NCBI GenBank assembly: GCA_963823335.1
Contig: CAWGLD010000001.1
Coordinates: 672,001 to 736,000, forward strand
DNA length: 64,000 nucleotides
Source of the DNA: an uncultured delta proteobacterium
GTDB taxonomy: Bacteria > Desulfobacterota > Desulfobacteria > Desulfobacterales > B30-G6
Direction of reading: 5' to 3'
Shown: piece by piece, positions 1 through 64,000 of the stretch
Layout of the letters: the number at the start of each line of letters is the position of its first letter
Position numbering within the stretch: the first letter of the stretch is position 1
The notes under the pieces: generated by a model
What the model was told of the DNA's origin: nothing
The model's database searches: none
The model's input: only the letters and a program-made list of their open reading frames with translations
Translations under genes and position numbers: made by a program

Positions 1-1
1 A

Positions 2-316
<315 letters not shown>

Positions 317-327
317 TGCCCAACCCG

Positions 328-990
328 ATGAAGAAACCTGCGTTTCTGCTGATGCTCATCATCTGTGTGTTGTTTGCCGCCTGCTCGTACCGGGATCCGG
401 ATATCGACAAACCGGCTCATGAGCTTGCAAAAAACGGCATGGACGAGTTTACAGAAAAAGATTACCGAAAAGCCATCGTATATTTTGAAAAGCTTCGAGA
501 CTGGTATCCCTTCAGCAAATTCGCAAAGCTTGCCGAATTGAAAATCGCAGATGCGCACTTTCATCTCAAAGAATACGATGATGCCATTTCCGCTTACGAA
601 GAATTTGAACAGCTTCATCCTAACAACGAGGCCATACCCTATGTTATTCAACAGATCGGAAATTCTTATTTCGAACAACTGGATACCATAGACCGTGACC
701 AGACACCGGCATTAAAGGCCATCGAAACCTACGAACGGTTGATAAAAAATCATCCCGATGATCCGCATTCCAAAGAAATTACGGAAAAGATCAAGATATG
801 CAAGAAGGGTATCGTTGAAAATCAGATCTATATCGGCCGCTTCTACTACCGCACAAAGCATTATAAGTCGGCCTTGGCCCGATTTCAATCGGTGGCCTCC
901 ACCGGGGATGAATTTCCCGAACTTCAAGCAAAAGCCCTCGCCTTCATCACGCTGTGTGAAGCGGCAATGATGGCAAAGGATCCAAACTGA
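328..990 (+). CDS. bamD: Outer membrane protein assembly factor BamD (TPR lipoprotein)
   Basis: Lipoprotein signal (LFAAC); YPFSKFA, LHPNNE and DRDQT motifs; ATG at 328 preferred over GTG at 316. Confidence 0.88.
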   Translation: MKKPAFLLMLIICVLFAACSYRDPDIDKPAHELAKNGMDEFTEKDYRKAIVYFEKLRDWYPFSKFAKLAELKIADAHFHLKEYDDAISAYEEFEQLHPNNEAIPYVIQQIGNSYFEQLDTIDRDQTPALKAIETYERLIKNHPDDPHSKEITEKIKICKKGIVENQIYIGRFYYRTKHYKSALARFQSVASTGDEFPELQAKALAFITLCEAAMMAKDPN

Positions 991-1094
991 AAACCTGACA
1001 AAAAAATGTAAAAAGACTTTACACACAGATTGTGTTGGTGTAATAGTGTAGAGTTCAAATATTGTTCGTCATCAAGTGACAAGGAGATACCAAA

Positions 1095-1286
1095 ATGTCA
1101 AGAATGTGTGAGATATGTGGAAAAAAACCCATGGTAGGCAGCAATGTAAGCCATGCACATAATGTAACCAAGAGAAGATTCAATCCCAATCTGCAAACCG
1201 TCCGTGCTCTGGATAAGGGTCAGGCCAAAAGAATGGTTGTCTGCACCAATTGTATTAAATCAGGACGCATCGTCAAAGCACCCTAA
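1095..1286 (+). CDS. rpmB: 50S ribosomal protein L28 (Zn-binding CxxC form)
   Basis: [23 protein letters not shown]...[17 protein letters not shown]. Confidence 0.97.
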
Positions 1287-3424
1287 CCTAATCGTCTAAC
1301 ACTCTGGACATACTTGATCTTTTTGAGATCCGACAGAACTTTTTCCAGGTGATCGGTACTCACGATTCCGAGCGTTAGCACAGAATCGACGGTCTGGTCG
1401 TCTTTGGTTTGGGTATTCAGACTGAGAATATTTGCATCGTTTTTGCTGATGGCCGCTGCCATGTCCGCCAGGAGACCGACCCTGTCCAGAGAATTGATCC
1501 GTATCCTGACCGGATAAGTCTCCCGTGTATCCAGGCTCCACTCCACATCGATTCGACGTTCGGGGCTCATTTTCAGTGCATTGACACAGTTGGTTCGATG
1601 AATCGTCACTCCATAGCCACGGGTGATGTAGCCGGTAATGATGTCTCCGGGAACCGGCTGGCAGCATTTTCCAAACTTGACCAACATATCGTCAATACCT
1701 TTGACCACGACACCGAGGCTTGGTTTCTTCTTTCTGACACGACTGACAAGCTTGTTGAACAATGACTCATCGGCGTCAAAAGTTTCCGTTTTCAACGCCA
1801 GCCGCCGTGCGATTTGAACCGGCGTGGTTTTCCCGTAACCGACACTTGCGATAAGATCGTCTACGGTCTTGAATCCGAAATGGTTTACGACATCACGCAT
1901 CTCTTCTGTCTTGATCAATGCGTTGAAATTGAGCTTGTGCTTTCGAAATGTTTTTTCACACATTTCTCTGCCAAGAGACAGACTGCGCTCCTTTTCCTGG
2001 GTTTTTATCCACTGCCGTATTCGGGATCGTGCTTTGACAGTTTTGACGAAATTCAGCCAATCCTTACTGGGATGACTTCCTTTGGTGGTGATAATTTCGA
2101 CAATATTGCCGGTCTGCAGTTCATATTTCAGTGGCACCATCCGGCCGTTCACCTTGGCACCCGTACATTGACTACCGACTTCACTGTGAATCATATAAGC
2201 AAAATCAATGGGTGTGGCGCCTTTGGGTAGAGATTTGATCTCCCCTTGGGGTGTAAAAACGTATACCTCATCCGGGAACAAATCGATGCGAACATTTTCC
2301 AGAAATTCCTGTGGGTCCAGAAACTCGGCCTGATTTTCCACCAGATTTTGAATCCAGGCAAATTTTTCACTGGCCTGGTTATCGATCCGTTTGCCTTCCT
2401 TATAGCCCCAGTGTGCCGCAATGCCGGATTTGGCAACCTGATCCATTTCCCGCGTCCGAATCTGAATTTCGATACGTTCCCCATAAGGACCGACTACCGT
2501 GGTATGAAGTGACTGGTACATATTCGCCTTGGGAACCCCGATATAGTCTTTGAATTTTTTTGCAATGGGTTTCCACAACGAATGGACGAGGCCCAAAGCC
2601 TCATAGCACTTTGGTATGGTTTCCAATATAATTCGAAAAGCGATGATGTCGTAGACTTCTTCAAAACTGAGATTCTGCTGGACCATCTTTTGATGGATGC
2701 TGGAAATATGCTTGTGACGACCGAGAACTTCACACACCAGTCCGCTGTCATCCATTTTCTTCTTTATATAACTTTTGACCTCTTCGATATATTTTTCCCG
2801 TTCCGCGATGTCCTTGTTTATGAAACGATCGATACGCTCATATTCTTCCGGCTGAAGATAGCGGAAGGACATGTCTTCCAATTCATTTTTTATCCAGTAG
2901 ATCCCCAGACGTGCAGATATGGGAGCGTAAATATCCATGGTTTCCTTGGCAATGGCTCTACGCTTATTTTCTTTATGAAACTGAAGGGTTTTCATGTTGT
3001 GCAGGCGGTCGGCCAGTTTGATCAGAATCACCCGGATATCATCAGCCATGGCCAGAAGCATTTTACGGATACTCTCTGCCTGGCGGGCCTCACTGCTGTT
3101 GAAGGGAAGTTTGCTTAACTTGGTAACACCGGAAACAATGTGTTTTATCTCGGGGCCGAAAATATCTTCAATCTCTTCAGGAGTTGCCTTGGTATCTTCG
3201 ATAACATCGTGGAGAAGACCAGCGGCGATACTCTCTTCATCCAGCCTCATCTCCGATAAGATTGCTGCAACTTCGAGGGGATGAGACAGATACGGCTCTC
3301 CTGACAATCGCATCTGGCCCATATGAACCCTGGCAGAATATATGTAAGCACGCTCGATAACATCGACGTTTGCGCCTGGATTGTATTCCACCACCCTGTC
3401 GACAATATCATTGATTCTGATCAT
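1283..3424 (-). CDS. relA: Bifunctional (p)ppGpp synthetase/hydrolase Rel (HD-SYNTH-TGS-ZFD-ACT)
   Basis: SGEPYLSHP, intact HD motif [32 protein letters not shown] and ACT domains. Confidence 0.96.
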
Positions 3425-3451
3425 ACAGAAATCTCACGCTTAATTATAGCG

Positions 3452-3574
3452 CTTAGGTTGTTTAGACAATTTAGGTTATTTAGGCGGTAGTCTGTTAGGC
3501 TGTTAGGGTTTGTTTTTTCGTAGCTCACACACGATCTCCGCCTACAGCCTACAGTCTAACAGCCTAACGGCCTA
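3452..3574. repeat. Inverted clusters of short degenerate tandem repeats (TTAGGYTG-like / CAGCCTA-like)
   Basis: ttaggttg/ttaggctg run followed by the complementary cagccta/cagtcta run in the proS-rel spacer. Confidence 0.6.
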
Positions 3575-3577
3575 TGA

Positions 3578-5098
3578 TTAGTAGGCTTTGGCAAATACCA
3601 CCTCATGCACCGCCGGCTTTCCGCAACAGATGCAGGCTCCGTTGACAGGCGCGCCATCAAAGGGGATACAGCGTATGGAAACACTCAGATCGTCTTTGAT
3701 TTTCAATTCACAAGCCTCGTCGCCACACCATGGCGATACGGCGAACCCGCCATGAATTTCTGGTTTTTCCAGGTTCTTGGGTGTAAAATACGCATAAAAA
3801 AGGTCTCGTTGTTCAATATTTTCCGTATGTGCCTCTCTAAAAGCCACGGCACGGTTGAAAAGCGTTGTCTGGATGTCGTCCAGTGTCCTGGTAAATTCAG
3901 CTACAAACGTGTCCCTGTTGATGGACACCTTCTCCTTGTGGTGCCGGTCCCGCCGTCCAACAAAAACTGAATTTTCGGCAATATCCCGGGGTCCGATCTC
4001 GACGCGAATGGGAATCCCCTTTTTGATCCAGTCCCAGCCTCTGGCTCCCCCGATATCTCTGTCGTCAATCTCGATATTCAGCAAGCGTCGATGATAGGTC
4101 TGTGCCCGTAATTCGGTTGCCAGTTGCTCCACAAAAGGCATGACCTTTGCACGATCTTCAGGTTTGCGGATGATGGGAAGAATGACGGCATGCGATGAGG
4201 CCACCCTGGGGGGCAGAATGATACCGTCATCATCGCCGTGAGCCATAATAAGTCCCCCCACCAGGCGGGTCGAGGTCCCCCAGGAGGTTGTCCAGGCATA
4301 GGCTTCTTTTTCGTCTGCAGTCTGAAACTTGATATTGGATGCCCGGGCGAAATTCTGCCCCAGGAAATGGGAGGTCCCTGCCTGGAGCGCCTTTCTGTCC
4401 TGCATCATGGCTTCGATACACAAGGTGTCAACTGCGCCTGGAAATCTTTCGGCCGGCGACTTTCTGCCTTTCAGCACCGGAATTGCCAGATAGTCTTCAA
4501 CGCATCTGGCATAAACGTCGAGCATCATCCGGGTTCGCTCCTGGGCCTCTTCCTTGGTGGCATGTGCCGTGTGACCTTCCTGCCACAGAAATTCGCTCGT
4601 TCTTAAAAAGATTCGTGTCCGCATCTCCCACCGGACCACATTGGCCCATTGATTGATGAGCAGCGGCAGATCCCGATAACTGGTAATCCATCGGGAAAAA
4701 GAATCGCCGATAATCGTTTCCGAGGTGGGTCGCACCACCAGAGGTTCACTCAACCGGCCGGCCGGTACCAGGGTGCCGTCAGCACCCTTTTCAAGGCGAT
4801 GATGGGTGACCACCGCACACTCCTTGGCAAAACCCTCCACATGCTCGGCCTCTTTCTCCAAAAACCCGATGGGAATGAACAAGGGAAAATAGGCGTTGCG
4901 TACCCCCGTGGCCTTGAACAGGTCGTCCATTTCACGAACAATATTCTCCCACAGGGAATAGCCCCAGGGCTTGATGACCATACACCCTCTAACGGATGAT
5001 TTTTCAGCCATTTCCGAGGCCCTGACGACCTGCTGATACCATTCAGGATAGTCTTCAGCGCGAGTGGGTGTTATGGCTGTTTTTACCTTTTTTCCCAT
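3578..5098 (-). CDS. proS: Proline--tRNA ligase, archaeal/eukaryote-like type (no INS editing domain, C-terminal Zn domain)
   Basis: VRPTSETII, NQWANVVRWE, EFLWQEGHT, QAGTSHFLGQNF, C-terminal RCIPF...CICCGKP..FAKAY; start set at MGKKVKT. Confidence 0.95.
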   Translation of the reverse strand: MGKKVKTAITPTRAEDYPEWYQQVVRASEMAEKSSVRGCMVIKPWGYSLWENIVREMDDLFKATGVRNAYFPLFIPIGFLEKEAEHVEGFAKECAVVTHHRLEKGADGTLVPAGRLSEPLVVRPTSETIIGDSFSRWITSYRDLPLLINQWANVVRWEMRTRIFLRTSEFLWQEGHTAHATKEEAQERTRMMLDVYARCVEDYLAIPVLKGRKSPAERFPGAVDTLCIEAMMQDRKALQAGTSHFLGQNFARASNIKFQTADEKEAYAWTTSWGTSTRLVGGLIMAHGDDDGIILPPRVASSHAVILPIIRKPEDRAKVMPFVEQLATELRAQTYHRRLLNIEIDDRDIGGARGWDWIKKGIPIRVEIGPRDIAENSVFVGRRDRHHKEKVSINRDTFVAEFTRTLDDIQTTLFNRAVAFREAHTENIEQRDLFYAYFTPKNLEKPEIHGGFAVSPWCGDEACELKIKDDLSVSIRCIPFDGAPVNGACICCGKPAVHEVVFAKAY

Positions 5099-6203
5099 GT
5101 TGATCCTTCCATGATTCTTCTTTTTTATCCAAGTATTGCCGTTCATACTCGGCAATTTCCATCAGGAAAACTTCGATGAGCCTGTCCTGGGAAAATGTCT
5201 TCACGACGTCCCCCTTTTTGAAAAGAACCCCGCGACCGTCACCACCTGCAATTCCAATATCGGCTTCTTTGGCTTCACCGGGACCGTTGACCACACACCC
5301 CATGATGGCGATTTTGATAGGTGCGATATGGTTTTTTGTGGCTCTTTCCACCTCGTCCACGATATGAAACAGGTCGATATTGCATCTCCCGCATGTGGGG
5401 CAGGATATAATATCAGGCCCCCTTTGCCGAAGATTCAAAGCCTTGAGAATTTCAAAGCCGGCACGCACCTCCTCCACTGGATCCCGTGTCAGGGACACGC
5501 GGATGGTATCTCCAATACCTTCGGCCAACAAGGTCCCGATACCGATGGCGGATTTGACAAGTCCTGGAAAAAGCCCACCCGCCTCTGTGACCCCCACATG
5601 GACTGGAAAATCACTTTTTAAGGAAAAGAGCCTGTAGGCTTCGATGGTGCGTCCCACATCCGAGGCCTTGAGGGAGACTTTCAGGTTGTCAAATCCAAAG
5701 GACCCGATCATATCCAAATGCCGCATGGCACTTTCTACCATGGCTGCAGCTGTTGGAGCCTTGTGTTTTTTTAAGAGTTCCTTTTCGATGGAACCCGAAT
5801 TCACCCCGACCCTTATGGAGATGCCATGATCCCCGGCACAATCGATCACGGCCTTGATCTTTGTTTTACCTCCGATGTTGCCGGGATTGATTCTGAGGGC
5901 ATCGGCACCGGATCGTGCGGCAGCGATTGCCAGACGGTAACTGAAGTGGATATCTGCAATGACCGGTATGGCAACCTGCTGTTTGATGGCTGTGATGGCC
6001 TCTGCGGCGGCTTCATCAGGCACAGCGACCCGTACAATTTCACATCCGGCGTCCTGCAGCCGGACAATCTGGGAAACCGTACTGTCGACATCCGCCGTAA
6101 AAGTGTTGGTCATGGACTGTACAGCAATGGGAGCCCCATCACCCAAGGCTACATTGCCGACGTAAATTTGACGGGTTTTTTTCCTGTTTATTTCAAAGGA
6201 CAT
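5055..6203 (-). CDS. ispG: 4-hydroxy-3-methylbut-2-en-1-yl diphosphate synthase
   Basis: VQSMTNT, ADIHF, RINPGN, CPTCGR, MGCVVNGPGEA. Confidence 0.97.
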   Translation of the reverse strand: MSFEINRKKTRQIYVGNVALGDGAPIAVQSMTNTFTADVDSTVSQIVRLQDAGCEIVRVAVPDEAAAEAITAIKQQVAIPVIADIHFSYRLAIAAARSGADALRINPGNIGGKTKIKAVIDCAGDHGISIRVGVNSGSIEKELLKKHKAPTAAAMVESAMRHLDMIGSFGFDNLKVSLKASDVGRTIEAYRLFSLKSDFPVHVGVTEAGGLFPGLVKSAIGIGTLLAEGIGDTIRVSLTRDPVEEVRAGFEILKALNLRQRGPDIISCPTCGRCNIDLFHIVDEVERATKNHIAPIKIAIMGCVVNGPGEAKEADIGIAGGDGRGVLFKKGDVVKTFSQDRLIEVFLMEIAEYERQYLDKKEESWKDQHGKKGKNSHNTHSR

Positions 6204-6439
6204 TCTATTGGATTTTCACCTGTCATTGAATCACTGGAACACGCACCAGACTGTCCAGCTGCAGATCGACGCATACAACACCTGTATTCCATGCTGAAAA
6301 GCATTTAAAGTACCAAACCAGTGAAGAAAATTCAAGAAAAATAGGATGTTTTCAGGATATTGTCTTTTCAGAATATTTCCATTATACTCCATCGACGTTA
6401 AACCACAACAGATAGAAAATTCCCTGTGGTTTTTCGAGA

Positions 6440-7864
6440 ATGTGGCATCTTCCCGGAGAACGGTATTCCAAGTTGAAACGATTGCACCCACTGCTGATGT
6501 TTCCCATGATAGGTCTTCTTGTTCTTGTACTGGGAGCCTCCTGTGACGTTGATTTGTCTTCCTTTAAAACAGACGCTTCCGCCCTGACCGAAATTATCGA
6601 GAAAGGGAAGTTGACGGTTATTACCCGAAACAACGCCCATTGCTATTACTCCTACCGCGACCAGGAGATGGGGTTCGAATATGACCTGGCCAAAGCATTT
6701 GCGTCTTACCTGGGGGTGTCGCTCAACATACGAATCGCCGATAAATGGGAAGGAATGATTCCCAGTCTGATAGATGGTACCGGCGACCTGATAGCCGCCA
6801 GCATGACCATTACACCAAAACGCAGCCGGGAGGTCTTGTTTTCAAATGGCTACATGGATATTCAACAACATATCATTGTCCATCGCAACAACCACTCCAT
6901 TCGAACCATCGAAGACCTTTCGGGCCGGACCATCCACATTCGCAGAGGAACATCCTATCAGGAACGCCTTGAAGACCTTGCAACCCAGATACCGAACCTG
7001 AACATCGTGCTGCATGAGGATGTGCCCACAGAAGCATTCATTCGTCAGGTGGCTGAAAACGAGATCGACCTCACTGTCGCCGACAGTAATATCGCCCTGC
7101 TGAATCGCAGGTATTACCCCCAGGCAATAATGGGACTGCCTATTGGCAAAAAAGAACAACTCGGATGGGCTGTTAACCCGAAAGCCAGGAGTCTGCAGTT
7201 AAAAATCAATCAGTTTTTCAAAGAGATCCATGAAAACGGTGTGTATGAGGAGCTCCACAGACAATATTATGCAGAGGTGGAACGCTTCGATTACGTTGAC
7301 ATGAAAGTATACCATCGAAGACTGGCCACGAGACTGCCCAAATACCAGCCCATACTCATGGCTGCAGCCAGGGAGTTCGATTTCGACTGGCGCCTGATTG
7401 CAGCCCAGATGTATCAGGAATCGCATTTCCGGCGATATGCCCGCAGCCACGCCGGTGCCTACGGCTTGATGCAGTTGACCAGACGAACCGCTATAAGTCT
7501 TGGGGTCAACGACATTACCGATCCTGAACAGAATATTTATGCAGGCGTCAAACATCTCCGCAATCTGTTCAATTACTTTGATATCGAAAACGAGTCGGAT
7601 AGAGAGTCCATCGCCCTGGCTGCCTACAATATTGGGCAGGGGCATGTCAGGGACGCACAGAACCTGGCCAATTCGCTGCGTATGGATCCTTTGAAATGGT
7701 CGTCCTTGGAAAAAACACTGCCTTTGTTAAGACAACAGAGATACTACAAAAATGCAACTTATGGATTCTGTGAAGGTATGGAGCCGGTGACATACGTCAA
7801 ACAGATCAGGATCTACTACGACATCCTGAAGCGGCAGGCGATTGACTATGACGATAGACACTAG
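6440..7864 (+). CDS. mltF: Membrane-bound lytic murein transglycosylase F (SBP + SLT domains); start uncertain (alternative 6497)
   Basis: GFEYDLAKAFA periplasmic-binding domain; YQESHF, GAYGLMQL and ALAAYNIG transglycosylase motifs. Confidence 0.9.
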   Translation: MWHLPGERYSKLKRLHPLLMFPMIGLLVLVLGASCDVDLSSFKTDASALTEIIEKGKLTVITRNNAHCYYSYRDQEMGFEYDLAKAFASYLGVSLNIRIADKWEGMIPSLIDGTGDLIAASMTITPKRSREVLFSNGYMDIQQHIIVHRNNHSIRTIEDLSGRTIHIRRGTSYQERLEDLATQIPNLNIVLHEDVPTEAFIRQVAENEIDLTVADSNIALLNRRYYPQAIMGLPIGKKEQLGWAVNPKARSLQLKINQFFKEIHENGVYEELHRQYYAEVERFDYVDMKVYHRRLATRLPKYQPILMAAAREFDFDWRLIAAQMYQESHFRRYARSHAGAYGLMQLTRRTAISLGVNDITDPEQNIYAGVKHLRNLFNYFDIENESDRESIALAAYNIGQGHVRDAQNLANSLRMDPLKWSSLEKTLPLLRQQRYYKNATYGFCEGMEPVTYVKQIRIYYDILKRQAIDYDDRH

Positions 7865-7935
7865 AAAAGCAAGGGTAGGAGGCTTGGAGGGGGATACAAG
7901 GGTTTGAGGGTAGCGGACAGGTGAGGAAATTGTGG

Positions 7936-9225
7936 CTATTGAAGAAAAACCTTTTCCAGGCCTTTAATCAAAAAGTCTGCCTCATCATCACTGATATTGA
8001 GGGGTGGAGAGATACGTATGGTATGCCCGTGACTGTCATTTACGATAATGCCTAAATCAAGCAACTTTCTGCAAAACATCATGGCATCTCGATTTTCCAC
8101 TTCGATACCGATGAACAACCCCTTTCCCCTGACTTCCTTGATATGTTTTGACCTGACCGCAATTTTCATGATGCTATGTTTTAGCTTTTTTCCTTGTATT
8201 TCTGATGCCTTCGCCAACTGCTCCTCTTGGAGCACTTCCAAAGCAGATACACCTGCAACACAGGCAAGCGGATAACCACCAAATGTCGAACCATCAGATC
8301 CTTTACTAAATGCGATATCCATTAATTTTGCGTTCGTAACAAAGACAGACAAAGGAATAAGACCACCTGACAATGCCTTCCCCAAAATAAGTCCATCCGG
8401 AACAATGTTGTCATGCTCGAAACAAAAATTTTTTCCCGTACGTCCCAGACCGACCTGTATCTCGTCAAACATCAATAGCAGATCATTGTCATCCGCAATT
8501 TCGCGAAGCCCTTGCAAAAATCCAGAGGGAGGTATTCTCATGCCCCCTTCCCCCTGCATGGGTTCCACCAAAATGCCGCAGGTATGTTTGTTAATGACTG
8601 CTTTCACAGCATCCAGGTTGCCGAATTCAACCGATACAAATCCCGGTGTCAAGGGGCCGAAGCCATCTCGATATTTGGGCTGTGATGAAAAAGATATCAC
8701 CGTGATCATACGGCCATGAAAATTATTGTTAAAAACGATAATTTCCTGTTTGCCGTCGGGTATATTCTTTATTTTCCAACCATAGTAACGGGCCATTTTG
8801 ATGGCGGTGTCAACAGACTCCACACCACCGTTTTTCGGCATGACCTTGTTGCCATTCGATCCGAAACGCGGTCCCAACTGAGGAACGAATCCAGCTGTCT
8901 TGGATAAAAACAATGCCAAAGGATCTGTATAGACAACATTAGAAATGACGGAGGCGTAATTGCCGGTAAGCGCCTTTATGATGGCACTGACCACTTTTGG
9001 ATGGTGATGGCCGAGATTGGCAGCAGAATACGCAGCCAGACAATCCAGATACTTTTTACCGCTTACATCCGTAATCCAGCTGCCTTGAGCCGTTCTAGCC
9101 ACGACATCGAGTCGATTGTAATGCTTGGCACCAGACGATTGCTCCAGAGCATACGTCTCCGCATCTGTTACACGCGAAAACCCACACACAGGGGTATCAA
9201 ATGATATTGTCGGCAGATTCAGCAT
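7936..9225 (-). CDS. rocD: Class III PLP aminotransferase, ornithine aminotransferase-like
   Basis: YLDCLAAYSAANLGHHHP, NFHGR, EPMQGEGG, DEIQVGLGRTG, LGKALSGG; substrate inferred only. Confidence 0.62.
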   Translation of the reverse strand: MLNLPTISFDTPVCGFSRVTDAETYALEQSSGAKHYNRLDVVARTAQGSWITDVSGKKYLDCLAAYSAANLGHHHPKVVSAIIKALTGNYASVISNVVYTDPLALFLSKTAGFVPQLGPRFGSNGNKVMPKNGGVESVDTAIKMARYYGWKIKNIPDGKQEIIVFNNNFHGRMITVISFSSQPKYRDGFGPLTPGFVSVEFGNLDAVKAVINKHTCGILVEPMQGEGGMRIPPSGFLQGLREIADDNDLLLMFDEIQVGLGRTGKNFCFEHDNIVPDGLILGKALSGGLIPLSVFVTNAKLMDIAFSKGSDGSTFGGYPLACVAGVSALEVLQEEQLAKASEIQGKKLKHSIMKIAVRSKHIKEVRGKGLFIGIEVENRDAMMFCRKLLDLGIIVNDSHGHTIRISPPLNISDDEADFLIKGLEKVFLQ

Positions 9226-9250
9226 GGCGGTTCCTCCATGGCACCTTTTT

Positions 9251-9272
9251 AGTTGCTATCTTGGTAGCAACT
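9251..9272. promoter_or_regulatory. 22-bp palindromic operator 1 (putative site for the adjacent TrmB regulator)
   Basis: AGTTGCTA-TCTTGG-TAGCAACT, perfect 8-bp arms; overlaps the -10 of the aminotransferase promoter. Confidence 0.7.
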
Positions 9273-9298
9273 ATCGCACAAATACGGTCGCTTGTCAA
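9270..9298 (-). promoter_or_regulatory. Sigma70-type promoter of the aminotransferase gene
   Basis: TTGACA-17 bp-GATAGT with a TG extension. Confidence 0.6.
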
Positions 9299-9431
9299 CA
9301 AATGTTCATCAATACCGGATAGGTAATATTGATCCTCAACAAGGGGCAAAGACAGTTGTGGGGTTTGACACGCCCCCCATTTTTATGTAAAAGTTCCTGA
9401 GCGGACAGATGCAATGGTGGGGCCAGATCGA

Positions 9432-9453
9432 TGTTGCCACCAAATTAGCAACA
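9432..9453. promoter_or_regulatory. 22-bp palindromic operator 2, upstream of the TrmB RBS
   Basis: TGTTGCCACCAAATTAGCAACA; 17/22 identical to the reverse complement of operator 1. Confidence 0.65.
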
Positions 9454-9469
9454 AAATAAGGAGACATGC

Positions 9470-10258
9470 ATGGATATTGCGTCTATTTTAAGGGAGTTTG
9501 CTTTTTCAAAATACGAATCGTCCTGCTACCTGGCACTACTTGCCAAGCACCCGTCGAATGGTTCCCAATTGAGCACCCTTTCAGGGATTGCCAGGTCAAG
9601 AATTTATGATGTTCTCCGCGGACTGTCAAAAAAAAAACTTGTTTTTGAGATCGAGAAAGGACTGTATGTGCCACTGCCTTTCGAGGAATTGAAAAAACGT
9701 CTTCGGAGTCAATTCGATTCAAATCTCAAGATTCTTGATGACCAGCTTGATGCCATGGTCGAACAGTCCAGTTTTGAGTACCTGTTTACCCTCAATGGTG
9801 TGGACGAAGTCATTGCAAAAGCAACGGATATCATCAATTCAGCCAAACAAGAACTCTATCTGCGTCTTTTCCCTGAAACATGGAGGCGGCTGCAGAAACA
9901 TATTCAGCGGGCTATTCATCGAGGTGTCGTTGTCCGTTTTATATCCATGGGTCCTATGGACTTTGTTTACGACATTCAGGTATTTCATCCGGATGTCGAA
10001 CAAATTAAGACCCGGCTCGGAGGTGAATCAATCGATATCATCGCCGATAAATCTGAAGCCATTGCCGGCATATTCGAAACAGACAATCTTAACCGTTCTC
10101 CCTTCATCTGGACCCGAAACCACTGGTTTGTCATCGCCAATCGGGATAGCCTTCGTCATGACTTTTATCATTATTTTTTAGATAAGCTCTATGAAAGAAG
10201 GGAAGCTCTTTCCACACGCGACAAACAGATATATGCGTTTATCAAAGCCGATGATTAA
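9470..10258 (+). CDS. TrmB-family transcriptional regulator
   Basis: FSKYESSCYLALL...SGIARSRIYDVLRGL winged HTH; effector domain with IINSAKQEL; AAGGAG RBS. Confidence 0.9.
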   Translation: MDIASILREFAFSKYESSCYLALLAKHPSNGSQLSTLSGIARSRIYDVLRGLSKKKLVFEIEKGLYVPLPFEELKKRLRSQFDSNLKILDDQLDAMVEQSSFEYLFTLNGVDEVIAKATDIINSAKQELYLRLFPETWRRLQKHIQRAIHRGVVVRFISMGPMDFVYDIQVFHPDVEQIKTRLGGESIDIIADKSEAIAGIFETDNLNRSPFIWTRNHWFVIANRDSLRHDFYHYFLDKLYERREALSTRDKQIYAFIKADD

Positions 10259-11562
10259 TGGATGGTATGAACTGCCGGCAAGGGCTTGATAAAATTTTGC
10301 CTCAGGCTGTAGGTATAAGCACCCTGGGTCGGAATCATCAAAATATCACCCACTTGAATATCGTTACCGAAATACATATACCCCCAGATGTCATGGGGTG
10401 TACACAAGGCGCCGAGGATAAGGCACGGCTTTTCATCAAGGGAGGGGCGCGTCAGATTGAGGATGGGAAAATAGTCGTTTTCAAAACGCTCCCAGCCAAC
10501 CGTGTTGGTGCCGGCATCGGTAATCACCAAGTCCGGGGCCTTTTTGTCGACTACCGAAAGAAGCAGGTGCACGGCATCATTGCAAATCCAGCGACCCGGC
10601 TCCAGACAAATCCGGCACGAAACAACGCTGAAAAGATGTTTATGGATAGCAGCGCCGAGTTTTTCAGCAAATTCCTCAATGGGGACCGCCGGCAAACGGT
10701 GATGGGAATCAACGGGACCCGCAGACTGTCCCAGAGCCTCGCACAAACGGCCCTCCAATGTGCCGGCCGGCTGCAGCCATTCACCCTGGGAGGGCCAGTA
10801 ACCACCGCCAATATCGATAAATTCGAGTTGTGTTTGAAACAAAAGGGGCATCTGGGCCAGCGCTTTTCCGAGGGTGGCGATAAAATCGATCTGCTTATGT
10901 GGAGAGAGGTTCCAGCTGGAATGGAACTGTAATCCGATCAATTTGACATGACTGCATCGGCTGGTCTGCTCCCAGAATTTCTGCAGGTCCGATACAGGGA
11001 TGCCGAACTTGCGCCACAAACCATCCGGGTTGCTGTTCAGACGTACCCCACAGTGAATTTTTTTATTCAACTGCGCAGCAATGTCCTCCAGCCGGCTCAA
11101 TTCACCAAAACTGTCCATGAGAATCACCACTCGATCGGTATTGGAAACTGCAAGCCGCAGTTCTTGGGCTGTTTTCCCTGGACCGCTGAACACAATATCC
11201 CGGGCACCGAGTTTCAATGCCATCTCCAGTTCGATGCCACTGGAAACATCCAGACCAAAGCCTGCCTTTATCAGCGTTTCGGAAATATCGGGATGATTGT
11301 TGCTTTTAACGGCGTAATAGAATCCCACCGATGGCAGAACTGCCTGAAAGGCCTCCCTCAACTGGGCGGCCCTGGCCCTGAGAACCGACGCATCCTGCAG
11401 ATAAAGCGGCGCCGGGTGGTTGCTCAAAACCTGCAGATAGAGATCCCGCCTATCAAAATAATAGCTGACAAAGGAGGACAGTTCTTCTTTTGGCAGCAGG
11501 GGACTGCTCTGGGAGAGCAGCGCCTGAAACGTCTGCTGCAAATTGGATCGTTGGGTTGCCAT
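10255..11562 (-). CDS. PLP-dependent fold-type III decarboxylase (diaminopimelate/ornithine decarboxylase family), substrate unknown
   Basis: YYAVKSN PLP lysine, DVSSGIE, FSGPGK, IDIGGG, EPGR, GALCTPHD, GAY. Confidence 0.88.
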   Translation of the reverse strand: MATQRSNLQQTFQALLSQSSPLLPKEELSSFVSYYFDRRDLYLQVLSNHPAPLYLQDASVLRARAAQLREAFQAVLPSVGFYYAVKSNNHPDISETLIKAGFGLDVSSGIELEMALKLGARDIVFSGPGKTAQELRLAVSNTDRVVILMDSFGELSRLEDIAAQLNKKIHCGVRLNSNPDGLWRKFGIPVSDLQKFWEQTSRCSHVKLIGLQFHSSWNLSPHKQIDFIATLGKALAQMPLLFQTQLEFIDIGGGYWPSQGEWLQPAGTLEGRLCEALGQSAGPVDSHHRLPAVPIEEFAEKLGAAIHKHLFSVVSCRICLEPGRWICNDAVHLLLSVVDKKAPDLVITDAGTNTVGWERFENDYFPILNLTRPSLDEKPCLILGALCTPHDIWGYMYFGNDIQVGDILMIPTQGAYTYSLRQNFIKPLPAVHTIH

Positions 11563-11568
11563 CGATAT

Positions 11569-12834
11569 CTACACTATCTCCACGATCAGTTTCTCGAGCA
11601 GTTCCCGGCATTCTACCTGCGGCTCGCCGCGTCCGTCAGGGTGAAAGATGACATGCCCCAGAATCCAGGAATCATAGTCTTCGGGTGGCATCTTGATCCG
11701 GTGTCCTGGCCTGTGCTTTAAATAGACCTCGGCCACACGTTTGTCCTGCTGCAGCCGGCCGACATCGACTGTTTTCAATGTGCCTCCACTGCCGGCATGA
11801 AGTCGCAACCCGATACAGGTACCCGAACCAGTTTTTTTTAATAATCGCAACGGCCGGCCCCGGGAAAAATCCAAAAACAACTTCAATATATCCAGGTTCC
11901 TACACCGCCGCAAAAGAAACGGCAGGCAGTCACCCCCGGGTCGTGGTGCCAGCTCAAGTAAAACGAGCCGGCCCTTATGAATGATAAAATCAAGCATGCA
12001 GACAGCCCGTACAAGACCCAGGGCTCCGGCGCTCGAGACAAGGGTTTGCAGAAAGTGCTCTTCATCCACTGTGGTCGGCAGTTCTGCTGGCAGCAGATAT
12101 CCCAGGGTCGTTCCAAAAGGCCCGCCGGAGGAAAGGATCTTACGGGTCAGCCGGATGACTCTGGCCTGTCCGTTTTCCAGCACGAAATCGCAGCTGTACT
12201 CGTCACCGTCCACCAAGGCTTCGGCCAGTATGACGGGTTCCTCCAAGAAAAAGGATTTGTAAAGACGGTTTCCCTGCCGCTGTTGCAGCCCCTGCTGTAT
12301 ATCACGAAAACGCTTCTCACAGGTACGGGTATCTCTACAGTCAAAGATCAATTCACTGCCACTGCCACTGACCGGTTTTAGCACACAGGCTCCGCCTAGG
12401 TCGCTGAAAAATTCAGCGGCTTCGGTAGCAGATCCTATTTGTTTAACCTGTGGGGTGTTCAGACCCTGTTTTTGCCAGAGAATTTTGGAAAGGTATTTAT
12501 CGCGGCAGTTTTTGACAGCCTGTACAGACGGATAGGACAACGAATATTCCCGGGCAAGAACGGCGGCCAGTTCCATGGATTCACAATCATAGCAGACAAC
12601 CCCATCCAGGTGCAGGCCATATTTGTGAAGGTGTCGTTGCAGCGAATGTCGCACCTGCCCTTCATCGGACAAATCGCACAGGGCTTCTTCAGCGGGTGCC
12701 GGGCAAGGTTCTCGGGCACCGCGGCGTAACACGGGGTCGGTCAGAAACAGGGCCTCCCCAGGACTGCTGCTCCGGATCCAATCGATGTAATCCGGGGTTG
12801 CACCAACCACCAGAACCCTATTGCTATATTGCAC
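11569..12834 (-). CDS. ATP-grasp domain protein (L-amino acid ligase-like)
   Basis: CRDKYLSK, VLKPVSGSGS, EALVDGDEYSCD, LLELAPRPGGD; GTG at 12834 overlaps the GNAT stop. Confidence 0.85.
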   Translation of the reverse strand: MQYSNRVLVVGATPDYIDWIRSSSPGEALFLTDPVLRRGAREPCPAPAEEALCDLSDEGQVRHSLQRHLHKYGLHLDGVVCYDCESMELAAVLAREYSLSYPSVQAVKNCRDKYLSKILWQKQGLNTPQVKQIGSATEAAEFFSDLGGACVLKPVSGSGSELIFDCRDTRTCEKRFRDIQQGLQQRQGNRLYKSFFLEEPVILAEALVDGDEYSCDFVLENGQARVIRLTRKILSSGGPFGTTLGYLLPAELPTTVDEEHFLQTLVSSAGALGLVRAVCMLDFIIHKGRLVLLELAPRPGGDCLPFLLRRCRNLDILKLFLDFSRGRPLRLLKKTGSGTCIGLRLHAGSGGTLKTVDVGRLQQDKRVAEVYLKHRPGHRIKMPPEDYDSWILGHVIFHPDGRGEPQVECRELLEKLIVEIV

Positions 12835-13801
12835 AGGCAACCTGCAGACCGTCGACGGCCTCCTGCCAGGCGACGGTTGCAACCGGTACCGGTAGATTGA
12901 ACATCCTGTATAGGGGCCGTGCGGTCAGATGAAAACGATTTTTCCAGTTGAATTCGCCGCACAGAAAATCGACTTCCTTTAGACGCTGCCGGCAAGCCCA
13001 CTCTATATGATGGAAATTGATCAATTTGGCAACACCCGGAAAATCCGGGTGGGTACCCCCGGCCAGGACTGTATAGGACCGGTTCCAGACAGCGCCGACA
13101 TCCACGGCAGCAATTCGACCGCCCATGAGAACGGTTGTCACACGCAGCATCTTGTTGGCCTGCAGCCAGGCCAACAGGTTCTCAAAGGCCCTTAAGAAAC
13201 GGGCATCATAGAAATAGGATTGCTCCTTGAAGTTATCCAGGTTCATACGAAACAAATGCGCTAGATCATCGAAACAGTCATAACGGTAAGATACGCCTCC
13301 GTCTGTCAAGCGGTTCAGTTCGCTGCGCATTTTTTTACGGGATTTACCCGAAAAAGACTGCATGTAGGTCTGAAAGGAAAAATCATATTGCTGCGGATAG
13401 AACAGATATCCGATCTCGTCAACAACAGCCGCAGAATCACTCGCCAGACGCGGATCATGGGTGAGATAGCGGACCTTGGCCATTCCGGGAATGTGATTTA
13501 CCAGGGCACTGAAGACCTCCGGGTCACTGGCCAGGATTTTATTTTGTTCCAGCCAGGTTTTGCCATGCCATACTTCTCCCGGAAAATTACCGTAGCACTG
13601 CTGCTCGTCAATCCAGCTAAGGGCCAGCATTCCACGAAATTTATGATTTTCACTGGCAACGATAAAATAGGGCATGTAGTTGAATTGGGATTGAAAGCAA
13701 TAACGCACCGGCCAAAGGTCAAAAAGACATTGCTGCGGCCAGTGACGCTGCCAAAGTCCCCGAGCCGCTTCAAGATTTTTACATATATCGATGTTAAGCA
13801 T
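12824..13801 (-). CDS. GNAT-superfamily acyltransferase (FemAB/CelD-like C-terminal domain)
   Basis: SGKSRKKMRSELNRL helix, YTVLAGG, FPGVAKLIN, EVDFLCGEFNWK; GGGGAG RBS. Confidence 0.78.
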   Translation of the reverse strand: MLNIDICKNLEAARGLWQRHWPQQCLFDLWPVRYCFQSQFNYMPYFIVASENHKFRGMLALSWIDEQQCYGNFPGEVWHGKTWLEQNKILASDPEVFSALVNHIPGMAKVRYLTHDPRLASDSAAVVDEIGYLFYPQQYDFSFQTYMQSFSGKSRKKMRSELNRLTDGGVSYRYDCFDDLAHLFRMNLDNFKEQSYFYDARFLRAFENLLAWLQANKMLRVTTVLMGGRIAAVDVGAVWNRSYTVLAGGTHPDFPGVAKLINFHHIEWACRQRLKEVDFLCGEFNWKNRFHLTARPLYRMFNLPVPVATVAWQEAVDGLQVACAI

Positions 13802-13880
13802 CACGCGTCTCCCCAACCGATCTTTTCACTTATACATACCCGTCCGAAATTATGCTCATACAGCATGCGAGACTGTACAG

Positions 13881-13896
13881 AGCAGGTTTCATGCCA
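13881..13896 (-). promoter_or_regulatory. Sigma54 -24/-12 promoter of the GNAT/ATP-grasp/decarboxylase operon
   Basis: TGGCATGAAACCTGCT (GG-N10-GC); AT-rich tract upstream; adjacent bEBP gene. Confidence 0.8.
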
Positions 13897-13983
13897 CCAC
13901 AAGAAGAATTTTTTAACATGCCGATATAATTAAATATTAATTATTGACGGCATGTTTTAAAAGGGCAATTCCGTACAGATAAA

Positions 13984-14025
13984 GTAAATATTTACCGATT
14001 TATGTTGATATTTGTAAAATTTTAC
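13984..14025. promoter_or_regulatory. Paired upstream activator sequences (putative bEBP enhancer)
   Basis: Two perfect 12-bp palindromes, GTAAATATTTAC (13984-13995) and GTAAAATTTTAC (14014-14025), both followed by CG, with starts 30 bp apart. Confidence 0.7.
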
Positions 14026-14094
14026 CGTAATTTGCAAGCAGGTTGGCAATGGCGTCATAACAGGACAGCGGTAGCCCGCCCTATTCAATTGGGA

Positions 14095-14240
14095 TATTAA
14101 CCCGGCGACTAAATAGCCAACCTCCGCCATGCCGGACTTGATCCGGCATCCAGTGTCTTTCTGGATAGCGCTAAAGCTTCACTTCGTGCCCCGCCTGTGC
14201 GGGAATGACAACCGTAGGGTATTTAACCGCCGGAGCAATA
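14095..14240. mobile_element. MITE/REP-like palindromic element (~146 bp)
   Basis: Imperfect terminal inverted repeats (16/22) with TA ends; internal hairpins ATGCCGGA-CTTGA-TCCGGCAT and CCCGC-CTGT-GCGGG. Confidence 0.6.
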
Positions 14241-14360
14241 TGAACACCAACAGTGAGCGCTCTCCCCATGGTTTGCTGGAACGAAGCCGAACTCCCGCCT
14301 GCGGGGCTGCGAGATTCTTGACTTTTTTCGGTATTATTTTACCGTTAATGGAAAAATAAC

Positions 14361-15803
14361 ATGCTCATCCGCGTTGGATTAAGTGTTAAAAGCAGAAACC
14401 TGCAAAACCATCTGGAGAAAGCTCTTTCATACTCGGATGTAAGGGTGGAATCCTTTGGACACCTGCGCTCTGCCTGGTTGAAAGTGGTTCGCAGCGGGTG
14501 CGAGGTCATCGTCATCAGTGAAGCACTCATCCCCCGCCCAACGGATAACGGTCTGGCAATTTTGAATGATCTGCCTGAAAACCCGACCACCGTAATCATC
14601 CATGAAAGTGATTCCGCCGAAGAGCATGCCCAACTGGCGGCGGCAGGAGCCGATGTGGTTCTTTTTGCAGGCATTTCCCGAAAAAGCATGCTGGAGGCAC
14701 TGGAAACGACGCTGGAATCCCGGCGCCAGTTTATCCGTATGAAACGGTTTCACCGGCGGGGTCTGTCCGAGCCAAAAATCGCCGACTTTGTTTCCGAAAG
14801 CCATGTCATGCAGCTTTTTATGGAAGAGGTCCGTCAGATAATTCCGAGTGATTCGCCCATTTTACTGTTGGGGGAAACCGGTGTCGGCAAAGAGCATCTG
14901 GCCAAGGCCATCCATGCCGAAAGCCCGCGCTCCGCCGGCCCTTTTATTTCGGTCAACATGGCGGGCATGCCTGAACAATTGATTGAAAGTGAACTGTTCG
15001 GTCATGAGCAGGGCGCTTTCACCGGCGCAATTCGGTATCGGCGTGGTGCTTTTGAACTGGCCCACGGGGGTACCATCTTTTTGGATGAAATCGGTGATAT
15101 GCCGCTGCACATGCAGGCCAAACTGTTGCGGGTACTGCAGAACTATGAGATCAAGCCCTTGGGCGGTGAAAACCCGTTGGAACTGGACGTGCGCGTCATC
15201 GCAGCGACCAACCAGAAGATTGAAGACGAAATCATGCGGGGTAATTTCAGGCAGGATCTTTATTATCGTCTCAGCGTTTTGATGCAGACCATCCCACCCC
15301 TGCGAGATCGCATTGAAGACATCCCCACACTGGTCAGACGTTTTATCGCATATTACCGCTATAAAATCGGACGGGAAATCAATGGTATTTCCGAAAAAGC
15401 CCTTCAGGCGCTCTGCAGTTACGACTGGCCGGGCAACGTCCGCGAATTGATGAACGTCATCGAACGCGCCATACTGCTGTGTAAAACCGATGCCATCAGC
15501 ATCGTGGAATTGCCTCACGTTTTTCAGGGCGGTGCCGCCTCTCCAAACATGAGCATGTCAGGTCTTCATTTTGAAAACACTGCGTGGTCAGACAAGACCT
15601 TGCCCGAAGTACAAAAAGAGATCATGGATCAAATCGAAAAACTATATCTTGAACAAGTGCTGAAAAAGACACATGGGCGTGTCGACCAGGCTGCCCGGAT
15701 TGCCGGCATCCATCCCAGGGGGTTGTTTACCAAGATGAAGCGACTCGGCTTACGTAAAGAGAATTTCAAAAAGCCGGTCTCTGAAAATTCGGCTGCCGAA
15801 TAG
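14361..15803 (+). CDS. Sigma54-dependent transcriptional activator (atypical receiver-like N-terminus, AAA+, Fis HTH)
   Basis: [44 protein letters not shown]. Confidence 0.95.
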
Positions 15804-15958
15804 AATTCTCACAGGCCTTCGTTCATGCTTGCATTTCAGCATTCAGGACTGTAGGCTTGGGAACTTTCTGCATTGCAACGTCGACTTATCAGATCGATTT
15901 TTTCTAGATTGAAAAACAGGGCCCCGGGGCCCGGGTATCGAATAATCCGAGGTCTTCT

Positions 15959-16546
15959 ATGTATTCGCCATTACATTACCAAACTTCTGAATACGATTGT
16001 GTGCCAACAGCCTTTATCAATGCCATAAGCTACCTTTTTAAACGAAATGAGATTCCGCCCATGGTCATCCGCCACATTTATCTGTACAGCCTGGATACCG
16101 TGGGTAAAAACGCAAGATTCGGTATCGGTGGTACCAGCAGATATGCAGTCAAATTGATAGGCAACTGGCTGACTTCCTACAAAATTAAAAAGTTTTCAGT
16201 CACCACAAAATTCCTTGAGGGAGACAGGGTACACTTACGCAAAGGATGCAGGATCTATGCCTGCCTCAAAGACGGCGGTATTGCCCTTTGCAATATTCTA
16301 TTGGGCAAGAGAGAGCCGCATTACCTCATGATCATCAGGCACGTGGATGACTGGCTCTACTGTTTTGATCCCTATAAGAGAGACTCTTTGCGTGGAATAG
16401 AAAACCACGTGTCTATTCTACCTAATGAAAACGGTCGTTCCCCCAATTTAAAGATCAGGACCCAATGGATGGATCAGGAATCAAGAATGCGGTTTTGTCT
16501 GGGCCCTGTTTCCATTCGGGAATGTCTTTTGATGTGGAGAAAATAG
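15959..16546 (+). CDS. Peptidase C39-like / papain-fold protein
   Basis: YQTSEYDC (Q-x5-C), EPHYL and CFDPY give a putative Cys-His-Asp triad. Confidence 0.7.
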   Translation: MYSPLHYQTSEYDCVPTAFINAISYLFKRNEIPPMVIRHIYLYSLDTVGKNARFGIGGTSRYAVKLIGNWLTSYKIKKFSVTTKFLEGDRVHLRKGCRIYACLKDGGIALCNILLGKREPHYLMIIRHVDDWLYCFDPYKRDSLRGIENHVSILPNENGRSPNLKIRTQWMDQESRMRFCLGPVSIRECLLMWRK

Positions 16547-16550
16547 CTCA

Positions 16551-17936
16551 ATGGAACTTCATTCGAAACGGAAAAACAAAAAGGCTTCCATGGAAATGTA
16601 TCAAATGGATATCCAGCGGGCTTTGTCCATTTCACTGGCTGCGACGGACAATCTCACAGAAGGGTTAAACTTGTGCCTCGAAGCGAGTCTGCAGATTTCC
16701 GGTATGGATTGTGGCGGTGTCTACCTTTTCGATACCCGCCATGAAAATCTTGATTTGGTCGTTCACAAAGGACTTTCGAAAAATTTCGTCAAGCACATCG
16801 CAACATATGACAAAAATGCAGCAAATGTATTGCTTATTCAGAAAGGCAAGCCCCTCTATACCGTAACAACGAAGCTGGGGGTGCCCCGGTCTCCGGCGCA
16901 AAAACGCGAAGGCTTGCGAGCCCTGGCATCGTTACCATTGTATGACAAATCAAGGATTGTTGGATGTATCAATGTTGCGTCTCACGTTTTTGATGAGATT
17001 TCCCCTTCCTCCCGCATTGCCCTTGAAACTATTGCTGCGCAGGCAGGCAGTGTCATTGCTCGTCTGCAAGCAAAACAGGCGCTCCAGGAAAGCGAAGAGC
17101 ATTTAAGTTCGTTAATGCTTAACGCTGAGCATTACGCTGTTTATCGGTTACAAATCGATGGTTCAGACCCCCACGGGCTAAGAGTTGTTTTTGTAAGCCC
17201 TTCCATAGCAGATATCACGGGGGTTGCCGACCCGGAGAGGTTCGAGACCTGGTTTGAGAATGTCCATGCCGATGACAGGCAAAGAGTTCTATCAGCAAAT
17301 CAGAAAGCGTTCGAAACCAATGAATTTAATGAAGCCATGAAGATCAACCATCCCCGAAAAAAAGAGCATCGCTGGATCCATTCTATCTCTAAAGGTATTC
17401 GCTCCCAAGATGGCAAGATACAATTTGTCAATGGCATCATCATCGATATTACAGAACGAAAACTTGCCGAGCAGGCATTGCTTGCAAAAGAGAAAGAATT
17501 GGAATCAAAAACAAGCAAGCTCGAGGAGATCAACACCGCCCTGAACGTCCTGTTAGAAAAAAGAGAGCAGGATAAAATCCTTTTGCAGGAGCAGGTGCTG
17601 TCGAATGTGAAAAAACTGGTGATCCCATCCGTTGAAAAGCTGAAAAAAGGCACCCTCAACGAAATACAATCAGCCTTACTGGATGTTATCGAGTCAAGTC
17701 TGCATGAAATCGTTTCACCCTTTTCCCATAAACTGTCCTCTGAATTTTTCGGATTAACGCCCGCTGAAATAGAAGTGGCTGCTCTTGTCAGACAGGGCAA
17801 AGGAACAAAAGAAGTTGCAACAATCCGAAATCTTTCACACAAAACAGTGGCACGTCACAGGGAGAATATAAGGAACAAGCTCGGTATAAAAAATAAAAAA
17901 ATTAATCTGCAATCCTACCTGAACGCCCTCGCATAA
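16551..17936 (+). CDS. GAF-PAS-LuxR transcriptional regulator
   Basis: GAF domain, PAS/PAC ending DITERK, coiled coil LEEINTALNVLL, LuxR HTH LTPAEIEVA...HRENIRNKLG. Confidence 0.9.
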   Translation: MELHSKRKNKKASMEMYQMDIQRALSISLAATDNLTEGLNLCLEASLQISGMDCGGVYLFDTRHENLDLVVHKGLSKNFVKHIATYDKNAANVLLIQKGKPLYTVTTKLGVPRSPAQKREGLRALASLPLYDKSRIVGCINVASHVFDEISPSSRIALETIAAQAGSVIARLQAKQALQESEEHLSSLMLNAEHYAVYRLQIDGSDPHGLRVVFVSPSIADITGVADPERFETWFENVHADDRQRVLSANQKAFETNEFNEAMKINHPRKKEHRWIHSISKGIRSQDGKIQFVNGIIIDITERKLAEQALLAKEKELESKTSKLEEINTALNVLLEKREQDKILLQEQVLSNVKKLVIPSVEKLKKGTLNEIQSALLDVIESSLHEIVSPFSHKLSSEFFGLTPAEIEVAALVRQGKGTKEVATIRNLSHKTVARHRENIRNKLGIKNKKINLQSYLNALA

Positions 17937-17993
17937 TACCCATTTCGAGTAGGCACTATATAGGCAATAAAATGGCCTTGATTGTCTTGTGCT

Positions 17994-18878
17994 TCATGAC
18001 CCGTTGACCCTGTGTGCGCCATCATGGGTCAGAAGGGGTGTATAGAGGGCAGGTCTACGATCCCTGAAGAGCCCCCAGCCACTTCTTTCTGCCGCCATGG
18101 CATCCAGGTCAACCTCCGCCGAGACAACCGTTTCCGAAGTACGGTCAGCCCGCTCCATTAGCCGGCCTTTATTGTCGGTAATAAAGGAAGACCCGTAAAA
18201 AGTAATCGCAGAACCATCGATGTTTTCTCTTCCCACACGATTTGACACCACCACAGGCACCATATTTGCAGCGGCATGTCCTTGTATACAGGTTTGCCAG
18301 TGATCCCTGGAGTCATATTCATGATCTTGCGGCTCGGAACCGATAGCGGTTGGGTAAAGGAGAATTTCAGCGCCCATGAGAACCATGCTCCTTGCAGCTT
18401 CAGGAAACCACTGATCCCAGCAGATGCCGATCCCGATGGTGCCGTAACGGGTTTTCCAGACACGAAAGCCGGTGTCACCGGGGCTGAAATAATATTTTTC
18501 CTGATACCCAGGCCCGTCCGGTATGTGTGATTTGCGATAGATGCCTAGAATGGCACCGTCTGCGTCGACAACCGCAATCGTGTTGTAATAGGTCTGATTC
18601 TTTTTTTCGAAAAAGCTGATGGGCAGCACAACCCTCAACTGTCTGGCGAGTGCTGAAAAATGTCGCACCCCGGGGTTGTCCTGAATATCGGCGGCGAGAC
18701 CGAAGAAATCCTGTTTCTGGGATTGACAAAAATAGAGCGTTTCAAAAAGTTCCTGAAGCAAAATGATCTGCGCGCCGCTGGAGGCGGCCTCCCGCACCAG
18801 TGTTTCAGCCTTGGCGATGTTTTCATCCCGGTCCGTGCTGCACATCATCTGGGTAGCGGCAATGGTTACTTTTCGCAT
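17994..18878 (-). CDS. aguB: N-carbamoylputrescine amidase
   Basis: Nitrilase triad QELF / YRKSHIPDGPGYQEKYYF / ICWDQWFPE; YPTAIGSEP; start MRKVTIAA with GGAG RBS. Confidence 0.95.
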   Translation of the reverse strand: MRKVTIAATQMMCSTDRDENIAKAETLVREAASSGAQIILLQELFETLYFCQSQKQDFFGLAADIQDNPGVRHFSALARQLRVVLPISFFEKKNQTYYNTIAVVDADGAILGIYRKSHIPDGPGYQEKYYFSPGDTGFRVWKTRYGTIGIGICWDQWFPEAARSMVLMGAEILLYPTAIGSEPQDHEYDSRDHWQTCIQGHAAANMVPVVVSNRVGRENIDGSAITFYGSSFITDNKGRLMERADRTSETVVSAEVDLDAMAAERSGWGLFRDRRPALYTPLLTHDGAHRVNGS

Positions 18879-18910
18879 GTGCGTCTTCTCCTTCGAGCCG
18901 CAACAATTTA

Positions 18911-20008
18911 TCAGACGGCCGGGACCTGCTGGGTGATACAATGGATGTTCCCGCCGCCGAGCAAAATCTCGCGGGTCTGTACACCCACGATCACCCGCTC
19001 GGGGAAAAGAGCTTGCAGGGATTGCCTGGCCGCCACATCGTGGGGATCGTCAAAAAACGGCATGACGATGCCTCCGTTGGCCATGTAAAAATTGATGTAG
19101 GACCCGGCCAGCCGGTCCCCGGGATTCCTGGGTCGCGTGTTGTCACTGGAATCGAGACCCTCACTTTCTGTTGCGGTCATAAAAAGAGGGCCTGGCTGAT
19201 GAATTTTATGAATTACGAGGTTTCTTCCCCGGGCATCTTTTGACCGGGATAAAAAATCGAAAGCTTCTTCAGATATTTTTCGCTGGGGATCGGTGACATC
19301 ATCCGTCCATGTGAGAGCAACGACCCCCGGTCTTATGAAACAGCACAGGTTGTCCACATGCCCGTCTGTCTCATCGTGGTAGACCCCTTGGGGGAGCCAG
19401 ATGATTTTTTCCACGTTTAAAAAGGATTCCAGATAATCTTCAATCTGCCTCTTTGAAAGTTGTGGGTTACGGTTGGCATTCAAAAGACAGCCTTCGGTGG
19501 TAATGAGCGTTCCTTCTCCATCCACATGAATGGCGCCCCCTTCCATGATGAATGGCGCCCGGTATCGATCCCTGTTTTCAATTTCGAGTACCTTTTTGGC
19601 AACCCGGTCGTCCTGGTCCCACGGAAAATAGAGTCCTTTTTCGAGCCCGCCCCAGGCGTTGAAGCGCCAGTCAATACCACGGACCACGCAAGTCCTGTCA
19701 TTTACGACAAAGGTGGGGCCCACATCCCGCATCCAGGCATCGTCGGAAGATATCTCCAGGACCCGCACTTGCCCGGGCAACCCAAGGCGGGCATTTTCGA
19801 GCTGGTGTCCTGACACCCCTACAGAAACCTGCTCGAAACGGGATATGGCCGCAGCGACTGCAGCAAACGCTTTTTGTGCGGGCTTGGCAGCAAGCCGCCA
19901 GGTGTCTTGTCGCTCCGGCCAGAGCATCCAGCAGCCCTGGTGGGGCTCGAACTCACCCGGCATGCGAAAACCGTCATTCCGTGGATGGTTGTTCAAAGTC
20001 GTTGACAT
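18911..20008 (-). CDS. aguA: Agmatine deiminase
   Basis: [53 protein letters not shown]. Confidence 0.97.
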
Positions 20009-20019
20009 GTGGATCCATG

Positions 20020-20055
20020 ATAAACACCCCCGTGCATACGCACGGGGGTGTTTAT
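20020..20055. terminator. 16-bp stem hairpin between potD and aguA (terminator or mRNA stabiliser)
   Basis: ATAAACACCCCCGTGC-ATAC-GCACGGGGGTGTTTAT perfect stem. Confidence 0.65.
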
Positions 20056-20056
20056 T

Positions 20057-21103
20057 TTAATGCGATTTTGCCCGTGTCCAGGCTTCATCCATGTAACGGT
20101 TCTTATTCCCAAGGTCCTTGGTAAAATGAAGTGTCTTCATGATGTCATCCGTGGGATAAATTCCAGGATTTGTCACGTCTTCCGGTGTAATATAAGGCAT
20201 GGACGCCGCATTGGGCGTGGCATACTGATTATAGTTGGAAAGTTCGGCACCCACCTGCGGCTCGAGAATCCAGTTAATCCACTTGTGGGCTGCATCGGAA
20301 TTAGGCGCCTTGGCAGGGATGCACATGGAGTCAAACCAGATCTCGCTTCCTTCCTTGGGGATGATAAACGCCAGGGTATCCGGCTCCTCGGTAACCGACT
20401 GGATGGCATCTCCATTATAGACGATGGCGGCCGCAGCGGTTCCTGCAACCACATCGTTTTTCCCGCCGACGCCGGGCTTAAACCCCATACAGTCCTTTAA
20501 CTTTTTCGTCGCCACCAGCAGATCGGCAGCTGCCTTGAGCTCTTTGGGTTCGGTGCTGTTGAAATCGTATCCCAGATAAAGGAGTGAGATACCCATCATT
20601 TCGCGGACCGAATCAATCAGCCAGAAAGCGCCGGGGTTCTTTTTTTGATCAAACAGAATCGACCAGGACTGGGCGTCTTCGGGCTTGATCTGGTCTTTTC
20701 GATACATGAGACCCACCGTGCCCCACTGCCATGCCACGGACCATTTGTTCCCTGGATCATAAGAGGTTTCCCGGAAAATAGGCTTCAGGTTCTTCATGTT
20801 CGGAATCTTGGCATGATCGAGCGGTTGAATCAGCTTCTGGTTGATCAACACAGGCATGATATAGTCCGACGGTACGATGATATCGTACTGACTGACACCG
20901 CCGGCCTGGAGCTTGGCCACCATCTCTTCATTGTTTTCGTAAATGTCGAGCCTGACTTTGATCCCTGTCGCTTCTTCGAAAGCGGCCGGCATCGCCTCCT
21001 CATCCATATACTCGGACCAGATGAAAATCTTCAGTTCTTCAGCCACTACCACGGCTGGAACCAGCAACGACAACACGATAAAAACCATAAATAATTTACG
21101 CAT
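20057..21103 (-). CDS. potD: Polyamine ABC transporter substrate-binding protein
   Basis: Signal peptide; WSEYM, YDIIVPSDY, WGTVG, PKEGSEIWFD. Confidence 0.9.
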   Translation of the reverse strand: MRKLFMVFIVLSLLVPAVVVAEELKIFIWSEYMDEEAMPAAFEEATGIKVRLDIYENNEEMVAKLQAGGVSQYDIIVPSDYIMPVLINQKLIQPLDHAKIPNMKNLKPIFRETSYDPGNKWSVAWQWGTVGLMYRKDQIKPEDAQSWSILFDQKKNPGAFWLIDSVREMMGISLLYLGYDFNSTEPKELKAAADLLVATKKLKDCMGFKPGVGGKNDVVAGTAAAAIVYNGDAIQSVTEEPDTLAFIIPKEGSEIWFDSMCIPAKAPNSDAAHKWINWILEPQVGAELSNYNQYATPNAASMPYITPEDVTNPGIYPTDDIMKTLHFTKDLGNKNRYMDEAWTRAKSH

Positions 21104-21205
21104 CTCTCTCTCCTTTCTCTTGGTTAGTGCCTGTTAACACCTTAACAACTTGTTACCTTTACACAACTCACTCGACCCCTGGAATCCTCGAACCCTTCAG
21201 TTACA

Positions 21206-21997
21206 TCATCCTTTACGTGAAATACGCTCGGTGCCGATAACAAGAACCACCGTAATGATCATGATAAGGGTCGACAAAGCATGAATCTGGGGAGTCACAC
21301 CCCGGCGAACGGCTGCAAAAATGTAAAGAGGCAGCGTCTGGGATTCAGGCCCGGCGGTAAAGAAGCTGATTACAAAATCATCCAGAGAAAGCGTGAAGGC
21401 CAGCATACCCCCGGCCACAATACCGGGCATCAGTAATGGCAGCATGATGCGTCTTAGCAGATACCAGTTGCTGGCAAACAGATCACGTGCCGCTTCTTCA
21501 ATTTCATGGCCGATGGCGATAAGTCGGCTGCGTACCACAAGCGCGACAAATGCAACTTGAAAGGTGATGTGCCCGATGATCATGTTCAGAAGCCCGGGTT
21601 CAAACATGGTTGAGAGTACCCGCAAAAGCCCGAAGGCGACCACGAGTGCTGCCGCCAAAATAATATCCGGAATAACCACCGGGATGTGCAAGACAATATC
21701 GAGGGCGTTGCTGGTTCTGCGGGTCCAGGGAAAGCGGTCCATACCGATGGCCAATACGGTTCCCAAAACCGTGGCCACAAGGGTCGACACCACTGCCAGT
21801 ACCAGCGTGTTCCAGGCTGCTTCCAGAATCCATTCATTGCTGAAAAGTTTGACATACCAGTCGAGAGTAAACCCTTTCCAGACCAGACCACGCCGGGCCG
21901 AATTCACCGAGAAAACGGCAACGCCCAACAAAGGGATGTAGAGAAAACCCATGGTGAACAAGGCCAGAGAGGTAATGATGGGATGAGTTCGTTTCAT
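21206..21997 (-). CDS. potC: Polyamine ABC transporter permease
   Basis: GFTLDWY, EEAARDL EAA loop, FTLSLDDF, TLPL. Confidence 0.92.
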   Translation of the reverse strand: MKRTHPIITSLALFTMGFLYIPLLGVAVFSVNSARRGLVWKGFTLDWYVKLFSNEWILEAAWNTLVLAVVSTLVATVLGTVLAIGMDRFPWTRRTSNALDIVLHIPVVIPDIILAAALVVAFGLLRVLSTMFEPGLLNMIIGHITFQVAFVALVVRSRLIAIGHEIEEAARDLFASNWYLLRRIMLPLLMPGIVAGGMLAFTLSLDDFVISFFTAGPESQTLPLYIFAAVRRGVTPQIHALSTLIMIITVVLVIGTERISRKG

Positions 21998-22903
21998 ACG
22001 TGCTCGATCTCCTTGCTCCTGCGCCGATAGATCTGGAGGCTGATCATGGTCAGCACCATGAGCCCCATGCTGATGGCTGCACCAAAAGGCCAGTCCCTGC
22101 TGGATCCGAACTGTTGCTGGATCAGATTTCCAACCAGCATGTACTTGGCGCCTCCCAAAAGATCGGGAACGATAAACATACCCATGGCCGGAACAAAGGT
22201 CAGAATGACCCCCACGGACAATCCGGGCATCGTCTGGGGCAGAATGGCCTGGGTAAATACACGTATCCGTGATGCATACAGATCCTGGGCAGCTTCCACC
22301 AGGGACCAGTCGAGTTTTTCCACACTAGCGTACAGCGGCAAGGTGACAAAAGGTAAAAACATGGAAACCATACCGATATAGACCGCGAAGGCATTCGGAT
22401 AGAGAGGTGCCCCCTCGCTGATAAATCCCAGCGCGGCGGCCAGCTTGGCAAATGGAAGTTCCGGTGCCAAAATCAAAAACCAGGCATAGGTTCTGAATGA
22501 CCATGTTGGTCCAGAAGGGGATGATCACCAGTGTCAGCCACATGTAACGGCTTCTTTCTTCCCGTGCGGCAATAAAAAAGCACAGAGGATATGAAAGCAG
22601 GATGGATACCAGGGTCGTTACCAGAGCCACCACCACCGATCGCCACAGGATGAGCAGGTAATCGGACGTCCATCCAAACAGGCTGAAGCCCATGAGCCGT
22701 TTGTAGTTTTCAATGGTGAATTCCCATACCAGCTGGCCGTAGGCCCCACGCGTGGCAAAACTGACCACCACCAGAACCAGTCCGGGCAGTACCAGAAAAA
22801 CCAAGAGCCAGAGCATTCCGCTTGAAAGGAAAAAAAACCCGCGTTTCAGGAGTTGCGCCTGGGTGGTCAGTTCTCCGTACCATATGAGGAGCCTATGTTT
22901 CAT
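21994..22903 (-). pseudogene. potB: Polyamine ABC transporter permease with a +1 frameshift at ~22496 (real or sequencing error)
   Basis: PFWTNMVI is followed in another frame by RTYAWFLILAP; removing one base gives a 302-aa PotB with EAAQDL and DWPFGAA. Confidence 0.85.
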
Positions 22904-23958
22904 CGGTATTATCCAGTATTACCAGTTCGTTGGGCGAAAGTTCAAGCCAAACTTGATCACCGGGCTTAAAATTTTTATAAGAACTGGTACGGACACGAAG
23001 AGGGCCGGGATTGAGCCAGAGATCAAAATTGGTGCCCCGGTAAATGACTTCACTGACCGTCGCCCTTACACCGTTTGTTTCAGGCTGGGAATCCCGAATC
23101 CAGACCCACTCGGGCCGGATCGCCAATAGACCGCTTTCCCATGGAGGCTCTTTTTCTACTTTCAATACACCGAAGGGGGTCTGGATACCACCGGTGACTT
23201 TCTCTGCCTTTGATGAGGTTTGCAGCACCCAGAAACTCCGCCACAAATCTGTTTTTGGGAAAGTCGTACACTTCCTGCGGCGTTCCGTATTGAACCACCC
23301 GTCCTTCATGCATCACCGCCAGACGATCGCTGCAGACCAGTGCTTCGGACTGGTCATGGGTAACCAGAAGAAAGGTTTTCCCGAGACGGCGCTGGATGCG
23401 CCGAAGATCCTCTTGAACCTGTGCCCGCAATTTGGCATCGAGGGCGGACATGGGCTCGTCCAGCAACAGAATCTCCGGTTCGTTCACCAGCGCCCGTGCA
23501 AGTGCCACGCGCTGTTTTTGACCACCTGACAACTGATCAGGTCGACGGTTTTTCATCTCCTGAAGCCCCAGCATCTCCATCCGTTTGTCCACCCGCTTTT
23601 CTACCTCGCTGTTGGGGAATTTTCGCGAGCGCAGTCCGAAGGCAATATTTTCATAGACACTCAGATGGGGAAAAAGCGCATAACTCTGAAAGACCGTATT
23701 CACCTGTCTTTTGGTGGCGGGCAGGGAAGTAACATCCTGCCCCCCCAGATAGACGTGACCTGTATCTGGTAATTCCAGACCGGCAATAATGCGAAGCAAC
23801 GTGGTTTTACCACAACCGGAAGGTCCCAGCAGGGTCAGAAATTCACCACTGTATACCTCCAGATCCACGTCCTTGAGGGCTTCCACATTTCCGAAGCGCT
23901 TGTTGATACCCTTGACAATCAATCCGTCTTTGTTTGCAGAAATCATCTTTCCTGGCAT
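22893..23958 (-). pseudogene. potA: Polyamine ABC transporter ATPase with a +1 frameshift at ~23210 (real or sequencing error)
   Basis: GPSGCGKT, VFQSYALFPH, LSGGQKQR; after GAANLI the C-terminal domain (AIRPE, IYRG) is in another frame; removing one base gives 354 aa. Confidence 0.85.
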
Positions 23959-24003
23959 TTCTCTATTAAGGTTAAGATACCTCTTTTACCTGCCTGGGGT
24001 GTA

Positions 24004-24549
24004 TCAGCCCATATAACCGGGTGTGCGTGGAACACGAACAGCTGCATTCAGAACATTTTGAGCGAGTCGGTGTCGTTTCTCGCCGGCCGTACCGGCTGAA
24101 ATGCGCTGTTTCATCTGGCTATTCCGAAGTTTGCGGGAATTTTTATCCGGTTCTTTGAACAGCAAAGCCCCGTAATTGCATTCATCCACACAGACCGGCG
24201 TGCCGCCACAAAGATCACACTTGAATGCCTTGCCGGACCCGTATTGCTCGATCATACCATAAGGGCAGGCATCGACACAATCACCGCACCCGTCACATTT
24301 GCTCACATCCACCACAACGACGCCCCTGTCGTTTTTGAAGATGGCCTCCACCGGACAGGCCTCCATACAGTCTGGTTTCGGACACTGAAAACAGATGTTC
24401 TGTACCGAATACCCCTGGAGCGGAAAATTGTTTATTTTCATTCGTGCCTTCGAGGGCATGAACAAACCTTCTTTTGCAGCAGCACAGGCATATGTGCAAC
24501 GATTGCACCCTGTGCAGCGATTGGGTATGGCCAACAGATGCTTTTCCAT
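24004..24549 (-). CDS. Multi-[4Fe-4S] ferredoxin-like electron-transfer subunit (DmsB/AOR partner type)
   Basis: CTGCNRCTYAC, CFQC..PDCMEACP, CDGCGDCVDACP, KCDLC...CVDEC. Confidence 0.92.
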   Translation of the reverse strand: MEKHLLAIPNRCTGCNRCTYACAAAKEGLFMPSKARMKINNFPLQGYSVQNICFQCPKPDCMEACPVEAIFKNDRGVVVVDVSKCDGCGDCVDACPYGMIEQYGSGKAFKCDLCGGTPVCVDECNYGALLFKEPDKNSRKLRNSQMKQRISAGTAGEKRHRLAQNVLNAAVRVPRTPGYMG

Positions 24550-24608
24550 CGTACTCCTCCATCGTTATATATCAAACCTGCGGTTAGCGATGCTAACACG
24601 TTTATTTT

Positions 24609-27600
24609 TTAAAGACCTTCAAGACCAAGTTTTTCCAACTTGTCTTCACCGGGCCTGCCGTCAGCATCCCATCCGCGAAGATGATAATAGAGTAGTTTCA
24701 TCTCCTCCAGGTCTTCGAAACGTAAAACACGCCCTTCATGGGGACCATTTTCGAGGGTCTTTTTGATCAATTTATCCGACAGCACATCATCCTTTGCCGT
24801 AAAGCCTGCCCGAAGATTGTAAAGACGCATGAGGTTCCAGATCCGTTCGCCCGCTTTGTCCAAATCTTCGGCAGAAAATTGCCGACCCATACCTGCGGTC
24901 AACAGACCCGCCATGATCTGTGTATCGACAGATCCCCAGAAGTCACAAAAGCACATGCACCATTTGATGGCATTGCCGTTCTGACCCTTGATCACTTCTT
25001 TGACCATTGAATCGAGTTTGAAGGGGTCTTCCGCAAACAAGGTAAACGCTCTTAGATGGCAGGCACCACGCTCACTGGTGGCATACGCCAAGCCCATCCC
25101 ATAACTTCCCCTGGGGTCGTAAGCGGGCATTTCCAGTCCTTTGGCATGGGCCGCTTTTCCGGACTCCCCATATAACGCATCCAGTTTTGCGGCACCCTGG
25201 GCCAGTGTACGGCCTCTCTCCGTGGACAGACGCGCGATTTCCTCCACCACCGCCAGGTACCCCTCTGGCTGACCGAATGCCAGTTCAAAGTCATTCAGCC
25301 CCGCTTCGGTCAGATCCATGGCCAGGGCGATGGTACTGCCTGTAGACATGGTGTCCAGACCAAGATCATCGCAAATGCGGTTAAAACGCATGACCTGCTC
25401 CAGGTCATTGATCTCGCAGTTGGAACCACCCAGGCATAATGTCTCGTATTCAGGTCCTTCCATTTCGACCCCGTTAACGGAGGTAAAATTGCCGCAGCCC
25501 AGCGGACACGATGCACAGGCCCTGTCTCCGATCTGGATGGACTTGATGGCTTCCGAATCGAGTGAATTGCGTCGGGGATTCATACCCTGAGTGTAATTGC
25601 GGGTGGGATGTATACCCATCTCATTGGTAACTTCCACCAGCATAGGCGTGCCTTTATTCTTGGCCCACAGGTTTCCTTCGGTCAACAGGTTGGACTCTGT
25701 GGCATCGGCCACCTTCCCCAGGAAAACACCCATATCAGCAACCTGAACCCCTCCTGTGCCGATACAGGCAAGCGCCTTGAGCTTCTTGGCTCCGAAAAGA
25801 GACCCCGCGCCTCCACGTCCCATCTGCCGATAGGCTTCTGAGCCGATACAGGCAAAGGGGATGATATTTTCGCCAGCCGGGCCGATGGAGAGACTCTTGA
25901 CCTCATGCCCCATGGTCTCCTGCAGCCATTCCTCTGTCTCGAATATTCCTTTACCCCAGACAGCATCCGCTTTTTCCAGGCTTACCCGGTCATCTTCGAT
26001 ACGCAGATAAACCGGGCTATCCGCCTGACCCGTAATGACGATACCGTCATACCCGGCGAATTTGAGTTCGGGACCGAAGGCACCACCTATGTTTGATTCG
26101 AAAATCGTGCCTGTGGCCGGCGACTTGGAAACAAGACAGAGCCGGGATGCCGTGGGTGCCAGGGTGCCGCACAATGGACCGGTCATGATCACGATGGGGG
26201 TGTCCGGTGACAGGGCATCGGCGGTGGGATCCGAAAGATCGTAGAAATACCGTGTCGCAAGACCCCACCCGCCGATGTAGTCATTTAGCCAGTTTTTGTT
26301 AATAGGCTTGGCTGTAACGGTTCGGGATGAAAGATCCACATGCAGCAGTTGGCCGGCGTAGAGATTCATGGTCTGGGGTCTTTTGGGCAGTTCGATGGAT
26401 TTGAAAACATCTTCGAGCCGGTTGAGAATTTCATCTAAAATTTTCTGGGGCACATTCAAGGCCGGTTCAAATCGGATGTTTTTTGCATTGGTCAGGGTTC
26501 CGGCCGTGAGGACGCCTCGCGAAAATAGACCCGAAGCGACTTTGTACCCGATGCCGTCTGTGGAAAATTCCATGCCTATCAAAAGCCCCAGACCCCTGAC
26601 ATTGGCCAGTACCCCGGGATATCGATCCTGAAGTTGTCTCAACTGGCTGCGCACATAGTGGCCTTTGGTTTTAGCCTGCCCGGCCAGATCTTCCTCCAAT
26701 AAAACCGTGATCGCCGCCAGGGCGGATGCACACGCCAGGGGATTTCCGCCGGTGGTGGTAGTGTGCATAAAGGGGTTGGGCTCCATGCATTCCCATATTT
26801 TCGCGGTGGACATAAAGGCGGACATGGGCACCACACCACCTCCCAGGGCTTTGCCCAGGCAGAGGATGTCCGGTGCGACATTCCAGTGATCCACACCGAA
26901 GATCTCTCCGGTACGGCCCATGCCGGTCTGGACCTCATCCGCGATAAGGAGCACGCCGTAATGACTGCAGATTTCACGTAAACGCGGCCAGTAATCATCG
27001 GGTGGCACGATGGCGCCGGCTTCACCCTGTATGGGCTCCGCAACGACAGCGGCAATACCGTCACCCACCGCTTTGGCAGCCGCCAGGGCTTGTTCCACAG
27101 CCTGGGCATCGCCAAAAGGAACATGCCGGACCCCCTCGAGCAGGGGCAGCAGGGGCTCCCGATACGTCTTTTTACCCATCAATGAAAGCGCTCCCAGGGT
27201 CTTGCCGTGAAAGGCCTTGAGCATGGAGATGAATCCGCTTTTTCCGGTGTAGAGCTTGGCCAGCTTCATGGCGCCTTCCACCGCTTCCGTTCCGGAATTG
27301 GCGAAAAAGCCGTATTGAATCTTTCCCGGTGTCAGCAACGCCAGGACCCTGGCCAGTTGGGCGCGCAAGGGATCGAGCATCTCCTGGCTGTACTGGGGCG
27401 AACGGTCCAGCTGGGCTTTGACGGCCTGCACAATCTTCGGGTGACGAATTCCGTAGGAGTATAAACCAAAGCCGCCCAGAAGGTCCAGATACTCGCGGTC
27501 GAGGGCATCCACAAGGACAGAGCCCTGACCCGTCCACTCTGTAATGGCAAAATTCGTCGCCTCGGTGACGGATTTTCTGTAATTGAGAAAGCCTTTGTTG

Positions 27601-27773
27601 ATGTGGTCCCTGAAATTGCGTTCGGTTTTCAGAGCGACTTCCTGGCGTACATCGAGGGCTGTCTGTTCCAGGGGGGTCAATATGATATCAACCATTTGCA
27701 CGGCCTCTTTCAGAGCCGTCTGTATGTCCCTTCCCCGATAATCGCTCTTATAATTTTTTTCAAAATCTCGCAT
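24609..27773 (-). CDS. patA: Fusion of putrescine aminotransferase (aa ~1-460) and W/Mo aldehyde:ferredoxin oxidoreductase (aa ~469-1054)
   Basis: N-half HINKGFLNYRKSVT, LGGFG, DEVQTG, LGKALGGG, HTTTTGGNP (PatA/YgjG-like); C-half GQLLHVDLS, SKSPATG, LKFAGYD, GRGG, CASCPLGC, EYET, DDLGLDT, YDPRG, ERGACH (AOR); AGGAG RBS. Confidence 0.88.
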   Translation of the reverse strand: MRDFEKNYKSDYRGRDIQTALKEAVQMVDIILTPLEQTALDVRQEVALKTERNFRDHINKGFLNYRKSVTEATNFAITEWTGQGSVLVDALDREYLDLLGGFGLYSYGIRHPKIVQAVKAQLDRSPQYSQEMLDPLRAQLARVLALLTPGKIQYGFFANSGTEAVEGAMKLAKLYTGKSGFISMLKAFHGKTLGALSLMGKKTYREPLLPLLEGVRHVPFGDAQAVEQALAAAKAVGDGIAAVVAEPIQGEAGAIVPPDDYWPRLREICSHYGVLLIADEVQTGMGRTGEIFGVDHWNVAPDILCLGKALGGGVVPMSAFMSTAKIWECMEPNPFMHTTTTGGNPLACASALAAITVLLEEDLAGQAKTKGHYVRSQLRQLQDRYPGVLANVRGLGLLIGMEFSTDGIGYKVASGLFSRGVLTAGTLTNAKNIRFEPALNVPQKILDEILNRLEDVFKSIELPKRPQTMNLYAGQLLHVDLSSRTVTAKPINKNWLNDYIGGWGLATRYFYDLSDPTADALSPDTPIVIMTGPLCGTLAPTASRLCLVSKSPATGTIFESNIGGAFGPELKFAGYDGIVITGQADSPVYLRIEDDRVSLEKADAVWGKGIFETEEWLQETMGHEVKSLSIGPAGENIIPFACIGSEAYRQMGRGGAGSLFGAKKLKALACIGTGGVQVADMGVFLGKVADATESNLLTEGNLWAKNKGTPMLVEVTNEMGIHPTRNYTQGMNPRRNSLDSEAIKSIQIGDRACASCPLGCGNFTSVNGVEMEGPEYETLCLGGSNCEINDLEQVMRFNRICDDLGLDTMSTGSTIALAMDLTEAGLNDFELAFGQPEGYLAVVEEIARLSTERGRTLAQGAAKLDALYGESGKAAHAKGLEMPAYDPRGSYGMGLAYATSERGACHLRAFTLFAEDPFKLDSMVKEVIKGQNGNAIKWCMCFCDFWGSVDTQIMAGLLTAGMGRQFSAEDLDKAGERIWNLMRLYNLRAGFTAKDDVLSDKLIKKTLENGPHEGRVLRFEDLEEMKLLYYHLRGWDADGRPGEDKLEKLGLEGL

Positions 27774-27855
27774 TTTATACTCCTATCTTTCTTTTTGCTG
27801 CCATGCCGCAATTGACCTTGATGGCATGTGCGCACAAAAGCGGTCTGACCCAAAC

Positions 27856-28001
27856 TAGAAGCTATCTCAAAAAAGTTTTTTGACCCAATTTCTGTGTTGG
27901 TTTCTTGCTTCAACTCCTCGGAATACTGCAGTATGCCTGCGGGTTGACGTTCGGGCCCGCCTTGAACTTGAGCCAAAACTCTTTTTTTGAGATGGCTTCT
28001 A
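27856..28001. mobile_element. MITE (~146 bp) whose terminus supplies the TetR stop codon
   Basis: TIR TAGAAGCYATCTCAAAAAA with one mismatch; internal motifs shared with the element at 58087. Confidence 0.75.
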
Positions 28002-28601
28002 AACTGTCGGCTGCTTTAACAATTTGACGGCGATCTCCTTTGAAGCTTTGGCAAAGGTCTCAAATGGCTGACCATCGGAAAGAAACTGTGTGTGGAATTC
28101 CAACCCTTCCATAAGGGTTACAATAAAATCCGCCGCCATTTTTACATCTTTTGCCTTTGTGATACCCGCTTCCTGGTATATTTCCAGCTCATGCACCAGA
28201 TAATCTCGAAACCGTTTGAACATTTCCCTGAAGCGTTTCCGAATCACCGGTTTCCTGAAGCTGAGATAGTAAAACCCGAAGTGAACACCCGTATCCACAG
28301 TCCTTGACCACTCAAGGGAAAAAATAGTATCCATCAGCGCTTGAAACCGCTCATTTAAATCCGGGATGTGACTGAAATCAAGAAATTCCGGTGCCTCGTA
28401 TTTCTCGATGATGAGGTCTACGAGCTCGATGGTCATATTTTCTTTGGTTTTAAAGTAGTGAATGATCAGACTGGGATGGATTTTCGCGCGCTTTGCGATC
28501 TTGCCGATGGATGCGCCCTCCAGTCCTTCCTTCATGATTACCTGGTAGTAATTTTCTAGAATTTCTGATTTGCGTATTTCAGCTTTTTGATTTTTCCGCA
28601 T
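27999..28601 (-). CDS. TetR-family (BetI-like) transcriptional regulator
   Basis: EGLEGASIGKIAKRAKIHPSLIIHYFKTKE HTH; C-terminal LMEGL. Confidence 0.92.
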   Translation of the reverse strand: MRKNQKAEIRKSEILENYYQVIMKEGLEGASIGKIAKRAKIHPSLIIHYFKTKENMTIELVDLIIEKYEAPEFLDFSHIPDLNERFQALMDTIFSLEWSRTVDTGVHFGFYYLSFRKPVIRKRFREMFKRFRDYLVHELEIYQEAGITKAKDVKMAADFIVTLMEGLEFHTQFLSDGQPFETFAKASKEIAVKLLKQPTV

Positions 28602-28624
28602 GGGTCGCTTGCGCTCCGGAGAAA

Positions 28625-28646
28625 ATTATATGAATATTCATTTAAT
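28625..28646. promoter_or_regulatory. Palindromic operator overlapping the -10/+1 region of the TetR operon promoter
   Basis: ATTATATGAATATTCATTTAAT, 20/22 self-complementary with perfect core ATGAATATTCAT. Confidence 0.7.
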
Positions 28647-28670
28647 AATCTTGGCGAAAAGGGCTGTCAA
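28642..28670 (-). promoter_or_regulatory. Sigma70-type promoter of the tetR-patA/aor operon
   Basis: TTGACA-17 bp-TATTAA. Confidence 0.7.
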
Positions 28671-28713
28671 GAAAAAATTTGAAACAAAAAAAACGATCGC
28701 ACCCCCGCTAGGC

Positions 28714-28763
28714 TCTGCCATATGGCAGAAGATTCCTCGCAGCTTGCTGCGAGGAATCTTCAA
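28714..28763. repeat. REP-like palindromes
   Basis: TCTGCCATATGGCAGA abutting GAAGATTCCTCGCAGC-TT-GCTGCGAGGAATCTTC; related motifs at 47492-47633. Confidence 0.7.
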
Positions 28764-28784
28764 TAGCGATCTTCTACTGACACC

Positions 28785-30080
28785 CTATATTGCTCGGCTC
28801 AGCGGGAAATTTGGTGGCTGAAACAGTCTGTGCGACGGCACGGCCCAGATATCCGGCTCGGCAAGGGGTTTGATGGACTTCCCGGTGTGGATCACCAGGC
28901 CACCCAGCCACTTTTTACCGAGCTGTTGTGCGACTGTGCGCATGGCACGCGTATCTTTGGTGTGTGCGGTGGCGCGGGATTTAATTTCCATTGCGATGAT
29001 GCCGGCCGGTGTTTCAAGCAGCAGGTCCAACTCCATGCCGGATCTTGTGCGGTAAAAATACAGTTCGGCTTCTTTGCCGCGGGTTCGCATCCATTTGATA
29101 ATTTCCGCAACCACCATGGTTTCATAAAGCTGGCCGCTGGTTTCTCCCCTATAACCGGTCAGTTGACGCCAGATCCCGACATCAGTCCAGAAAAGCTTGG
29201 GCGTTTTGATCGTAGAACTTGTGATGTTTTTATAATAGGGCTGCAGCAGAAAGGTCTGATAGGAGAGCCGCAAATATTCCATGTACCTTCTGGCTGAATC
29301 GACGCTGATACCGGTATCTCTTGCCAGTTCTGAATAGTTGAGCAGCATGCCGGAGCGCAGAGCAGAGAGCTTTTGGTATTTTCGAAACGGCATCAAATCA
29401 TCCAGACGGGCCAAATCAGCGAGGTCGCGTTCCAAATAGGTATATCCATAGTTTTTTAGCCATTCCCATCGTTCTGCGTCCGACAATGGGAGCAAGGCAG
29501 GCATACCGCCCCAGGCAAGTATATGTTGTTCCGCCTGACGACAGGCCAAATCGTCGGCTTCAAGCAAAACCGACTGAATGCCAGTAAGTATCCGGGCTAC
29601 TGGATGCCCTGAAAAAAACGCATCGATCAGCGGCACGGGGCGTTCTGCATTGCCGTCCTTTGCCTTCTGGAGCAGTTCACACGGCATTAGTGGCCAAAGT
29701 TCGTAAAAGAAAGCCCTGCCTGCCAATGATTCGCGAATCTTTTTGAGCAATAGAATCTGACTCGATCCGGTAAGCACCGTAAAGGAGATCGCCCCTTCAT
29801 CAAAAGCGTATTTCACTTTTTCAAAAATGGAAGGCTCTTTTTGAGCTTCGTCAATAACTGCATTGCCCACGGTTTGCGCCCAGGCCAGGGTTGAAAGCTG
29901 GCGAAGTGTGTCACGGTTTTCCGGGGCATCCAAGTTGATATATCGCAAGGCCGAATAAGCGGTCCTGCAAAGGGTGGTTTTCCCGGTTTGGCGCGCGCCG
30001 GTGAGAACCACGATTCGATGGGTTGCAGCGTTGGGTAAGCGTTGGTTGACTTGGCGGTATTTGTGTGAATCAAACGACAT
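28785..30080 (-). CDS. AAA+ ATPase with C-terminal DUF4143 / PD-(D/E)xK-like domain
   Basis: GARQTGKT, IDEAQK, LTGSS, ESLAGR, WGGMP, YLERDL, PKLFWTD, YRTRSGMELDL...EIK. Confidence 0.88.
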   Translation of the reverse strand: MSFDSHKYRQVNQRLPNAATHRIVVLTGARQTGKTTLCRTAYSALRYINLDAPENRDTLRQLSTLAWAQTVGNAVIDEAQKEPSIFEKVKYAFDEGAISFTVLTGSSQILLLKKIRESLAGRAFFYELWPLMPCELLQKAKDGNAERPVPLIDAFFSGHPVARILTGIQSVLLEADDLACRQAEQHILAWGGMPALLPLSDAERWEWLKNYGYTYLERDLADLARLDDLMPFRKYQKLSALRSGMLLNYSELARDTGISVDSARRYMEYLRLSYQTFLLQPYYKNITSSTIKTPKLFWTDVGIWRQLTGYRGETSGQLYETMVVAEIIKWMRTRGKEAELYFYRTRSGMELDLLLETPAGIIAMEIKSRATAHTKDTRAMRTVAQQLGKKWLGGLVIHTGKSIKPLAEPDIWAVPSHRLFQPPNFPLSRAI

Positions 30081-30086
30081 GAACGT

Positions 30087-30115
30087 ATAATAGGCTGTAA
30101 AATTTACGATGTCAA
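30087..30115 (-). promoter_or_regulatory. Sigma70-type promoter predicting a leaderless mRNA for the AAA/DUF4143 gene
   Basis: TTGACA-17 bp-TATTAT, then 6 nt to ATG; no SD. Confidence 0.65.
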
Positions 30116-30239
30116 CATAAAATATACATCAGTATCGCCTTTTGTAAAACAGGGATTCGATGCAAAAGTCATTGCCTGACAAGCCTAACCAACCCCCGTT
30201 TCAAGGTCTGATCGATCACCTTGCCTTGGGCGAACCATG

Positions 30240-31463
30240 TTAGTCACGTCCGTCTTTATATGTTTCCTCCACGGTTACACCTAATTTGGCCAGTTCCTTG
30301 AAATAATAGGTCCGGGCTTTCTTTTCGAGCTGCTCTGGAACGTACAATCCTTTTTTCGTAAAAACGTCCTCCACCATCATTTTTACAAAAACCGCCGCAC
30401 ATTGCCCTGTCATAAAAGCCTCATGGGTCAATCCGGAGCTCTTGAAAGCATCAACCAGACCCGGTGCGTTGGCATAGGTATCGACCCGGACAGGTTTACC
30501 ATTCTTGAAGCCATCGACCCGGACAAGAAAGGCGGCTTCTTCGGTGATCACCCCTTCATCGATAATGCTCTGTATTTCATCTGAATATTTAGGGGCAGGC
30601 GGGCAGAGTTCCAGAACCAGGTCCATGGGTATCACGGAAGCACCATTGACGGTCACCGGCTTGGTGGAGAGCAGTCCGAGCTTATACAGATCTTCGGACA
30701 GCTCGACCCCGGACCCGCCGTACTTGAATTCGACATTTTTAACACCTTTGAGGGCTTTATCGGCCATCAGTCCCATGGTAACAGGCTCATCATGTTCATG
30801 GTCGACCAACCGTACCGGGTGGTCGATCCCCTTGAATTTCATCCAGATAGGTCGGCTAAAGGGTTTGTCTATGATGTGCTCCCCGTCCTCATAGCGAAAT
30901 GTTTTGTAGGCCATGTCTCCGAAAGCCACTTCCGGCGACCACCAGAAAGGCGTAAACCGCTTGGTCTTCAAGCCCTCGTATACATATATGCCGATGGTGT
31001 CGCATGAATCCATTTTTTCGACTGCCTCCCTGGCCATGACGTTGGCCAGGCCGGGGGCGGAGCCTCCACCGAGAAGCGCTGACAGACCCTTTGCCTTGAA
31101 TTTTCGATGCCATTTTGTAAACATCATCTGATAGCTTTCAACAAAACCGACGTCTTCCATGGGGCCGGCCATGTCAAAATAGGACGCATTCACGGCCAGA
31201 GCCGCTTCCATGATGTTCAGGTTGTACTCCAGGGGCAACCCGTTCACTATCAGGTCACAGCCCTGAGCAGCTTGAATCACGTTATCGACATCGCTGGCGT
31301 CCAACTGGAGCGCCTTGGCCTTTTTTAAAGAGCCGCTCAATTTTTGGGCGGCTTTCTGATCATAATCCGCACAGATAATTTCCGATACCTGGGGATGTTC
31401 ATCCATCCTTTTGGCGATGGTGCTTCCTTGAGCGCCAACACCGACCACAATTATTTTTTTCAC
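30240..31463 (-). CDS. Saccharopine dehydrogenase-family NAD(P)-dependent oxidoreductase
   Basis: Rossmann GVGAQG, IICAD, YFDMAG, GSAPGLANV, WSPE, HEHDE; GTG start with AAGGAAG RBS. Confidence 0.85.
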   Translation of the reverse strand: MKKIIVVGVGAQGSTIAKRMDEHPQVSEIICADYDQKAAQKLSGSLKKAKALQLDASDVDNVIQAAQGCDLIVNGLPLEYNLNIMEAALAVNASYFDMAGPMEDVGFVESYQMMFTKWHRKFKAKGLSALLGGGSAPGLANVMAREAVEKMDSCDTIGIYVYEGLKTKRFTPFWWSPEVAFGDMAYKTFRYEDGEHIIDKPFSRPIWMKFKGIDHPVRLVDHEHDEPVTMGLMADKALKGVKNVEFKYGGSGVELSEDLYKLGLLSTKPVTVNGASVIPMDLVLELCPPAPKYSDEIQSIIDEGVITEEAAFLVRVDGFKNGKPVRVDTYANAPGLVDAFKSSGLTHEAFMTGQCAAVFVKMMVEDVFTKKGLYVPEQLEKKARTYYFKELAKLGVTVEETYKDGRD

Positions 31464-31509
31464 AATTCTTCCTTTCAATTTGTAATGATTGTGTGTTAGT
31501 TTTGCCAAA

Positions 31510-31538
31510 ATAGTAGGCCGCCCATGTTCGTTTGTCAA
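31510..31538 (-). promoter_or_regulatory. Sigma70-type promoter of the saccharopine dehydrogenase-like gene
   Basis: TTGACA-17 bp-TACTAT. Confidence 0.7.
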
Positions 31539-31631
31539 TAAAAATATATCATAATTCGGCGGATATGGTTAAATTACTATAAAATAAACGCGGATTACGA
31601 TGGAAAATAACTATTGATCCGGGAGGACCCC

Positions 31632-32117
31632 ATGATGAAAAAAGAGAAAAAGACCAGCAGGAAAAAGATTGACCGGGTCGATCAAGACATGATCCGATTG
31701 CTCCAAAAAGATGGACGAATGTCGATTGTAGATATCGCCAAGGAACTCGGTATTTCAGAAACCACGGCCCGTACCCGCCTCAAGCGCTTGATCCGTAAAG
31801 AAATTATCAATGTGGTGGCGGTCAGCAATCCCATCAAACTCGGGTTTGAAATCATCGGCAATCTCAAACTCACCATCGATCTTAAAAAGAAAGACCATAT
31901 CCTGAGCAGGCTGGTCAAAAACGACAAATTGAATTATATTGCGCTGACCACCGGTGGAACAGACCTGGACGTCGAGTTTATCGCTCGTTCTCTGGATGAA
32001 TTCAAGGCTTTGATTTTTAATGAAATACCCAATATCGACGGTGTCATATCGCTTGACACGTCTTTGATTGTGGAAATCGTCAAAGACACGTGGGATTTTG
32101 GAACAGCATGGGATTGA
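31632..32117 (+). CDS. Lrp/AsnC-family transcriptional regulator
   Basis: IDRVDQDMIRLLQKDGRMS..IAKELGISETTARTRLKRL; TTGGTDL RAM domain; GGAGG RBS. Confidence 0.93.
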   Translation: MMKKEKKTSRKKIDRVDQDMIRLLQKDGRMSIVDIAKELGISETTARTRLKRLIRKEIINVVAVSNPIKLGFEIIGNLKLTIDLKKKDHILSRLVKNDKLNYIALTTGGTDLDVEFIARSLDEFKALIFNEIPNIDGVISLDTSLIVEIVKDTWDFGTAWD

Positions 32118-32136
32118 TCGGGAGCGGAGCCCTCTT

Positions 32137-32760
32137 TTAGATTCCCACAAACGGATTGGTGCGTTTCTCCCGACCGATGGTCGTGAGTCCCATATGCCCC
32201 GGGTAAACCGTGACATCGTCATCGAGGGTAAAGAGCTTTTCCTGTATACTTGCCTTTAATACGCCAAAATCTCCCCCGGGAAAATCGGTCCTTCCAATGG
32301 ATCCCGCAAAGAGGGTATCCCCGACGAATACGGCTTTGCCTGCATGCAGAGAAATGCCGCCAGGGGTGTGCCCCGGGGTATGGATCACCGTTAAGGCAAT
32401 ATTGCCCACCTGCACCACATCGCCATGGGCAACTGTGCGGTCCGGGGGAGGTGAATTATCGGAAGACATGCCCCACGCCGCAGCCGTTGCCGACAGCTGA
32501 GACAACATGGGCGCATCCAGTGAATGGATCAACAGCTCCGCCCCGGTTACCTCTTTCATGCGCTGGTTGGCACTCACATGATCAAAATGACCATGGGTGT
32601 TGATAATTGTCTTTACCGTCAGGCCGGCCTCCGCCAAAACCATTAAAATTCTGTCGGCTTCGTCTCCGGGATCAATTACCGCCGCTGCCTTGGTTTCTTC
32701 GCAGCCCACGATATAACAGTTTGCCATAATCGGTCCGACAGTCAGGTCCTTGATGATCAA
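32137..32760 (-). CDS. MBL-fold metallo-hydrolase (glyoxalase II-like)
   Basis: THGHFDH, HTPGHTPG, GDTLFAGSIGRTD, PGH. Confidence 0.92.
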   Translation of the reverse strand: MIIKDLTVGPIMANCYIVGCEETKAAAVIDPGDEADRILMVLAEAGLTVKTIINTHGHFDHVSANQRMKEVTGAELLIHSLDAPMLSQLSATAAAWGMSSDNSPPPDRTVAHGDVVQVGNIALTVIHTPGHTPGGISLHAGKAVFVGDTLFAGSIGRTDFPGGDFGVLKASIQEKLFTLDDDVTVYPGHMGLTTIGREKRTNPFVGI

Positions 32761-32769
32761 TGGTGCCTC

Positions 32770-33456
32770 CTATTGTCTTTGCTTCGCCTGTTCAATAAGA
32801 TCGAGAATGCTCGCGATCTTGTCAGGGGGTCTGGCCTCTGTAAATGATTTGAATGCCGCTTCGGACATGTTGTTCTCCAGATAGGTCTGAACATCAAACG
32901 TCTCCCACCAGCAATCCATGATCTTGAAACACGGCATGCCCCCCTCGCCGGTTGTCCTGCAGTAGCTGAAGGGAACCGGTCCGCCAAGCCGCGGGCAACG
33001 CCGTTCCAATGAGTCTTTGTCATCGACTGTTTTCATTTTCATGTCACCTTTTTCAATGGCGATCCGAAGAGAGTCCAGAATACCGTTGATGAATGGGCCG
33101 GATTCGTGGGTACCATATTTTTTCCCGATGTCGATGGCTTCATTAATGGAGACCTTGATGGGGATATCTTCACAATACAGCATCTCGAACACCGCAATCC
33201 GCAATATGTTTCTGTCGACATGCGGCATGCGATGAAGTTTCCAGTTGCTGGAAAAATGCTCGATGGTCGAATCGATCTCGCCCTTTGATTGTCTGACACC
33301 CTCCACCAGCTTTCGAAAAAAGGGAACAGCTTGCTTGGAGGGCGAAAAATTGCTGTAAAAATCATCCAGGCCCTGAACGGAGTCATCCTGAATCATATCC
33401 AGATAAAAAAGAGCCTGCATGGCGTGTTCTCTTGCTTTTCGCCGGTTCCCCGTCAT
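32770..33456 (-). CDS. nusB: Transcription antitermination factor NusB with a ~90-aa Cys-rich C-terminal extension (possibly a separate gene from 33042)
   Basis: RRKAREHAMQALF, VDRNILR, VSINEAIDIGK, FINGILD; then RRCPRLG...C...C...CWW. Confidence 0.9.
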   Translation of the reverse strand: MTGNRRKAREHAMQALFYLDMIQDDSVQGLDDFYSNFSPSKQAVPFFRKLVEGVRQSKGEIDSTIEHFSSNWKLHRMPHVDRNILRIAVFEMLYCEDIPIKVSINEAIDIGKKYGTHESGPFINGILDSLRIAIEKGDMKMKTVDDKDSLERRCPRLGGPVPFSYCRTTGEGGMPCFKIMDCWWETFDVQTYLENNMSEAAFKSFTEARPPDKIASILDLIEQAKQRQ

Positions 33457-33461
33457 GATGC

Positions 33462-33929
33462 TTAACCGATGGTCTCTAGAAGATTGGCCATCTCCACGGC
33501 CGCCATGGCAGCGCTGAAACCCTTGTTGCCGGCCTTGGTTCCCGCCCGCTCGATGGCCTGCTCGAGGGTATCGGCTGTAATTATACCGAAAATGACCGGA
33601 ATTTCCGATTCGATGCTGACCATGGCAATGCCCTTGGAAACCTCCGCGCTAACATAGTCGAAATGCGGTGTCGCTCCACGAATAACGGCCCCCAGACAGA
33701 TAACCGCATCATATTTCTTCTTCTGGGCCATCTTTTTGGCAATCAAGGGAATCTCAAAGGCGCCGGGCACCTTAACAACATCAATATCATCATCTTTGCC
33801 GCCACATCTCACCAGCGCATCCACGGCACCTCCGACGAGTCGCTCTGTAATGAAATCATTGAATCGACTCACCACAACAGCAAATTTTTTCCCTTCTGCA
33901 ATTAGATTGGCTTCAACAATTTTTGGCAT
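33462..33929 (-). CDS. ribH: 6,7-dimethyl-8-ribityllumazine synthase
   Basis: [34 protein letters not shown]. Confidence 0.97.
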
Positions 33930-34053
33930 TCTTCTCCTCCGGATTTATGGTATAACAAGGGTCCAAGTGTTTGTTTTCCAGCTTTTCTGCATAACGTTTA
34001 CCCTTTTATAACTTAAGTGTTTCACTCGAACCCTGGGACCCTGGAATCCTAAA

Positions 34054-35268
34054 TTAGGACTCACACATGCTCAAAATATGCCCCATTTTCAACTTCTTGC
34101 ATTCAAGGTAGCCCTTGTTGTGCTTGTTGGGTTCGATTTCGATGGGGATCTGTTCGGTGACACTGAGGCCGTAACCCTCGAGACCGACCATTTTCTTGGG
34201 GTTATTGGTCAAGAGACGCATCTTTTTCACACCAAGCGATACCAGGATTTGCGCCCCGATACCATATTCCCTGAGATCGTCCTTGAAACCAAGCTCCTGG
34301 TTGGCCTCAACAGTATCGAGCCCGTGGTTTTGCTGAAGTTCATAGGCCTTCAATTTGTTGACAAGGCCGATACCCCTTCCCTCCTGGCGCATGTAGACAA
34401 TGACACCGGTTCCTTCCGCCTCTATCATCGCCATGGCCATGTGAAGCTGATCAGCGCAATCACATCGCATGGATCCGAAAATATCGCCGGTCATGCATTC
34501 GGAGTGAACCCGAACCAGAATAGGTTGTTCTGAATCGATGGTTCCCTTTACCAGTGCAATATGCGTCAGGTCGTCGATATCGTTTTCAAAGGCCAGGATG
34601 TCGAAGTCGCCCCCAAAGGCCGTGGGGATGCGCGTCTGAACCGCCATCCTTACAAAACATTCCGTACGTGTCCGATACGCCACAAGATCCGCTATGGTGC
34701 AGATGCCGATCCCATGCAAATCACTGAACTTTTCAAGGGCCGGCATGCGGGCCATGGTACCATCTTCATCCATGATTTCACAAATCACCGCCGCCGGTTT
34801 CAAACCGGCCAGACGGGCCAGATCCACGGAACCTTCTGTCTGTCCGACCCTGACCATGACACCGCCATCTCTTGCTCTCAAAGGGAAAATATGACCTGGC
34901 CGCGCCAGATCGCCCGGTTTTGAATTGTCCGCCACTGCCGCACGGATGGTCGTGGCACGATCAGCCGCTGAAATCCCCGTTGTGACACCTGTCTTGGCTT
35001 CTATGGAAACTGTAAAACCGGTTTGAAAACGTGATGTGTTTTCATTGACCATCAAGGGTAGTTCAAGGACATCGCACTTGTCACTCGTCATGGGAAGACA
35101 AATCAGTCCCCGGCCGAATTTGGCCATAAAATTGATGGCCTCGGGAGTCACGGCTTCGGCGGCTATACAGAGATCACCTTCATTCTCTCTGTCTTCGTCA
35201 TCGACGAGAATGACCATCCCGCCGGCTTTAATCTTTTCAATTGCTTCTTCAGTACTCAAATGGGGCAT
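34054..35268 (-). CDS. ribBA: Bifunctional DHBP synthase / GTP cyclohydrolase II
   Basis: [27 protein letters not shown]...[17 protein letters not shown]. Confidence 0.97.
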
Positions 35269-35278
35269 TCTGAAACTC

Positions 35279-35950
35279 CTATAGTCCCGTATTAAGGAAA
35301 CCCGTCTTTGCCAGCAGACTCATGTCCAGGGCAGCTCCGCTGTTTCCCTTTGTCTTGTTTTGATAGTGTAACAAAAAACGTTCCACGTATTTGCCGATCA
35401 TATCGGTTTCGATGTTAACCTGTTCACCCACCTGTTTATAACCGATGGTAGTCAGTACGCCGGTGTGCGGAATAATGCTGACGTCGAAATGTGTATGTGT
35501 ACAGTGGTTCACGGTAAGACTGATGCCGTCCACCGCTATGGAGCCTTTTTGGATGATGTAGGGGCTCAGGGACGGCGGCACCTCAATGGTAATGACAAGT
35601 GCATTTCCACTCGGTTTCCTGCTCTTGATCATCCCGATACAATCCACATGGCCAGAGACAAAGTGACCGTCGAGCCTACCGGTCAGCATCAGCGCCCGCT
35701 CGATGTTGACACGCTCTCCGACCTTTGTTTTTTGAAATGTCGTTCTGTGAAGTGTTTCGGGAGACACGTCCGCCTGAAAACGCCGGCCTTCAACAGTGAC
35801 GGCTGTCAAACAGGCCCCGCTGATGGAGAGGCTGTCTCCGATTTTTGTGTCACCCAGGCTGAAGTCAGCATCAACGGTCAAACGTCTGCCAAGCCCGGAC
35901 GGACGAATTCCCACCACACTGCCCAAGCCTTCGATGATTCCTGTAAACAT
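35279..35950 (-). CDS. ribE: Riboflavin synthase (alpha chain)
   Basis: MFTGIIE, GACLT, VNIERA, GHFVSGHVD, DGISLTV. Confidence 0.97.
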   Translation of the reverse strand: MFTGIIEGLGSVVGIRPSGLGRRLTVDADFSLGDTKIGDSLSISGACLTAVTVEGRRFQADVSPETLHRTTFQKTKVGERVNIERALMLTGRLDGHFVSGHVDCIGMIKSRKPSGNALVITIEVPPSLSPYIIQKGSIAVDGISLTVNHCTHTHFDVSIIPHTGVLTTIGYKQVGEQVNIETDMIGKYVERFLLHYQNKTKGNSGAALDMSLLAKTGFLNTGL

Positions 35951-36032
35951 TAAATCCTGCGTTTAAATTAGTTAAACCCTGAGGCTGTAATCCAATACCA
36001 TTAACGTTAGCGATCCTGTCGTTTAAAAAGAA

Positions 36033-36162
36033 AATATCGAAAATTGAACAAGATATTTCGAACCGCAGAAGTAAAATAACTCACGTCGAATTTCGATATT
36101 TCTTGTTCGACATTCTGCGGTTCATTTTGAACCCGCTGTAAATCATCATGATGATTTACAGC
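36033..36162. repeat. Intergenic inverted repeat cluster plus a perfect 28-bp palindrome
   Basis: GAACAAGA/TCTTGTTC and GAACCGCAGAA/TTCTGCGGTTC arms; GCTGTAAATCATCATGATGATTTACAGC at 36135-36162. Confidence 0.65.
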
Positions 36163-36277
36163 CCTGTAATATATACACGATTAACCCGACAAGCAACCTA
36201 CAGACATCAATTTGTTCATGATAAGGGAAAAACAGAACGTATGCTGCATGTCAAATCTCGTCTGTTTTGAAGTCAGG

Positions 36278-37387
36278 TTACGATAATCCCATATACCCTG
36301 TTATCATAATATCGTCATCAAACCTTCGAACCGTTATCCCGTTGACCGGCCAAGCCCCCTGCATCAGCTCCGGTCCCTTGCCCCTGCATATGGGAACACC
36401 GTCGTTTCCTCCCAGCAGTTTGGGTGCATAGAAAAACATGATTTTATCCACAATACCGGCCGAAACAGACGATGCCATGATGCCACCCCCGCCTTCGATA
36501 AGCAAGCTGGTGATATGATTTCGCCCCAGCAGAGGCATCAACTGTGGCAGATCCACGCGGCCCTGGCTGACCGGCGCTTCCATCAGCCGGACGCCTGCTT
36601 TTTCCAAACGATCGCGTTTGTCTAGGGTGTCGTCAGTATGTTTGCCCGAGATTATCCACGTTTCAGCTTCGGACGTGGATTTTACAACGTTCGCCTCCTC
36701 TGAAATGGTGAGGTTTGTATCGAGAATTATTCTGATGGGGTTTTTGCCCGCCTTGTTTTGCAAGCGTGTTGTCAGACGCGGATTATCTTTCCGGACCGTC
36801 CCGATACCCACCAGAATGGCATCTGCCCTGTGCCGCAGACAGTGTACATACTGTCTTGCGGCCTCCCCGGTAACCCACCTACTATCACCGGTCCGGGTGG
36901 CAATCTGTCCATCCAGTGTTGCTGCGCATTTCAATGTCACAAAGGGCTGTTTTTTCTTCACGAATTTAACAAAAGCTTCATTCTGTCTTGCGGCTTCTGC
37001 CCTCAGAACCCCCGACACAACCGTAACACCCCTGGCAGCCAGATAGGCCATCCCGCCACCCTTGACATCTGGATTGGGATCTTCCATGGCCACCACAAGG
37101 CGATGTATACCGGCTTTCAGAATTTTTTCAGTACAGGGAGGGGTTCGACCGTGATGGTTGCAGGGTTCAAGGGTAACGTAGAGTGTCGCATTTTCAGCGT
37201 TGATGCCTGCATCATCGATGGCGTTGACTTCCGCGTGGGCTTTTCCAGCAGACATATGATAGCCCTTCCCGACAATGCTACCATCCTTGACAATGACCGC
37301 GCCCACCATGGGGTTTGGTGATGTTTCGCCTTGACCTTTTGACGCCAGATCAAGCGCCGTTTTCATGAAGTATTCGTCATCCTGCAT
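36278..37387 (-). CDS. ribD: Riboflavin biosynthesis deaminase/reductase (start uncertain, alternative 37435)
   Basis: PNPMVG, HAE, TLEPCNHHGRTPPC, TLDG, IEGG. Confidence 0.96.
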   Translation of the reverse strand: MQDDEYFMKTALDLASKGQGETSPNPMVGAVIVKDGSIVGKGYHMSAGKAHAEVNAIDDAGINAENATLYVTLEPCNHHGRTPPCTEKILKAGIHRLVVAMEDPNPDVKGGGMAYLAARGVTVVSGVLRAEAARQNEAFVKFVKKKQPFVTLKCAATLDGQIATRTGDSRWVTGEAARQYVHCLRHRADAILVGIGTVRKDNPRLTTRLQNKAGKNPIRIILDTNLTISEEANVVKSTSEAETWIISGKHTDDTLDKRDRLEKAGVRLMEAPVSQGRVDLPQLMPLLGRNHITSLLIEGGGGIMASSVSAGIVDKIMFFYAPKLLGGNDGVPICRGKGPELMQGAWPVNGITVRRFDDDIMITGYMGLS

Positions 37388-37477
37388 GGCATCATCGTTC
37401 AGGGTCGGTTTTTTAAGGCCGGTCACTTCATACACACGGGGACGCGCCCGACCCGGGTATTTTGCAAACCTGCTGGG

Positions 37478-37933
37478 TTACTGTTTGCTGAGAATATTTT
37501 TTAGTTCCGCGACAAAGTCGTTTACGTCCTTGAATTCACGATATACCGATGCAAAACGAACATAGGCAATATCGTCAACCTCATGAAGAATATGCATGAT
37601 TTTTTCTCCCAGAACAGACGACGGTATTTCTTTCTCACCGGTTTCCCTGAGGTCCCGCTCAAGTTCGTCCACGTATTCTTCGATGAGATTCATGCTGATA
37701 TTCCGCTTTTCACAGGCTTTCTTGAGTCCGGAGCGTACCTTGCCACGATTGAAGACCTCTCTCCTCCCGTCCTTCTTGATGATCATTATGGGAATATCCT
37801 CTATGTGCTCATAGGTTGTAAACCGCCGATTGCACATCAGGCACTCTCTACGCCTGCGAATGACATTGCCATCCTTGCTCACTCTAGAATCAATGACCTT
37901 GTTGTCAATCTCGCCACAAAATGGACATTTCAT
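37478..37933 (-). CDS. nrdR: Transcriptional repressor NrdR
   Basis: [35 protein letters not shown]. Confidence 0.98.
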
Positions 37934-37966
37934 AATTTTCCCCTTTATGTGGTATACGTGAGGCTT

Positions 37967-38425
37967 TCAGATATCAAGTTTAACAATTCCGACACCCGCC
38001 TCTGTCAGCATCTCTTCAGACATGGTGTCTGCATAACCCGACAAATAATATATGAATTTAATACCAGCGTTGATAATCATTTTTGCACAGATGGAACAGG
38101 GCAAGTTGGTGCAGTAAAGAGAGGCATCCCGGATGGAAACTCCATGAAAGGCGGCCTGAATGATGGCATTCTGCTCTGCGTGAATCCCCCTGCACAACTC
38201 GTGTCGTTCTCCCGATGGGACCTTCAACTTCTCCCGGAGACATCCGGTTTCCTGACAATGACGAACGTTGGTCGGGGCACCGTTATAACCGGTAGAAAGC
38301 ATCCGTCTGTCCTTTACCACCACCGCACCCACCGAACGTCTCAAACAGGTTGAACGTTTGGCCACCAGTACGGCAATCTCCATGAAATAGGTTTCCCACG
38401 ACGGGCGTTCGGTAATTTCAGACAT
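37967..38425 (-). CDS. Cytidine/dCMP deaminase-family protein (ComEB-like)
   Basis: [25 protein letters not shown]. Confidence 0.9.
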
Positions 38426-38453
38426 AAGATATTATTTCCATCTTAAAATAAAT

Positions 38454-38532
38454 GTCATTAGCACTTCGCGCGGCATTATGCCCTGCGGGCGTCATTTACA
38501 CTGCGTGTGTTATTAACGCTGCGCGTGTCATT
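38454..38532. repeat. Tandem 18-19 bp repeats, each with a 4-bp stem and triloop mini-hairpin
   Basis: GTCATT-like leader followed by GCAC-TTC-GCGC, GCCC-TGC-GGGC, ACAC-TGC-GTGT, ACGC-TGC-GCGT. Confidence 0.7.
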
Positions 38533-38674
38533 CATTGTTGCTATCAGCTATCAATTACCCTCCAACCCTTCAAGCCTCGGACCCTCAAACCTAACACCTG
38601 AAACAGTTAATGCTGCTGTCCGCTTAACTGTCAGCCACCCTCGAACCCCTGTATCACCCTCGAACCCTCGGATC

Positions 38675-39928
38675 CTACGTTGTATATATCGGAAAAGCAG
38701 TACAGAGTTCCCTGGCCTGGTTGCTCACTTTCTGAATGACATCCTGGTTATCAATATTCCGGAACACGTCGAGTATCATCTTGGCAATCAGGGCCATCTC
38801 CGGTTCTTTCAATCCTCTGGTTGTGATAGCCGGTGTTCCGATGCGGACACCGCTGGTGATGGCCGGACCAAGGGTGTCAAAAGGGATGCTATTTTTATTG
38901 ACGGTAATTCCCGCCAGACAAAGTGCTGCCTCGGCATCTTTTCCAGTAATACCCAGGTTGCGCAGATCCACCAGCAGCATATGATTGTCCGTGCCACCGG
39001 ACACGAGATTGACCCCGCCGGCCATCAAGTGTTCCGACAATGCCCTGGCATTTTTAACGGTCTGTATCTGGCATGTTTTGAAATCGTCCGACAACGCTTC
39101 CTGGAAAGCCGCTGCTTTTGCTGCAATGACATGCATCAACGGCCCCCCCTGGATACCGGGGAATATTTCCTTGTTCAATCGCCGGCTATATTCCATTTTG
39201 GAGAGAATCAAACCCCCTCTCGGGCCCCGGAGCGTTTTGTGGGTCGTCGATGTCGTCACATCTGCATAGGGTATGGGGGAAGGGTGAACACCCGCGGCAA
39301 CCAGGCCGGCAATGTGAGCCATGTCCACCATCAGGTACGCACCAACAGAGGCTGCAATGTCGGCAAACTGTTTGAAGTCGATGATGCGGGGATAGGCACT
39401 GGCTCCGGCAACGATCATTTTCGGCTGATGTTGTTCAGCCAGCGCCTTCAAGTGGTCATAGTCGATGATGCCTGTATCCGGATGTACGCCGTAATGAACA
39501 AAATGAAAAAGACGACCCGAAAAACTGACAGGGCTTCCATGGGTCAAGTGGCCCCCATGAGACAGGTCCATGCCCAGGATGGTATCCCCCATCTTCAGCA
39601 ATGCAAAGTAAACCGCCATGTTGGCCTGTGAACCCGAGTGCGGCTGCACATTGACATAGGATGCCTGGAAAAGCTTTTTGGCGCGTTCTATGGCCAGCGT
39701 TTCCGCCAGGTCTACGAACTCGCAGCCACCATAATAGCGCTTGTCAGGATATCCTTCCGCATATTTGTTGGTCAGGACACTTCCCTGTATGGCCATGACC
39801 GAACGACTGACGATATTTTCCGATGCAATCAGTTCCAGGTTGAACTGCTGACGGTTCAGTTCTTTTTCAAGAGCCGCCGCCAATTCAGGATCCGATGCTC
39901 TTATCATTTGAATATCCAACGAATACAC
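38675..39928 (-). CDS. glyA: Serine hydroxymethyltransferase
   Basis: [38 protein letters not shown]. Confidence 0.98.
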
Positions 39929-39967
39929 CCCCTTAAATAACTTAAAACATGACGTCTCATCTGCCCC

Positions 39968-40432
39968 CTACTTGCCGACGCAACGAGTGAAATCAATCCG
40001 GTCAAATTTGTCCAGGCGATTTTGATGCCGCCCTCCGTCAAATTCCGTTTTGAGCCATGCTTTCACGATCTCTTTGGCCAGCACGTCACCAATAACCCGA
40101 CCGCCCAGGACAAGGATGTTGGCATCGTTATGCTGACGGCTCATGACTGCGGCAAAAATATCACCGCAAAGTGCCGCCCTGACACCCGGAAAACGATTGG
40201 CTACCATGGACATACCAAGACCGGTACCGCACATCAGAAGACCCCGTTTCTGTTTACCGGAGGAGATGGCTGACGCTACCTTGATACCAAAATCGGGATA
40301 ATCCACGGAATCGGTCCCCAGGGCGCCGACATCTTCAACCGCAAAGCCCAGGCTCTCAAGATAAGATTTGATGGTTTCCTTCATCTGGTAGGCCGCGTGA
40401 TCACTGCCGATGACAATGGTTTCCTGTTCCAT
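39968..40432 (-). CDS. rpiB: Ribose-5-phosphate isomerase B
   Basis: GSDHA, SVDYPD, CGTGLG, HNDANIL, FDGGRH. Confidence 0.96.
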   Translation of the reverse strand: MEQETIVIGSDHAAYQMKETIKSYLESLGFAVEDVGALGTDSVDYPDFGIKVASAISSGKQKRGLLMCGTGLGMSMVANRFPGVRAALCGDIFAAVMSRQHNDANILVLGGRVIGDVLAKEIVKAWLKTEFDGGRHQNRLDKFDRIDFTRCVGK

Positions 40433-40779
40433 TAAAATCCTTTCCTTAATAAAATCGTATTTACGATTTTATCTGACGTGACTGCGTCACTTATTTCTTT
40501 TTACATTTCCGTAAAACATATATCGATAAGGGATATCTGACCTTAACCGCCAGGTATTCTTTATCGATATTCATTGATTACCGCAAGCAAAAAAAGGGTG
40601 GCCAGACGACTTCTCATCAGGGGAAACAGACACCATCACCCGGAAATTTCAAAAATCTGCTCGGTCCCGACACAAGTAATTTCAACCTGAAACGGTCGTT
40701 ATTTACGACCAAGGGTGAAACAGGACAAGTCAGATTATGCTGACTGGAGGTTGTCTCCGCCAGGGTCGGTTGGTTTATC

Positions 40780-42021
40780 TCAGGATGGATATTTCTTGAA
40801 TATCAGTGTGGCGTTGGTTCCACCGAAACCAAAAGAATTCGACATGGCGAGAGCGATATCCTGCTTCCTGGCCACATTCGGCACATAATCCAGATCGCAC
40901 TCTTCGGCTACATTCTCATAATTGATGGTCGGTGGAAGGATGCCGTCATGAATGGCCAGCGTCGTAAAAACTGCTTCAACGCCCCCGGCGGCCCCCAGCA
41001 GGTGCCCGGTCATGGACTTGGTGGAACTTACCGGTATAGCGTGAGCTTTCTCCTTGAACACAGCCTTGATGGCTCTTGTTTCGTAAAGATCATTCAGGGG
41101 GGTCGAAGTGCCGTGTGCATTGATATAGTCGATATCTTGATAGGAAAGGTCTGCATCGGACAGCGCGGCATTGATGCATCTGATCGCCCCCCCGCCGTCC
41201 GGAGGTGGTGAGGTAATATGGTAAGCGTCTCCACTCATCCCATACCCTGCCATCTCGGCGTAGATGTGAGCGCCTCTTTCGAGTGCATTTTCCAGTGTTT
41301 CCAGGATGACGATCCCACCCCCTTCTCCGACGACAAAACCGTCCCGATCTCGATCAAATGGTCTTGATGCTTTCTGTGGATCGTCATTTCGCGTCGACAG
41401 GGCTTTCATGGCATTGAACCCGGCGATACAGGTGGGTGTAATCGTCGACTCAACACCGCCGGCAATCATGGCATCGGCGGCACCCCTCTTGATAAGCTTG
41501 AAGGCATCGCCAATGGCATGCGACCCGGCAGCACAGGCAGTGGCCACCGAGACATTCGGTCCTTTGGTCCCGAAGTGAATCGATATCATCCCTGGAGCCA
41601 TGTTGCCGATCATCATGGGAATAAAAAAGGGCGTCACCCGGTTGGGCCCCTTGCTGTCGACAACCCGGGTGATATCCTCCAGGATGGACAGCCCACCCAG
41701 ACCGCAACCGGTCACGACACCCACGCGGTCTTCATTGCGTTCGTCGATCTGTAACCCCGATGCGTCCATTGCCATTCGCGTTGCAGCAATCGCATAGGCA
41801 ATGAACAGCGAGGTCCGTCGAGCTTCCTTCAGGGGCAGAAAATCCTGCGGATGAAAATCTTTTACCTCTCCAGCTATCTGCGTGGCAAACCTTGACGCAT
41901 CAAATCGTGTAATCGCACCGATGCCGGATCTTCCGGCGCACACCCCTTCCCAGGATGCCTTGACACCGATGCCCACAGGCGTAACCAGACCCAATCCCGT
42001 AATGACAACTCGTCTACTCAA
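40780..42021 (-). CDS. fabF: 3-oxoacyl-ACP synthase II
   Basis: RRVVITG, TACAAG, NAHGTST, KSMTGHLLGAAG, SNSFGFGG. Confidence 0.97.
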   Translation of the reverse strand: MSRRVVITGLGLVTPVGIGVKASWEGVCAGRSGIGAITRFDASRFATQIAGEVKDFHPQDFLPLKEARRTSLFIAYAIAATRMAMDASGLQIDERNEDRVGVVTGCGLGGLSILEDITRVVDSKGPNRVTPFFIPMMIGNMAPGMISIHFGTKGPNVSVATACAAGSHAIGDAFKLIKRGAADAMIAGGVESTITPTCIAGFNAMKALSTRNDDPQKASRPFDRDRDGFVVGEGGGIVILETLENALERGAHIYAEMAGYGMSGDAYHITSPPPDGGGAIRCINAALSDADLSYQDIDYINAHGTSTPLNDLYETRAIKAVFKEKAHAIPVSSTKSMTGHLLGAAGGVEAVFTTLAIHDGILPPTINYENVAEECDLDYVPNVARKQDIALAMSNSFGFGGTNATLIFKKYPS

Positions 42022-42067
42022 GCAAACTCCTTCAACAGTTGAATATCTCTAACTTCACCCTGCGAAA

Positions 42068-42295
42068 TTAGCGGGCATTAATAAAGTCGATGGCATCTTT
42101 GACCGATTCAAGCTTTTCCGCGTCTTCATCGGAGATATCGATATCGAATTCTTCTTCCATGGTCATGATCAGTTCCACCAGATCCAGTGAATCCGCCCCC
42201 AGATCATCGACAAACGATGCTTCAGGTATGACTTCCGCCAAATCGACACTCAACTTCTCTGCAATAATTTTTTTAACTTTATCTTCGATTGACAT
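42068..42295 (-). CDS. acpP: Acyl carrier protein
   Basis: [21 protein letters not shown] favours the MSIEDK start. Confidence 0.97.
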
Positions 42296-42455
42296 TGAAT
42301 GCATCTCCTTTTATTCCGTCCAGCATAACCGGACCACGTCTAATAATTTTTAAAGATTGATTTTCTCTTAACCTTAAGCGATAAGCGGTTCACGCCCTCA
42401 AACCCTCCAAACCTCAGACCCTCCTACCCTGCTTTTTTTACCCCTGGACCCATCT

Positions 42456-43202
42456 TTACGTATACATCCCCCCACTGACATGCAGTACCTGGCCGGTAAT
42501 ATAGGCCGCCTCGTCAGAGGCAAGAAACTTGATGGCTGCCGCGACCTCCGACAACTTTCCTGCCCTTCCCATGGGAATGAATGCCAGCATGGCTTCTTTT
42601 GCCTTTTCCTGAAGCGATGCGGTCATATCGGTCTCCAGATAACCGGGGGCCACGGCATTCACTGTGATTCCTCTGGTGGCCATTTCTTTGGCAACAGATT
42701 TGGTAAGCCCGATGATGCCGGCCTTTGATGCAGCATAGTTGGCCTGGCCCGGGTTTCCCATGGCGCCTACAACAGACGTGACATTGACAATCCTGCCGTA
42801 GCGCTTTCGTATCATGAGACGGATCACCGGTTTGATACAGTTGAAGGTGCCTTTCAGGTTGGTTTCCAGAACATCGTCCCAGTCTGATTCTTTCATCATT
42901 GCAATCAGGCCATCACGTGCTATGCCCGCATTGTTAACCAGAATGTCTATTTTTTGGGATGTTGCGGCAATCCGTTTGAACCAGGCACTGACCATGTTAA
43001 AGGAGCTGATATCGACACGCTCTGCGTCCCAGCTCCCGCCGGCGGCGGCAATCAGTTCCCCGGTCTCCTGGGCTCCTGTTTCCGATGCATGGTAATTAAA
43101 ATAAATATGGGTGCCGGGGTCTGCAAAGGTCTGGCAGATTACCCGCCCGAGACCCCGCGAGCCTCCCGTGACAACCACAATGCGTTTTTCATCCTGTGTC
43201 AT
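42456..43202 (-). CDS. fabG: 3-oxoacyl-ACP reductase
   Basis: TGGSRGLG, NNAG, GNPGQANYAASKAG; ATGA overlap with the upstream gene. Confidence 0.95.
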   Translation of the reverse strand: MTQDEKRIVVVTGGSRGLGRVICQTFADPGTHIYFNYHASETGAQETGELIAAAGGSWDAERVDISSFNMVSAWFKRIAATSQKIDILVNNAGIARDGLIAMMKESDWDDVLETNLKGTFNCIKPVIRLMIRKRYGRIVNVTSVVGAMGNPGQANYAASKAGIIGLTKSVAKEMATRGITVNAVAPGYLETDMTASLQEKAKEAMLAFIPMGRAGKLSEVAAAIKFLASDEAAYITGQVLHVSGGMYT

Positions 43203-44875
43203 GAAGCCCCCTGGAACAAGCAACCTGCAACAATATCCATTTCCGTGATGACCTTGTCATAACCGAGCATCAGCGCTGCATAATCCAGGTCCTGTAGGTA
43301 GGTCGCCATCTCTTCCGGGCTGAAAACCCCTGTTCCCAACAGTATCAAGGGAATATTTTTTGCTGTAAGCTGTGCTACTTCGTTGGCAAATATTCTGGAT
43401 ATGGCCCGGAATTTTTCCGCGTCAGGATGTCCGTCTTTCATCAAGCCGGCCGCCTTTCTTGCCAGGCTTGCACCTACTTCCACGTGGGTCATCAAGTCTG
43501 CCAGGCCGAACATGACATATTGCTGGCGGGTTAACCGGTTGTCATGAACCCGATTGATGGTTTCGTTCAGCAGTCTGGTGCAGTATCCCAGCAGGGCACC
43601 CCCGCCGTTCTTGAAAGAAGTCTCGAGGGCTGCCATTTCCGAACTGAGGCGGTTATAAAAGTCGCCCTTTGTCTTACGCGATATTTTCCATCGGTAGGTA
43701 CCGATGATATTTTGCTGAATCTCGCTGGTGCCTTCGTAAATGCAGGTAATTTTGACATCCCGCTTTATTTTTTCGACTTCGAATTCAGAAATATACCCAT
43801 ATCCGCCAAGCGCCTGCATGGCGTCGTCTGCAGCCCTGTTTGCCGCTTCGGTGGTGAACAGCTTGGCAATGGAGCCCTCCACCTGGATGTCTTTCTCGCC
43901 ATCACGGTCAACTTCTAGAACCATCTCCTCGATATAGGCAGCGGCGGCTTCGAGTCTTACCACGTGAGGTACCACCAGCTTGTGGGTATAGCCCTGCTTT
44001 TCAGACAAGGGAGAACCAAACTGGATCCGTTCTTTGGCATACTGGATTACGATATCCATGGCAGCCTCGGCAGCCCCCAGTGCCATGGATGCCACCATGA
44101 GACGCGTGTAGCCGAATACCTTGTTGGCCTGTTTCAATCCCTTGCCGGGAATGCCGCCCACCAGGTTTTCCAGCGGCACGAACACGTCCCGAAAAGACAA
44201 GGGAGACGTATTCGAGGCACGGATGCCATGCTTTTCTTCACCCTTGCCCTGGTCAAATCCCTGGGTTCCTTTTTCCACGATAAAAAAGGAAGGCCCCTCC
44301 GGTGTCTTTGCCAAAAGGGTGATAAAATCCGCATATCCTCCGGTGGAGATAAACTGTTTTGTTCCGTTAATCCTGTAGCCGGTAATCCGTCCGTCATCGT
44401 CGGAGACAGGTTCGGCTTTGGTCTTGAGGGCCGCCAGGTTGCTGCCGGCGCCTGCTTCGGTCACTGCGTAGGCCACCAGGGACGTCCCTTCCGCGATGGT
44501 GCCGAGCCATTTCTCTTTCTGCGCCTCGGTGCCCCCGACGATTATGGGATCTGCACCCAGTTGGATCGCGAAAAAAGCGGTCCCCACGCCCAGGCATATC
44601 TTGGCCATTTCCCGGGTGACCTCACAACAGTCTCTGGCACCGCCTCCCATTCCGCCATAGGCTTCCGGGATAAAAATGAGCTGGAGCCCGATATCGGGTC
44701 CCAGCATCTGGCGGATCGTCTCTTCCGGGAAGACTTCATCCCTGTCGAAAGATAGAATCGATTCCTTTGACAGTAGCTTTTTTTTCAAAGACCTGACGGT
44801 ATCGATGACCATCTGCCTCAATTCAGGGTCGATTCCATAAAAAGCGCTTTCCGTCTCAGTGGGATGTGTTGGCAT
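43199..44875 (-). CDS. Acyl-CoA dehydrogenase-family protein with C-terminal extension
   Basis: IPEAYGGMG, AYAVTEAGAGSN, NGTKQFIS, KHGIRASNT, RIQFG, LGGYGY, IYEGTSEIQ. Confidence 0.93.
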   Translation of the reverse strand: MPTHPTETESAFYGIDPELRQMVIDTVRSLKKKLLSKESILSFDRDEVFPEETIRQMLGPDIGLQLIFIPEAYGGMGGGARDCCEVTREMAKICLGVGTAFFAIQLGADPIIVGGTEAQKEKWLGTIAEGTSLVAYAVTEAGAGSNLAALKTKAEPVSDDDGRITGYRINGTKQFISTGGYADFITLLAKTPEGPSFFIVEKGTQGFDQGKGEEKHGIRASNTSPLSFRDVFVPLENLVGGIPGKGLKQANKVFGYTRLMVASMALGAAEAAMDIVIQYAKERIQFGSPLSEKQGYTHKLVVPHVVRLEAAAAYIEEMVLEVDRDGEKDIQVEGSIAKLFTTEAANRAADDAMQALGGYGYISEFEVEKIKRDVKITCIYEGTSEIQQNIIGTYRWKISRKTKGDFYNRLSSEMAALETSFKNGGGALLGYCTRLLNETINRVHDNRLTRQQYVMFGLADLMTHVEVGASLARKAAGLMKDGHPDAEKFRAISRIFANEVAQLTAKNIPLILLGTGVFSPEEMATYLQDLDYAALMLGYDKVITEMDIVAGCLFQGAS

Positions 44876-44934
44876 TCAGTTACCTTTAAGATAGTTACCG
44901 GTTCGCGACAACGGTTGTACCAAATCCAGGGGGA

Positions 44935-45114
44935 CTATTCTTCAGTCTCGATAACGGTCCTGCCTTTGTAAGTTCCACAACTCGGGCATGCGTGGTGGGG
45001 CTGGACAGCCTCACCACACTGGGGGCAGGATGCCAGGTTCGGGGCGGTCAGTTTTTGATGCGTCCGTCGTTTGTCACGTTTTGACTTGGATGTCTTCCTT
45101 TTTGGAACAGGCAT
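44935..45114 (-). CDS. rpmF: 50S ribosomal protein L32 (59 aa, absent from the ORF track)
   Basis: Manual translation MPVPKRKTSKSKRDKRRTHQKLTAPNLASCPQCGEAVQPHHACPSCGTYKGRTVIETEE; AGGAG RBS. Confidence 0.97.
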   Translation of the reverse strand: MPVPKRKTSKSKRDKRRTHQKLTAPNLASCPQCGEAVQPHHACPSCGTYKGRTVIETEE

Positions 45115-45185
45115 AAGTAATCTCCTAACTGCTTGTATTTAATATAAAATAATCACTTTCCATGCTTAACGAGAGCGTGGATCCT

Positions 45186-45214
45186 CTAGTAATTGAATTC
45201 ATTCTAATTGTCAA
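45186..45214 (-). promoter_or_regulatory. Candidate sigma70 promoter of the rpmF operon
   Basis: TTGACA-17 bp-TACTAG. Confidence 0.5.
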
Positions 45215-45489
45215 GGATTTTCCCTGATTATTTATGTTGTCCTCTTGTGCTGTGTTCCTATATGTGCTACTGAGGTCATCCATAAAATGAACGCCCCTGC
45301 AATATTTGCATAACCAACTGTTTATATTGTTATATTTTTTTATGGACGGCGATATGACAGCAAATTTAGCCACACAAGCTTTTTTTTTAAGAAAGTTGGT
45401 TCATAGGGACCGCAAAAATCGCGACAGGCCGAAAAAGAAAATAAATTGACTAATTGCTACACCAGAAAACAAGTAATAAAGGTAACAAA

Positions 45490-46902
45490 ATGGATATGAT
45501 CATCACCCGATTTCCACCAAGCCCCACCGGCTATCTGCATGTGGGCGGCGCCCGGACCGCCCTGTTCAACTGGCTTTACGCCCGGCACATGAAAGGCAAG
45601 TTTGTTCTCCGGATCGAAGATACCGATGCGGCCCGTTCGACCCAGGCTTCTGTGGATGCTATATTCGAAGCGTTGGAATGGTTGGGGATCGACTGGGATG
45701 AAGGCCCCTTTTATCAATCCCGGCGCTATCCCATCTATCAGGAGTACATCGACAAGCTCATCCAAACCGGCAATGCCTATTACTGCACCTGTAGCCCCGA
45801 GCAGCTCGAATCCATGCGGGCAAAAGCAATGGCCACCGGTGAAAAACCCAAATATGACGGGACCTGCAGGGGTAAAAGCCTGCCAAAGTCAGAAAATGCT
45901 GTGGTGCGTTTCAAGGCGCCCCTGACCGGTACGACCCTGCTGGAAGATGTCATCAAGGGGAATATCACATTTCAGAACGATGAACTGGATGATTTCATCA
46001 TTGCACGAAGCGACGGATCCCCGACATACAACTTTGTCGTGGTTGTCGACGATATCACCATGCAGATCAACACCATCATACGGGGTGACGATCACGTGAT
46101 GAACACACCCAAGCAGATGCTGCTTTACCAGGCCTTGGGGGCGCAACTTCCGGTATTTGGGCACGTACCCATGGTCCTTGGAAAAGATCGCTCCCGTCTC
46201 AGCAAGCGGCATGGCGCCACATCCGTCACCGCCTATCGTGACATGGGCTTTCTGCCGGAAGCGGTTGTGAATTACCTGGTACGCCTGGGCTGGTCCTACG
46301 GTGACCAGGAATTTTTTACCAAGGACGAGCTCATCGAAAAATTCAGCCTGAAAAACATCGGGCGTGCCGCCGGTATATTCGACCAGGAAAAGCTTACCGC
46401 TCTCAATGCCGATCACATCCAGGCCACACCACCTGAAACGCTTGCCAAACTGCTGGTTCCCTTTCTGAAGAACATCGGCCTGCATGCCGAATCGGACGAG
46501 TGTCTTGTCAAGGTTGTCAAGACACTGGTTCAGCGGAGTAAGACACTGGAGGAAATGGCCACGGCGGCGGTCTTCTATTTTGCCGAGACCATCGAATACG
46601 AGGAAAAAGCCGCCAAAAAATTTTTAAAGCCTGCTGCCAGGCAACCCCTGCAGCTTCTCATGGATGCCCTGGGCACCATCGAGACATTTACCGAAGAAAA
46701 CCTGGAAAACGCCTTTAAATCCGTTATGGACAAGACCGGTCTGAAACTCGGCAAGATTGCCCAGCCGGTGCGCGTGGCCCTGACCGGCAAGACAGCCAGC
46801 CCCGGTATCTTTGAAATAACCGAAATTATCGGCAAGGAAAAGGTAATTTATCGTCTGAAACAGGCTGTCACATATATTGAGCAGATAACGGAAAAAGAAT
46901 AG
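45490..46902 (+). CDS. gltX: Glutamate--tRNA ligase
   Basis: RFPPSPTGYLHVGG, LRIEDTD, IRGDDH, LSKRHG. Confidence 0.97.
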   Translation: MDMIITRFPPSPTGYLHVGGARTALFNWLYARHMKGKFVLRIEDTDAARSTQASVDAIFEALEWLGIDWDEGPFYQSRRYPIYQEYIDKLIQTGNAYYCTCSPEQLESMRAKAMATGEKPKYDGTCRGKSLPKSENAVVRFKAPLTGTTLLEDVIKGNITFQNDELDDFIIARSDGSPTYNFVVVVDDITMQINTIIRGDDHVMNTPKQMLLYQALGAQLPVFGHVPMVLGKDRSRLSKRHGATSVTAYRDMGFLPEAVVNYLVRLGWSYGDQEFFTKDELIEKFSLKNIGRAAGIFDQEKLTALNADHIQATPPETLAKLLVPFLKNIGLHAESDECLVKVVKTLVQRSKTLEEMATAAVFYFAETIEYEEKAAKKFLKPAARQPLQLLMDALGTIETFTEENLENAFKSVMDKTGLKLGKIAQPVRVALTGKTASPGIFEITEIIGKEKVIYRLKQAVTYIEQITEKE

Positions 46903-47118
46903 GTTCGGGTTTGTTGAGTTCATTGAGTTTATTGTGTTTCTTGTGTTTGCCTATCTAAAAGTTTATGCTTGACTTATTACCCGATTGTTTTGTATCAGAC
47001 CACAAGATTTCGATATGAAACGTAACTGCTGTTGACAGTAGAATAAAAATTCATATCACCTACAGACAATAAAAATAGCGGCAAAGCCGCGTCATATAAA
47101 TTTGTGAAACAAATTTAT

Positions 47119-47192
47119 TGGGGGATCGTCTAGTGGTAGGACGACGGGTTCTGGCCCCGTTAACCCAGGTTCGAACCCTGGTCCCCCAGCCA
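47119..47192 (+). tRNA. tRNA-Gln (anticodon CTG)
   Basis: Acceptor TGGGGGA/TCCCCCA, anticodon arm ACGGG-TTCTGGC-CCCGT, T-arm CCAGG-TTCGAAC-CCTGG, encoded CCA. Confidence 0.96.
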
Positions 47193-47201
47193 AACAATAA
47201 C

Positions 47202-47240
47202 AAGGGGTTATGGTTCAATGCCATAACCCCTTATTTTTTT
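47202..47240 (+). terminator. Rho-independent terminator after tRNA-Gln
   Basis: AAGGGGTTATGG-loop-CCATAACCCCTT followed by a T run. Confidence 0.85.
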
Positions 47241-47491
47241 TGCTAACCTAAAATCATTTTTATAATTATCATCCACGGCCTGTCACACCGGAAGCCGCAA
47301 GCGCCAGTCTCATCGCTCTTGTTATTATTACATCAGGGACTTAGATGCTATTCTGAGTCTCTGGTTCTTTTTTTCTTTTCAGACTCTGCCCTCCGTTTTC
47401 CGTCCACTGACCTTCTGATCTTCTTAACTTCTGCGCTTAGGCCTCTGTATAAGTGATTGCTAAATTATTGAACCGCAACAGCGAGCGCATT

Positions 47492-47633
47492 CCCCGTAGC
47501 CTGCTGCGGGGTTAGCGAGCGAATCTAAATTAGACAGAACTCCTTACGGTCGATGCGCAGCGCTGCCGTACGGCAGAACATTCCTCGTAGGTTCTGCCGT
47601 TCGGCAGTGCTTCGCATGCTGCGAGGTTCTTCA
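47492..47633. repeat. Composite REP/MITE-like element with nested CTGCC-N4-GGCAG palindromes
   Basis: CCCCGTAGCCTGCTGCGGGG hairpin; ATTCCTCG...GCTGCGAGGTTCTTCAA arms match 28728-28763; CTGCCGTACGGCAG and CTGCCGTTCGGCAG. Confidence 0.62.
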
Positions 47634-47790
47634 ATTTTCCTATGACATGATACTGCCATAAAACAGCGGTGGTGGTAAAAATGAAATTATCGAAAAAACA
47701 TTGACTCACAAACATCGGTTTGAAATAGTTGTTTTTGGAAAAAGCAAATCCCTCTCTTTTTATAATAACTATAAAAAAAAGGAGCCGCTT

Positions 47791-49674
47791 TTGAAAAACA
47801 TATTACACAAAACTCCCTTCTCTTTTCTTCCGGAAAAGGCAATTGAAGATCTTCTAAGCCACTTTTCCCCTGAAACAATAAAAAAAGACACCATACTTCT
47901 GACACAGGAAATATCACCGGTTGAAAAATTTATCGTTCTTTCCCAGGGATCTGCCCAGTATTTTTTTGAACAAAACAATGAAAAAACCCTTCAGGGACGA
48001 TTAGGTGAAGGAGACAATTTCGGGGGCATCTCAATCCTGCTGAATGATGCTGTGGCCATAAGAACATTGAAAGTACTTGAAGATTCTGTTTTTTTTAATT
48101 TGGATGCCGACATTTTTTTAAAGACCTGCACAGAATTTGAAGAATTTAAAACCTTTTTTACCAATGTTTTTGGAAATTTGATGCTGAATAAATCCTACGC
48201 CGGTATTGTTGCACGACAGATAAAGGACAAGGAATTTAATCTGCCTTTTTTTAACCAGCCCATTTCAGCAATTTTCAGACCAAATATCGTCACCCTTCCG
48301 CATGATGCAACCATTCATGAAGCCGCTCAAAAAATGGCAAAAAACAGTTCAGGTTCAATATTTATAAAGGACGAAAAAGGAAAAGTTAATGCCATATTGA
48401 CAGATGCCGATCTGAGAAACAGCGCCATAGCAAAAGGGCTGGACATTGAACATCCTGCTGCCGCCATTGCATCCTCCCCCGTTTTTTCAGTCCCTGCCGA
48501 TTCCCAGGTTTTTGAAGCATTTGTCACAATGATCAGCGTGGACAAGAAATATCTGGCGGTCTCCAGCAAAGCCAACAATATTATCGGCACAATTTCCGAT
48601 AAGGATTTGATCGCCGCGCAGGCAGATTCTACAAATCTTCTTATAAAAACAATTAAATCAGTCAAGAACGCCAGTCAGCTCGAGAACATGCACTCGAGAA
48701 TGGCGCTGATGCTTCTGGACCCCATCCGAAACGGTGCAAACCCTGAATATATCACCCGGTTGATCACAACAATTTCCGATGCTATTCTGGACAAGGTCAT
48801 TGAACTCAGCATTGCAAAACTGGGTAAGCCACCATGTAAATTTGCCTTCATGATCATGGGATCAGAGGGTCGTGAAGAGCAAACCCTTGTATCTGACCAG
48901 GACAATGGCATTGTTTATGAAGACCTTGAAAATGATAAAGACAAGGCATCTGCAGAAGAATATTTCAGTAAACTCGCCGAACTGGTGTGTAGCCAGCTCG
49001 ATGCTGCCGGATACAAGTTTTGCACCGGCGAATGCATGGCCAAAAACCCTAAATGGTGTCAGTCGCTGACAAACTGGAAAAGATATTTTCACAACTGGAT
49101 CTATAACGGGTCGCCCGAAGATCTTCTTCATTCAAGTATTTTTGTCGATTTCAAAGGGGTTTGGGGAGATTTGGGCCTCACAGACAAACTGAAAGAATTT
49201 CTGCTGGCTTCCGTTGGAAAACAACCCGGGTTTTTAAGATATCTAACTGAAAACGCATTGTATTTTAAGCCACCCATGGGCTTGTTCGGAAAGCTGGTTG
49301 TTGAATCCGAAGGGGAACATAAGGACTCTTTCAATGTCAAATCGGCTATGCAGCCAATTGTTGACTTTGCACGGATCTATTCATTGAAACACGGTATCGT
49401 TCAAACCAATACCCTCACAAGGCTTTTCCGGCTGTATACAAAACGTGTATTAACCAATGAACAGTATATCGATCTGGTACAATCCTACAAATATGTGATG
49501 CATTTAAGGTTCTTAAGGCAGATTACCACCATTGTCGATGAAGAAAAGGAGCCGGACAATTATATCAATCCGAATAACCTTTCTTACCTTGATAAGGCCA
49601 TGCTAAAAGAGCTGTTTAAAAAAATTAAGCAGTTTCAACAGAAATTGAAAGCCGAATTTGTTGGAACGACCTAG
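47791..49674 (+). CDS. cNMP-binding / CBS-pair / DUF294 nucleotidyltransferase-like signalling protein
   Basis: GDNFGG cNMP domain, two CBS motifs (ILTDADL, ISDKDL), MGSEGREEQTLVSDQDN, MAKNPKW; TTG start with AAGGAG RBS. Confidence 0.9.
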   Translation: MKNILHKTPFSFLPEKAIEDLLSHFSPETIKKDTILLTQEISPVEKFIVLSQGSAQYFFEQNNEKTLQGRLGEGDNFGGISILLNDAVAIRTLKVLEDSVFFNLDADIFLKTCTEFEEFKTFFTNVFGNLMLNKSYAGIVARQIKDKEFNLPFFNQPISAIFRPNIVTLPHDATIHEAAQKMAKNSSGSIFIKDEKGKVNAILTDADLRNSAIAKGLDIEHPAAAIASSPVFSVPADSQVFEAFVTMISVDKKYLAVSSKANNIIGTISDKDLIAAQADSTNLLIKTIKSVKNASQLENMHSRMALMLLDPIRNGANPEYITRLITTISDAILDKVIELSIAKLGKPPCKFAFMIMGSEGREEQTLVSDQDNGIVYEDLENDKDKASAEEYFSKLAELVCSQLDAAGYKFCTGECMAKNPKWCQSLTNWKRYFHNWIYNGSPEDLLHSSIFVDFKGVWGDLGLTDKLKEFLLASVGKQPGFLRYLTENALYFKPPMGLFGKLVVESEGEHKDSFNVKSAMQPIVDFARIYSLKHGIVQTNTLTRLFRLYTKRVLTNEQYIDLVQSYKYVMHLRFLRQITTIVDEEKEPDNYINPNNLSYLDKAMLKELFKKIKQFQQKLKAEFVGTT

Positions 49675-49686
49675 TAGAGAGAACTT

Positions 49687-50187
49687 ATGGAAAATAACCA
49701 AACACTGAATGATAAGAGAATACTTGTTGTTGATGATGAGCCCGATATCCTTGAAACGCTGGAAGAGCTTTTAGAGGACATGTATATGGTTGACCCGGCA
49801 TCCTCATTTGAGGCTGCCGTTTCCTGTCTCAAAAACAATACCTATGATGTAGCCATATTAGACATCATGGGAGTCAGGGGGTATGATCTTCTGGAGGCCA
49901 CGCATACTTTGGGAATTCCAACCTTGATGCTGACGGCACACGCACTCACCCCGGATAACCTGAAAAAATCAATTGAACTGGGTGCCGATGCTTATATACC
50001 CAAGGATAAAATGGTGGATATCTCCTTGTATGTAGAAGATGTTTTAATCTCTCGACAAGACAAAAGAAAAAACAATTTCAAATGGTATACCAGGTTGAGA
50101 CCGCTTTTTGATGAATTCTTCGGGGAAGGATGGAAGGACCCGGAAAAGCGGTTCTGGGACGAGTTTGATAAAAAACACATAGCGTAG
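49687..50187 (+). CDS. Response regulator (receiver plus short aromatic C-terminal tail)
   Basis: ILVVDDE, AILDIMGV, MLTAHA, YIPK. Confidence 0.9.
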   Translation: MENNQTLNDKRILVVDDEPDILETLEELLEDMYMVDPASSFEAAVSCLKNNTYDVAILDIMGVRGYDLLEATHTLGIPTLMLTAHALTPDNLKKSIELGADAYIPKDKMVDISLYVEDVLISRQDKRKNNFKWYTRLRPLFDEFFGEGWKDPEKRFWDEFDKKHIA

Positions 50188-50293
50188 TGAAACCTCATCT
50201 CGGCCAAACCATTTTTCAGCAGAACCCCGAGTCTCTCTGATGGATTTCCCTAAATCACAGGCAACGACAGATTTCTATATGGAGGAAAGATAC

Positions 50294-50749
50294 GTGGAGC
50301 CAGAAAAAGTCATAGCAGGAAAATACGTTCTCATCGTCGATGATGAGCAGGATATCCTGGATACCCTTGTTGATATGCTGGACATGTGCAGACTCGATAC
50401 AGCCGCCTCCTTCAGTAAAGCAGAAAAGTTGTTGAAGGAAAATCCGTACGATATTGCCGTTCTTGATATCATGGGGGTGGATGGATACGAACTATTGAAA
50501 ATTGCGAACGGTCAGAATATTCCGGCGGTCATGCTCACCGCTAAGGCCCAAACAAATGACAGCCTGAATCGATTGGCTGAGGAAGGTGCAGCATATTATG
50601 CCCCCAAGGATATGATGCATGAACTTGACATTTTTCTTGCAGATGTTTTTCAGGCTATTGCTGAAGGAAAAAGCTCATGGGAAAAAATGTTAGAGCGTGT
50701 ATGCATTTCTATGACGATGACGTCCATGGAACAACGTGGGGGGGGGTAG
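50294..50749 (+). CDS. Paralogous response regulator; 3' end probably frameshifted
   Basis: LIVDDE, AVLDIMGV, MLTA, YAPK; GGAGG RBS before GTG 50294; a paralog-like tail FYDDDVHGTTW lies in another frame. Confidence 0.8.
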   Translation: MEPEKVIAGKYVLIVDDEQDILDTLVDMLDMCRLDTAASFSKAEKLLKENPYDIAVLDIMGVDGYELLKIANGQNIPAVMLTAKAQTNDSLNRLAEEGAAYYAPKDMMHELDIFLADVFQAIAEGKSSWEKMLERVCISMTMTSMEQRGGG

Positions 50750-50816
50750 CGGAAGGACTTTATAAGGCCATAAGCATACTTCGTCTGCATTTTTTTGGAG
50801 GGGATCAGGAGCAAAT

Positions 50817-52967
50817 ATGCTGAAAACATGGTTTGTTCGATTTGCATATGCTGGATGCAAGGATGGTGATACACCTGAGTTACGACTGCAAAAAGCCATC
50901 TTGGTGGTTATTCCGACGGCCATAAGTATCAGCTGTATATTCTGGTCATTGGCCTATTATTTTTTTCATAAACCCCTATCTGCATCCATTCCCGGTGGTT
51001 ACGCTATTTTTTCAACTTTGAGCATTGCAATATTCTTTCGTACAAAAAACTACACCATCTTTAGATTCAGCCAGATTTTCCTTATTCTGTGGTTACCTTT
51101 TTTATTGCAGGCCAGCCTCGGGGGATTTCGATACGGCAGTGCAGTCCAGGTTTGGGCCATGCTGGCCCCTATTAGTGCGTTAATGTTTCACGGGGTGCGT
51201 CCTGCAAATTACTGGCTTCTGGCGTACCTTGGCATGACAGTTGTTTCCGGCTTACTTGAATCCACCTTTTCTATGCATGTTACACCGTTATCTGAAACCT
51301 TCATTGATGCGTTTTTTGTGTTAAACATTTGCATCGCTTTTTCCATCGTATTTATGAGTGTGCAATATTACGTGACAGAAAATTCCCGGATCCTCAGGGT
51401 GATCAGGGATCAGGCTAAAAAATTGATGGAAATGGATCAGATCAAGAATCGTTTTTTTGCCAATATCTCTCATGAATTTAGAACACCCCTGGCCTTGACT
51501 CTGGGGCCATTGGAAGATGCATTAAATGGTGAGTATGGCAATTTAGGTGAAAAACTCACGCATCAGTTGCAGGTCATGTTACGCAACAGTCGCCGATTGC
51601 TGCGCTTGATCAACCAGTTACTCGATATCAGCAAACTTGAATCCGGGGAAATGCAGCTCAAGTTGAACAATCATGATATCCGCCATTATTTAAAAACTGT
51701 GCACCAGTCTTTTATTCCCTTTGCGGAAAGAAAACGAATTAGTTTTGAATTTGATAGCAAAGGCGGTACGTTGAATGCCCAGTACGATAAGGAAAAAATG
51801 GATAAAGTGATCAATAACCTGTTATCCAATGCGTTTAAGTTCACACCCCAAGGTGGACACATCAAGTTGTCGGTAAAGGATGTCCGTCAGGATGAGCTGG
51901 ACTATACAGAGATCACTGTTAAAGATAATGGTGCCGGTATTTCCAGCGAGAATATCGACAAAGTGTTTGATCGTTTTTATCAGGTTGATGGCTCTTCAAC
52001 ACGAGAGCATGAAGGAACCGGTATTGGGCTTTCGCTGGTCAAGGAACTTGTGGAACTGCATCACGGAACTCTCGAGCTAAAGAGTGAGCCCGGATTTGGC
52101 AGTGAGTTCAAAATATTACTTCCACATGTACAGAATATCAAGGAGTTAGATACGCGTATTGAAAAAGATCCTGACTATCAGGGCAACACCCATGTTGAAC
52201 TGGCCAGTATTGATTCAGCACCTGATTTTATTGTGTCGTCACAAACACAGGTGCTGAATCAATCGAACAGTTTCCCACGGGTATTGGTCGTTGATGATAA
52301 TAAAGACATTCGCCAGTATGTCAGTAATTGTCTTTTAACTTCTTACCAGGTGTTCACTGCTTGTGATGGCAGCCAGGGTCTGCAGCAAGTAAAACAGCAC
52401 CACCCTGATCTGATCATTAGTGACATCATGATGCCTGGAATGGATGGTTATGAATTTTGTCGAAATTTGAAAGACAACAGCGACACTCGGCATATTCCAC
52501 TTATATTTCTAACCGCCAAAGCCTCCAATGAAATGCTGATCGAGGGTCTCAACCTGGGAGCAGATGACTATTTGGTGAAACCTTTTAACTCAAAAGAACT
52601 ACTGGCAAGAGTGAACAATCTTATTACCTTGAAACAACAGGAAAAGGCACTCATAGAACTCAACAGTGCATTGGAAAAGCAGGGCATAGATTATGTCATG
52701 CGTTCAAGAATAGGGATACACCAGGACTACGTCACCGTCGGTAATTTTGGCTCGAGGAATTTGATGGAATATACAGCTGTAGGGCGCGGTGTCAATCTTG
52801 CCAGTCGTCTGGAAAGTTCCTGTACGCCCGGCAATCTCAAGGTCAGTCAGACGATTTATTCACTGGCCCGGGATCAATTCCCTTTCGGCCCATTACAAGA
52901 AGAGCAATTCAGGGGCTTTAATCGGAAAATTAGCGTCAGCGAATTGAATCCGATCTCTTATTTGTGA
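50817..52967 (+). CDS. Membrane hybrid histidine kinase (TM-HisKA-HATPase-REC) with a C-terminal half of a class III cyclase domain
   Basis: ISHEFRTPL, NLLSNAFKF, DNGAG, GTGIGL, SDIMMP; tail RIGIH...VGNFGS..EYTAVG.GVNLASRLES. Confidence 0.88.
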   Translation: MLKTWFVRFAYAGCKDGDTPELRLQKAILVVIPTAISISCIFWSLAYYFFHKPLSASIPGGYAIFSTLSIAIFFRTKNYTIFRFSQIFLILWLPFLLQASLGGFRYGSAVQVWAMLAPISALMFHGVRPANYWLLAYLGMTVVSGLLESTFSMHVTPLSETFIDAFFVLNICIAFSIVFMSVQYYVTENSRILRVIRDQAKKLMEMDQIKNRFFANISHEFRTPLALTLGPLEDALNGEYGNLGEKLTHQLQVMLRNSRRLLRLINQLLDISKLESGEMQLKLNNHDIRHYLKTVHQSFIPFAERKRISFEFDSKGGTLNAQYDKEKMDKVINNLLSNAFKFTPQGGHIKLSVKDVRQDELDYTEITVKDNGAGISSENIDKVFDRFYQVDGSSTREHEGTGIGLSLVKELVELHHGTLELKSEPGFGSEFKILLPHVQNIKELDTRIEKDPDYQGNTHVELASIDSAPDFIVSSQTQVLNQSNSFPRVLVVDDNKDIRQYVSNCLLTSYQVFTACDGSQGLQQVKQHHPDLIISDIMMPGMDGYEFCRNLKDNSDTRHIPLIFLTAKASNEMLIEGLNLGADDYLVKPFNSKELLARVNNLITLKQQEKALIELNSALEKQGIDYVMRSRIGIHQDYVTVGNFGSRNLMEYTAVGRGVNLASRLESSCTPGNLKVSQTIYSLARDQFPFGPLQEEQFRGFNRKISVSELNPISYL

Positions 52968-53079
52968 CATTTTATTACATTGAAATCATCTTTCATTTCT
53001 ACTATACATAAAATCGATTAACACTCTTATGACAAGCGACGTTGTCGCCCATACGAACAGCAAGCAGGAGACGGTACAG

Positions 53080-53742
53080 ATGAAGAAATGGCGTTGCACG
53101 GTCTGTGGTTATATCCACGACGGGGATGAACCCCCTGAAAAATGCCCGGTTTGCGGTGCAGACAAAAGCCTGTTCGAAGAAATCATAGAAGAAGCACCCG
53201 CAGAACAACCGGATTCAAAAACAGCGCAAGAGAAAACAACCCAGGCACCCGCTGCGCCCGAAAGTATGGATCCAGAGCCCGAACCCAAAACCGTTTTCGA
53301 CCGGCTTTTCCGATTCAAGATTCAGATGATGCTCAAACACCACGCCCATCCTGTCTCCGTCCATATCCCCAATGGAGTCTTGCCCGTCTCCTTTGTCTTG
53401 ATGATCCTCAGCACCCTGACCGGCGCCACCTCCCTGGCAACGGCTGCCCATATCAATATGGTCTTCGTGGTCCTGACACTCCCTTTTGTTTTGTTCTCAG
53501 GTTATATCGAATGGCAACACCGTTACAAGGGTCTGCGCTCGTCCCGTTTCATCACAAAAATCATCTGTGCCGGCATCGTGACCGTCACGTCCGTGCTTCT
53601 GGTGCTCTGGTGGGTTTCCGACCCTGGTATCCTGCAGACAGCCTCTCTGGCGCGTATGGCCTTTCTCTTCATCGGCCTGATCATGCTGACGGCGGCGGCG
53701 ATCGCCGGATGGATCGGCGGGAAGCTGGTGTTTAAAGATTAG
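53080..53742 (+). CDS. Rubredoxin-like domain fused to a DUF2231-like His-containing membrane domain
   Basis: [10 protein letters not shown]...[14 protein letters not shown] and about four TM helices; AGGAG RBS. Confidence 0.82.
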
Positions 53743-53771
53743 AATCAACGCCTGAACCGTTGATTCTAATC
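53737..53771. terminator. 14-bp stem hairpin overlapping the stop codon
   Basis: GATTAGAATCAACG-7 nt-CGTTGATTCTAATC. Confidence 0.5.
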
Positions 53772-53890
53772 AGGGTTCGAGGGTGATACAAGGGTGATAA
53801 GAGGGTTGGAGGGTGGCTGACAGCCGTGAGCGAAAGCAACCCAACGAACCCAATAAACGCAACAAACACAACAAACTATAGGCTATCCGT

Positions 53891-55579
53891 ATGTATGAAC
53901 TCACCGAGTCTCAAAAAGCCAGACACGCTATCCGCGAATTCAAGACCATTACGGATGCCCTGGCCTTGAGGGGATTCTATCGGCCATCGGGCAAGTTTGG
54001 CAAGGCCCTTGAAAGCTGTCTTAAAAACCTGAGCCCTGAAATCTACGGCTCCATGAACGATCCCCGGGTCGTGGAGTTAAAGGGTCTGGAATATGTCATC
54101 GATCGATTGCCACGCGGTATCGAAGCGTGTACGAAAATTATTCTGACCGAGGAAAATCCACCCCAAAACAGTGCCTTCGAGAGAATCGAACCCCTGAAAC
54201 GACGCAGAACATCCTATCGGGTCAGCAGCCGTGAGGTCTGCATGGTCATTTCGCGAGGAATAAGCGAAATTTATGATATCCTGACGCACATGACATTTCT
54301 TTTTTCCGAGGCCAAAAAGATTCACACCCGCATGAAAGACGACTCGGACGATATCTCCATGGAGTGGAGCGCGCTCAAGCATACCGTCGAGCATCTTGAC
54401 GAACTCAACGACATGCAACTGGATCAGGCCCTCTGGAATCTCAGCATCATCCTGGGCAGATCTTATCGGGAAACCAAAGACACCTTTACTTATCTTGAAG
54501 ACAACAAACAACGCTCCGGCAGTAACAACGGGCTGTTCTCATTGATCTTCCACCTCGGAAAACTCATCGAGGATGAAAGCATCTCCCGGGAAAACGCCCT
54601 GGTGATTTACCTGCAGCCATCCCTGATGAATATCATCGGCCAGCAGCGATACGGAAGAATGTGGGCCGAGGACATAAAGGCCAAGCTGCTGTCCATGGAT
54701 CTCCTGAAACGACCTGTCCACATTATCAGCGCCAACCTGCACAGTACGGTCAATCTGTTATACGGTTTTGCCGCCATCGACAAAAACAAAACCATGTCCA
54801 TGGAAGACGACCTGTACCGGTTCATCCAACAGATTCGAACCATCAGCGAAGAAATCAACGTCTATGGTGAGACACATGGGTTGACCACGGTGCGTGATCG
54901 TTCCGGGACCCATATCGATTGTCAGATCATCGATTCCGCACAATTCAAATCACTCCCTTTTCACCCGGAGATCTCCATCGCCTTGCCCGATTCCGACCAG
55001 GAACACCCGGTCATTATCGTTATAGATTACGCATTTGGGGCCCAGGCTTTCGAACTCATGGAAAATCTGCTCAAACCGCTCAAAGATGGTGACACAAATG
55101 TCCACTTGAATATCCAATCCATCTCCATCATGGGAAAAGCCGGCATCCTCTCCGGGAAAAAAGGGGACATCATGCTGGCCACGGCCCATGTATTCGAGGG
55201 CACTTCGGACAACTACATTTTTGAGAACGATTTGCATGCACCTGCGTTTGACCCCACCGTGGATGTGTACACGGGTCCCATGGTGACGGTGTTGGGAACC
55301 TCTCTCCAGAACCGGGACGTACTGCACAAATTTCTGGAAGACTGGAAAACGGTCGGATTGGAGATGGAAGGTGGACACTACCAGCGGGCCATCAGCGCTG
55401 CCATCATCAAAGGTAACATCTCCAAGGATATCACCCTGCGTTATGCATATTATGGCTCTGACAATCCATTGATGACTGGTCATACGTTGGCCGCCGGCGC
55501 CATGGGAGAAGAAGGCGTCAAGCCGACCTATATGATCACCAAGGTGTTGCTGGAAAAAATATTTTATTCCGCCAAGTAG
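53891..55579 (+). CDS. Conserved protein of unknown function (DUF6909-like) with a nucleoside phosphorylase-like C-terminal domain
   Basis: PEIYGS, IISANLHS, DYAFG.QA, SIMGKAG, TVLGTSLQN, LEMEGGHY; family assignment from recall. Confidence 0.65.
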   Translation: MYELTESQKARHAIREFKTITDALALRGFYRPSGKFGKALESCLKNLSPEIYGSMNDPRVVELKGLEYVIDRLPRGIEACTKIILTEENPPQNSAFERIEPLKRRRTSYRVSSREVCMVISRGISEIYDILTHMTFLFSEAKKIHTRMKDDSDDISMEWSALKHTVEHLDELNDMQLDQALWNLSIILGRSYRETKDTFTYLEDNKQRSGSNNGLFSLIFHLGKLIEDESISRENALVIYLQPSLMNIIGQQRYGRMWAEDIKAKLLSMDLLKRPVHIISANLHSTVNLLYGFAAIDKNKTMSMEDDLYRFIQQIRTISEEINVYGETHGLTTVRDRSGTHIDCQIIDSAQFKSLPFHPEISIALPDSDQEHPVIIVIDYAFGAQAFELMENLLKPLKDGDTNVHLNIQSISIMGKAGILSGKKGDIMLATAHVFEGTSDNYIFENDLHAPAFDPTVDVYTGPMVTVLGTSLQNRDVLHKFLEDWKTVGLEMEGGHYQRAISAAIIKGNISKDITLRYAYYGSDNPLMTGHTLAAGAMGEEGVKPTYMITKVLLEKIFYSAK

Positions 55580-55669
55580 GCCGATGTTCTATGTTCATTG
55601 AGTTTCTTGGGTTTTTTGAGTTGTATCTGGTTGTGAGCGTATAGCAAAAGAAATACAAACCCAATGAAC

Positions 55670-57331
55670 TCAAAGAACCGATTTCCGCATTTCTTTCAAT
55701 GTATTGATCAGCCCGTTCGTTGACGAATCATGTGTTGCGACCCGCTGATTGTCCTGCAGCTCCGGCAGAATTTTATTGGCCAGTTGCTTACCGAGCGCCA
55801 CCCCCCACTGATCAAAACTGAAGATGTTCCAGATAATGCCCTGGACGAATATTTTATGCTCGTACAGGGCGATCAACTGTCCCAGAACACGCGGTGTCAA
55901 CTGCTTGAACAAGATCGAGTTGGTGGGTTGGTTTCCTTTAAAAACTTTATGCGGGACGCATCGCTTGAGGTCTTCTTCGTCTTTTCCCGCGGCTCTCATT
56001 TCCGCGGCCACCACCTCTTCGGTTTTACCGTTCATGAGGGCCTCTGTCTGAGCAAAAAAATTGGACAAAAGGATCGCATGATGATCACCCACAGGATTAT
56101 GCGTGATGGCGGGTGCCAGGAAATCCGAAGGCACCAGCCGGGTTCCCTGGTGAATCAGCTGGTAAAAAGCATGCTGGCCGTTGGTGCCTGGTTCTCCCCA
56201 TACGATGGGTCCTGTCCGGCAGGTGACCGCCCTGCCGTTTCTGTCGATGGACTTGCCATTGCTTTCCATGTTAGCCTGTTGAAGATAGGCCGGAAACCGA
56301 TGCATGTACTGGTCATAGGGTAGAACGGCTTCGGTTTCGGCACCAAAGAAGTTATTGTACCAGAGATGAACCAATGCCAGGACAACCGGAAGATTGACCT
56401 CAAACCGGGCCGTTCGGAAATGCCGGTCCATGTCATAACCTCCCTCCAGCAAGGCTTGATAGTTTTCAAAACCGATACTGCAGGCGATGGACAGCCCGAT
56501 GGCTGACCAGAGCGAATACCTGCCGCCGACCCAGTCCCAGAAACGAAACATGTTGTCCGGGTGAATACCGAATTTTTCGATTGCCGGCTGGTTGGTGGAA
56601 ATCGCCACAAAGTGTCTGGCGATATGCGCTTTATCCCCGGCCCGAGACAGAAACCACTTCCTGGCCGACTCGGCATTGGTCATGGTCTCCTGGGTGGTAA
56701 ACGTTTTTGAAGCGATCAGGAACAAGGTGGTTTCCGGATCCAAACCTTTCAAGGTCTCTGTGATGTGGGTGCCATCGACATTGGAAATAAAATGAACCGA
56801 CAGGCCCGGTCTGGCATACGGCTTCAGACACTCGGTCACCATCCGGGGACCCAGATCCGAACCACCGATCCCTATATTCACGATGTCCGCGATTTTTTTT
56901 CCGGAATACCCCCGCCAATCGCCGGTGTTGACGCTGATTGAAAAGGCACGCATCTGTGCCAGAACGGCATTCACGTCCGGCATGACATCCTGGCCATCGA
57001 CCATCATGGGACGATTGCCCCTGTTCCTCAGGGCCACATGAAGCACGGCCCTGCTTTCGGTTTCATTGATGCTGTCACCCTGAAACATTTTTTCGATGGC
57101 ATCCGCCAGGTGAACCTCTTCTGCAAGCTGGAAGAGCAGGCCCAGGGTCTTTTCCGTTATGCGGTTTTTGGAATAGTCCACGAGAATGTCCTTGAATCGA
57201 ATGGAGAATTTTTCAAATCGCCGGGGGTCCGAATGGAAGAGGTCTATCATGTGGGTGTCTTTAATTTCTTCAAAATGGGACGCCAGCGCCTGCCAGCTCA
57301 TTGTTCGGGTGGGGTCTGTTTTTTCCAGCAT
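55670..57331 (-). CDS. pgi: Glucose-6-phosphate isomerase
   Basis: [46 protein letters not shown]. Confidence 0.97.
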
Positions 57332-57513
57332 TGCAACACCTGTCCAGGTTGATGGAGATATCAGTATTTTGTTGACGGGCTCAAGAGATTTCCTGTACAT
57401 TACTGTACATTATATGGTTGTAATCCCCCTTGAGGGGATACTTGTCATAAAGATGTTCCGAATAAGGCCCTCGATACAGGAGTATCCGGAGCATATCACT
57501 CCGACAATTAAAT

Positions 57514-58089
57514 ATGATGGATCATTATTTCATGAAATACGGCCAGATACTTATGGGTACCCTATTCTGTCTTCTTGTTCAACAGAATATCCATGCTCAA
57601 ACCCTCTATACATGGAAAGACGCCACGGGCACGATCCATATTTCCAAACACAAACCCCCGGCAGACCAGCCCTTGACAGACCAGCGGCACTATACGACCA
57701 GACTTGCTTCCAAACCGGAAATCAAAACGTCGGCGCCTGCCGAGACAGGCGCTGACACTGTTCTAACAGCAGCCAGACAGGCAAAGCTGGCCAGAGAACA
57801 GGCAGAGAGAGCCAGACGCATTGCTGAAGAGGCCATTCAAGAGGCCACTCAGGTAAGAACGGAAACCGACGCCTTTCTTGAACCCTGGCGAAACAAAACA
57901 CGGATTAGAAAAAACATGCAGCTACAGATCGAAAGCCGCATTCAAAAAGCCAACCAGTCCATTGCCAAAGCAGGCTATCTCATTGATGCCGCCAACGAGG
58001 CCGAACAAATAGCGCAAGCCGCCGAAAATGAAGCCCGAAAAACCCAGGATCATTTTTTTAAAGCCTACAGAGACATCATTACAAATTAG
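57514..58089 (+). CDS. DUF4124-domain exported coiled-coil protein
   Basis: Signal-like N-terminus, LYTWKDATGTIHISKHKPP, Ala/Glu-rich helices. Confidence 0.75.
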   Translation: MMDHYFMKYGQILMGTLFCLLVQQNIHAQTLYTWKDATGTIHISKHKPPADQPLTDQRHYTTRLASKPEIKTSAPAETGADTVLTAARQAKLAREQAERARRIAEEAIQEATQVRTETDAFLEPWRNKTRIRKNMQLQIESRIQKANQSIAKAGYLIDAANEAEQIAQAAENEARKTQDHFFKAYRDIITN

Positions 58090-58233
58090 TGTCCGTCCAG
58101 AAATGAGGATTTTTGCGTGAGATCAAGGCGGACGACAGATTTAAGCCGGAGTAATCGCGTTCAATTTTGAGGAGTTAAATCATGGCGTCCAACGCCGATA
58201 TCGCGGAAAAAAACCATGTGTGGATGGGCACAA
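58087..58233. mobile_element. MITE (~147 bp), same family as 27856-28001
   Basis: TIR GTGTCCGTCCA / TGGATGGGCAC; internal TCAAGGCG, GAGGAGTT and CCAAC motifs in the same order. Confidence 0.65.
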
Positions 58234-58251
58234 AATAGGGAACCACGCAAC

Positions 58252-59988
58252 ATGCAAAAGCACATTTTACCGAAAAACCAGGAAAAAGATACCTCTGTCA
58301 TGGAAAAACCCGAAGCACCACCACCCAACTTCATCCGTAATATCATCGAAGATGATTTCAAAACCAATAAATTCGGCCAGAGAGTAGCGACTCGCTTCCC
58401 ACCAGAACCCAACGGCTATCTGCATATCGGCCATGCCAAGTCCATCTGTCTGAACTTCGGCCTGGCCACCGAAAATAACGGCACATGCAATTTACGATTT
58501 GATGACACCAATCCATCCAAGGAGAACGTCGAATATGTCGACGCCATCCAACAGGATGTGCGCTGGCTTGGCTTCGATTGGGGGAAAAGACGCTTTTTTG
58601 CCTCGGACTATTTCGAACAGCTGTATGCCTATGCCTGCCAGCTCATCCAAAAAGGGAAGGCCTATGTGGACAGCCTGAGTGCCGACGAGACAAAGACCTA
58701 TCGCGGCACACTGACCGAAGTGGGTCAGGAAAGCCCTTATCGCACGCGATCCATCCAAGAAAATCTCGATCTGTTTCAGAGAATGCGCAACGGCGAGTTC
58801 GAAGACGGCGCACATGTTCTGCGCGCTAAAATCGACATGACCCATCCAAATCTCCTGATGCGGGATCCCACACTATATCGAATAAGAAAGATATCTCACC
58901 ACAGGACCGGGGATGCGTGGTGCATATACCCCATGTACGATTTTACCCACTGTCTTTCAGACTCTCTTGAAGGAATCACACATTCCATATGTACCCTCGA
59001 GTTCGAGAACAACCGCCAGTTGTACGATTGGATTCTGGATGCGCTCGAGGTCTATCACCCGCAGCAGATTGAATTCGCACGCCTGAATCTAAGCTATACT
59101 GTCTTGAGTAAGCGACGGCTGATCCAGCTCGTGGAAGAAAAGCATGTCTCAGGATGGGATGATCCGAGACTGTTGACCATTTCCGGTTTGAAAAGACGGG
59201 GGTACACACCCGAAGCCATTCGGAATTTCTGTGAACGCATCGGTGTCGCCCGAAGAGACAGTATGGTGGATATGGCCCTTTTGGAGTACACCATCCGGGA
59301 AGACCTCAATAAGAGAGCCCCACGGGTGATGGGTGTTCTCAATCCTTTGCGGGTGATCATCGACAACTACCCGGAAGGACAGGTGGAAGAAGTCGAGGCG
59401 GAAAACAACCCGGAGGACGCCGGCATGGGTTCGCGTAAGCTGCCCTTCTCCCGGGAGCTGTTCATCGAAAAAGAAGATTTCATGGAAGAGCCACCCAAAA
59501 AATTCTTTCGTTTGGCACCGGGTCGTGAAGTCCGGCTCAAGCATGCCTATTACATTACCTGCCATCATGTGGAAAAGGATACGGCCACCGGAGAAATCCA
59601 GACACTCCACTGTTCCTACGATCCGGCAACACGCGGCGGCTGGTCCGACGACGGCCGAAGGGTCAAGGGAACGCTTCACTGGGTATCTGCTCCGCATGCT
59701 CTGAAAGCAGAGGTCAGACTTTACGAACACCTCTTCAGCAAAGAAAATCCCAATGACCTCAAAGAGGGGCAGAACTTCAAAAATATTTTGAACCCGAAGT
59801 CACTGACGGTGTTGAGCGAGTGCTATGTGGAACCGGGCCTGGCGGCGGCGAAACCCGGGTCCCATTATCAATTTCTGCGGCAGGGATATTTTTGTGTCGA
59901 TACGGTGGACACCACGGAAACCCACCCTGTTTTCAATCGCATTGTAACATTGCGGGATACCTGGGCGAAGATACAGAAGAAGGGTTAA
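58252..59988 (+). CDS. glnS: Glutamine--tRNA ligase (start uncertain, alternative 58300)
   Basis: [48 protein letters not shown]. Confidence 0.97.
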
Positions 59989-60228
59989 AGGGGTGCAGGG
60001 TTAAGGGTTTTAAGGGTAAGCTCACTGACTAACGCTGATAGCGGCCTTGTAGTTTTACACCTCCCAGGCATACTCGACGCTTTCAGCTGATGGCGCCCCC
60101 CCTCTCACACCCTCAAAACCTTGTATGCTGGGAAACGTGGATGCTTGGAGGCGGGGATGCCGCTGTCTGCTCACAGCTGTCGGCCACCCTCCAACCCTTG
60201 CATCCCCCTCGAACCCTAGACCCTTCTA

Positions 60229-61077
60229 TTAAAATACGATACCGACATACCCCACAAAACTGTCTCCCGGACGCTTGTCGTAACTGGTGGCATAAGCAGT
60301 TTGTGTTGCCGTGGCCGCTCCCAGGGCTTTACCTGCAGCCATGGCTGCAGCAGCCGCTCCGGAACAGCACGCGTTCTGATTCGTCAGGGCTTCCTCAATT
60401 ACCCCTGAGGGATTCATGGTCAGCATGGCTTCGATGATCCTGCGATCATTCTCATTCCGGACCCACTTCACGGCTGACGTGCCCGTCCCCTCTGGAATAA
60501 ACCCGTAATCAAAACCGTAGTGCGTTAGATCCGTGGATCCGATAACCCTGGCACAAATACCAAGATCAGATGATATTTCTGCTGCAGCTTTGCCGATCTC
60601 CAGAGATGTCTTCTTGGGTGGCAATCCCATGGGGACAATCTTGGCCTTCGGGAAAAAATATTTAATGAAAGGCAATTGCAGTTCGATGGTGTTGTCTTTG
60701 GTGTGGTTATGGGCTGTTTCCATGCGGAATGGAAATCTTTCGGTCAGGCGTCGGGCAAGTTCCGTTTCAATGGCAAGATCACCAAAGGGTGTTTCCCAAG
60801 CCCCTTCCATCATGATGTAGTTGGGCGAAGAAGGGTGGAGATGCATGCCGAATAAAATGAACACATCGGGCGGCGTGCCTGTTTTGAGTGCCTGAATCAC
60901 ATGGCAGGCGATTGCCCCTGAAAAATACCAGCCGGCGTGTGGCACGATACCGCCAACCCATGGACCGCTTGGAATTTCAAGCGCTTTTAAACCCAAAAAC
61001 TGCTTGATTTCGCGCTCACAGGCTTCGGGAATGTCTGGATACCAGCTTCCAGCAAACGAGGCTCTGCGCACAGTCAT
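60229..61077 (-). CDS. amrB: MEMO1-family protein (AmmeMemoRadiSam protein B)
   Basis: FAGSWYP, VPHAGW..SG, WETPFG, IELQLPF, STDLTHYG, VGY. Confidence 0.88.
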   Translation of the reverse strand: MTVRRASFAGSWYPDIPEACEREIKQFLGLKALEIPSGPWVGGIVPHAGWYFSGAIACHVIQALKTGTPPDVFILFGMHLHPSSPNYIMMEGAWETPFGDLAIETELARRLTERFPFRMETAHNHTKDNTIELQLPFIKYFFPKAKIVPMGLPPKKTSLEIGKAAAEISSDLGICARVIGSTDLTHYGFDYGFIPEGTGTSAVKWVRNENDRRIIEAMLTMNPSGVIEEALTNQNACCSGAAAAAMAAGKALGAATATQTAYATSYDKRPGDSFVGYVGIVF

Positions 61078-61087
61078 GTTACCCACC

Positions 61088-61873
61088 TCATTCTTTTTGT
61101 TTCTTTTCGACCTGTTGTTTCAACCATTCCAACCAGGGGGCCATGCCCTCCTCGGTCTTGGATGACATTTCAAATATAGGCATGTCAGGATGAATCTGCC
61201 GAATATTTTTTAGCGCCTCGGCCGTGTCGTAATCCAGGTACGGCAGAAGATCGATTTTGTTCAGAATCGCTGCATCACATTCCCGGAACATGAGAGGGTA
61301 TTTTAAAGGTTTGTCCTCTCCTTCTGTTACGCTGAGAATGACAACACGGGCGTCTTCACCGATGTCGAATTCGGCCGGACAGACAAGATTCCCAACATTT
61401 TCAACTATTAACAGTTGTACGCCATGTAGATCGATACCCCCGAGGGCCTTTTCAATGACGTGTGCGGCCAGATGGCAGTCACCACCGAATTCATCGGTGT
61501 TGACCTGCACCACCGGCGCACCGGATACGGCCAGCCGATCTGCATCGTTGGTGGTGCAGATGTCCCCGACGATCACGGCGCATCCAATTTCGGGCATGAT
61601 CCGGGCAAGCGTTTTTTCCAGGGTCGTGGTTTTTCCTGATCCGGGCGAACTCATCAGATTAAGAACAAAAATGCCATGATCGGCAAAAAGCCGCCGGTTC
61701 TGTGCTGCCATCTGGTCGTTCACATCCAGGACCCGCCGGACGACCTTGATTTCACGTGTGCCGGATTTGACTGTATGGACAGCTGTTTCATGGGTGTCGT
61801 GGGTATGGGGTTGGGCCCCTTTTTGAAATTCCTTGTGGTGGCTGGCCACCTGCATTTTTCTAAACTGATACAT
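61088..61873 (-). CDS. hypB: Hydrogenase nickel incorporation GTPase HypB
   Basis: SSPGSGKT, CHL, ENVGNLVCPA, TEGEDKPLKYP, NKIDL; His-rich N-terminus. Confidence 0.96.
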   Translation of the reverse strand: MYQFRKMQVASHHKEFQKGAQPHTHDTHETAVHTVKSGTREIKVVRRVLDVNDQMAAQNRRLFADHGIFVLNLMSSPGSGKTTTLEKTLARIMPEIGCAVIVGDICTTNDADRLAVSGAPVVQVNTDEFGGDCHLAAHVIEKALGGIDLHGVQLLIVENVGNLVCPAEFDIGEDARVVILSVTEGEDKPLKYPLMFRECDAAILNKIDLLPYLDYDTAEALKNIRQIHPDMPIFEMSSKTEEGMAPWLEWLKQQVEKKQKE

Positions 61874-61975
61874 TCTGTCGGTCCCTTAATTGTAAAATAT
61901 ATTTAATGGTCTTTTTCGTGATTTCGATCTTTCGTGATTTCGTGGTAAAATTCTTTTTCCTTTATTGTCTCCGGG

Positions 61976-62332
61976 TCACGTTTCCTCGTCAGCGATTTCT
62001 ATGGATTCGATATTCAATTCCCGTCCGGAAATGATGTCGAGCTGCCCGCTGCTGCACTGCTGGCACTGAAACACCGGTTCCTCAATTGTCCACTCGGCAT
62101 TGCATTCCTTGCAACGCGCCCGCACTGGAATCTCTTCGATGTGAAGCACAGCACCCGATAACAAGCTGTCTTTTGCAGCGATTTCAAAACAAAACCGCAG
62201 ACTGTCCGAAACAATTGCCGCCATTTTCCCCACCTTGAGATTCACTTTCTCAACCTGGATGGGGGTCTCACTGCGGGGGATCGAGGCAGATGCAATTTCG
62301 ATGATCTGTAAGGCAATACCCATTTCGTGCAT
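61976..62332 (-). CDS. hypA: Hydrogenase maturation nickel metallochaperone HypA
   Basis: MHEMGIA start, CKEC...CQQC, SGREL. Confidence 0.96.
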   Translation of the reverse strand: MHEMGIALQIIEIASASIPRSETPIQVEKVNLKVGKMAAIVSDSLRFCFEIAAKDSLLSGAVLHIEEIPVRARCKECNAEWTIEEPVFQCQQCSSGQLDIISGRELNIESIEIADEET

Positions 62333-62551
62333 CGGGTTGGTTTCCAATCTATAGTTTAATGTGTTGTAAGACTCGCCCAACCATCAACAGCAGGAATCAT
62401 TCGACCAAAGGGTACAAGGGTCCGAGGGTAATCAAGGGTTCAAGGGAAGGTCTCCCTATGGTCGATCTATTATGATATGTCACTCAGAAAATAGCTGTTA
62501 GCTCATAGCGTAACCTAAAACCTAAAACGTAACACCTAAAACCAGATACTT

Positions 62552-63424
62552 CTAAACAAAGACTTCTTTACAGAGCTCTCCTAGACGACCCAGGTTTTCA
62601 CACACATGAATCCCGCCGGCTTTCATGGCGGCAACCTTGCCCTGAGCGGTACCGCTCTTTCCGCTGATGATGGCCCCGGCATGTCCCATTCGTCGGCCGG
62701 GAGGTGCCGTGAGACCGGCTATGAAGCCCACCACCGGTTTGGACATACGGGCTTGAATAAATGCGCTGGCCTCTTCCTCGGCCGTACCTCCGATCTCGCC
62801 CACCATGACGATTCCCTGGGTCGCGTCGTCCGCTTCGAAGGCCTCCAGGCAGTCGATAAAATTGGTCCCGTTGACAGGGTCTCCTCCGATGCCAAGACAG
62901 GTCGACTGTCCGATACCCTGACCGGTCAACTGATGCACCACTTCATACGTCAACGTGCCTGATCGGGATACAACGCCGATGGGACCACCGGGTTTATGAA
63001 TCGGGGCCGGCATGATACCGATCTTGCATTCTCCCGGGGTAATGATTCCGGGACAGTTCGGACCGATGAGACGGGATGCTTTGTCCCGAAGATAGTTCTT
63101 GACCTTCATCATGTCCAGAACCGGAATCCCTTCCGTGATGGCAACGATGATCCGTATCTGTGCGTCGGCCGCCTCCATGATGGCGTCTGCTGCAAAAGGC
63201 GGCGGCACAAAAATCATGCTGCAGTCGGCACCGGTCTCCTTGACAGCGGTGGCCACCGTGTTGAACACAGGCACCGCATCCATCTTCTGCCCACCTTTTC
63301 CGGGCGTGACACCGGCCACCACCTGAGTACCGTAAGCCACACATTGCCGGGTGTGAAACTGCCCTTCTTTACCCGTGATACCTTGAACCAGAACGCGTGT
63401 ATTTTTATCGACGAATATACTCAC
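62552..63424 (-). CDS. sucD: Succinate--CoA ligase alpha subunit
   Basis: [33 protein letters not shown]. Confidence 0.96.
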
Positions 63425-63497
63425 GATGCCTTCCTTACTATGTTATATCGATTGTTAGAAATTCGAAATCCAAATATCGAAATCCAAAACAAATAGA

Positions 63498-64000
63498 TTA
63501 AGCCACCAGTTCCGCCACCTTTTGAGCGGCATCCTTCAAATCAACAGCGGTAATGAGATTCAAGCCCGACTCAGCCAGAATCCTGCGGCCTTCCGTGACA
63601 TTCGTGCCTTCCATGCGAACGACCACCGGTACGTTGATACCGGTCGTTTTAGCGGCCTGAACAACCCCTTCCGCAAGAACGTCACAGCGCAGGATACCAC
63701 CAAAAATATTGATCAGGATCCCCTTGACGTTCTTGTCGCTTAAAATAATCCGGAATCCGTTTTCCACCATTTCCGCACTGGCGCCGCCCCCCACATCCAG
63801 AAAATTGGCCGGCTCGGCACCGGCAAGCTTGATGATATCCATGGTTGCCATGGCCAGACCTGCGCCGTTCACCATGTTACCCACATTACCGTCCAGGTTG
63901 ATGTAGTTGAGGTTGTATTTGGAGGCTTCCACCTCGAGGGGGTCTTCCTCGTTCAGATCCCGAAGTTCCAATATCTGCTTGTGTCGGAAGAGGGCGTTGT
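63498..64000 (-). CDS. sucC: Succinate--CoA ligase beta subunit (3' part; truncated by window edge)
   Basis: [36 protein letters not shown]. Confidence 0.95.

Follow-up and report, generated by a model that had tools for sequence, protein, structure and literature searches.

The minus strand of the window, the 64,000-nucleotide stretch of DNA analysed here, carries nine genes in the order given by an initial annotation (tetR, patA-aor, FeS subunit, potA, potB, potC, potD, aguA and aguB), with intergenic gaps of -11 to 225 bp. The first encodes a TetR-family repressor of 200 aa (27999-28601; PF00440 and PF18665), the putative autoregulator of the operon. It is followed by a PatA-AOR fusion of 1054 aa (24609-27773), in which a short linker joins PatA (residues ~1-461) to an AOR/WOR large subunit (~470-1054), and by a WorS/AorA-type small subunit (24004-24549). 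Next come a potA-like ABC ATPase (22893-23958), potB-like (21994-22903) and potC-like (21206-21997) permeases and a potD/potF-like polyamine-binding protein (20057-21103). Pot models are the best matches for all these transporter subunits, with every score under its curated cut-off: PotA was the best NCBIfam match on a truncated frame, a TOBE domain lying in the second frame, while PotC reached 222 against 326, and PotD and PotF scored 185.6 and 176.9. By rough reasoning, ABC uptake may use up a large share of the little ATP that sulfate respiration provides. The operon ends with agmatine deiminase AguA (18911-20008; TIGR03380, 576.5 against a cut-off of 381.8) and N-carbamoylputrescine amidase AguB (17994-18878; TIGR03381, 461.8 against 410.25), which most likely starts at the ATG at 18878 (294 aa). 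One extra base in this assembly, near 23206-23209 in potA and near 22492-22496 in potB, shifts the frame of each of these two genes and breaks it in two. Since the contigs of all four runs compared lack these bases and both genes are single ORFs in relatives, the frameshifts are assembly errors.

The operon and its surroundings

Upstream of tetR lie a sigma70-type promoter and a TetR-type operator palindrome (28625-28670, minus strand), with a -35 element TTGACA (28670-28665), a 17-nt spacer and a weak -10 element TATTAA (28647-28642). The initial annotation had described a sigma70 promoter overlapped by a palindrome; the -35 element and the palindrome proved to be conserved upstream in relatives, but the perfect 12-bp palindrome core (28641-28630) abuts the -10 element, and only its wider, imperfect arms overlap it. 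A consensus promoter scan found 15 sites versus 13.4 in shuffles, and the operon promoter was not among the sites listed. Across 13 aligned upstream regions, picked because a pattern search had matched there, the T-GAA--TTCA core columns were invariant (13/13) and TTGAC was present in 11. A matrix built from 12 relatives scored the window site at 31.9, with the next-best site in the genome at 20.5; judged from sequence, the palindrome is more than a product of chance. Of the 21 fusion loci, 13 carry tetR upstream of the fusion. Between tetR and patA-aor sits a hairpin-forming repeat of 143 bp (27856-27998; fold z -4.1), which has 59 near-full copies in the genome and a depth spike in 4/4 runs, and is not specific to the operon.

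Three further genes, missed in the initial annotation, lie beyond the promoter. An AAA ATPase/DUF4143 gene identified by Pfam (28785-30080, minus strand) is found in none of 73 mapped loci and is skipped by the contig of run X12 (joint 28779-30222); this variable insertion has no connection with the pathway and separates tetR from two recurrent companions of these operons. These are a saccharopine-dehydrogenase-family oxidoreductase (30240-31538, minus strand; PF03435/PF16653) and a divergent AsnC/Lrp regulator identified by Pfam (31614-32117, plus strand), a pair also seen in L001, L002 and L019. Orthologues of the oxidoreductase occur in 5/21 fusion loci and in the unfused loci L021, L023, L025, L026, L042, L044 and L132. 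It is a candidate for an enzyme that cuts longer polyamines to set free putrescine or an aminoaldehyde. Its PDB matches have E values of 1e-11 to 1e-17, carboxyspermidine dehydrogenase 8deb being distant (E 1e-15), and it has no NCBIfam match at 1e-20. We rejected a role in carboxy(nor)spermidine dehydrogenase/decarboxylase biosynthesis for this gene, which has no close CANSDH match and no nspC partner; nspC (L034) and CANSDH queries gave no tblastn match in the genome at 1e-15.

The PatA-AOR fusion, its small subunit and its alternatives

The patA and aor portions form one stop-free ORF with PF00202 (76-456), PF02730 (475-672; 244.9 bits) and PF01314 (703-1051; 362.8 bits). The PatA domain passes NF008570 (637.7 against 612) and stays below TIGR03372 (487.2 against 658.65), and the best PDB matches of the fusion are E. 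coli YgjG (4uox) and the AORs 9mqx and 1aor. Of 179 matches among 8000 scored candidates, the 120 listed (90%-clusters) all have the three-domain architecture, at 71-100% identity, and length and linker are kept across this range. With members in 14 of 301 genomes of the class, spread over six families, the fusion is, on this comparative evidence, a conserved Desulfobacterales family. The initial annotation had correctly placed patA-aor here while underplaying this conserved fusion, the most unusual feature of the locus. We found no description of a PatA-AOR fusion in the literature searched, and a PLP enzyme fused to WorL is an architecture that the five-class WOR scheme does not mention.

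Alignment to 4uox placed the PLP residues G150, T151, D271, K300 and T332, together with E243, Q274 and R426, in 74/74 fusions each. The YgjG substrate residues named in an excerpt of PMC4244111 (Q119, F180, K183, E243, D271, K300, F327, T332, L419 and R426) were likewise kept in 74/74, and the diamine-selecting residues given in that excerpt (F91, Q119, F180, K183, F327 and L419) are all present in the window fusion, position 91 being Phe in 65 family members and Tyr in nine. On the AOR side, alignment to 1aor recovered the second-shell residues T243, E313, Y427 and H448 of PfAOR (PMC13328260) and the four FeS cysteines in 74/74 fusions.

The small subunit carries 16 Cys in four motifs, fitting four 4Fe-4S clusters; it best matches 9mqx_E, 8c0z_C and 6x6u_B in the PDB. 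Its gene directly follows the fusion in all 20 loci that have downstream DNA; the search for operon conservation proposed initially found fusion and adjoining small subunit recurring across relatives. This is the Class II WOR layout, in which a WorS with four 4Fe-4S clusters adjoins WorL. Classes III and IV were rejected, as no WorN or WorABC genes occur in the window operon or beside the fusion in the mapped loci. The operon holds no ferredoxin gene; by analogy with the Class II definition, ferredoxin is most likely the acceptor of the window fusion. The aldehyde/acid couple is about equal to ferredoxin (~-500 mV; PMC13328260); with the aldehyde scarce and largely in its cyclic form, its oxidation by ferredoxin would run close to equilibrium, and a different acceptor is possible. 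As to the metal, the initially suggested search for W-pterin genes found moaA over cut-off and a tupABC-like operon whose products fell short (TupA 336.7 against 400, TupB 295 against 320, TupC 180.8 against 400); none of 22 TupA-like matches passed the TupA cut-off.

We then compared what stands beside close patA homologues: a fused clade-A AOR, an unfused clade-A AOR (L023-L026, L044), a clade-B AOR with 28% identity (L016, L021, L042, L127, L129-L132) or a PatD-type NAD-dependent aldehyde dehydrogenase over cut-off (six loci: L015, L122-L126). The clades are those of an AOR tree built from the loci of this analysis only; the window AOR domain is nearer by sequence to AmWOR1 and PfAOR (434 and 420 bits), WOR5 being farther off (152 bits). 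Mapped on the PatA tree, PatD partners turn up in two places and clade-B partners in three. PatD passed the cut-off in 0/14 fusion genomes versus 5/13 others; here as in every other count, kin are not independent of one another. The fused AOR thus probably takes the job of the usual NAD-dependent PatD, and the earlier proposal that an AOR oxidises the aminoaldehyde to GABA gains comparative support from this replacement and from the absence of PatD over cut-off in the fusion genomes. Clade A as a whole is not putrescine-specific, because unfused members also adjoin betA and MttB genes.

These swaps also bear on two other readings of the fusion. One is a frozen accident, in which patA became joined to a neighbouring AOR that detoxifies aldehydes in general and has no part in the work of PatA. 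In its favour, the genome has roughly 13 AOR paralogues and, as unfused arrangements exist, fusion is not required. That reading is scarcely credible given the conserved length and linker, an N-terminal motif found in 71/74 fusions versus 0/23 unfused PatAs, a small-subunit C-terminal tail found in 16/19 fusion loci and the window versus 0/22 unfused loci, and the recruitment by patA of a second, unrelated AOR clade. It is also very improbable that the fusion runs reductively, its AOR reducing GABA with low-potential electrons and PatA aminating the aldehyde to putrescine: the operon serves polyamine uptake and has its own supply of putrescine from agmatine, and in sister operons the same place is held by an oxidative, NAD-dependent PatD-type enzyme. 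AORs are nevertheless reversible, acid reduction being mentioned for AaAOR in an excerpt of bioRxiv 2023.01.23.525143, and a fusion would be most useful where the aldehyde lies uphill.

A proposed route of putrescine oxidation

The genes, their fusion, residues, co-occurrence and partner swaps are established, and from them we infer activities, metal, acceptor, channelling and growth. The operon probably points to an undescribed, oxygen-free breakdown of putrescine. The reading that we favour, and regard as fairly probable, is a TetR-controlled catabolism from putrescine through 4-aminobutanal and GABA to succinate via the fused AOR, feeding sulfate respiration. PotABCD would import agmatine and putrescine, and AguA and AguB would hydrolyse agmatine to putrescine, yielding two NH3 and CO2 and no ATP. 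The PatA domain would transfer an amino group of putrescine, and probably of cadaverine as well, to 2-oxoglutarate; putrescine would give 4-aminobutanal, whose open-chain form the fused pterin-metal AOR domain would oxidise to GABA ahead of its loss as cyclic 1-pyrroline. Electrons would travel by way of the AOR 4Fe-4S cluster and then the four clusters of the small subunit to a carrier of low potential, which, given the Class II layout, is most likely ferredoxin. GabT, encoded elsewhere, would turn GABA into succinic semialdehyde, to be oxidised to succinate by a gabT-linked second AOR (probably) or an SSADH-like enzyme. Sulfate would be the terminal electron sink, and Rnf could conserve the ferredoxin-NAD gap.

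The genomic background is compatible with such a route. The suggested search for GABA-utilising genes was successful: GabT exceeds its cut-off in this genome and in 30/30 PatA genomes versus 68/271 others, and its gene lies inside 6/21 fusion loci. In L129, L130 and L194 a glutamate dehydrogenase gene stands after patA-aorB, the host genome has dsrA, rnfC, ACS, moaA and two sdhA over cut-off, and the stretch is present in 20 public runs, mostly from marine or estuarine sediment. The label 'agmatine operon' was too narrow, as aguAB occurs in only 5/21 fusion loci and is accessory; an arginase-family (agmatinase-like) gene occurs in 7/21. Putrescine transcarbamylase stayed below cut-off in this 93.9% complete genome (best 318.2 against 500), and the fermentative agmatine deiminase pathway was rejected on this score. 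The earlier view that this enzyme, and with it carbamoyl-phosphate ATP, is lacking was upheld, but its absence alone does not imply an energy gain from redox.

The same chemistry might instead serve to scavenge nitrogen, balance polyamine levels or clear aldehydes, or its electrons might go to a higher-potential acceptor, or both, and polyamines would not support net growth. In favour of this, ATP is spent on high-affinity ABC uptake, AguA and AguB free ammonia with no ATP, PMC13328260 describes the majority of characterised WORs as detoxifying aldehydes, ferredoxin reduction is thermodynamically limited at low aldehyde and the operon lacks an acceptor gene. We consider this unlikely, since a local TetR operator and no obvious nitrogen regulator controls the operon, the universal GabT of PatA genomes and the glutamate dehydrogenase of some operons fit full breakdown, and the host has succinate, ACS and Dsr routes. 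A main substrate other than putrescine seems improbable: AguA and AguB both exceed their cut-offs in this operon and have putrescine as their product, every narrow-entrance residue of YgjG is kept and sister operons use PatD-type partners. The candidates would be cadaverine, giving 5-aminovalerate; agmatine, giving 4-guanidinobutanal and 4-guanidinobutyrate, with the arginase-family gene encoding guanidinobutyrase; or aminoaldehydes cut out of spermidine or homospermidine by the saccharopine-dehydrogenase-like enzyme. In their favour, YgjG accepts putrescine or cadaverine according to the excerpt of PMC4244111, the arginase-family protein tested only narrowly passes the agmatinase cut-off (180.9 versus 174.3), the Pot proteins are below theirs, the saccharopine-dehydrogenase-like gene recurs and some operons have two or three AORs (L001, L002, L127).

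A residue that may report substrate charge, and comparison with known systems

Among clade-A rows, the residue after the fourth FeS cysteine is Asp in every fused one (21/21) and in 20/21 unfused ones; in clade B it is Asp in 10/12, the two Leu being non-polyamine paralogues of this genome; in the gabT-linked clade C it is Arg or Lys in 11/12. It is Arg in glutarate-binding PfFOR, Leu in AmWOR1 and PfAOR, and Val in AaAOR. Asp versus Arg/Lys fits amino- versus carboxy-aldehyde substrates. In a blind test on 80 new clade-B loci, polyamine genes stood beside 8/14 Asp members versus 0/44 non-Asp members with a flank of at least 1.5 kb; the test amounts to one evolutionary event because the clade-B Asp members form one subclade, and 4/14 Asp loci showed no amine gene. 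Asp also occurs in 10/33 other AORs, mostly of unexamined context, and Lys in WOR83 as well as in several of this genome's unrelated paralogues. Of the 301 class genomes, 139 have clade C, families without GabT among them, so the clade is not GABA-specific. A wider possibility, which we put forward tentatively, is that Desulfobacterales respire polyamines all-tungsten. A co-adapted PatA-AOR-polyferredoxin assembly would channel 4-aminobutanal to GABA, a second AOR clade would oxidise succinic semialdehyde, and the one residue beside the fourth FeS cysteine would set the charge preference, Asp for amino-aldehydes having been gained separately in two clades and Arg suiting carboxy-aldehydes; the AOR clades would then mirror the NAD-dependent PatD/BetB and GabD families, each step conserving ~0.2 V more.

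According to PMC13328260, a physiological role is defined for some member of just five out of 92 WOR clades; the conserved fusion gives one clade a specific, cheaply testable substrate and suggests substrates for two more, and the residue may offer a one-residue rule predicting AOR substrate charge. If the proposal is true, polyamines would be electron donors for sediment sulfate reducers, and the fusion, as a transaminase-oxidoreductase cascade that occurs in nature, would interest the field of amine/acid biocatalysis. Because the potentials are about -500 versus -280 mV (PMC13328260), exchanging NAD for ferredoxin could save ~40 kJ per aldehyde, which matters to an energy-poor anaerobe.

As in the Pseudomonas-type route, AguA and AguB are over their cut-offs; unlike in the fermentative agmatine deiminase pathway, which runs through AguA, putrescine transcarbamylase and carbamate kinase, putrescine would be imported and degraded, not exported. 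Clade C, the second AOR, located outside the window, invites comparison with P. furiosus FOR (1b25/1b4n), its Arg residues in this genome aligning with FOR R481 and R492 (numbered by counting), which presumably hold glutarate. FOR itself is a proposed glutaric semialdehyde oxidoreductase (PMC12096430). AmWOR1 (9mqx), PfAOR (1aor) and AaAOR (8c0z) provide the best PDB matches for AOR domain and small subunit, yet are broad-range and neither fused nor bound to one pathway aldehyde, and in AmWOR1 and AaAOR additional NAD-linked subunits are present. Class II WORs (PfASOR/WOR5, CbGOR; PMC13328260) share the second-shell residues, the four-cluster small subunit and an operon free of NAD or bifurcating modules, whereas in the window protein WorL is preceded by a fused PLP enzyme of 461 aa; the main text of PMC13328260 and three of its supplementary files do not mention aminotransferase, putrescine or polyamine. 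The E. coli PatA/YgjG-PatD-GabT-GabD route is matched by a PatA domain passing NF008570, the kept YgjG residues, GabT in the genome and the predicted succession of putrescine, 4-aminobutanal, GABA, succinic semialdehyde and succinate. In contrast to E. coli, the window genome belongs to a strict anaerobe with TetR control and no PatD over cut-off, in which the aldehyde step is assigned to a PatA-fused AOR with a polyferredoxin subunit and a gabT-linked second AOR may replace GabD.

Operon context and conservation of the PatA-AOR fusion

The host genome (G000; 4.37 Mb, 93.9% complete), which contains the window at G000:C1:672001-736000, encodes a dsrA above its cut-off. On the minus strand the operon runs tetR (27999-28601), a 1054-aa ORF (24609-27773), a gene for a 181-aa FeS protein, potA, potB, potC, potD, aguA and aguB, with intergenic gaps of -11 to 225 bp and in a stretch of unremarkable GC content. 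The 1054-aa ORF joins a class-III aminotransferase to both AFOR domains; its score is over the cut-off of the NCBIfam model NF008570 for putrescine aminotransferases (637.7 > 612) and under that of TIGR03372, and its top PDB matches are E. coli YgjG and the aldehyde oxidoreductases (AORs) 9mqx/1aor. AguA and AguB score over their curated cut-offs, while for the Pot proteins the Pot models rank first with scores under cut-off. One extra base breaks each of potA and potB; because these bases are missing from the contigs of all 4 runs compared, one of which may be the source sample itself, the frameshifts are assembly errors, and a reading of the two genes as pseudogenes was rejected. An Rfam search of window positions 16000-33000 gave no match, and no clear terminator was found 3' of aguB (fold z -0.2). 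The stretches 27856-27998 and 28726-28770, both intergenic in the operon, are palindromic repeats that occur in many copies (59 near-full copies; 53 blast hits), and an AAA ATPase/DUF4143 gene (28785-30080), absent from a run X12 contig, lies between a saccharopine-dehydrogenase-like gene and tetR. Elsewhere in the window, 7936-13816 holds an ornithine-aminotransferase-like gene, a gene for a TrmB regulator and, on the minus strand, a cluster of GNAT, ATP-grasp and PLP-decarboxylase genes.

The operon promoter reads TTGACA-17-TATTAA; it was not among the sites returned by a consensus promoter scan, whose output was at chance level. The adjoining palindrome is conserved across 13 aligned upstream regions, which had been selected through a pattern hit, and was the sole high-scoring site genome-wide in a matrix search, a pattern that fits predicted autoregulation of the operon by TetR. 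The stretch is held by 20 of the 22 public runs listed (14 studies; 6 of them estuary metatranscriptomes). In two of these metatranscriptomes, contigs span the operon, with 27 and 28 of 30 bins covered; the ATPase gene is left uncovered, and at least one of the strains lacks it. Such contigs carry neither strand nor level and may include DNA carry-over, so we do not take this coverage as evidence that the operon is expressed.

Among 8000 scored candidates, 179 matched the fusion in a protein search. All 120 homologues listed have its three-domain make-up; their identity is 71-100% and their length mostly 1051-1061 aa, and those that bear a name are called only putrescine aminotransferase or aldehyde:ferredoxin oxidoreductase. 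Of 301 genomes drawn evenly from the class, 30 had a match to the aminotransferase, PatA, at E <= 1e-120, and in 14 of these, spanning 6 families, it was fused; 401 genomes of the phylum yielded 4 PatA matches, 2 of them fused. On the strength of these homologues and of the fused class genomes, a lost stop codon was rejected as the origin of the fusion. We regard a chance fusion as hardly credible. The Olavius-associated proteobacterium Delta 1, a gutless-worm symbiont, has the fusion and its small subunit intact at 79% identity (L004:6195-9984).

We aligned 74 of the 120 listed homologues, using residue lists from PMC4244111 and from section 4 of PMC13328260. Every position tested, whether for PLP, diamine selection, the pterin second shell or the FeS cluster, was invariant in 74/74, apart from two YgjG positions: F91, with 65 F and 9 Y, and Y402, with 67 Y. 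We consider it improbable that the main amine is one other than putrescine. The linker between the PatA and AOR domains is about ten residues long. Furthermore, two appendages set the fused type apart. One is an acidic N-terminal motif, present in 71/74 fusions versus 0/23 unfused PatAs; the other is a basic tail at the C-terminus of the small subunit, a WorS/AorA-type 4Fe-4S protein, present at 16/19 fusion loci plus the window versus 0/22 unfused loci. Together they suggest a co-adapted assembly. AlphaFold2 models of the whole fusion (74-row alignment; mean pLDDT 62.9, pTM 0.60) did not inform domain packing, and that of the small subunit (pLDDT 42) was unusable.

Aldehyde enzymes beside patA and a proposed substrate-charge residue

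In a FastTree phylogeny of 99 AOR rows, clade A (42 rows, support 0.97) comprises 21 fused sequences, one a duplicate, and 21 unfused ones, and clades B and C hold 12 rows each (support 1.0 for both). Beside close patA homologues we found an unfused clade A AOR with small subunit in Desulfuromonadales/Geobacteraceae (L023-L026, L044), a clade B AOR without small subunit (L016, L021, L042 from Desulfopila sp. IMCC35006, L127, L129-L132), or an NAD-dependent aminobutyraldehyde dehydrogenase above the NF010000 cut-off (L015, L122-L126); near patA at L128 and L133 no aldehyde enzyme was found. On the PatA tree the PatD type arises twice and clade B three times, and there is no support (0.085) for the fused type being monophyletic. 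Among 27 PatA genomes tested, PatD exceeded its cut-off in 0/14 with the fusion versus 5/13 others. The predicted oxidation of 4-aminobutanal by the AOR draws its strongest support from this exchange of the AOR with the enzyme classically assigned to that step, and the comparison favours the proposal of the initial annotation that an AOR stands in for NAD-dependent PatD.

Other pairings were also observed. Pontiella polyamine operons (L034, L038; potD aguB potABC patA aguA aminotransferase, Fe-ADH, ALDH) are AOR-free and adjoin a carboxynorspermidine synthase/decarboxylase pair. The host itself has another transaminase-AOR pairing at L079 (G000:C5:183369-193955), where a gene resembling pyridoxamine-pyruvate transaminase and a Pot-like ABC system accompany two AORs, of which one is frameshifted. 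At L077 (G000:C1:1097123-1105293) an AOR clusters with an MttB-like gene and with the genes for ornithine aminotransferase and carbamate kinase. Outside Desulfobacterota, a Bacillota record shows gabT-aor-gdh (L045:2850-7743) and a Bathyarchaeia record a DAT-like aminotransferase with an Asp-type AOR (L061:2152-5355).

In clade A, Asp directly follows the fourth FeS cysteine (as Asp944 in the fusion of the window) in 21/21 fused and 20/21 unfused rows, some of whose loci were found by a pattern including this Asp; it is likewise invariant in the 74 aligned fusion homologues, which, like clades B and C, were not found in that way. The sole unfused exception adjoins 2-oxoacid dehydrogenase genes. 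In clade B the residue is Asp in 10/12, the two Leu being host paralogues outside polyamine loci, and in clade C it is Arg/Lys in 11/12 rows. Asp would suit amino-aldehyde substrates and Arg/Lys carboxy-aldehyde substrates, a proposed charge rule. Broad-range AORs of solved structure carry Leu, Leu, Val, Ile or Lys here, 10/33 other AORs have Asp, and P. furiosus FOR has Arg (R492, numbered by counting). An Arg of clade C is aligned with FOR R481 as well; R481 and R492 are reported to hold the distal carboxylate. The FOR site holds glutarate, and glutaric semialdehyde is the proposed substrate, according to passages of PMC12096430.

Of 583 clade B-like loci from metagenomes, the best 80 were used for a blind test; the position was covered in 72 and was Asp in 18. 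With at least 1.5 kb of flank, polyamine genes adjoined 8/14 Asp versus 0/44 non-Asp members; of the other Asp loci, two had a YdcS-like ABC system or an OTC/PTC-like gene and four nothing related. The clade B Asp members fall together in a single subclade within a set of Leu/Met/Phe members. Asp was therefore gained once there, apparently separately from clade A, and the Fisher p of 2e-6 overstates the association. A Met-bearing sister subclade of these polyamine-linked AORs (L214-L219) is followed by a radical-SAM-like gene in the four loci examined.

Unfused clade A members also adjoin MttB genes (L018, L022, L037) and choline dehydrogenase (L027/L028; above cut-off on L027), and clade A may thus be a general amino-aldehyde oxidoreductase, by analogy with the related NAD-dependent PatD and BetB. 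At L027:2000-5990 and L028:10007-13973 the AOR and small subunit lie directly 5' of betA, in the slot usually occupied by betB, making this AOR a candidate betaine aldehyde oxidoreductase.

Gene neighbourhoods and predicted use of GABA

We counted by hand 21 fusion loci (the window, L001-L009, L011-L013, L017, L035, L036, L119-L121, L136 and L137), of which two (L011 and L013) contain assembly frameshifts and several lie on short contigs. The small subunit is directly 3' of the fusion in 20/20 loci with DNA there, tetR 5' of it in 13/21, and potABCD is complete in 12/21 and partial at contig ends in 2. By this count the core is patA-aor-worS with polyamine uptake. aguA and aguB are found together in 5/21 and are thus accessory, so that the initial description as an agmatine operon is too narrow. 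An arginase-family gene occurs in 7/21 (PF00491 on two tested; the one protein tested narrowly passed the agmatinase cut-off), and the agmatine step thus falls to one of two unrelated enzymes where it is encoded and is lacking in other loci. gabT is present in 6/21.

The saccharopine-dehydrogenase-like gene (30240-31538), for which an atlas search with positions 30243-31460 returned only 'saccharopine dehydrogenase' clusters, was considered as a steadier partner than aguAB; this was not borne out, its orthologue also occurring in 5/21. A similar gene lies with AsnC and a distant PatA (46-47%), AOR-free nearby, at L134:7781-11355 and L135:5903-10980, where the candidate enzyme could condense putrescine with 4-aminobutanal (homospermidine) or cleave longer polyamines.

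GabT exceeded its cut-off in 98/301 class genomes, comprising 30/30 with PatA and 68/271 without. Of the GABA-utilising genes sought elsewhere in the genome, the host gabT (C1:1458231-1459541) is followed directly by a clade C AOR (G000:C1:1459568-1461346). This locus (L076, G000:C1:1457355-1462484), with Arg at the FOR R481/R492 positions, is flanked by a methyl-THF:corrinoid methyltransferase and pylB, and its AOR is a candidate succinic semialdehyde:ferredoxin oxidoreductase; an SSADH-like host protein is under its cut-off (569.8 < 646). Clade C-like genes occur in 26/27 PatA genomes tested. Among the 98 genomes with gabT, at least 35 have such a gene within 1 kb of it and at least 14 others within 8 kb, lower bounds hand-counted from the listed rows (17 rows lie beyond these). 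A GABA-specific role for clade C was rejected as stated: it is present in 139/301 class genomes, including families without gabT, and therefore has other uses besides the GABA route. The host further encodes NADP-glutamate dehydrogenase, sdhA (two copies), ACS and rnfC. Of the W-pterin genes sought, moaA is present; a tupABC-like operon scores under cut-off.

Proposed route and relation to known systems

We favour, as probable, a route from import through putrescine to GABA on the fusion and on to succinate and complete oxidation with sulfate. Polyamines would enter by the operon transporter, agmatine would yield putrescine without ATP, the PatA domain would transaminate putrescine, and the fused AOR domain would oxidise 4-aminobutanal to GABA. 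4-Aminobutanal cyclises to 1-pyrroline, and the fusion would raise its local level. Electrons would pass through the small subunit to ferredoxin, by analogy with Class II WORs, and GabT followed by the clade C AOR or SSADH would deliver succinate, whose complete oxidation would be coupled to sulfate. The aldehyde/acid couple and ferredoxin both lie at about -500 mV, and dilute aldehydes reduce ferredoxin poorly, as parts of PMC13328260 describe. This would explain the benefit of a fusion and is also the main doubt on the acceptor: an alternative in which the operon serves nitrogen scavenging, or another electron acceptor is used, draws on these near-equal potentials, and we rate it as unlikely beside the ferredoxin-linked oxidation to GABA. 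We judge reductive putrescine synthesis very improbable.

Our searches of literature outside subscription journals gave no account of an aminotransferase fused to an AOR, nor of polyamine breakdown linked to AORs. Aminotransferase, putrescine and polyamine go unmentioned in the main text and three supplementary files of PMC13328260, whose Table_1 and other supplements may list such proteins, and the portions consulted of PMC5320631, PMC9246946 and PMC10547907 contain no AOR-polyamine link. The operon differs from the fermentative agmatine deiminase pathway in that the host genome has no putrescine transcarbamylase above cut-off. By sequence the fusion belongs to the WOR family and, over NF008570 but under TIGR03372, to the PatA family; with its small subunit it has the layout of a Class II WOR. 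In its predicted way of working the system resembles the E. coli PatA-PatD-GabT-GabD pathway, and it is a real and conserved form of that known kind of pathway, apparently not described before, in which the enzyme architecture is new.

Follow-up and report, generated by a model that had tools for sequence, protein, structure and literature searches.

In E. coli, putrescine is catabolized through PatA/YgjG, PatD/YdcW, GabT/PuuE, and GabD, and the locus described here appears to use the same first enzyme and the same logic from putrescine to 4-aminobutanal and 4-aminobutyrate (GABA), polyamine transport genes being associated in both cases. However, where E. coli has an NAD-dependent aldehyde dehydrogenase, we have found an enzyme of the oxygen-sensitive aldehyde:ferredoxin oxidoreductase (AOR) family, accompanied by a polyferredoxin and covalently fused to PatA, and the second aldehyde step is probably carried out by an AOR as well. 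Among the described tungsten oxidoreductases (WORs), P. furiosus ASOR/WOR5 (6x6u) and C. bescii GOR are named Class II WORs, formed by WorL and WorS. These enzymes, P. furiosus AOR (PfAOR; 1aor), A. aromaticum AorAB(C) (8c0z), and the 9mqx complex share with the protein described here the AFOR_N and AFOR_C domains, the metal-site residues, and the cluster cysteines, but the large subunit of the fusion is extended at its N-terminus by a PLP enzyme of 468 residues. A third comparison is with PutA (proline utilization A), the textbook case of a bifunctional enzyme in which a cyclizing aldehyde/imine is channeled through a documented tunnel. Both systems place consecutive catabolic reactions on one polypeptide, with an intermediate that interconverts between amino-aldehyde and cyclic imine, although folds and cofactors are unrelated (PutA has FAD and NAD, the fusion PLP, pterin, and FeS) and the tunnel is hypothetical in our case. 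Literature searches returned neither a characterized PatA-AOR fusion nor an AOR using an amino-aldehyde, and no report of PLP, a pterin-bound metal, and FeS in one enzyme system. Moreover, the main text of the 2026 WOR classification makes no mention of aminotransferases, putrescine, or polyamines (PMC13328260).

The fusion gene (24609..27773) lies in the window, that is, the whole stretch of 64,000 nucleotides that was analyzed. Its strand, left unstated in the initial annotation, is the minus strand, as for every feature of the operon given below. It is a single open frame of 1054 aa with three Pfam domains: Aminotran_3 (PF00202; residues 76-456, 318.6 bits against a Pfam gathering cut-off of 30.5), AFOR_N (PF02730; residues 475-672, 244.9 bits), and AFOR_C (PF01314; residues 703-1051, 362.8 bits). 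A PatA/YgjG-type class-III (PLP) aminotransferase domain (residues 1-460; 26394..27773) is followed by the eight-residue linker ELPKRPQT (residues 461-468; 26370..26393) and by an AOR-family (WorL) domain (residues 469-1054; 24609..26369). The junction reads ...KSIELPKRPQT-MNLYAG..., with Met469 at 26369, in agreement with the initial annotation, whose description of one ORF joining a full PatA to a full AOR also holds, in the window and in relatives. No GGAGG-like Shine-Dalgarno sequence is present in the ∼25 nt upstream of the Met469 ATG, as had been noted. An ATGA is present at the junction, and the deletion of 1 nt in the linker would create a stop there. Across the aligned fusions (alignment A1, with 39 fusion members), the ELP(K/R)R portion of the short linker is conserved. 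Each half is complete, with its catalytic and cofactor residues retained.

In the case of the PatA half, the NCBIfam putrescine-aminotransferase equivalog NF008570 is passed (637.7 bits, cut-off 612), while the second putrescine-aminotransferase model, TIGR03372, scores below its cut-off (487.2 vs. 658.65). The best PDB match is E. coli YgjG (4uox; E 2.4e-138, 465 bits), the next distinct family reaching 247 bits. The PLP Schiff-base lysine corresponds to K308, as CLGKALGGG aligns with CLAKALGGG of YgjG, and it is invariant in 39 of the 39 fusions of A1.

The AOR half matches 9mqx_D (E 6e-129) and 1aor (2e-124) over their full length, and 8c0z_A (1.5e-104), and the fusion protein contains each of the motifs CASCPLGC, EYET, DDLGLD, and GACH. 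C753, C756, C760, and C943 align with PfAOR C288, C291, C295, and C494, the ligands of its single [4Fe-4S] cluster. The initial annotation had read CASCPLGC and GACH together as the FeS cysteine motif; both are present, but the Cys of GACH is not the cluster ligand, since the distal one is by alignment Cys943, the equivalent of PfAOR Cys494, located in CFCDFWG. The His of GACH aligns instead with the catalytic His448 of PfAOR. The metal-site residues of PfAOR are Thr243, Glu313, Tyr427, and His448, as given in section 5 of the WOR classification (PMC13328260), and they align with T709, E777, Y885, and H906. These four residues and the four cysteines are all invariant in A1. The second pterin motif is KW(C/S)M(C/G)FCDFWG in this AOR clade versus IDSAGLCLF in PfAOR, and the AOR half belongs to a separate, well-supported clade formed by AORs from Thermodesulfobacteriota (SH-aLRT 100, branch length 0.74). 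Its metal is presumably tungsten.

The multi-[4Fe-4S] partner that had been reported downstream is a WorS/AorA-like polyferredoxin of 181 aa (24004..24549), with 16 Cys in four ferredoxin-type [4Fe-4S] motifs and its own ribosome-binding site, GGAGGAG. It matches 9mqx_E (9e-26), AorA 8c0z_C (3e-25), and the WOR5 small subunit 6x6u_B (6e-24), and its gene is immediately downstream of the AOR in 16/16 fused, 5/5 split, and 15/16 unfused sister loci. Class II WORs are described as WorL plus a WorS with four [4Fe-4S] clusters, linked to ferredoxin (PMC13328260, section 9). Neither in the window nor in the related loci did we find an adjoining FAD/NAD subunit (Class III), Bfu module (Class IV), or membrane partner (Class V), and the neighbors of the fusion and the polyferredoxin are TetR, the pot genes, aguA, and aguB only. 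Because no genes for FAD/NAD or Bfu-type subunits are adjacent, Class II fits, and we infer that the two proteins form a Class II WOR whose large subunit bears PatA at its N-terminus.

The fusion is genuine and conserved in sediment sulfate-reducing bacteria. All 120 relatives listed (71-100% identity, 978-1093 aa) carry PF00202, PF02730, and PF01314. The fusion is in a single frame in all 14 Desulfobacterales loci checked, and the junction is spanned in one frame in 27 of the 401 genomes sampled from the same order, representing 14 of 89 families; in one more genome, G005, the fusion is frameshifted. Met469, the relic of the AOR start, is retained in 15 of the 39 aligned fusions and lost in 24. 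At the nucleotide level, contigs of four public runs extend over the junction without a gap (X1, 26076-26576; X3, 26187-26448; X11, 26280-26834; X14, 26091-26409) and uphold the reading frame; those of X1, X3, and X11 cover the whole linker without gaps, and that of X14 covers the Met469 codon and ends 16 letters past the linker. X11 and X14 are RNA libraries, whose contigs indicate presence and are no proof of transcription. None of the four runs shows an indel in the linker between PatA and AOR. The frameshift in the linker against which the initial annotation had cautioned is refuted by these loci, by the loss of Met469, and by the runs.

The operon order is TetR, fusion, four-cluster polyferredoxin, potABCD, aguA, and aguB. 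The TetR-family regulator (27999..28601; Pfam TetR_N and TetR_C_37) is directly upstream of the fusion. Of 16 fused loci, 10 have a homolog (56-94% identity) in the position immediately upstream, two (L014 and L027) lack TetR, and the remaining four are truncated by the end of the contig. Downstream are a potA-like ABC ATPase gene (22893..23958; ABC_tran and TOBE_2, best NCBIfam match PotA), a potB-like permease gene (21994..22903; Pfam BPD_transp_1), a potC-like permease gene (21206..21997; Pfam BPD_transp_1; best NCBIfam match PotC, with 222 bits where the equivalog requires 326), and the gene of a PotD/PotF-like periplasmic polyamine-binding protein (20057..21103; Pfam SBP_bac_8), whose best NCBIfam matches, PotD (185.6 bits) and PotF (176.9 bits), are both under cut-off. 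The first two genes are split in the window, potA into 23080-23958 and 22893-23309, and potB into 22325-22903 and 21994-22476. These are the other +1 events that the initial annotation saw in this operon; they do exist in the window, but they are single-base insertions peculiar to this assembly and not genuine genomic events, because the public-run contigs lack the base (at 23206/23209 of potA in all four runs; at 22492-22496 of potB in X3 and X11, X1 and X14 being without cover there) and because each gene is in one frame in relatives. The operon ends with aguA, for agmatine deiminase (18911..20008; TIGR03380 576.5 bits vs. cut-off 381.8; Pfam PAD_porph), and aguB, for N-carbamoylputrescine amidase (17994..18941; TIGR03381 461.4 bits vs. 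cut-off 410.25; Pfam CN_hydrolase). The pot genes are found downstream of the fusion in 11 of the 13 fused loci with enough sequence, and among the 16 fused loci aguA and aguB are confined to that of the window and those of the three relatives nearest to it (L014, L015, and L045). Elsewhere in the same genome, an unfused GabT (TIGR00700, 548 bits, cut-off 506.65) is followed directly by an AOR paralog. The operon contains no Aldedh-family gene, and five or more are present in the rest of the genome. The gene content of the operon points to the uptake of agmatine or putrescine and its conversion to GABA, with the electrons going to ferredoxin.

The fused proteins form one clade with SH-aLRT 100 both in the AOR tree (16 fused among 69 rows) and in the PatA tree (13 fused among 28 rows), and the internal groupings agree between the two trees. 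Free PatAs stop right after the helix ...LNRLED(T/V)FKSI (...FKSIS*), and free AOR relatives begin with MNLYAGK. Judging from the sequences compared, the fusion has a single origin, in which the end of one whole gene was joined to the start of another. A closely related arrangement is that of Desulfuromonadales/Geobacteraceae (L035, L041, L048, L049, and L076), in which the same three proteins (AOR 61%, polyferredoxin 51-55%, and PatA 67-71% identical) adjoin the same transporter and the AORs belong to the same AOR clade. However, they are encoded there by separate genes in another order (aor, polyferredoxin, patA, and potABCD), and those AORs lie inside the unfused sister group, not beside the fused clade. 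The module of PatA, AOR, and polyferredoxin is thus conserved beside pot genes, either fused or split. In Desulfobulbales and two Desulfobacterales families, the gene after TetR and patA (72-77%) encodes an AOR from a different clade (28% identity), and pot genes come next. Furthermore, G264 and G289 have a PatA of the fused clade (82-83% identity) without AOR or polyferredoxin, the ORF of G264 retaining the linker before it stops, with potA directly next, and Pontiella combines patA with pot and agu genes but lacks an AOR. Given these cases, the AOR half is evidently not indispensable.

Taking these data together, we consider it probable that the fusion gene encodes a bifunctional enzyme of anaerobic polyamine catabolism that converts putrescine to GABA. 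Putrescine would be supplied either by PotABCD-type import or from agmatine by AguA and AguB. At the N-terminal PLP domain, putrescine would donate one of its amino groups to a 2-oxo acid, 4-aminobutanal being released, and the C-terminal AOR domain, with a bis-pyranopterin metal site, presumably containing tungsten, and one [4Fe-4S] cluster, would oxidize this aldehyde to GABA. The polyferredoxin would relay the two electrons, by way of its four [4Fe-4S] clusters, to a ferredoxin-type carrier, and the unfused GabT+AOR pair would probably take GABA to succinate by the same logic. As 4-aminobutanal cyclizes spontaneously to 1-pyrroline, the benefit of the fusion is likely to be that the aldehyde is caught before cyclization, together with a 1:1 stoichiometry and low-potential reducing power that replaces NADH.

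Of the other readings, it is quite possible, if not the one we favor, that no channeling takes place, so that each domain works on its own, the aldehyde comes to equilibrium with free 1-pyrroline, and the fusion either does no more than fix co-expression and stoichiometry or is nearly neutral. The initial annotation had proposed channeling and a structure model to look for a tunnel. In the AlphaFold2 model of the full-length monomer (130-row alignment), both domains are predicted with confidence (mean pLDDT 91.7), but pTM is 0.64 and pLDDT drops below 50 at linker residues 463-466; the model of the monomer thus gives the two domains no fixed arrangement and lends no support to a tunnel. The split arrangement of Desulfuromonadales, which works in a different gene order, the renewed loss of the AOR half in G264 and G289, and the fact that fused and unfused sister groups differ by fixed residues at only seven AOR positions are also in line with independent domains. 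However, the fusion has been held in frame across 14 families, down to ∼70% identity, and a linker of ∼8 residues with a conserved ELP(K/R)R keeps the domains close, and spontaneous cyclization of the intermediate is established chemistry.

It is rather unlikely that the same two-step chemistry mainly serves another amine (cadaverine, 1,3-diaminopropane, a spermidine-derived amine, or another omega-amine) and yields the matching omega-amino acid instead of GABA. Because the TIGR03372 score is under its cut-off, the preferred amine could be cadaverine, which E. coli PatA also accepts, or another diamine; besides, the PotD/PotF-like binding protein is far under both equivalog cut-offs and aguAB are confined to the closest relatives. 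Against this, the NF008570 cut-off is passed and YgjG is by far the best PDB match, AguA and AguB supply putrescine within the operon in the window, and the GabT+AOR pair is there to use GABA.

A reverse, biosynthetic role, in which reduced ferredoxin would drive the reduction of GABA to 4-aminobutanal by the AOR and PatA would aminate it to putrescine, seems very improbable. Aminotransferases are reversible, and so are AORs, which the abstract of PMC9295118 describes as the sole enzymes known to reduce non-activated acids. However, the operon combines an uptake transporter with two enzymes that already make putrescine from agmatine, the TetR repressor architecture is typical of catabolic operons, and a GabT+AOR pair that consumes GABA is present. 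Finally, that an error-prone assembly merged two neighboring genes, as the two real single-base insertions in potA and potB of this operon and the ATGA overlap obtainable by deleting 1 nt from the linker might suggest, is excluded for practical purposes by the 120 fused relatives, the 27 genomes from 14 families with one frame, the absence of the internal Met in 24 of 39 fusions, and the gap-free junction contigs from four runs.

Public records label these 1050-aa proteins only as 'putrescine aminotransferase', a name that hides the oxidoreductase half and should be corrected. If the fusion converts putrescine to GABA as we propose, it could be of use in biocatalysis as a compact module from diamine to amino acid, or in reverse, because AORs can reduce acids, and it offers a natural test case of whether a fusion evolved to tame a self-cyclizing aldehyde. 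Decaying biomass in marine and estuarine sediments releases putrescine and cadaverine, and our results point to an unrecognized anaerobic, ferredoxin-linked route by which polyamines would be burned there. The physiological substrate is known for very few tungsten enzymes of the AOR family, and the fusion is a 'Rosetta stone' for this clade, because a natural gene fusion names a putrescine-type aminotransferase as the enzyme whose product is the substrate. PatA is an obligate dimer, and our boldest and more tentative proposal is that a (PatA-AOR)2(polyferredoxin)2 complex, the first bifunctional enzyme with PLP, tungstopterin, and FeS, hands over 4-aminobutanal from the PLP site to the pterin site before it cyclizes and, together with GabT+AOR, forms an NAD-independent route from putrescine to succinate. 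In that case, both aldehyde oxidations would yield reduced ferredoxin, and sediment sulfate reducers and a gutless-worm symbiont would obtain extra conservable energy from polyamines. Moreover, a physiological role is currently assigned in only 5 of 92 clades of tungsten oxidoreductases, according to the abstract of PMC13328260, and a whole further clade would then gain one, the oxidation of omega-amino-aldehydes.

The 1054 codons at 24609-27773 (minus strand) form a single, uninterrupted open reading frame, and all the lines of evidence agree that the PatA-AOR fusion it encodes, a putrescine aminotransferase joined to an aldehyde:ferredoxin oxidoreductase, is real. Pfam places Aminotran_3 at residues 76-456, AFOR_N at 475-672 and AFOR_C at 703-1051, all far over the gathering score. 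The two halves meet at ...LNRLEDVFKSI-ELPKRPQT-MNLYAGQLLHVDL..., with the Met469 codon at 26369 in an ATGA context and no Shine-Dalgarno-like sequence seen 5' of it. The sequence details that the initial annotation gave for the fusion were all found in the window. It had also raised the caveat that one base too many in the linker might have joined two separate genes, and this is refuted, because database, genome, run-contig and internal-Met evidence all support the fusion. According to a search of a 5.8-billion-protein collection with the whole fusion length as query, the three Pfam domains are present in 120 of the 120 clusters among the matches listed (978-1093 aa, 71-100% identity), whose source labels are 'putrescine aminotransferase' of Desulfobacterales, Desulfosarcina or Desulfobacula; RefSeq includes, for example, WP_319405173.1 and WP_291462998.1. 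PatA and AOR share one open frame in all 14 Desulfobacterales loci checked in named species genomes, among them the Delta 1 symbiont of the gutless worm Olavius, and in an even sample across the order the one-frame junction was found in 27 of 401 genomes and 14 of 89 families, a further genome (G005) holding the gene as frameshifted pieces. Three-domain proteins of about 1050 aa thus do occur in independent genomes, as had been proposed for checking.

Contigs from four public sequencing runs, two DNA and two RNA libraries, were compared over 21900-27800, and none of the four (X1, X3, X11 and X14) has an indel at the linker. Their gap-free contigs over the junction cover 26076-26576 (X1), 26187-26448 (X3), 26280-26834 (X11) and 26091-26409 (X14), the last extending 40 letters past the Met469 codon. 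Furthermore, in A1, which aligns 39 relatives picked from the 120 listed so as to cover the identity range, position 469 is Met in 15 fusions and S, E, A, T, Q, V or L in the other 24, and there is no conserved internal start. The '+1 events' noted initially in this operon are indeed present in the window, but they are errors of this assembly: one base is absent from potA at 23206/23209 in the contigs of all four runs, and one from potB at 22492-22496 in those of X3 and X11 (X1 and X14 are without cover there), while both genes are in single frames in relatives. Single-base insertions at 22492-22496 and 23206-23209, peculiar to this assembly, therefore split potB and potA. Further apparent frameshifts in the same genome may be assembly errors of the same kind.

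The PatA half scored 637.7 bits against NF008570, the NCBIfam putrescine-aminotransferase equivalog (cut-off 612), and 487.2 bits, under the cut-off of 658.65, against the older TIGR03372; among solved structures it is closest to E. coli YgjG (E 2.4e-138), with the lysine of GKALGGG aligned. The AOR half gave full-length matches to 9mqx_D (6e-129), P. furiosus AOR (2e-124) and A. aromaticum AorB (1.5e-104). GACH had been taken for the motif of the fourth cluster ligand; when aligned to P. furiosus AOR, its His is the equivalent of the catalytic His448, and the distal cluster cysteine is Cys943 in CFCDFWG, the counterpart of Cys494, which we take to be a [4Fe-4S] cluster ligand in that enzyme. 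T709, E777, Y885 and H906 of the fusion align with P. furiosus Thr243, Glu313, Tyr427 and His448, the metal-site residues named in section 5 of a 2026 classification of these enzymes (PMC13328260), and together with the four cluster cysteines they are invariant in the 39-row alignment. The next gene (24004-24549, minus strand) encodes a polyferredoxin of 181 aa with 16 cysteines, four ferredoxin-type motifs and its own GGAGGAG ribosome-binding site, homologous to the polyferredoxin subunits in the structures of three AOR complexes (9mqx_E, 9e-26; AorA, 8c0z_C, 3e-25; WOR5 small subunit, 6e-24). Because no FAD/NAD or Bfu-type gene lies in the window neighbourhood of the fusion, the system appears to fit the ferredoxin-linked WorL+WorS layout called Class II in section 9 of the same classification (PMC13328260), from which it differs in that PatA is carried on WorL.

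The minus-strand gene order is TetR regulator (27999-28601), fusion, polyferredoxin, potA, potB, potC, a PotD/F-like binding protein, aguA and aguB, a layout predicted to be that of agmatine/putrescine uptake and catabolism. AguA scored 576.5 bits against TIGR03380 (cut-off 381.8) and AguB 461.4 bits against TIGR03381 (cut-off 410.25). In the fused loci of named genomes the polyferredoxin gene is 3' of the fusion in 16 of 16, pot genes are downstream in 11 of the 13 long enough to show them, and a TetR gene is upstream in 10 of 16, four others being cut at a contig end and two (L014 and L027) being without it; beyond the window, aguAB was found only in the three closest relatives among these 16 loci. 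A consensus scan of 17500-29000 gave 8 promoter-like and 16 terminator-like sites against 9.3 and 13.5 in shuffles, and so does not define operon boundaries, the site counts being no higher than in the shuffles. The neighbours at 1-14000 and 28785-37435 (relA/spoT, proS, ispG, mltF, rib operon) are unrelated to the fusion, and an ornithine-aminotransferase-like gene and a DUF4143 ATPase in these neighbouring stretches were likewise judged unrelated. Upstream of the operon, two genes away and beyond the DUF4143 ATPase, a saccharopine-dehydrogenase-like protein (30240-31538, minus strand) matches carboxynorspermidine synthase weakly (66 bits, cut-off 800), a possible polyamine link. At 7936-12882 (minus strand), three genes in series encode the ornithine-aminotransferase-like protein (NF003145, 396 bits, under the cut-off), a DAP/ornithine-decarboxylase-type PLP decarboxylase and a protein that matches NF002563 (argininosuccinate lyase) weakly and partially (76 bits, cut-off 625); together they may be a small cluster for the biosynthesis of an amine or a siderophore-type compound.

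Free PatAs stop right after ...FKSIS and free AORs start MNLYAGK; the fusion thus links the end of one complete gene to the start of another, with about seven residues of the earlier spacer turned into linker and Met469 left as a relic start. In a quick IQ-TREE of the AOR domain (LG+G4; 69 rows, stop-free matches of >520 residues, leaving out the broken or partial loci L045, L053 and L058 and the duplicate loci L005-L008), all 16 fused rows fall into a single clade (SH-aLRT 100), nested in a wider clade (SH-aLRT 100, branch length 0.74) alongside 17 unfused relatives and 5 split ones; a polyferredoxin gene is behind the AOR in 20 of the 21 loci holding these unfused and split relatives. The PatA tree (28 rows) likewise joins its 13 fused rows in one clade (SH-aLRT 100), with inner groups matching those of the AOR tree. 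Only 7 fixed differences separate fused from unfused AOR halves, and these fused-specific substitutions were not interpretable as a hint of an interface. In the case of G264, an ORF (L093, G264:C18:245000-256000, ORF 8039-6642) encodes a fused-clade PatA, 83% identical, that retains the linker (IEVPQRP...) and then stops, with potA directly downstream; here the AOR half and the polyferredoxin were apparently lost secondarily. A genome search of G289 gave a match to the PatA part alone (83% identical, query residues 1-465). A search for an independent fusion yielded none: G382, with a 1046-aa frame around PatA, has its distant AOR split over two frames, and its congener G216 has patA and AOR as separate genes, so that the G382 frame is read as a frameshift and not a fusion; among the best 150 hits of a profile-free scan over 1.84 billion representatives, the only one to span both domains (P0030) belongs to the same family.

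The same parts are found in five Desulfuromonadales/Geobacteraceae loci with potABCD (aor, 61% identity; polyferredoxin, 51-55%; patA, 67-71%), but as three genes in another order. A direct derivation of the fusion from that operon was rejected, as its order is aor-polyferredoxin-patA and its AORs are placed within the unfused sister group. In Desulfobulbales (example loci L065:10001-13161, L047 and L028), with the isolate Desulfopila sp. IMCC35006 among them, the order is TetR, patA (72%), a separate AOR and potABCD; this AOR is of a different clade, 28% identical, with its own ribosome-binding site and no polyferredoxin. In three loci of two Desulfobacterales families (L092, L094 and L095), patA (77%) is followed by a distant-clade AOR, a second AOR is nearby and no TetR was detected; in L092 and L095 potA comes next, after the second AOR. 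The distant-clade AOR behind patA suggests that AOR-family enzymes were recruited to this position convergently. Pontiella lacks an AOR; its patA is accompanied by pot and agu genes and by another aminotransferase. Unfused sister-clade AORs in L044:431-10568, L031 and L039 (59-62%, with polyferredoxin) adjoin pot-like ABC transporter genes, and on this account the whole AOR clade may act on amine-derived aldehydes; L044 also has a PatA-like aminotransferase, 40% identical.

Elsewhere in the window's own genome (G000:C1:1458318-1461331; L091:3232-6350), a GabT gene (TIGR00700, 548 bits, cut-off 506.65) directly precedes an AOR paralogue with 33% identity to the fused AOR, inside a liv-type ABC-transporter operon with pterin-binding-like and radical-SAM genes; the pair is also present in the relatives G001, G003, G005 and G006. 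Because a GabT over its cut-off directly precedes the AOR paralogue, the GABA-to-succinate step is probably carried out by this unfused pair in a ferredoxin-linked route. This 4.37-Mb genome has an unusually large set of AOR-family genes, about 13 besides the fusion (29-37% identity to the fused domain). It also encodes (G000:C6; L090:2885-5974, minus strand) a 1029-aa protein with phosphotransferase (APH), Peptidase_M23 and C-terminal class-III aminotransferase domains.

In the mechanism that we propose, putrescine would be imported, or formed from agmatine via AguA and AguB, and the PLP domain would transaminate it to 4-aminobutanal, two steps that homology over curated cut-offs supports. 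The pterin domain would then oxidise 4-aminobutanal to GABA, and the electrons would leave via the domain's own [4Fe-4S] cluster and then the polyferredoxin's four, reaching a ferredoxin-type carrier, as suggested by the conserved residues, the gene linkage (fused, split and convergent) and the known features of Class II. 4-Aminobutanal cyclises spontaneously to 1-pyrroline, the acid/aldehyde couple lies at about -580 mV, low enough for ferredoxin reduction, and for an anaerobe reduced ferredoxin is worth more than NADH. We infer that the benefit of fusing lies in capturing the aldehyde ahead of this cyclisation and in the low-potential couple able to reduce ferredoxin. The initial annotation had suggested a structure model to look for a tunnel. 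An AlphaFold2 monomer from a 130-row alignment (63 fused, 47 AOR-only and 20 PatA-only rows) gave a mean pLDDT of 91.7, a pTM of 0.64 and pLDDT <50 for linker residues 463-466, and it replaced an earlier run on the 39-row A1 that was unusable (mean pLDDT 61.1). The model thus predicts two well-folded domains, but their mutual packing in the monomer is not confident, and it lends no support to a fixed tunnel. A complex prediction of the PatA part (55-468) against the AOR part (469-1054) with A1, run without controls, scored 0.00, which counts neither for nor against a contact between them.

Each half is of a known kind, and so is the general logic of the pathway. What would be new is that a ferredoxin-linked AOR takes the place of an NAD-dependent aldehyde dehydrogenase and, most of all, that a PLP enzyme and a pterin enzyme are covalently fused. 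Full-text searches, with subscription journals and supplements outside their reach, gave no paper that describes an aminotransferase fused to an AOR or an AOR acting in putrescine catabolism, and in its main text the 2026 family-wide classification (PMC13328260) does not mention aminotransferase, putrescine or polyamine; the PatA-AOR fusion appears to be undescribed. Sequences of the fusion are already public, under a name that hides the oxidoreductase half. The fusion offers a solid, testable lead, a likely physiological substrate for an uncharacterised clade of tungsten enzymes.
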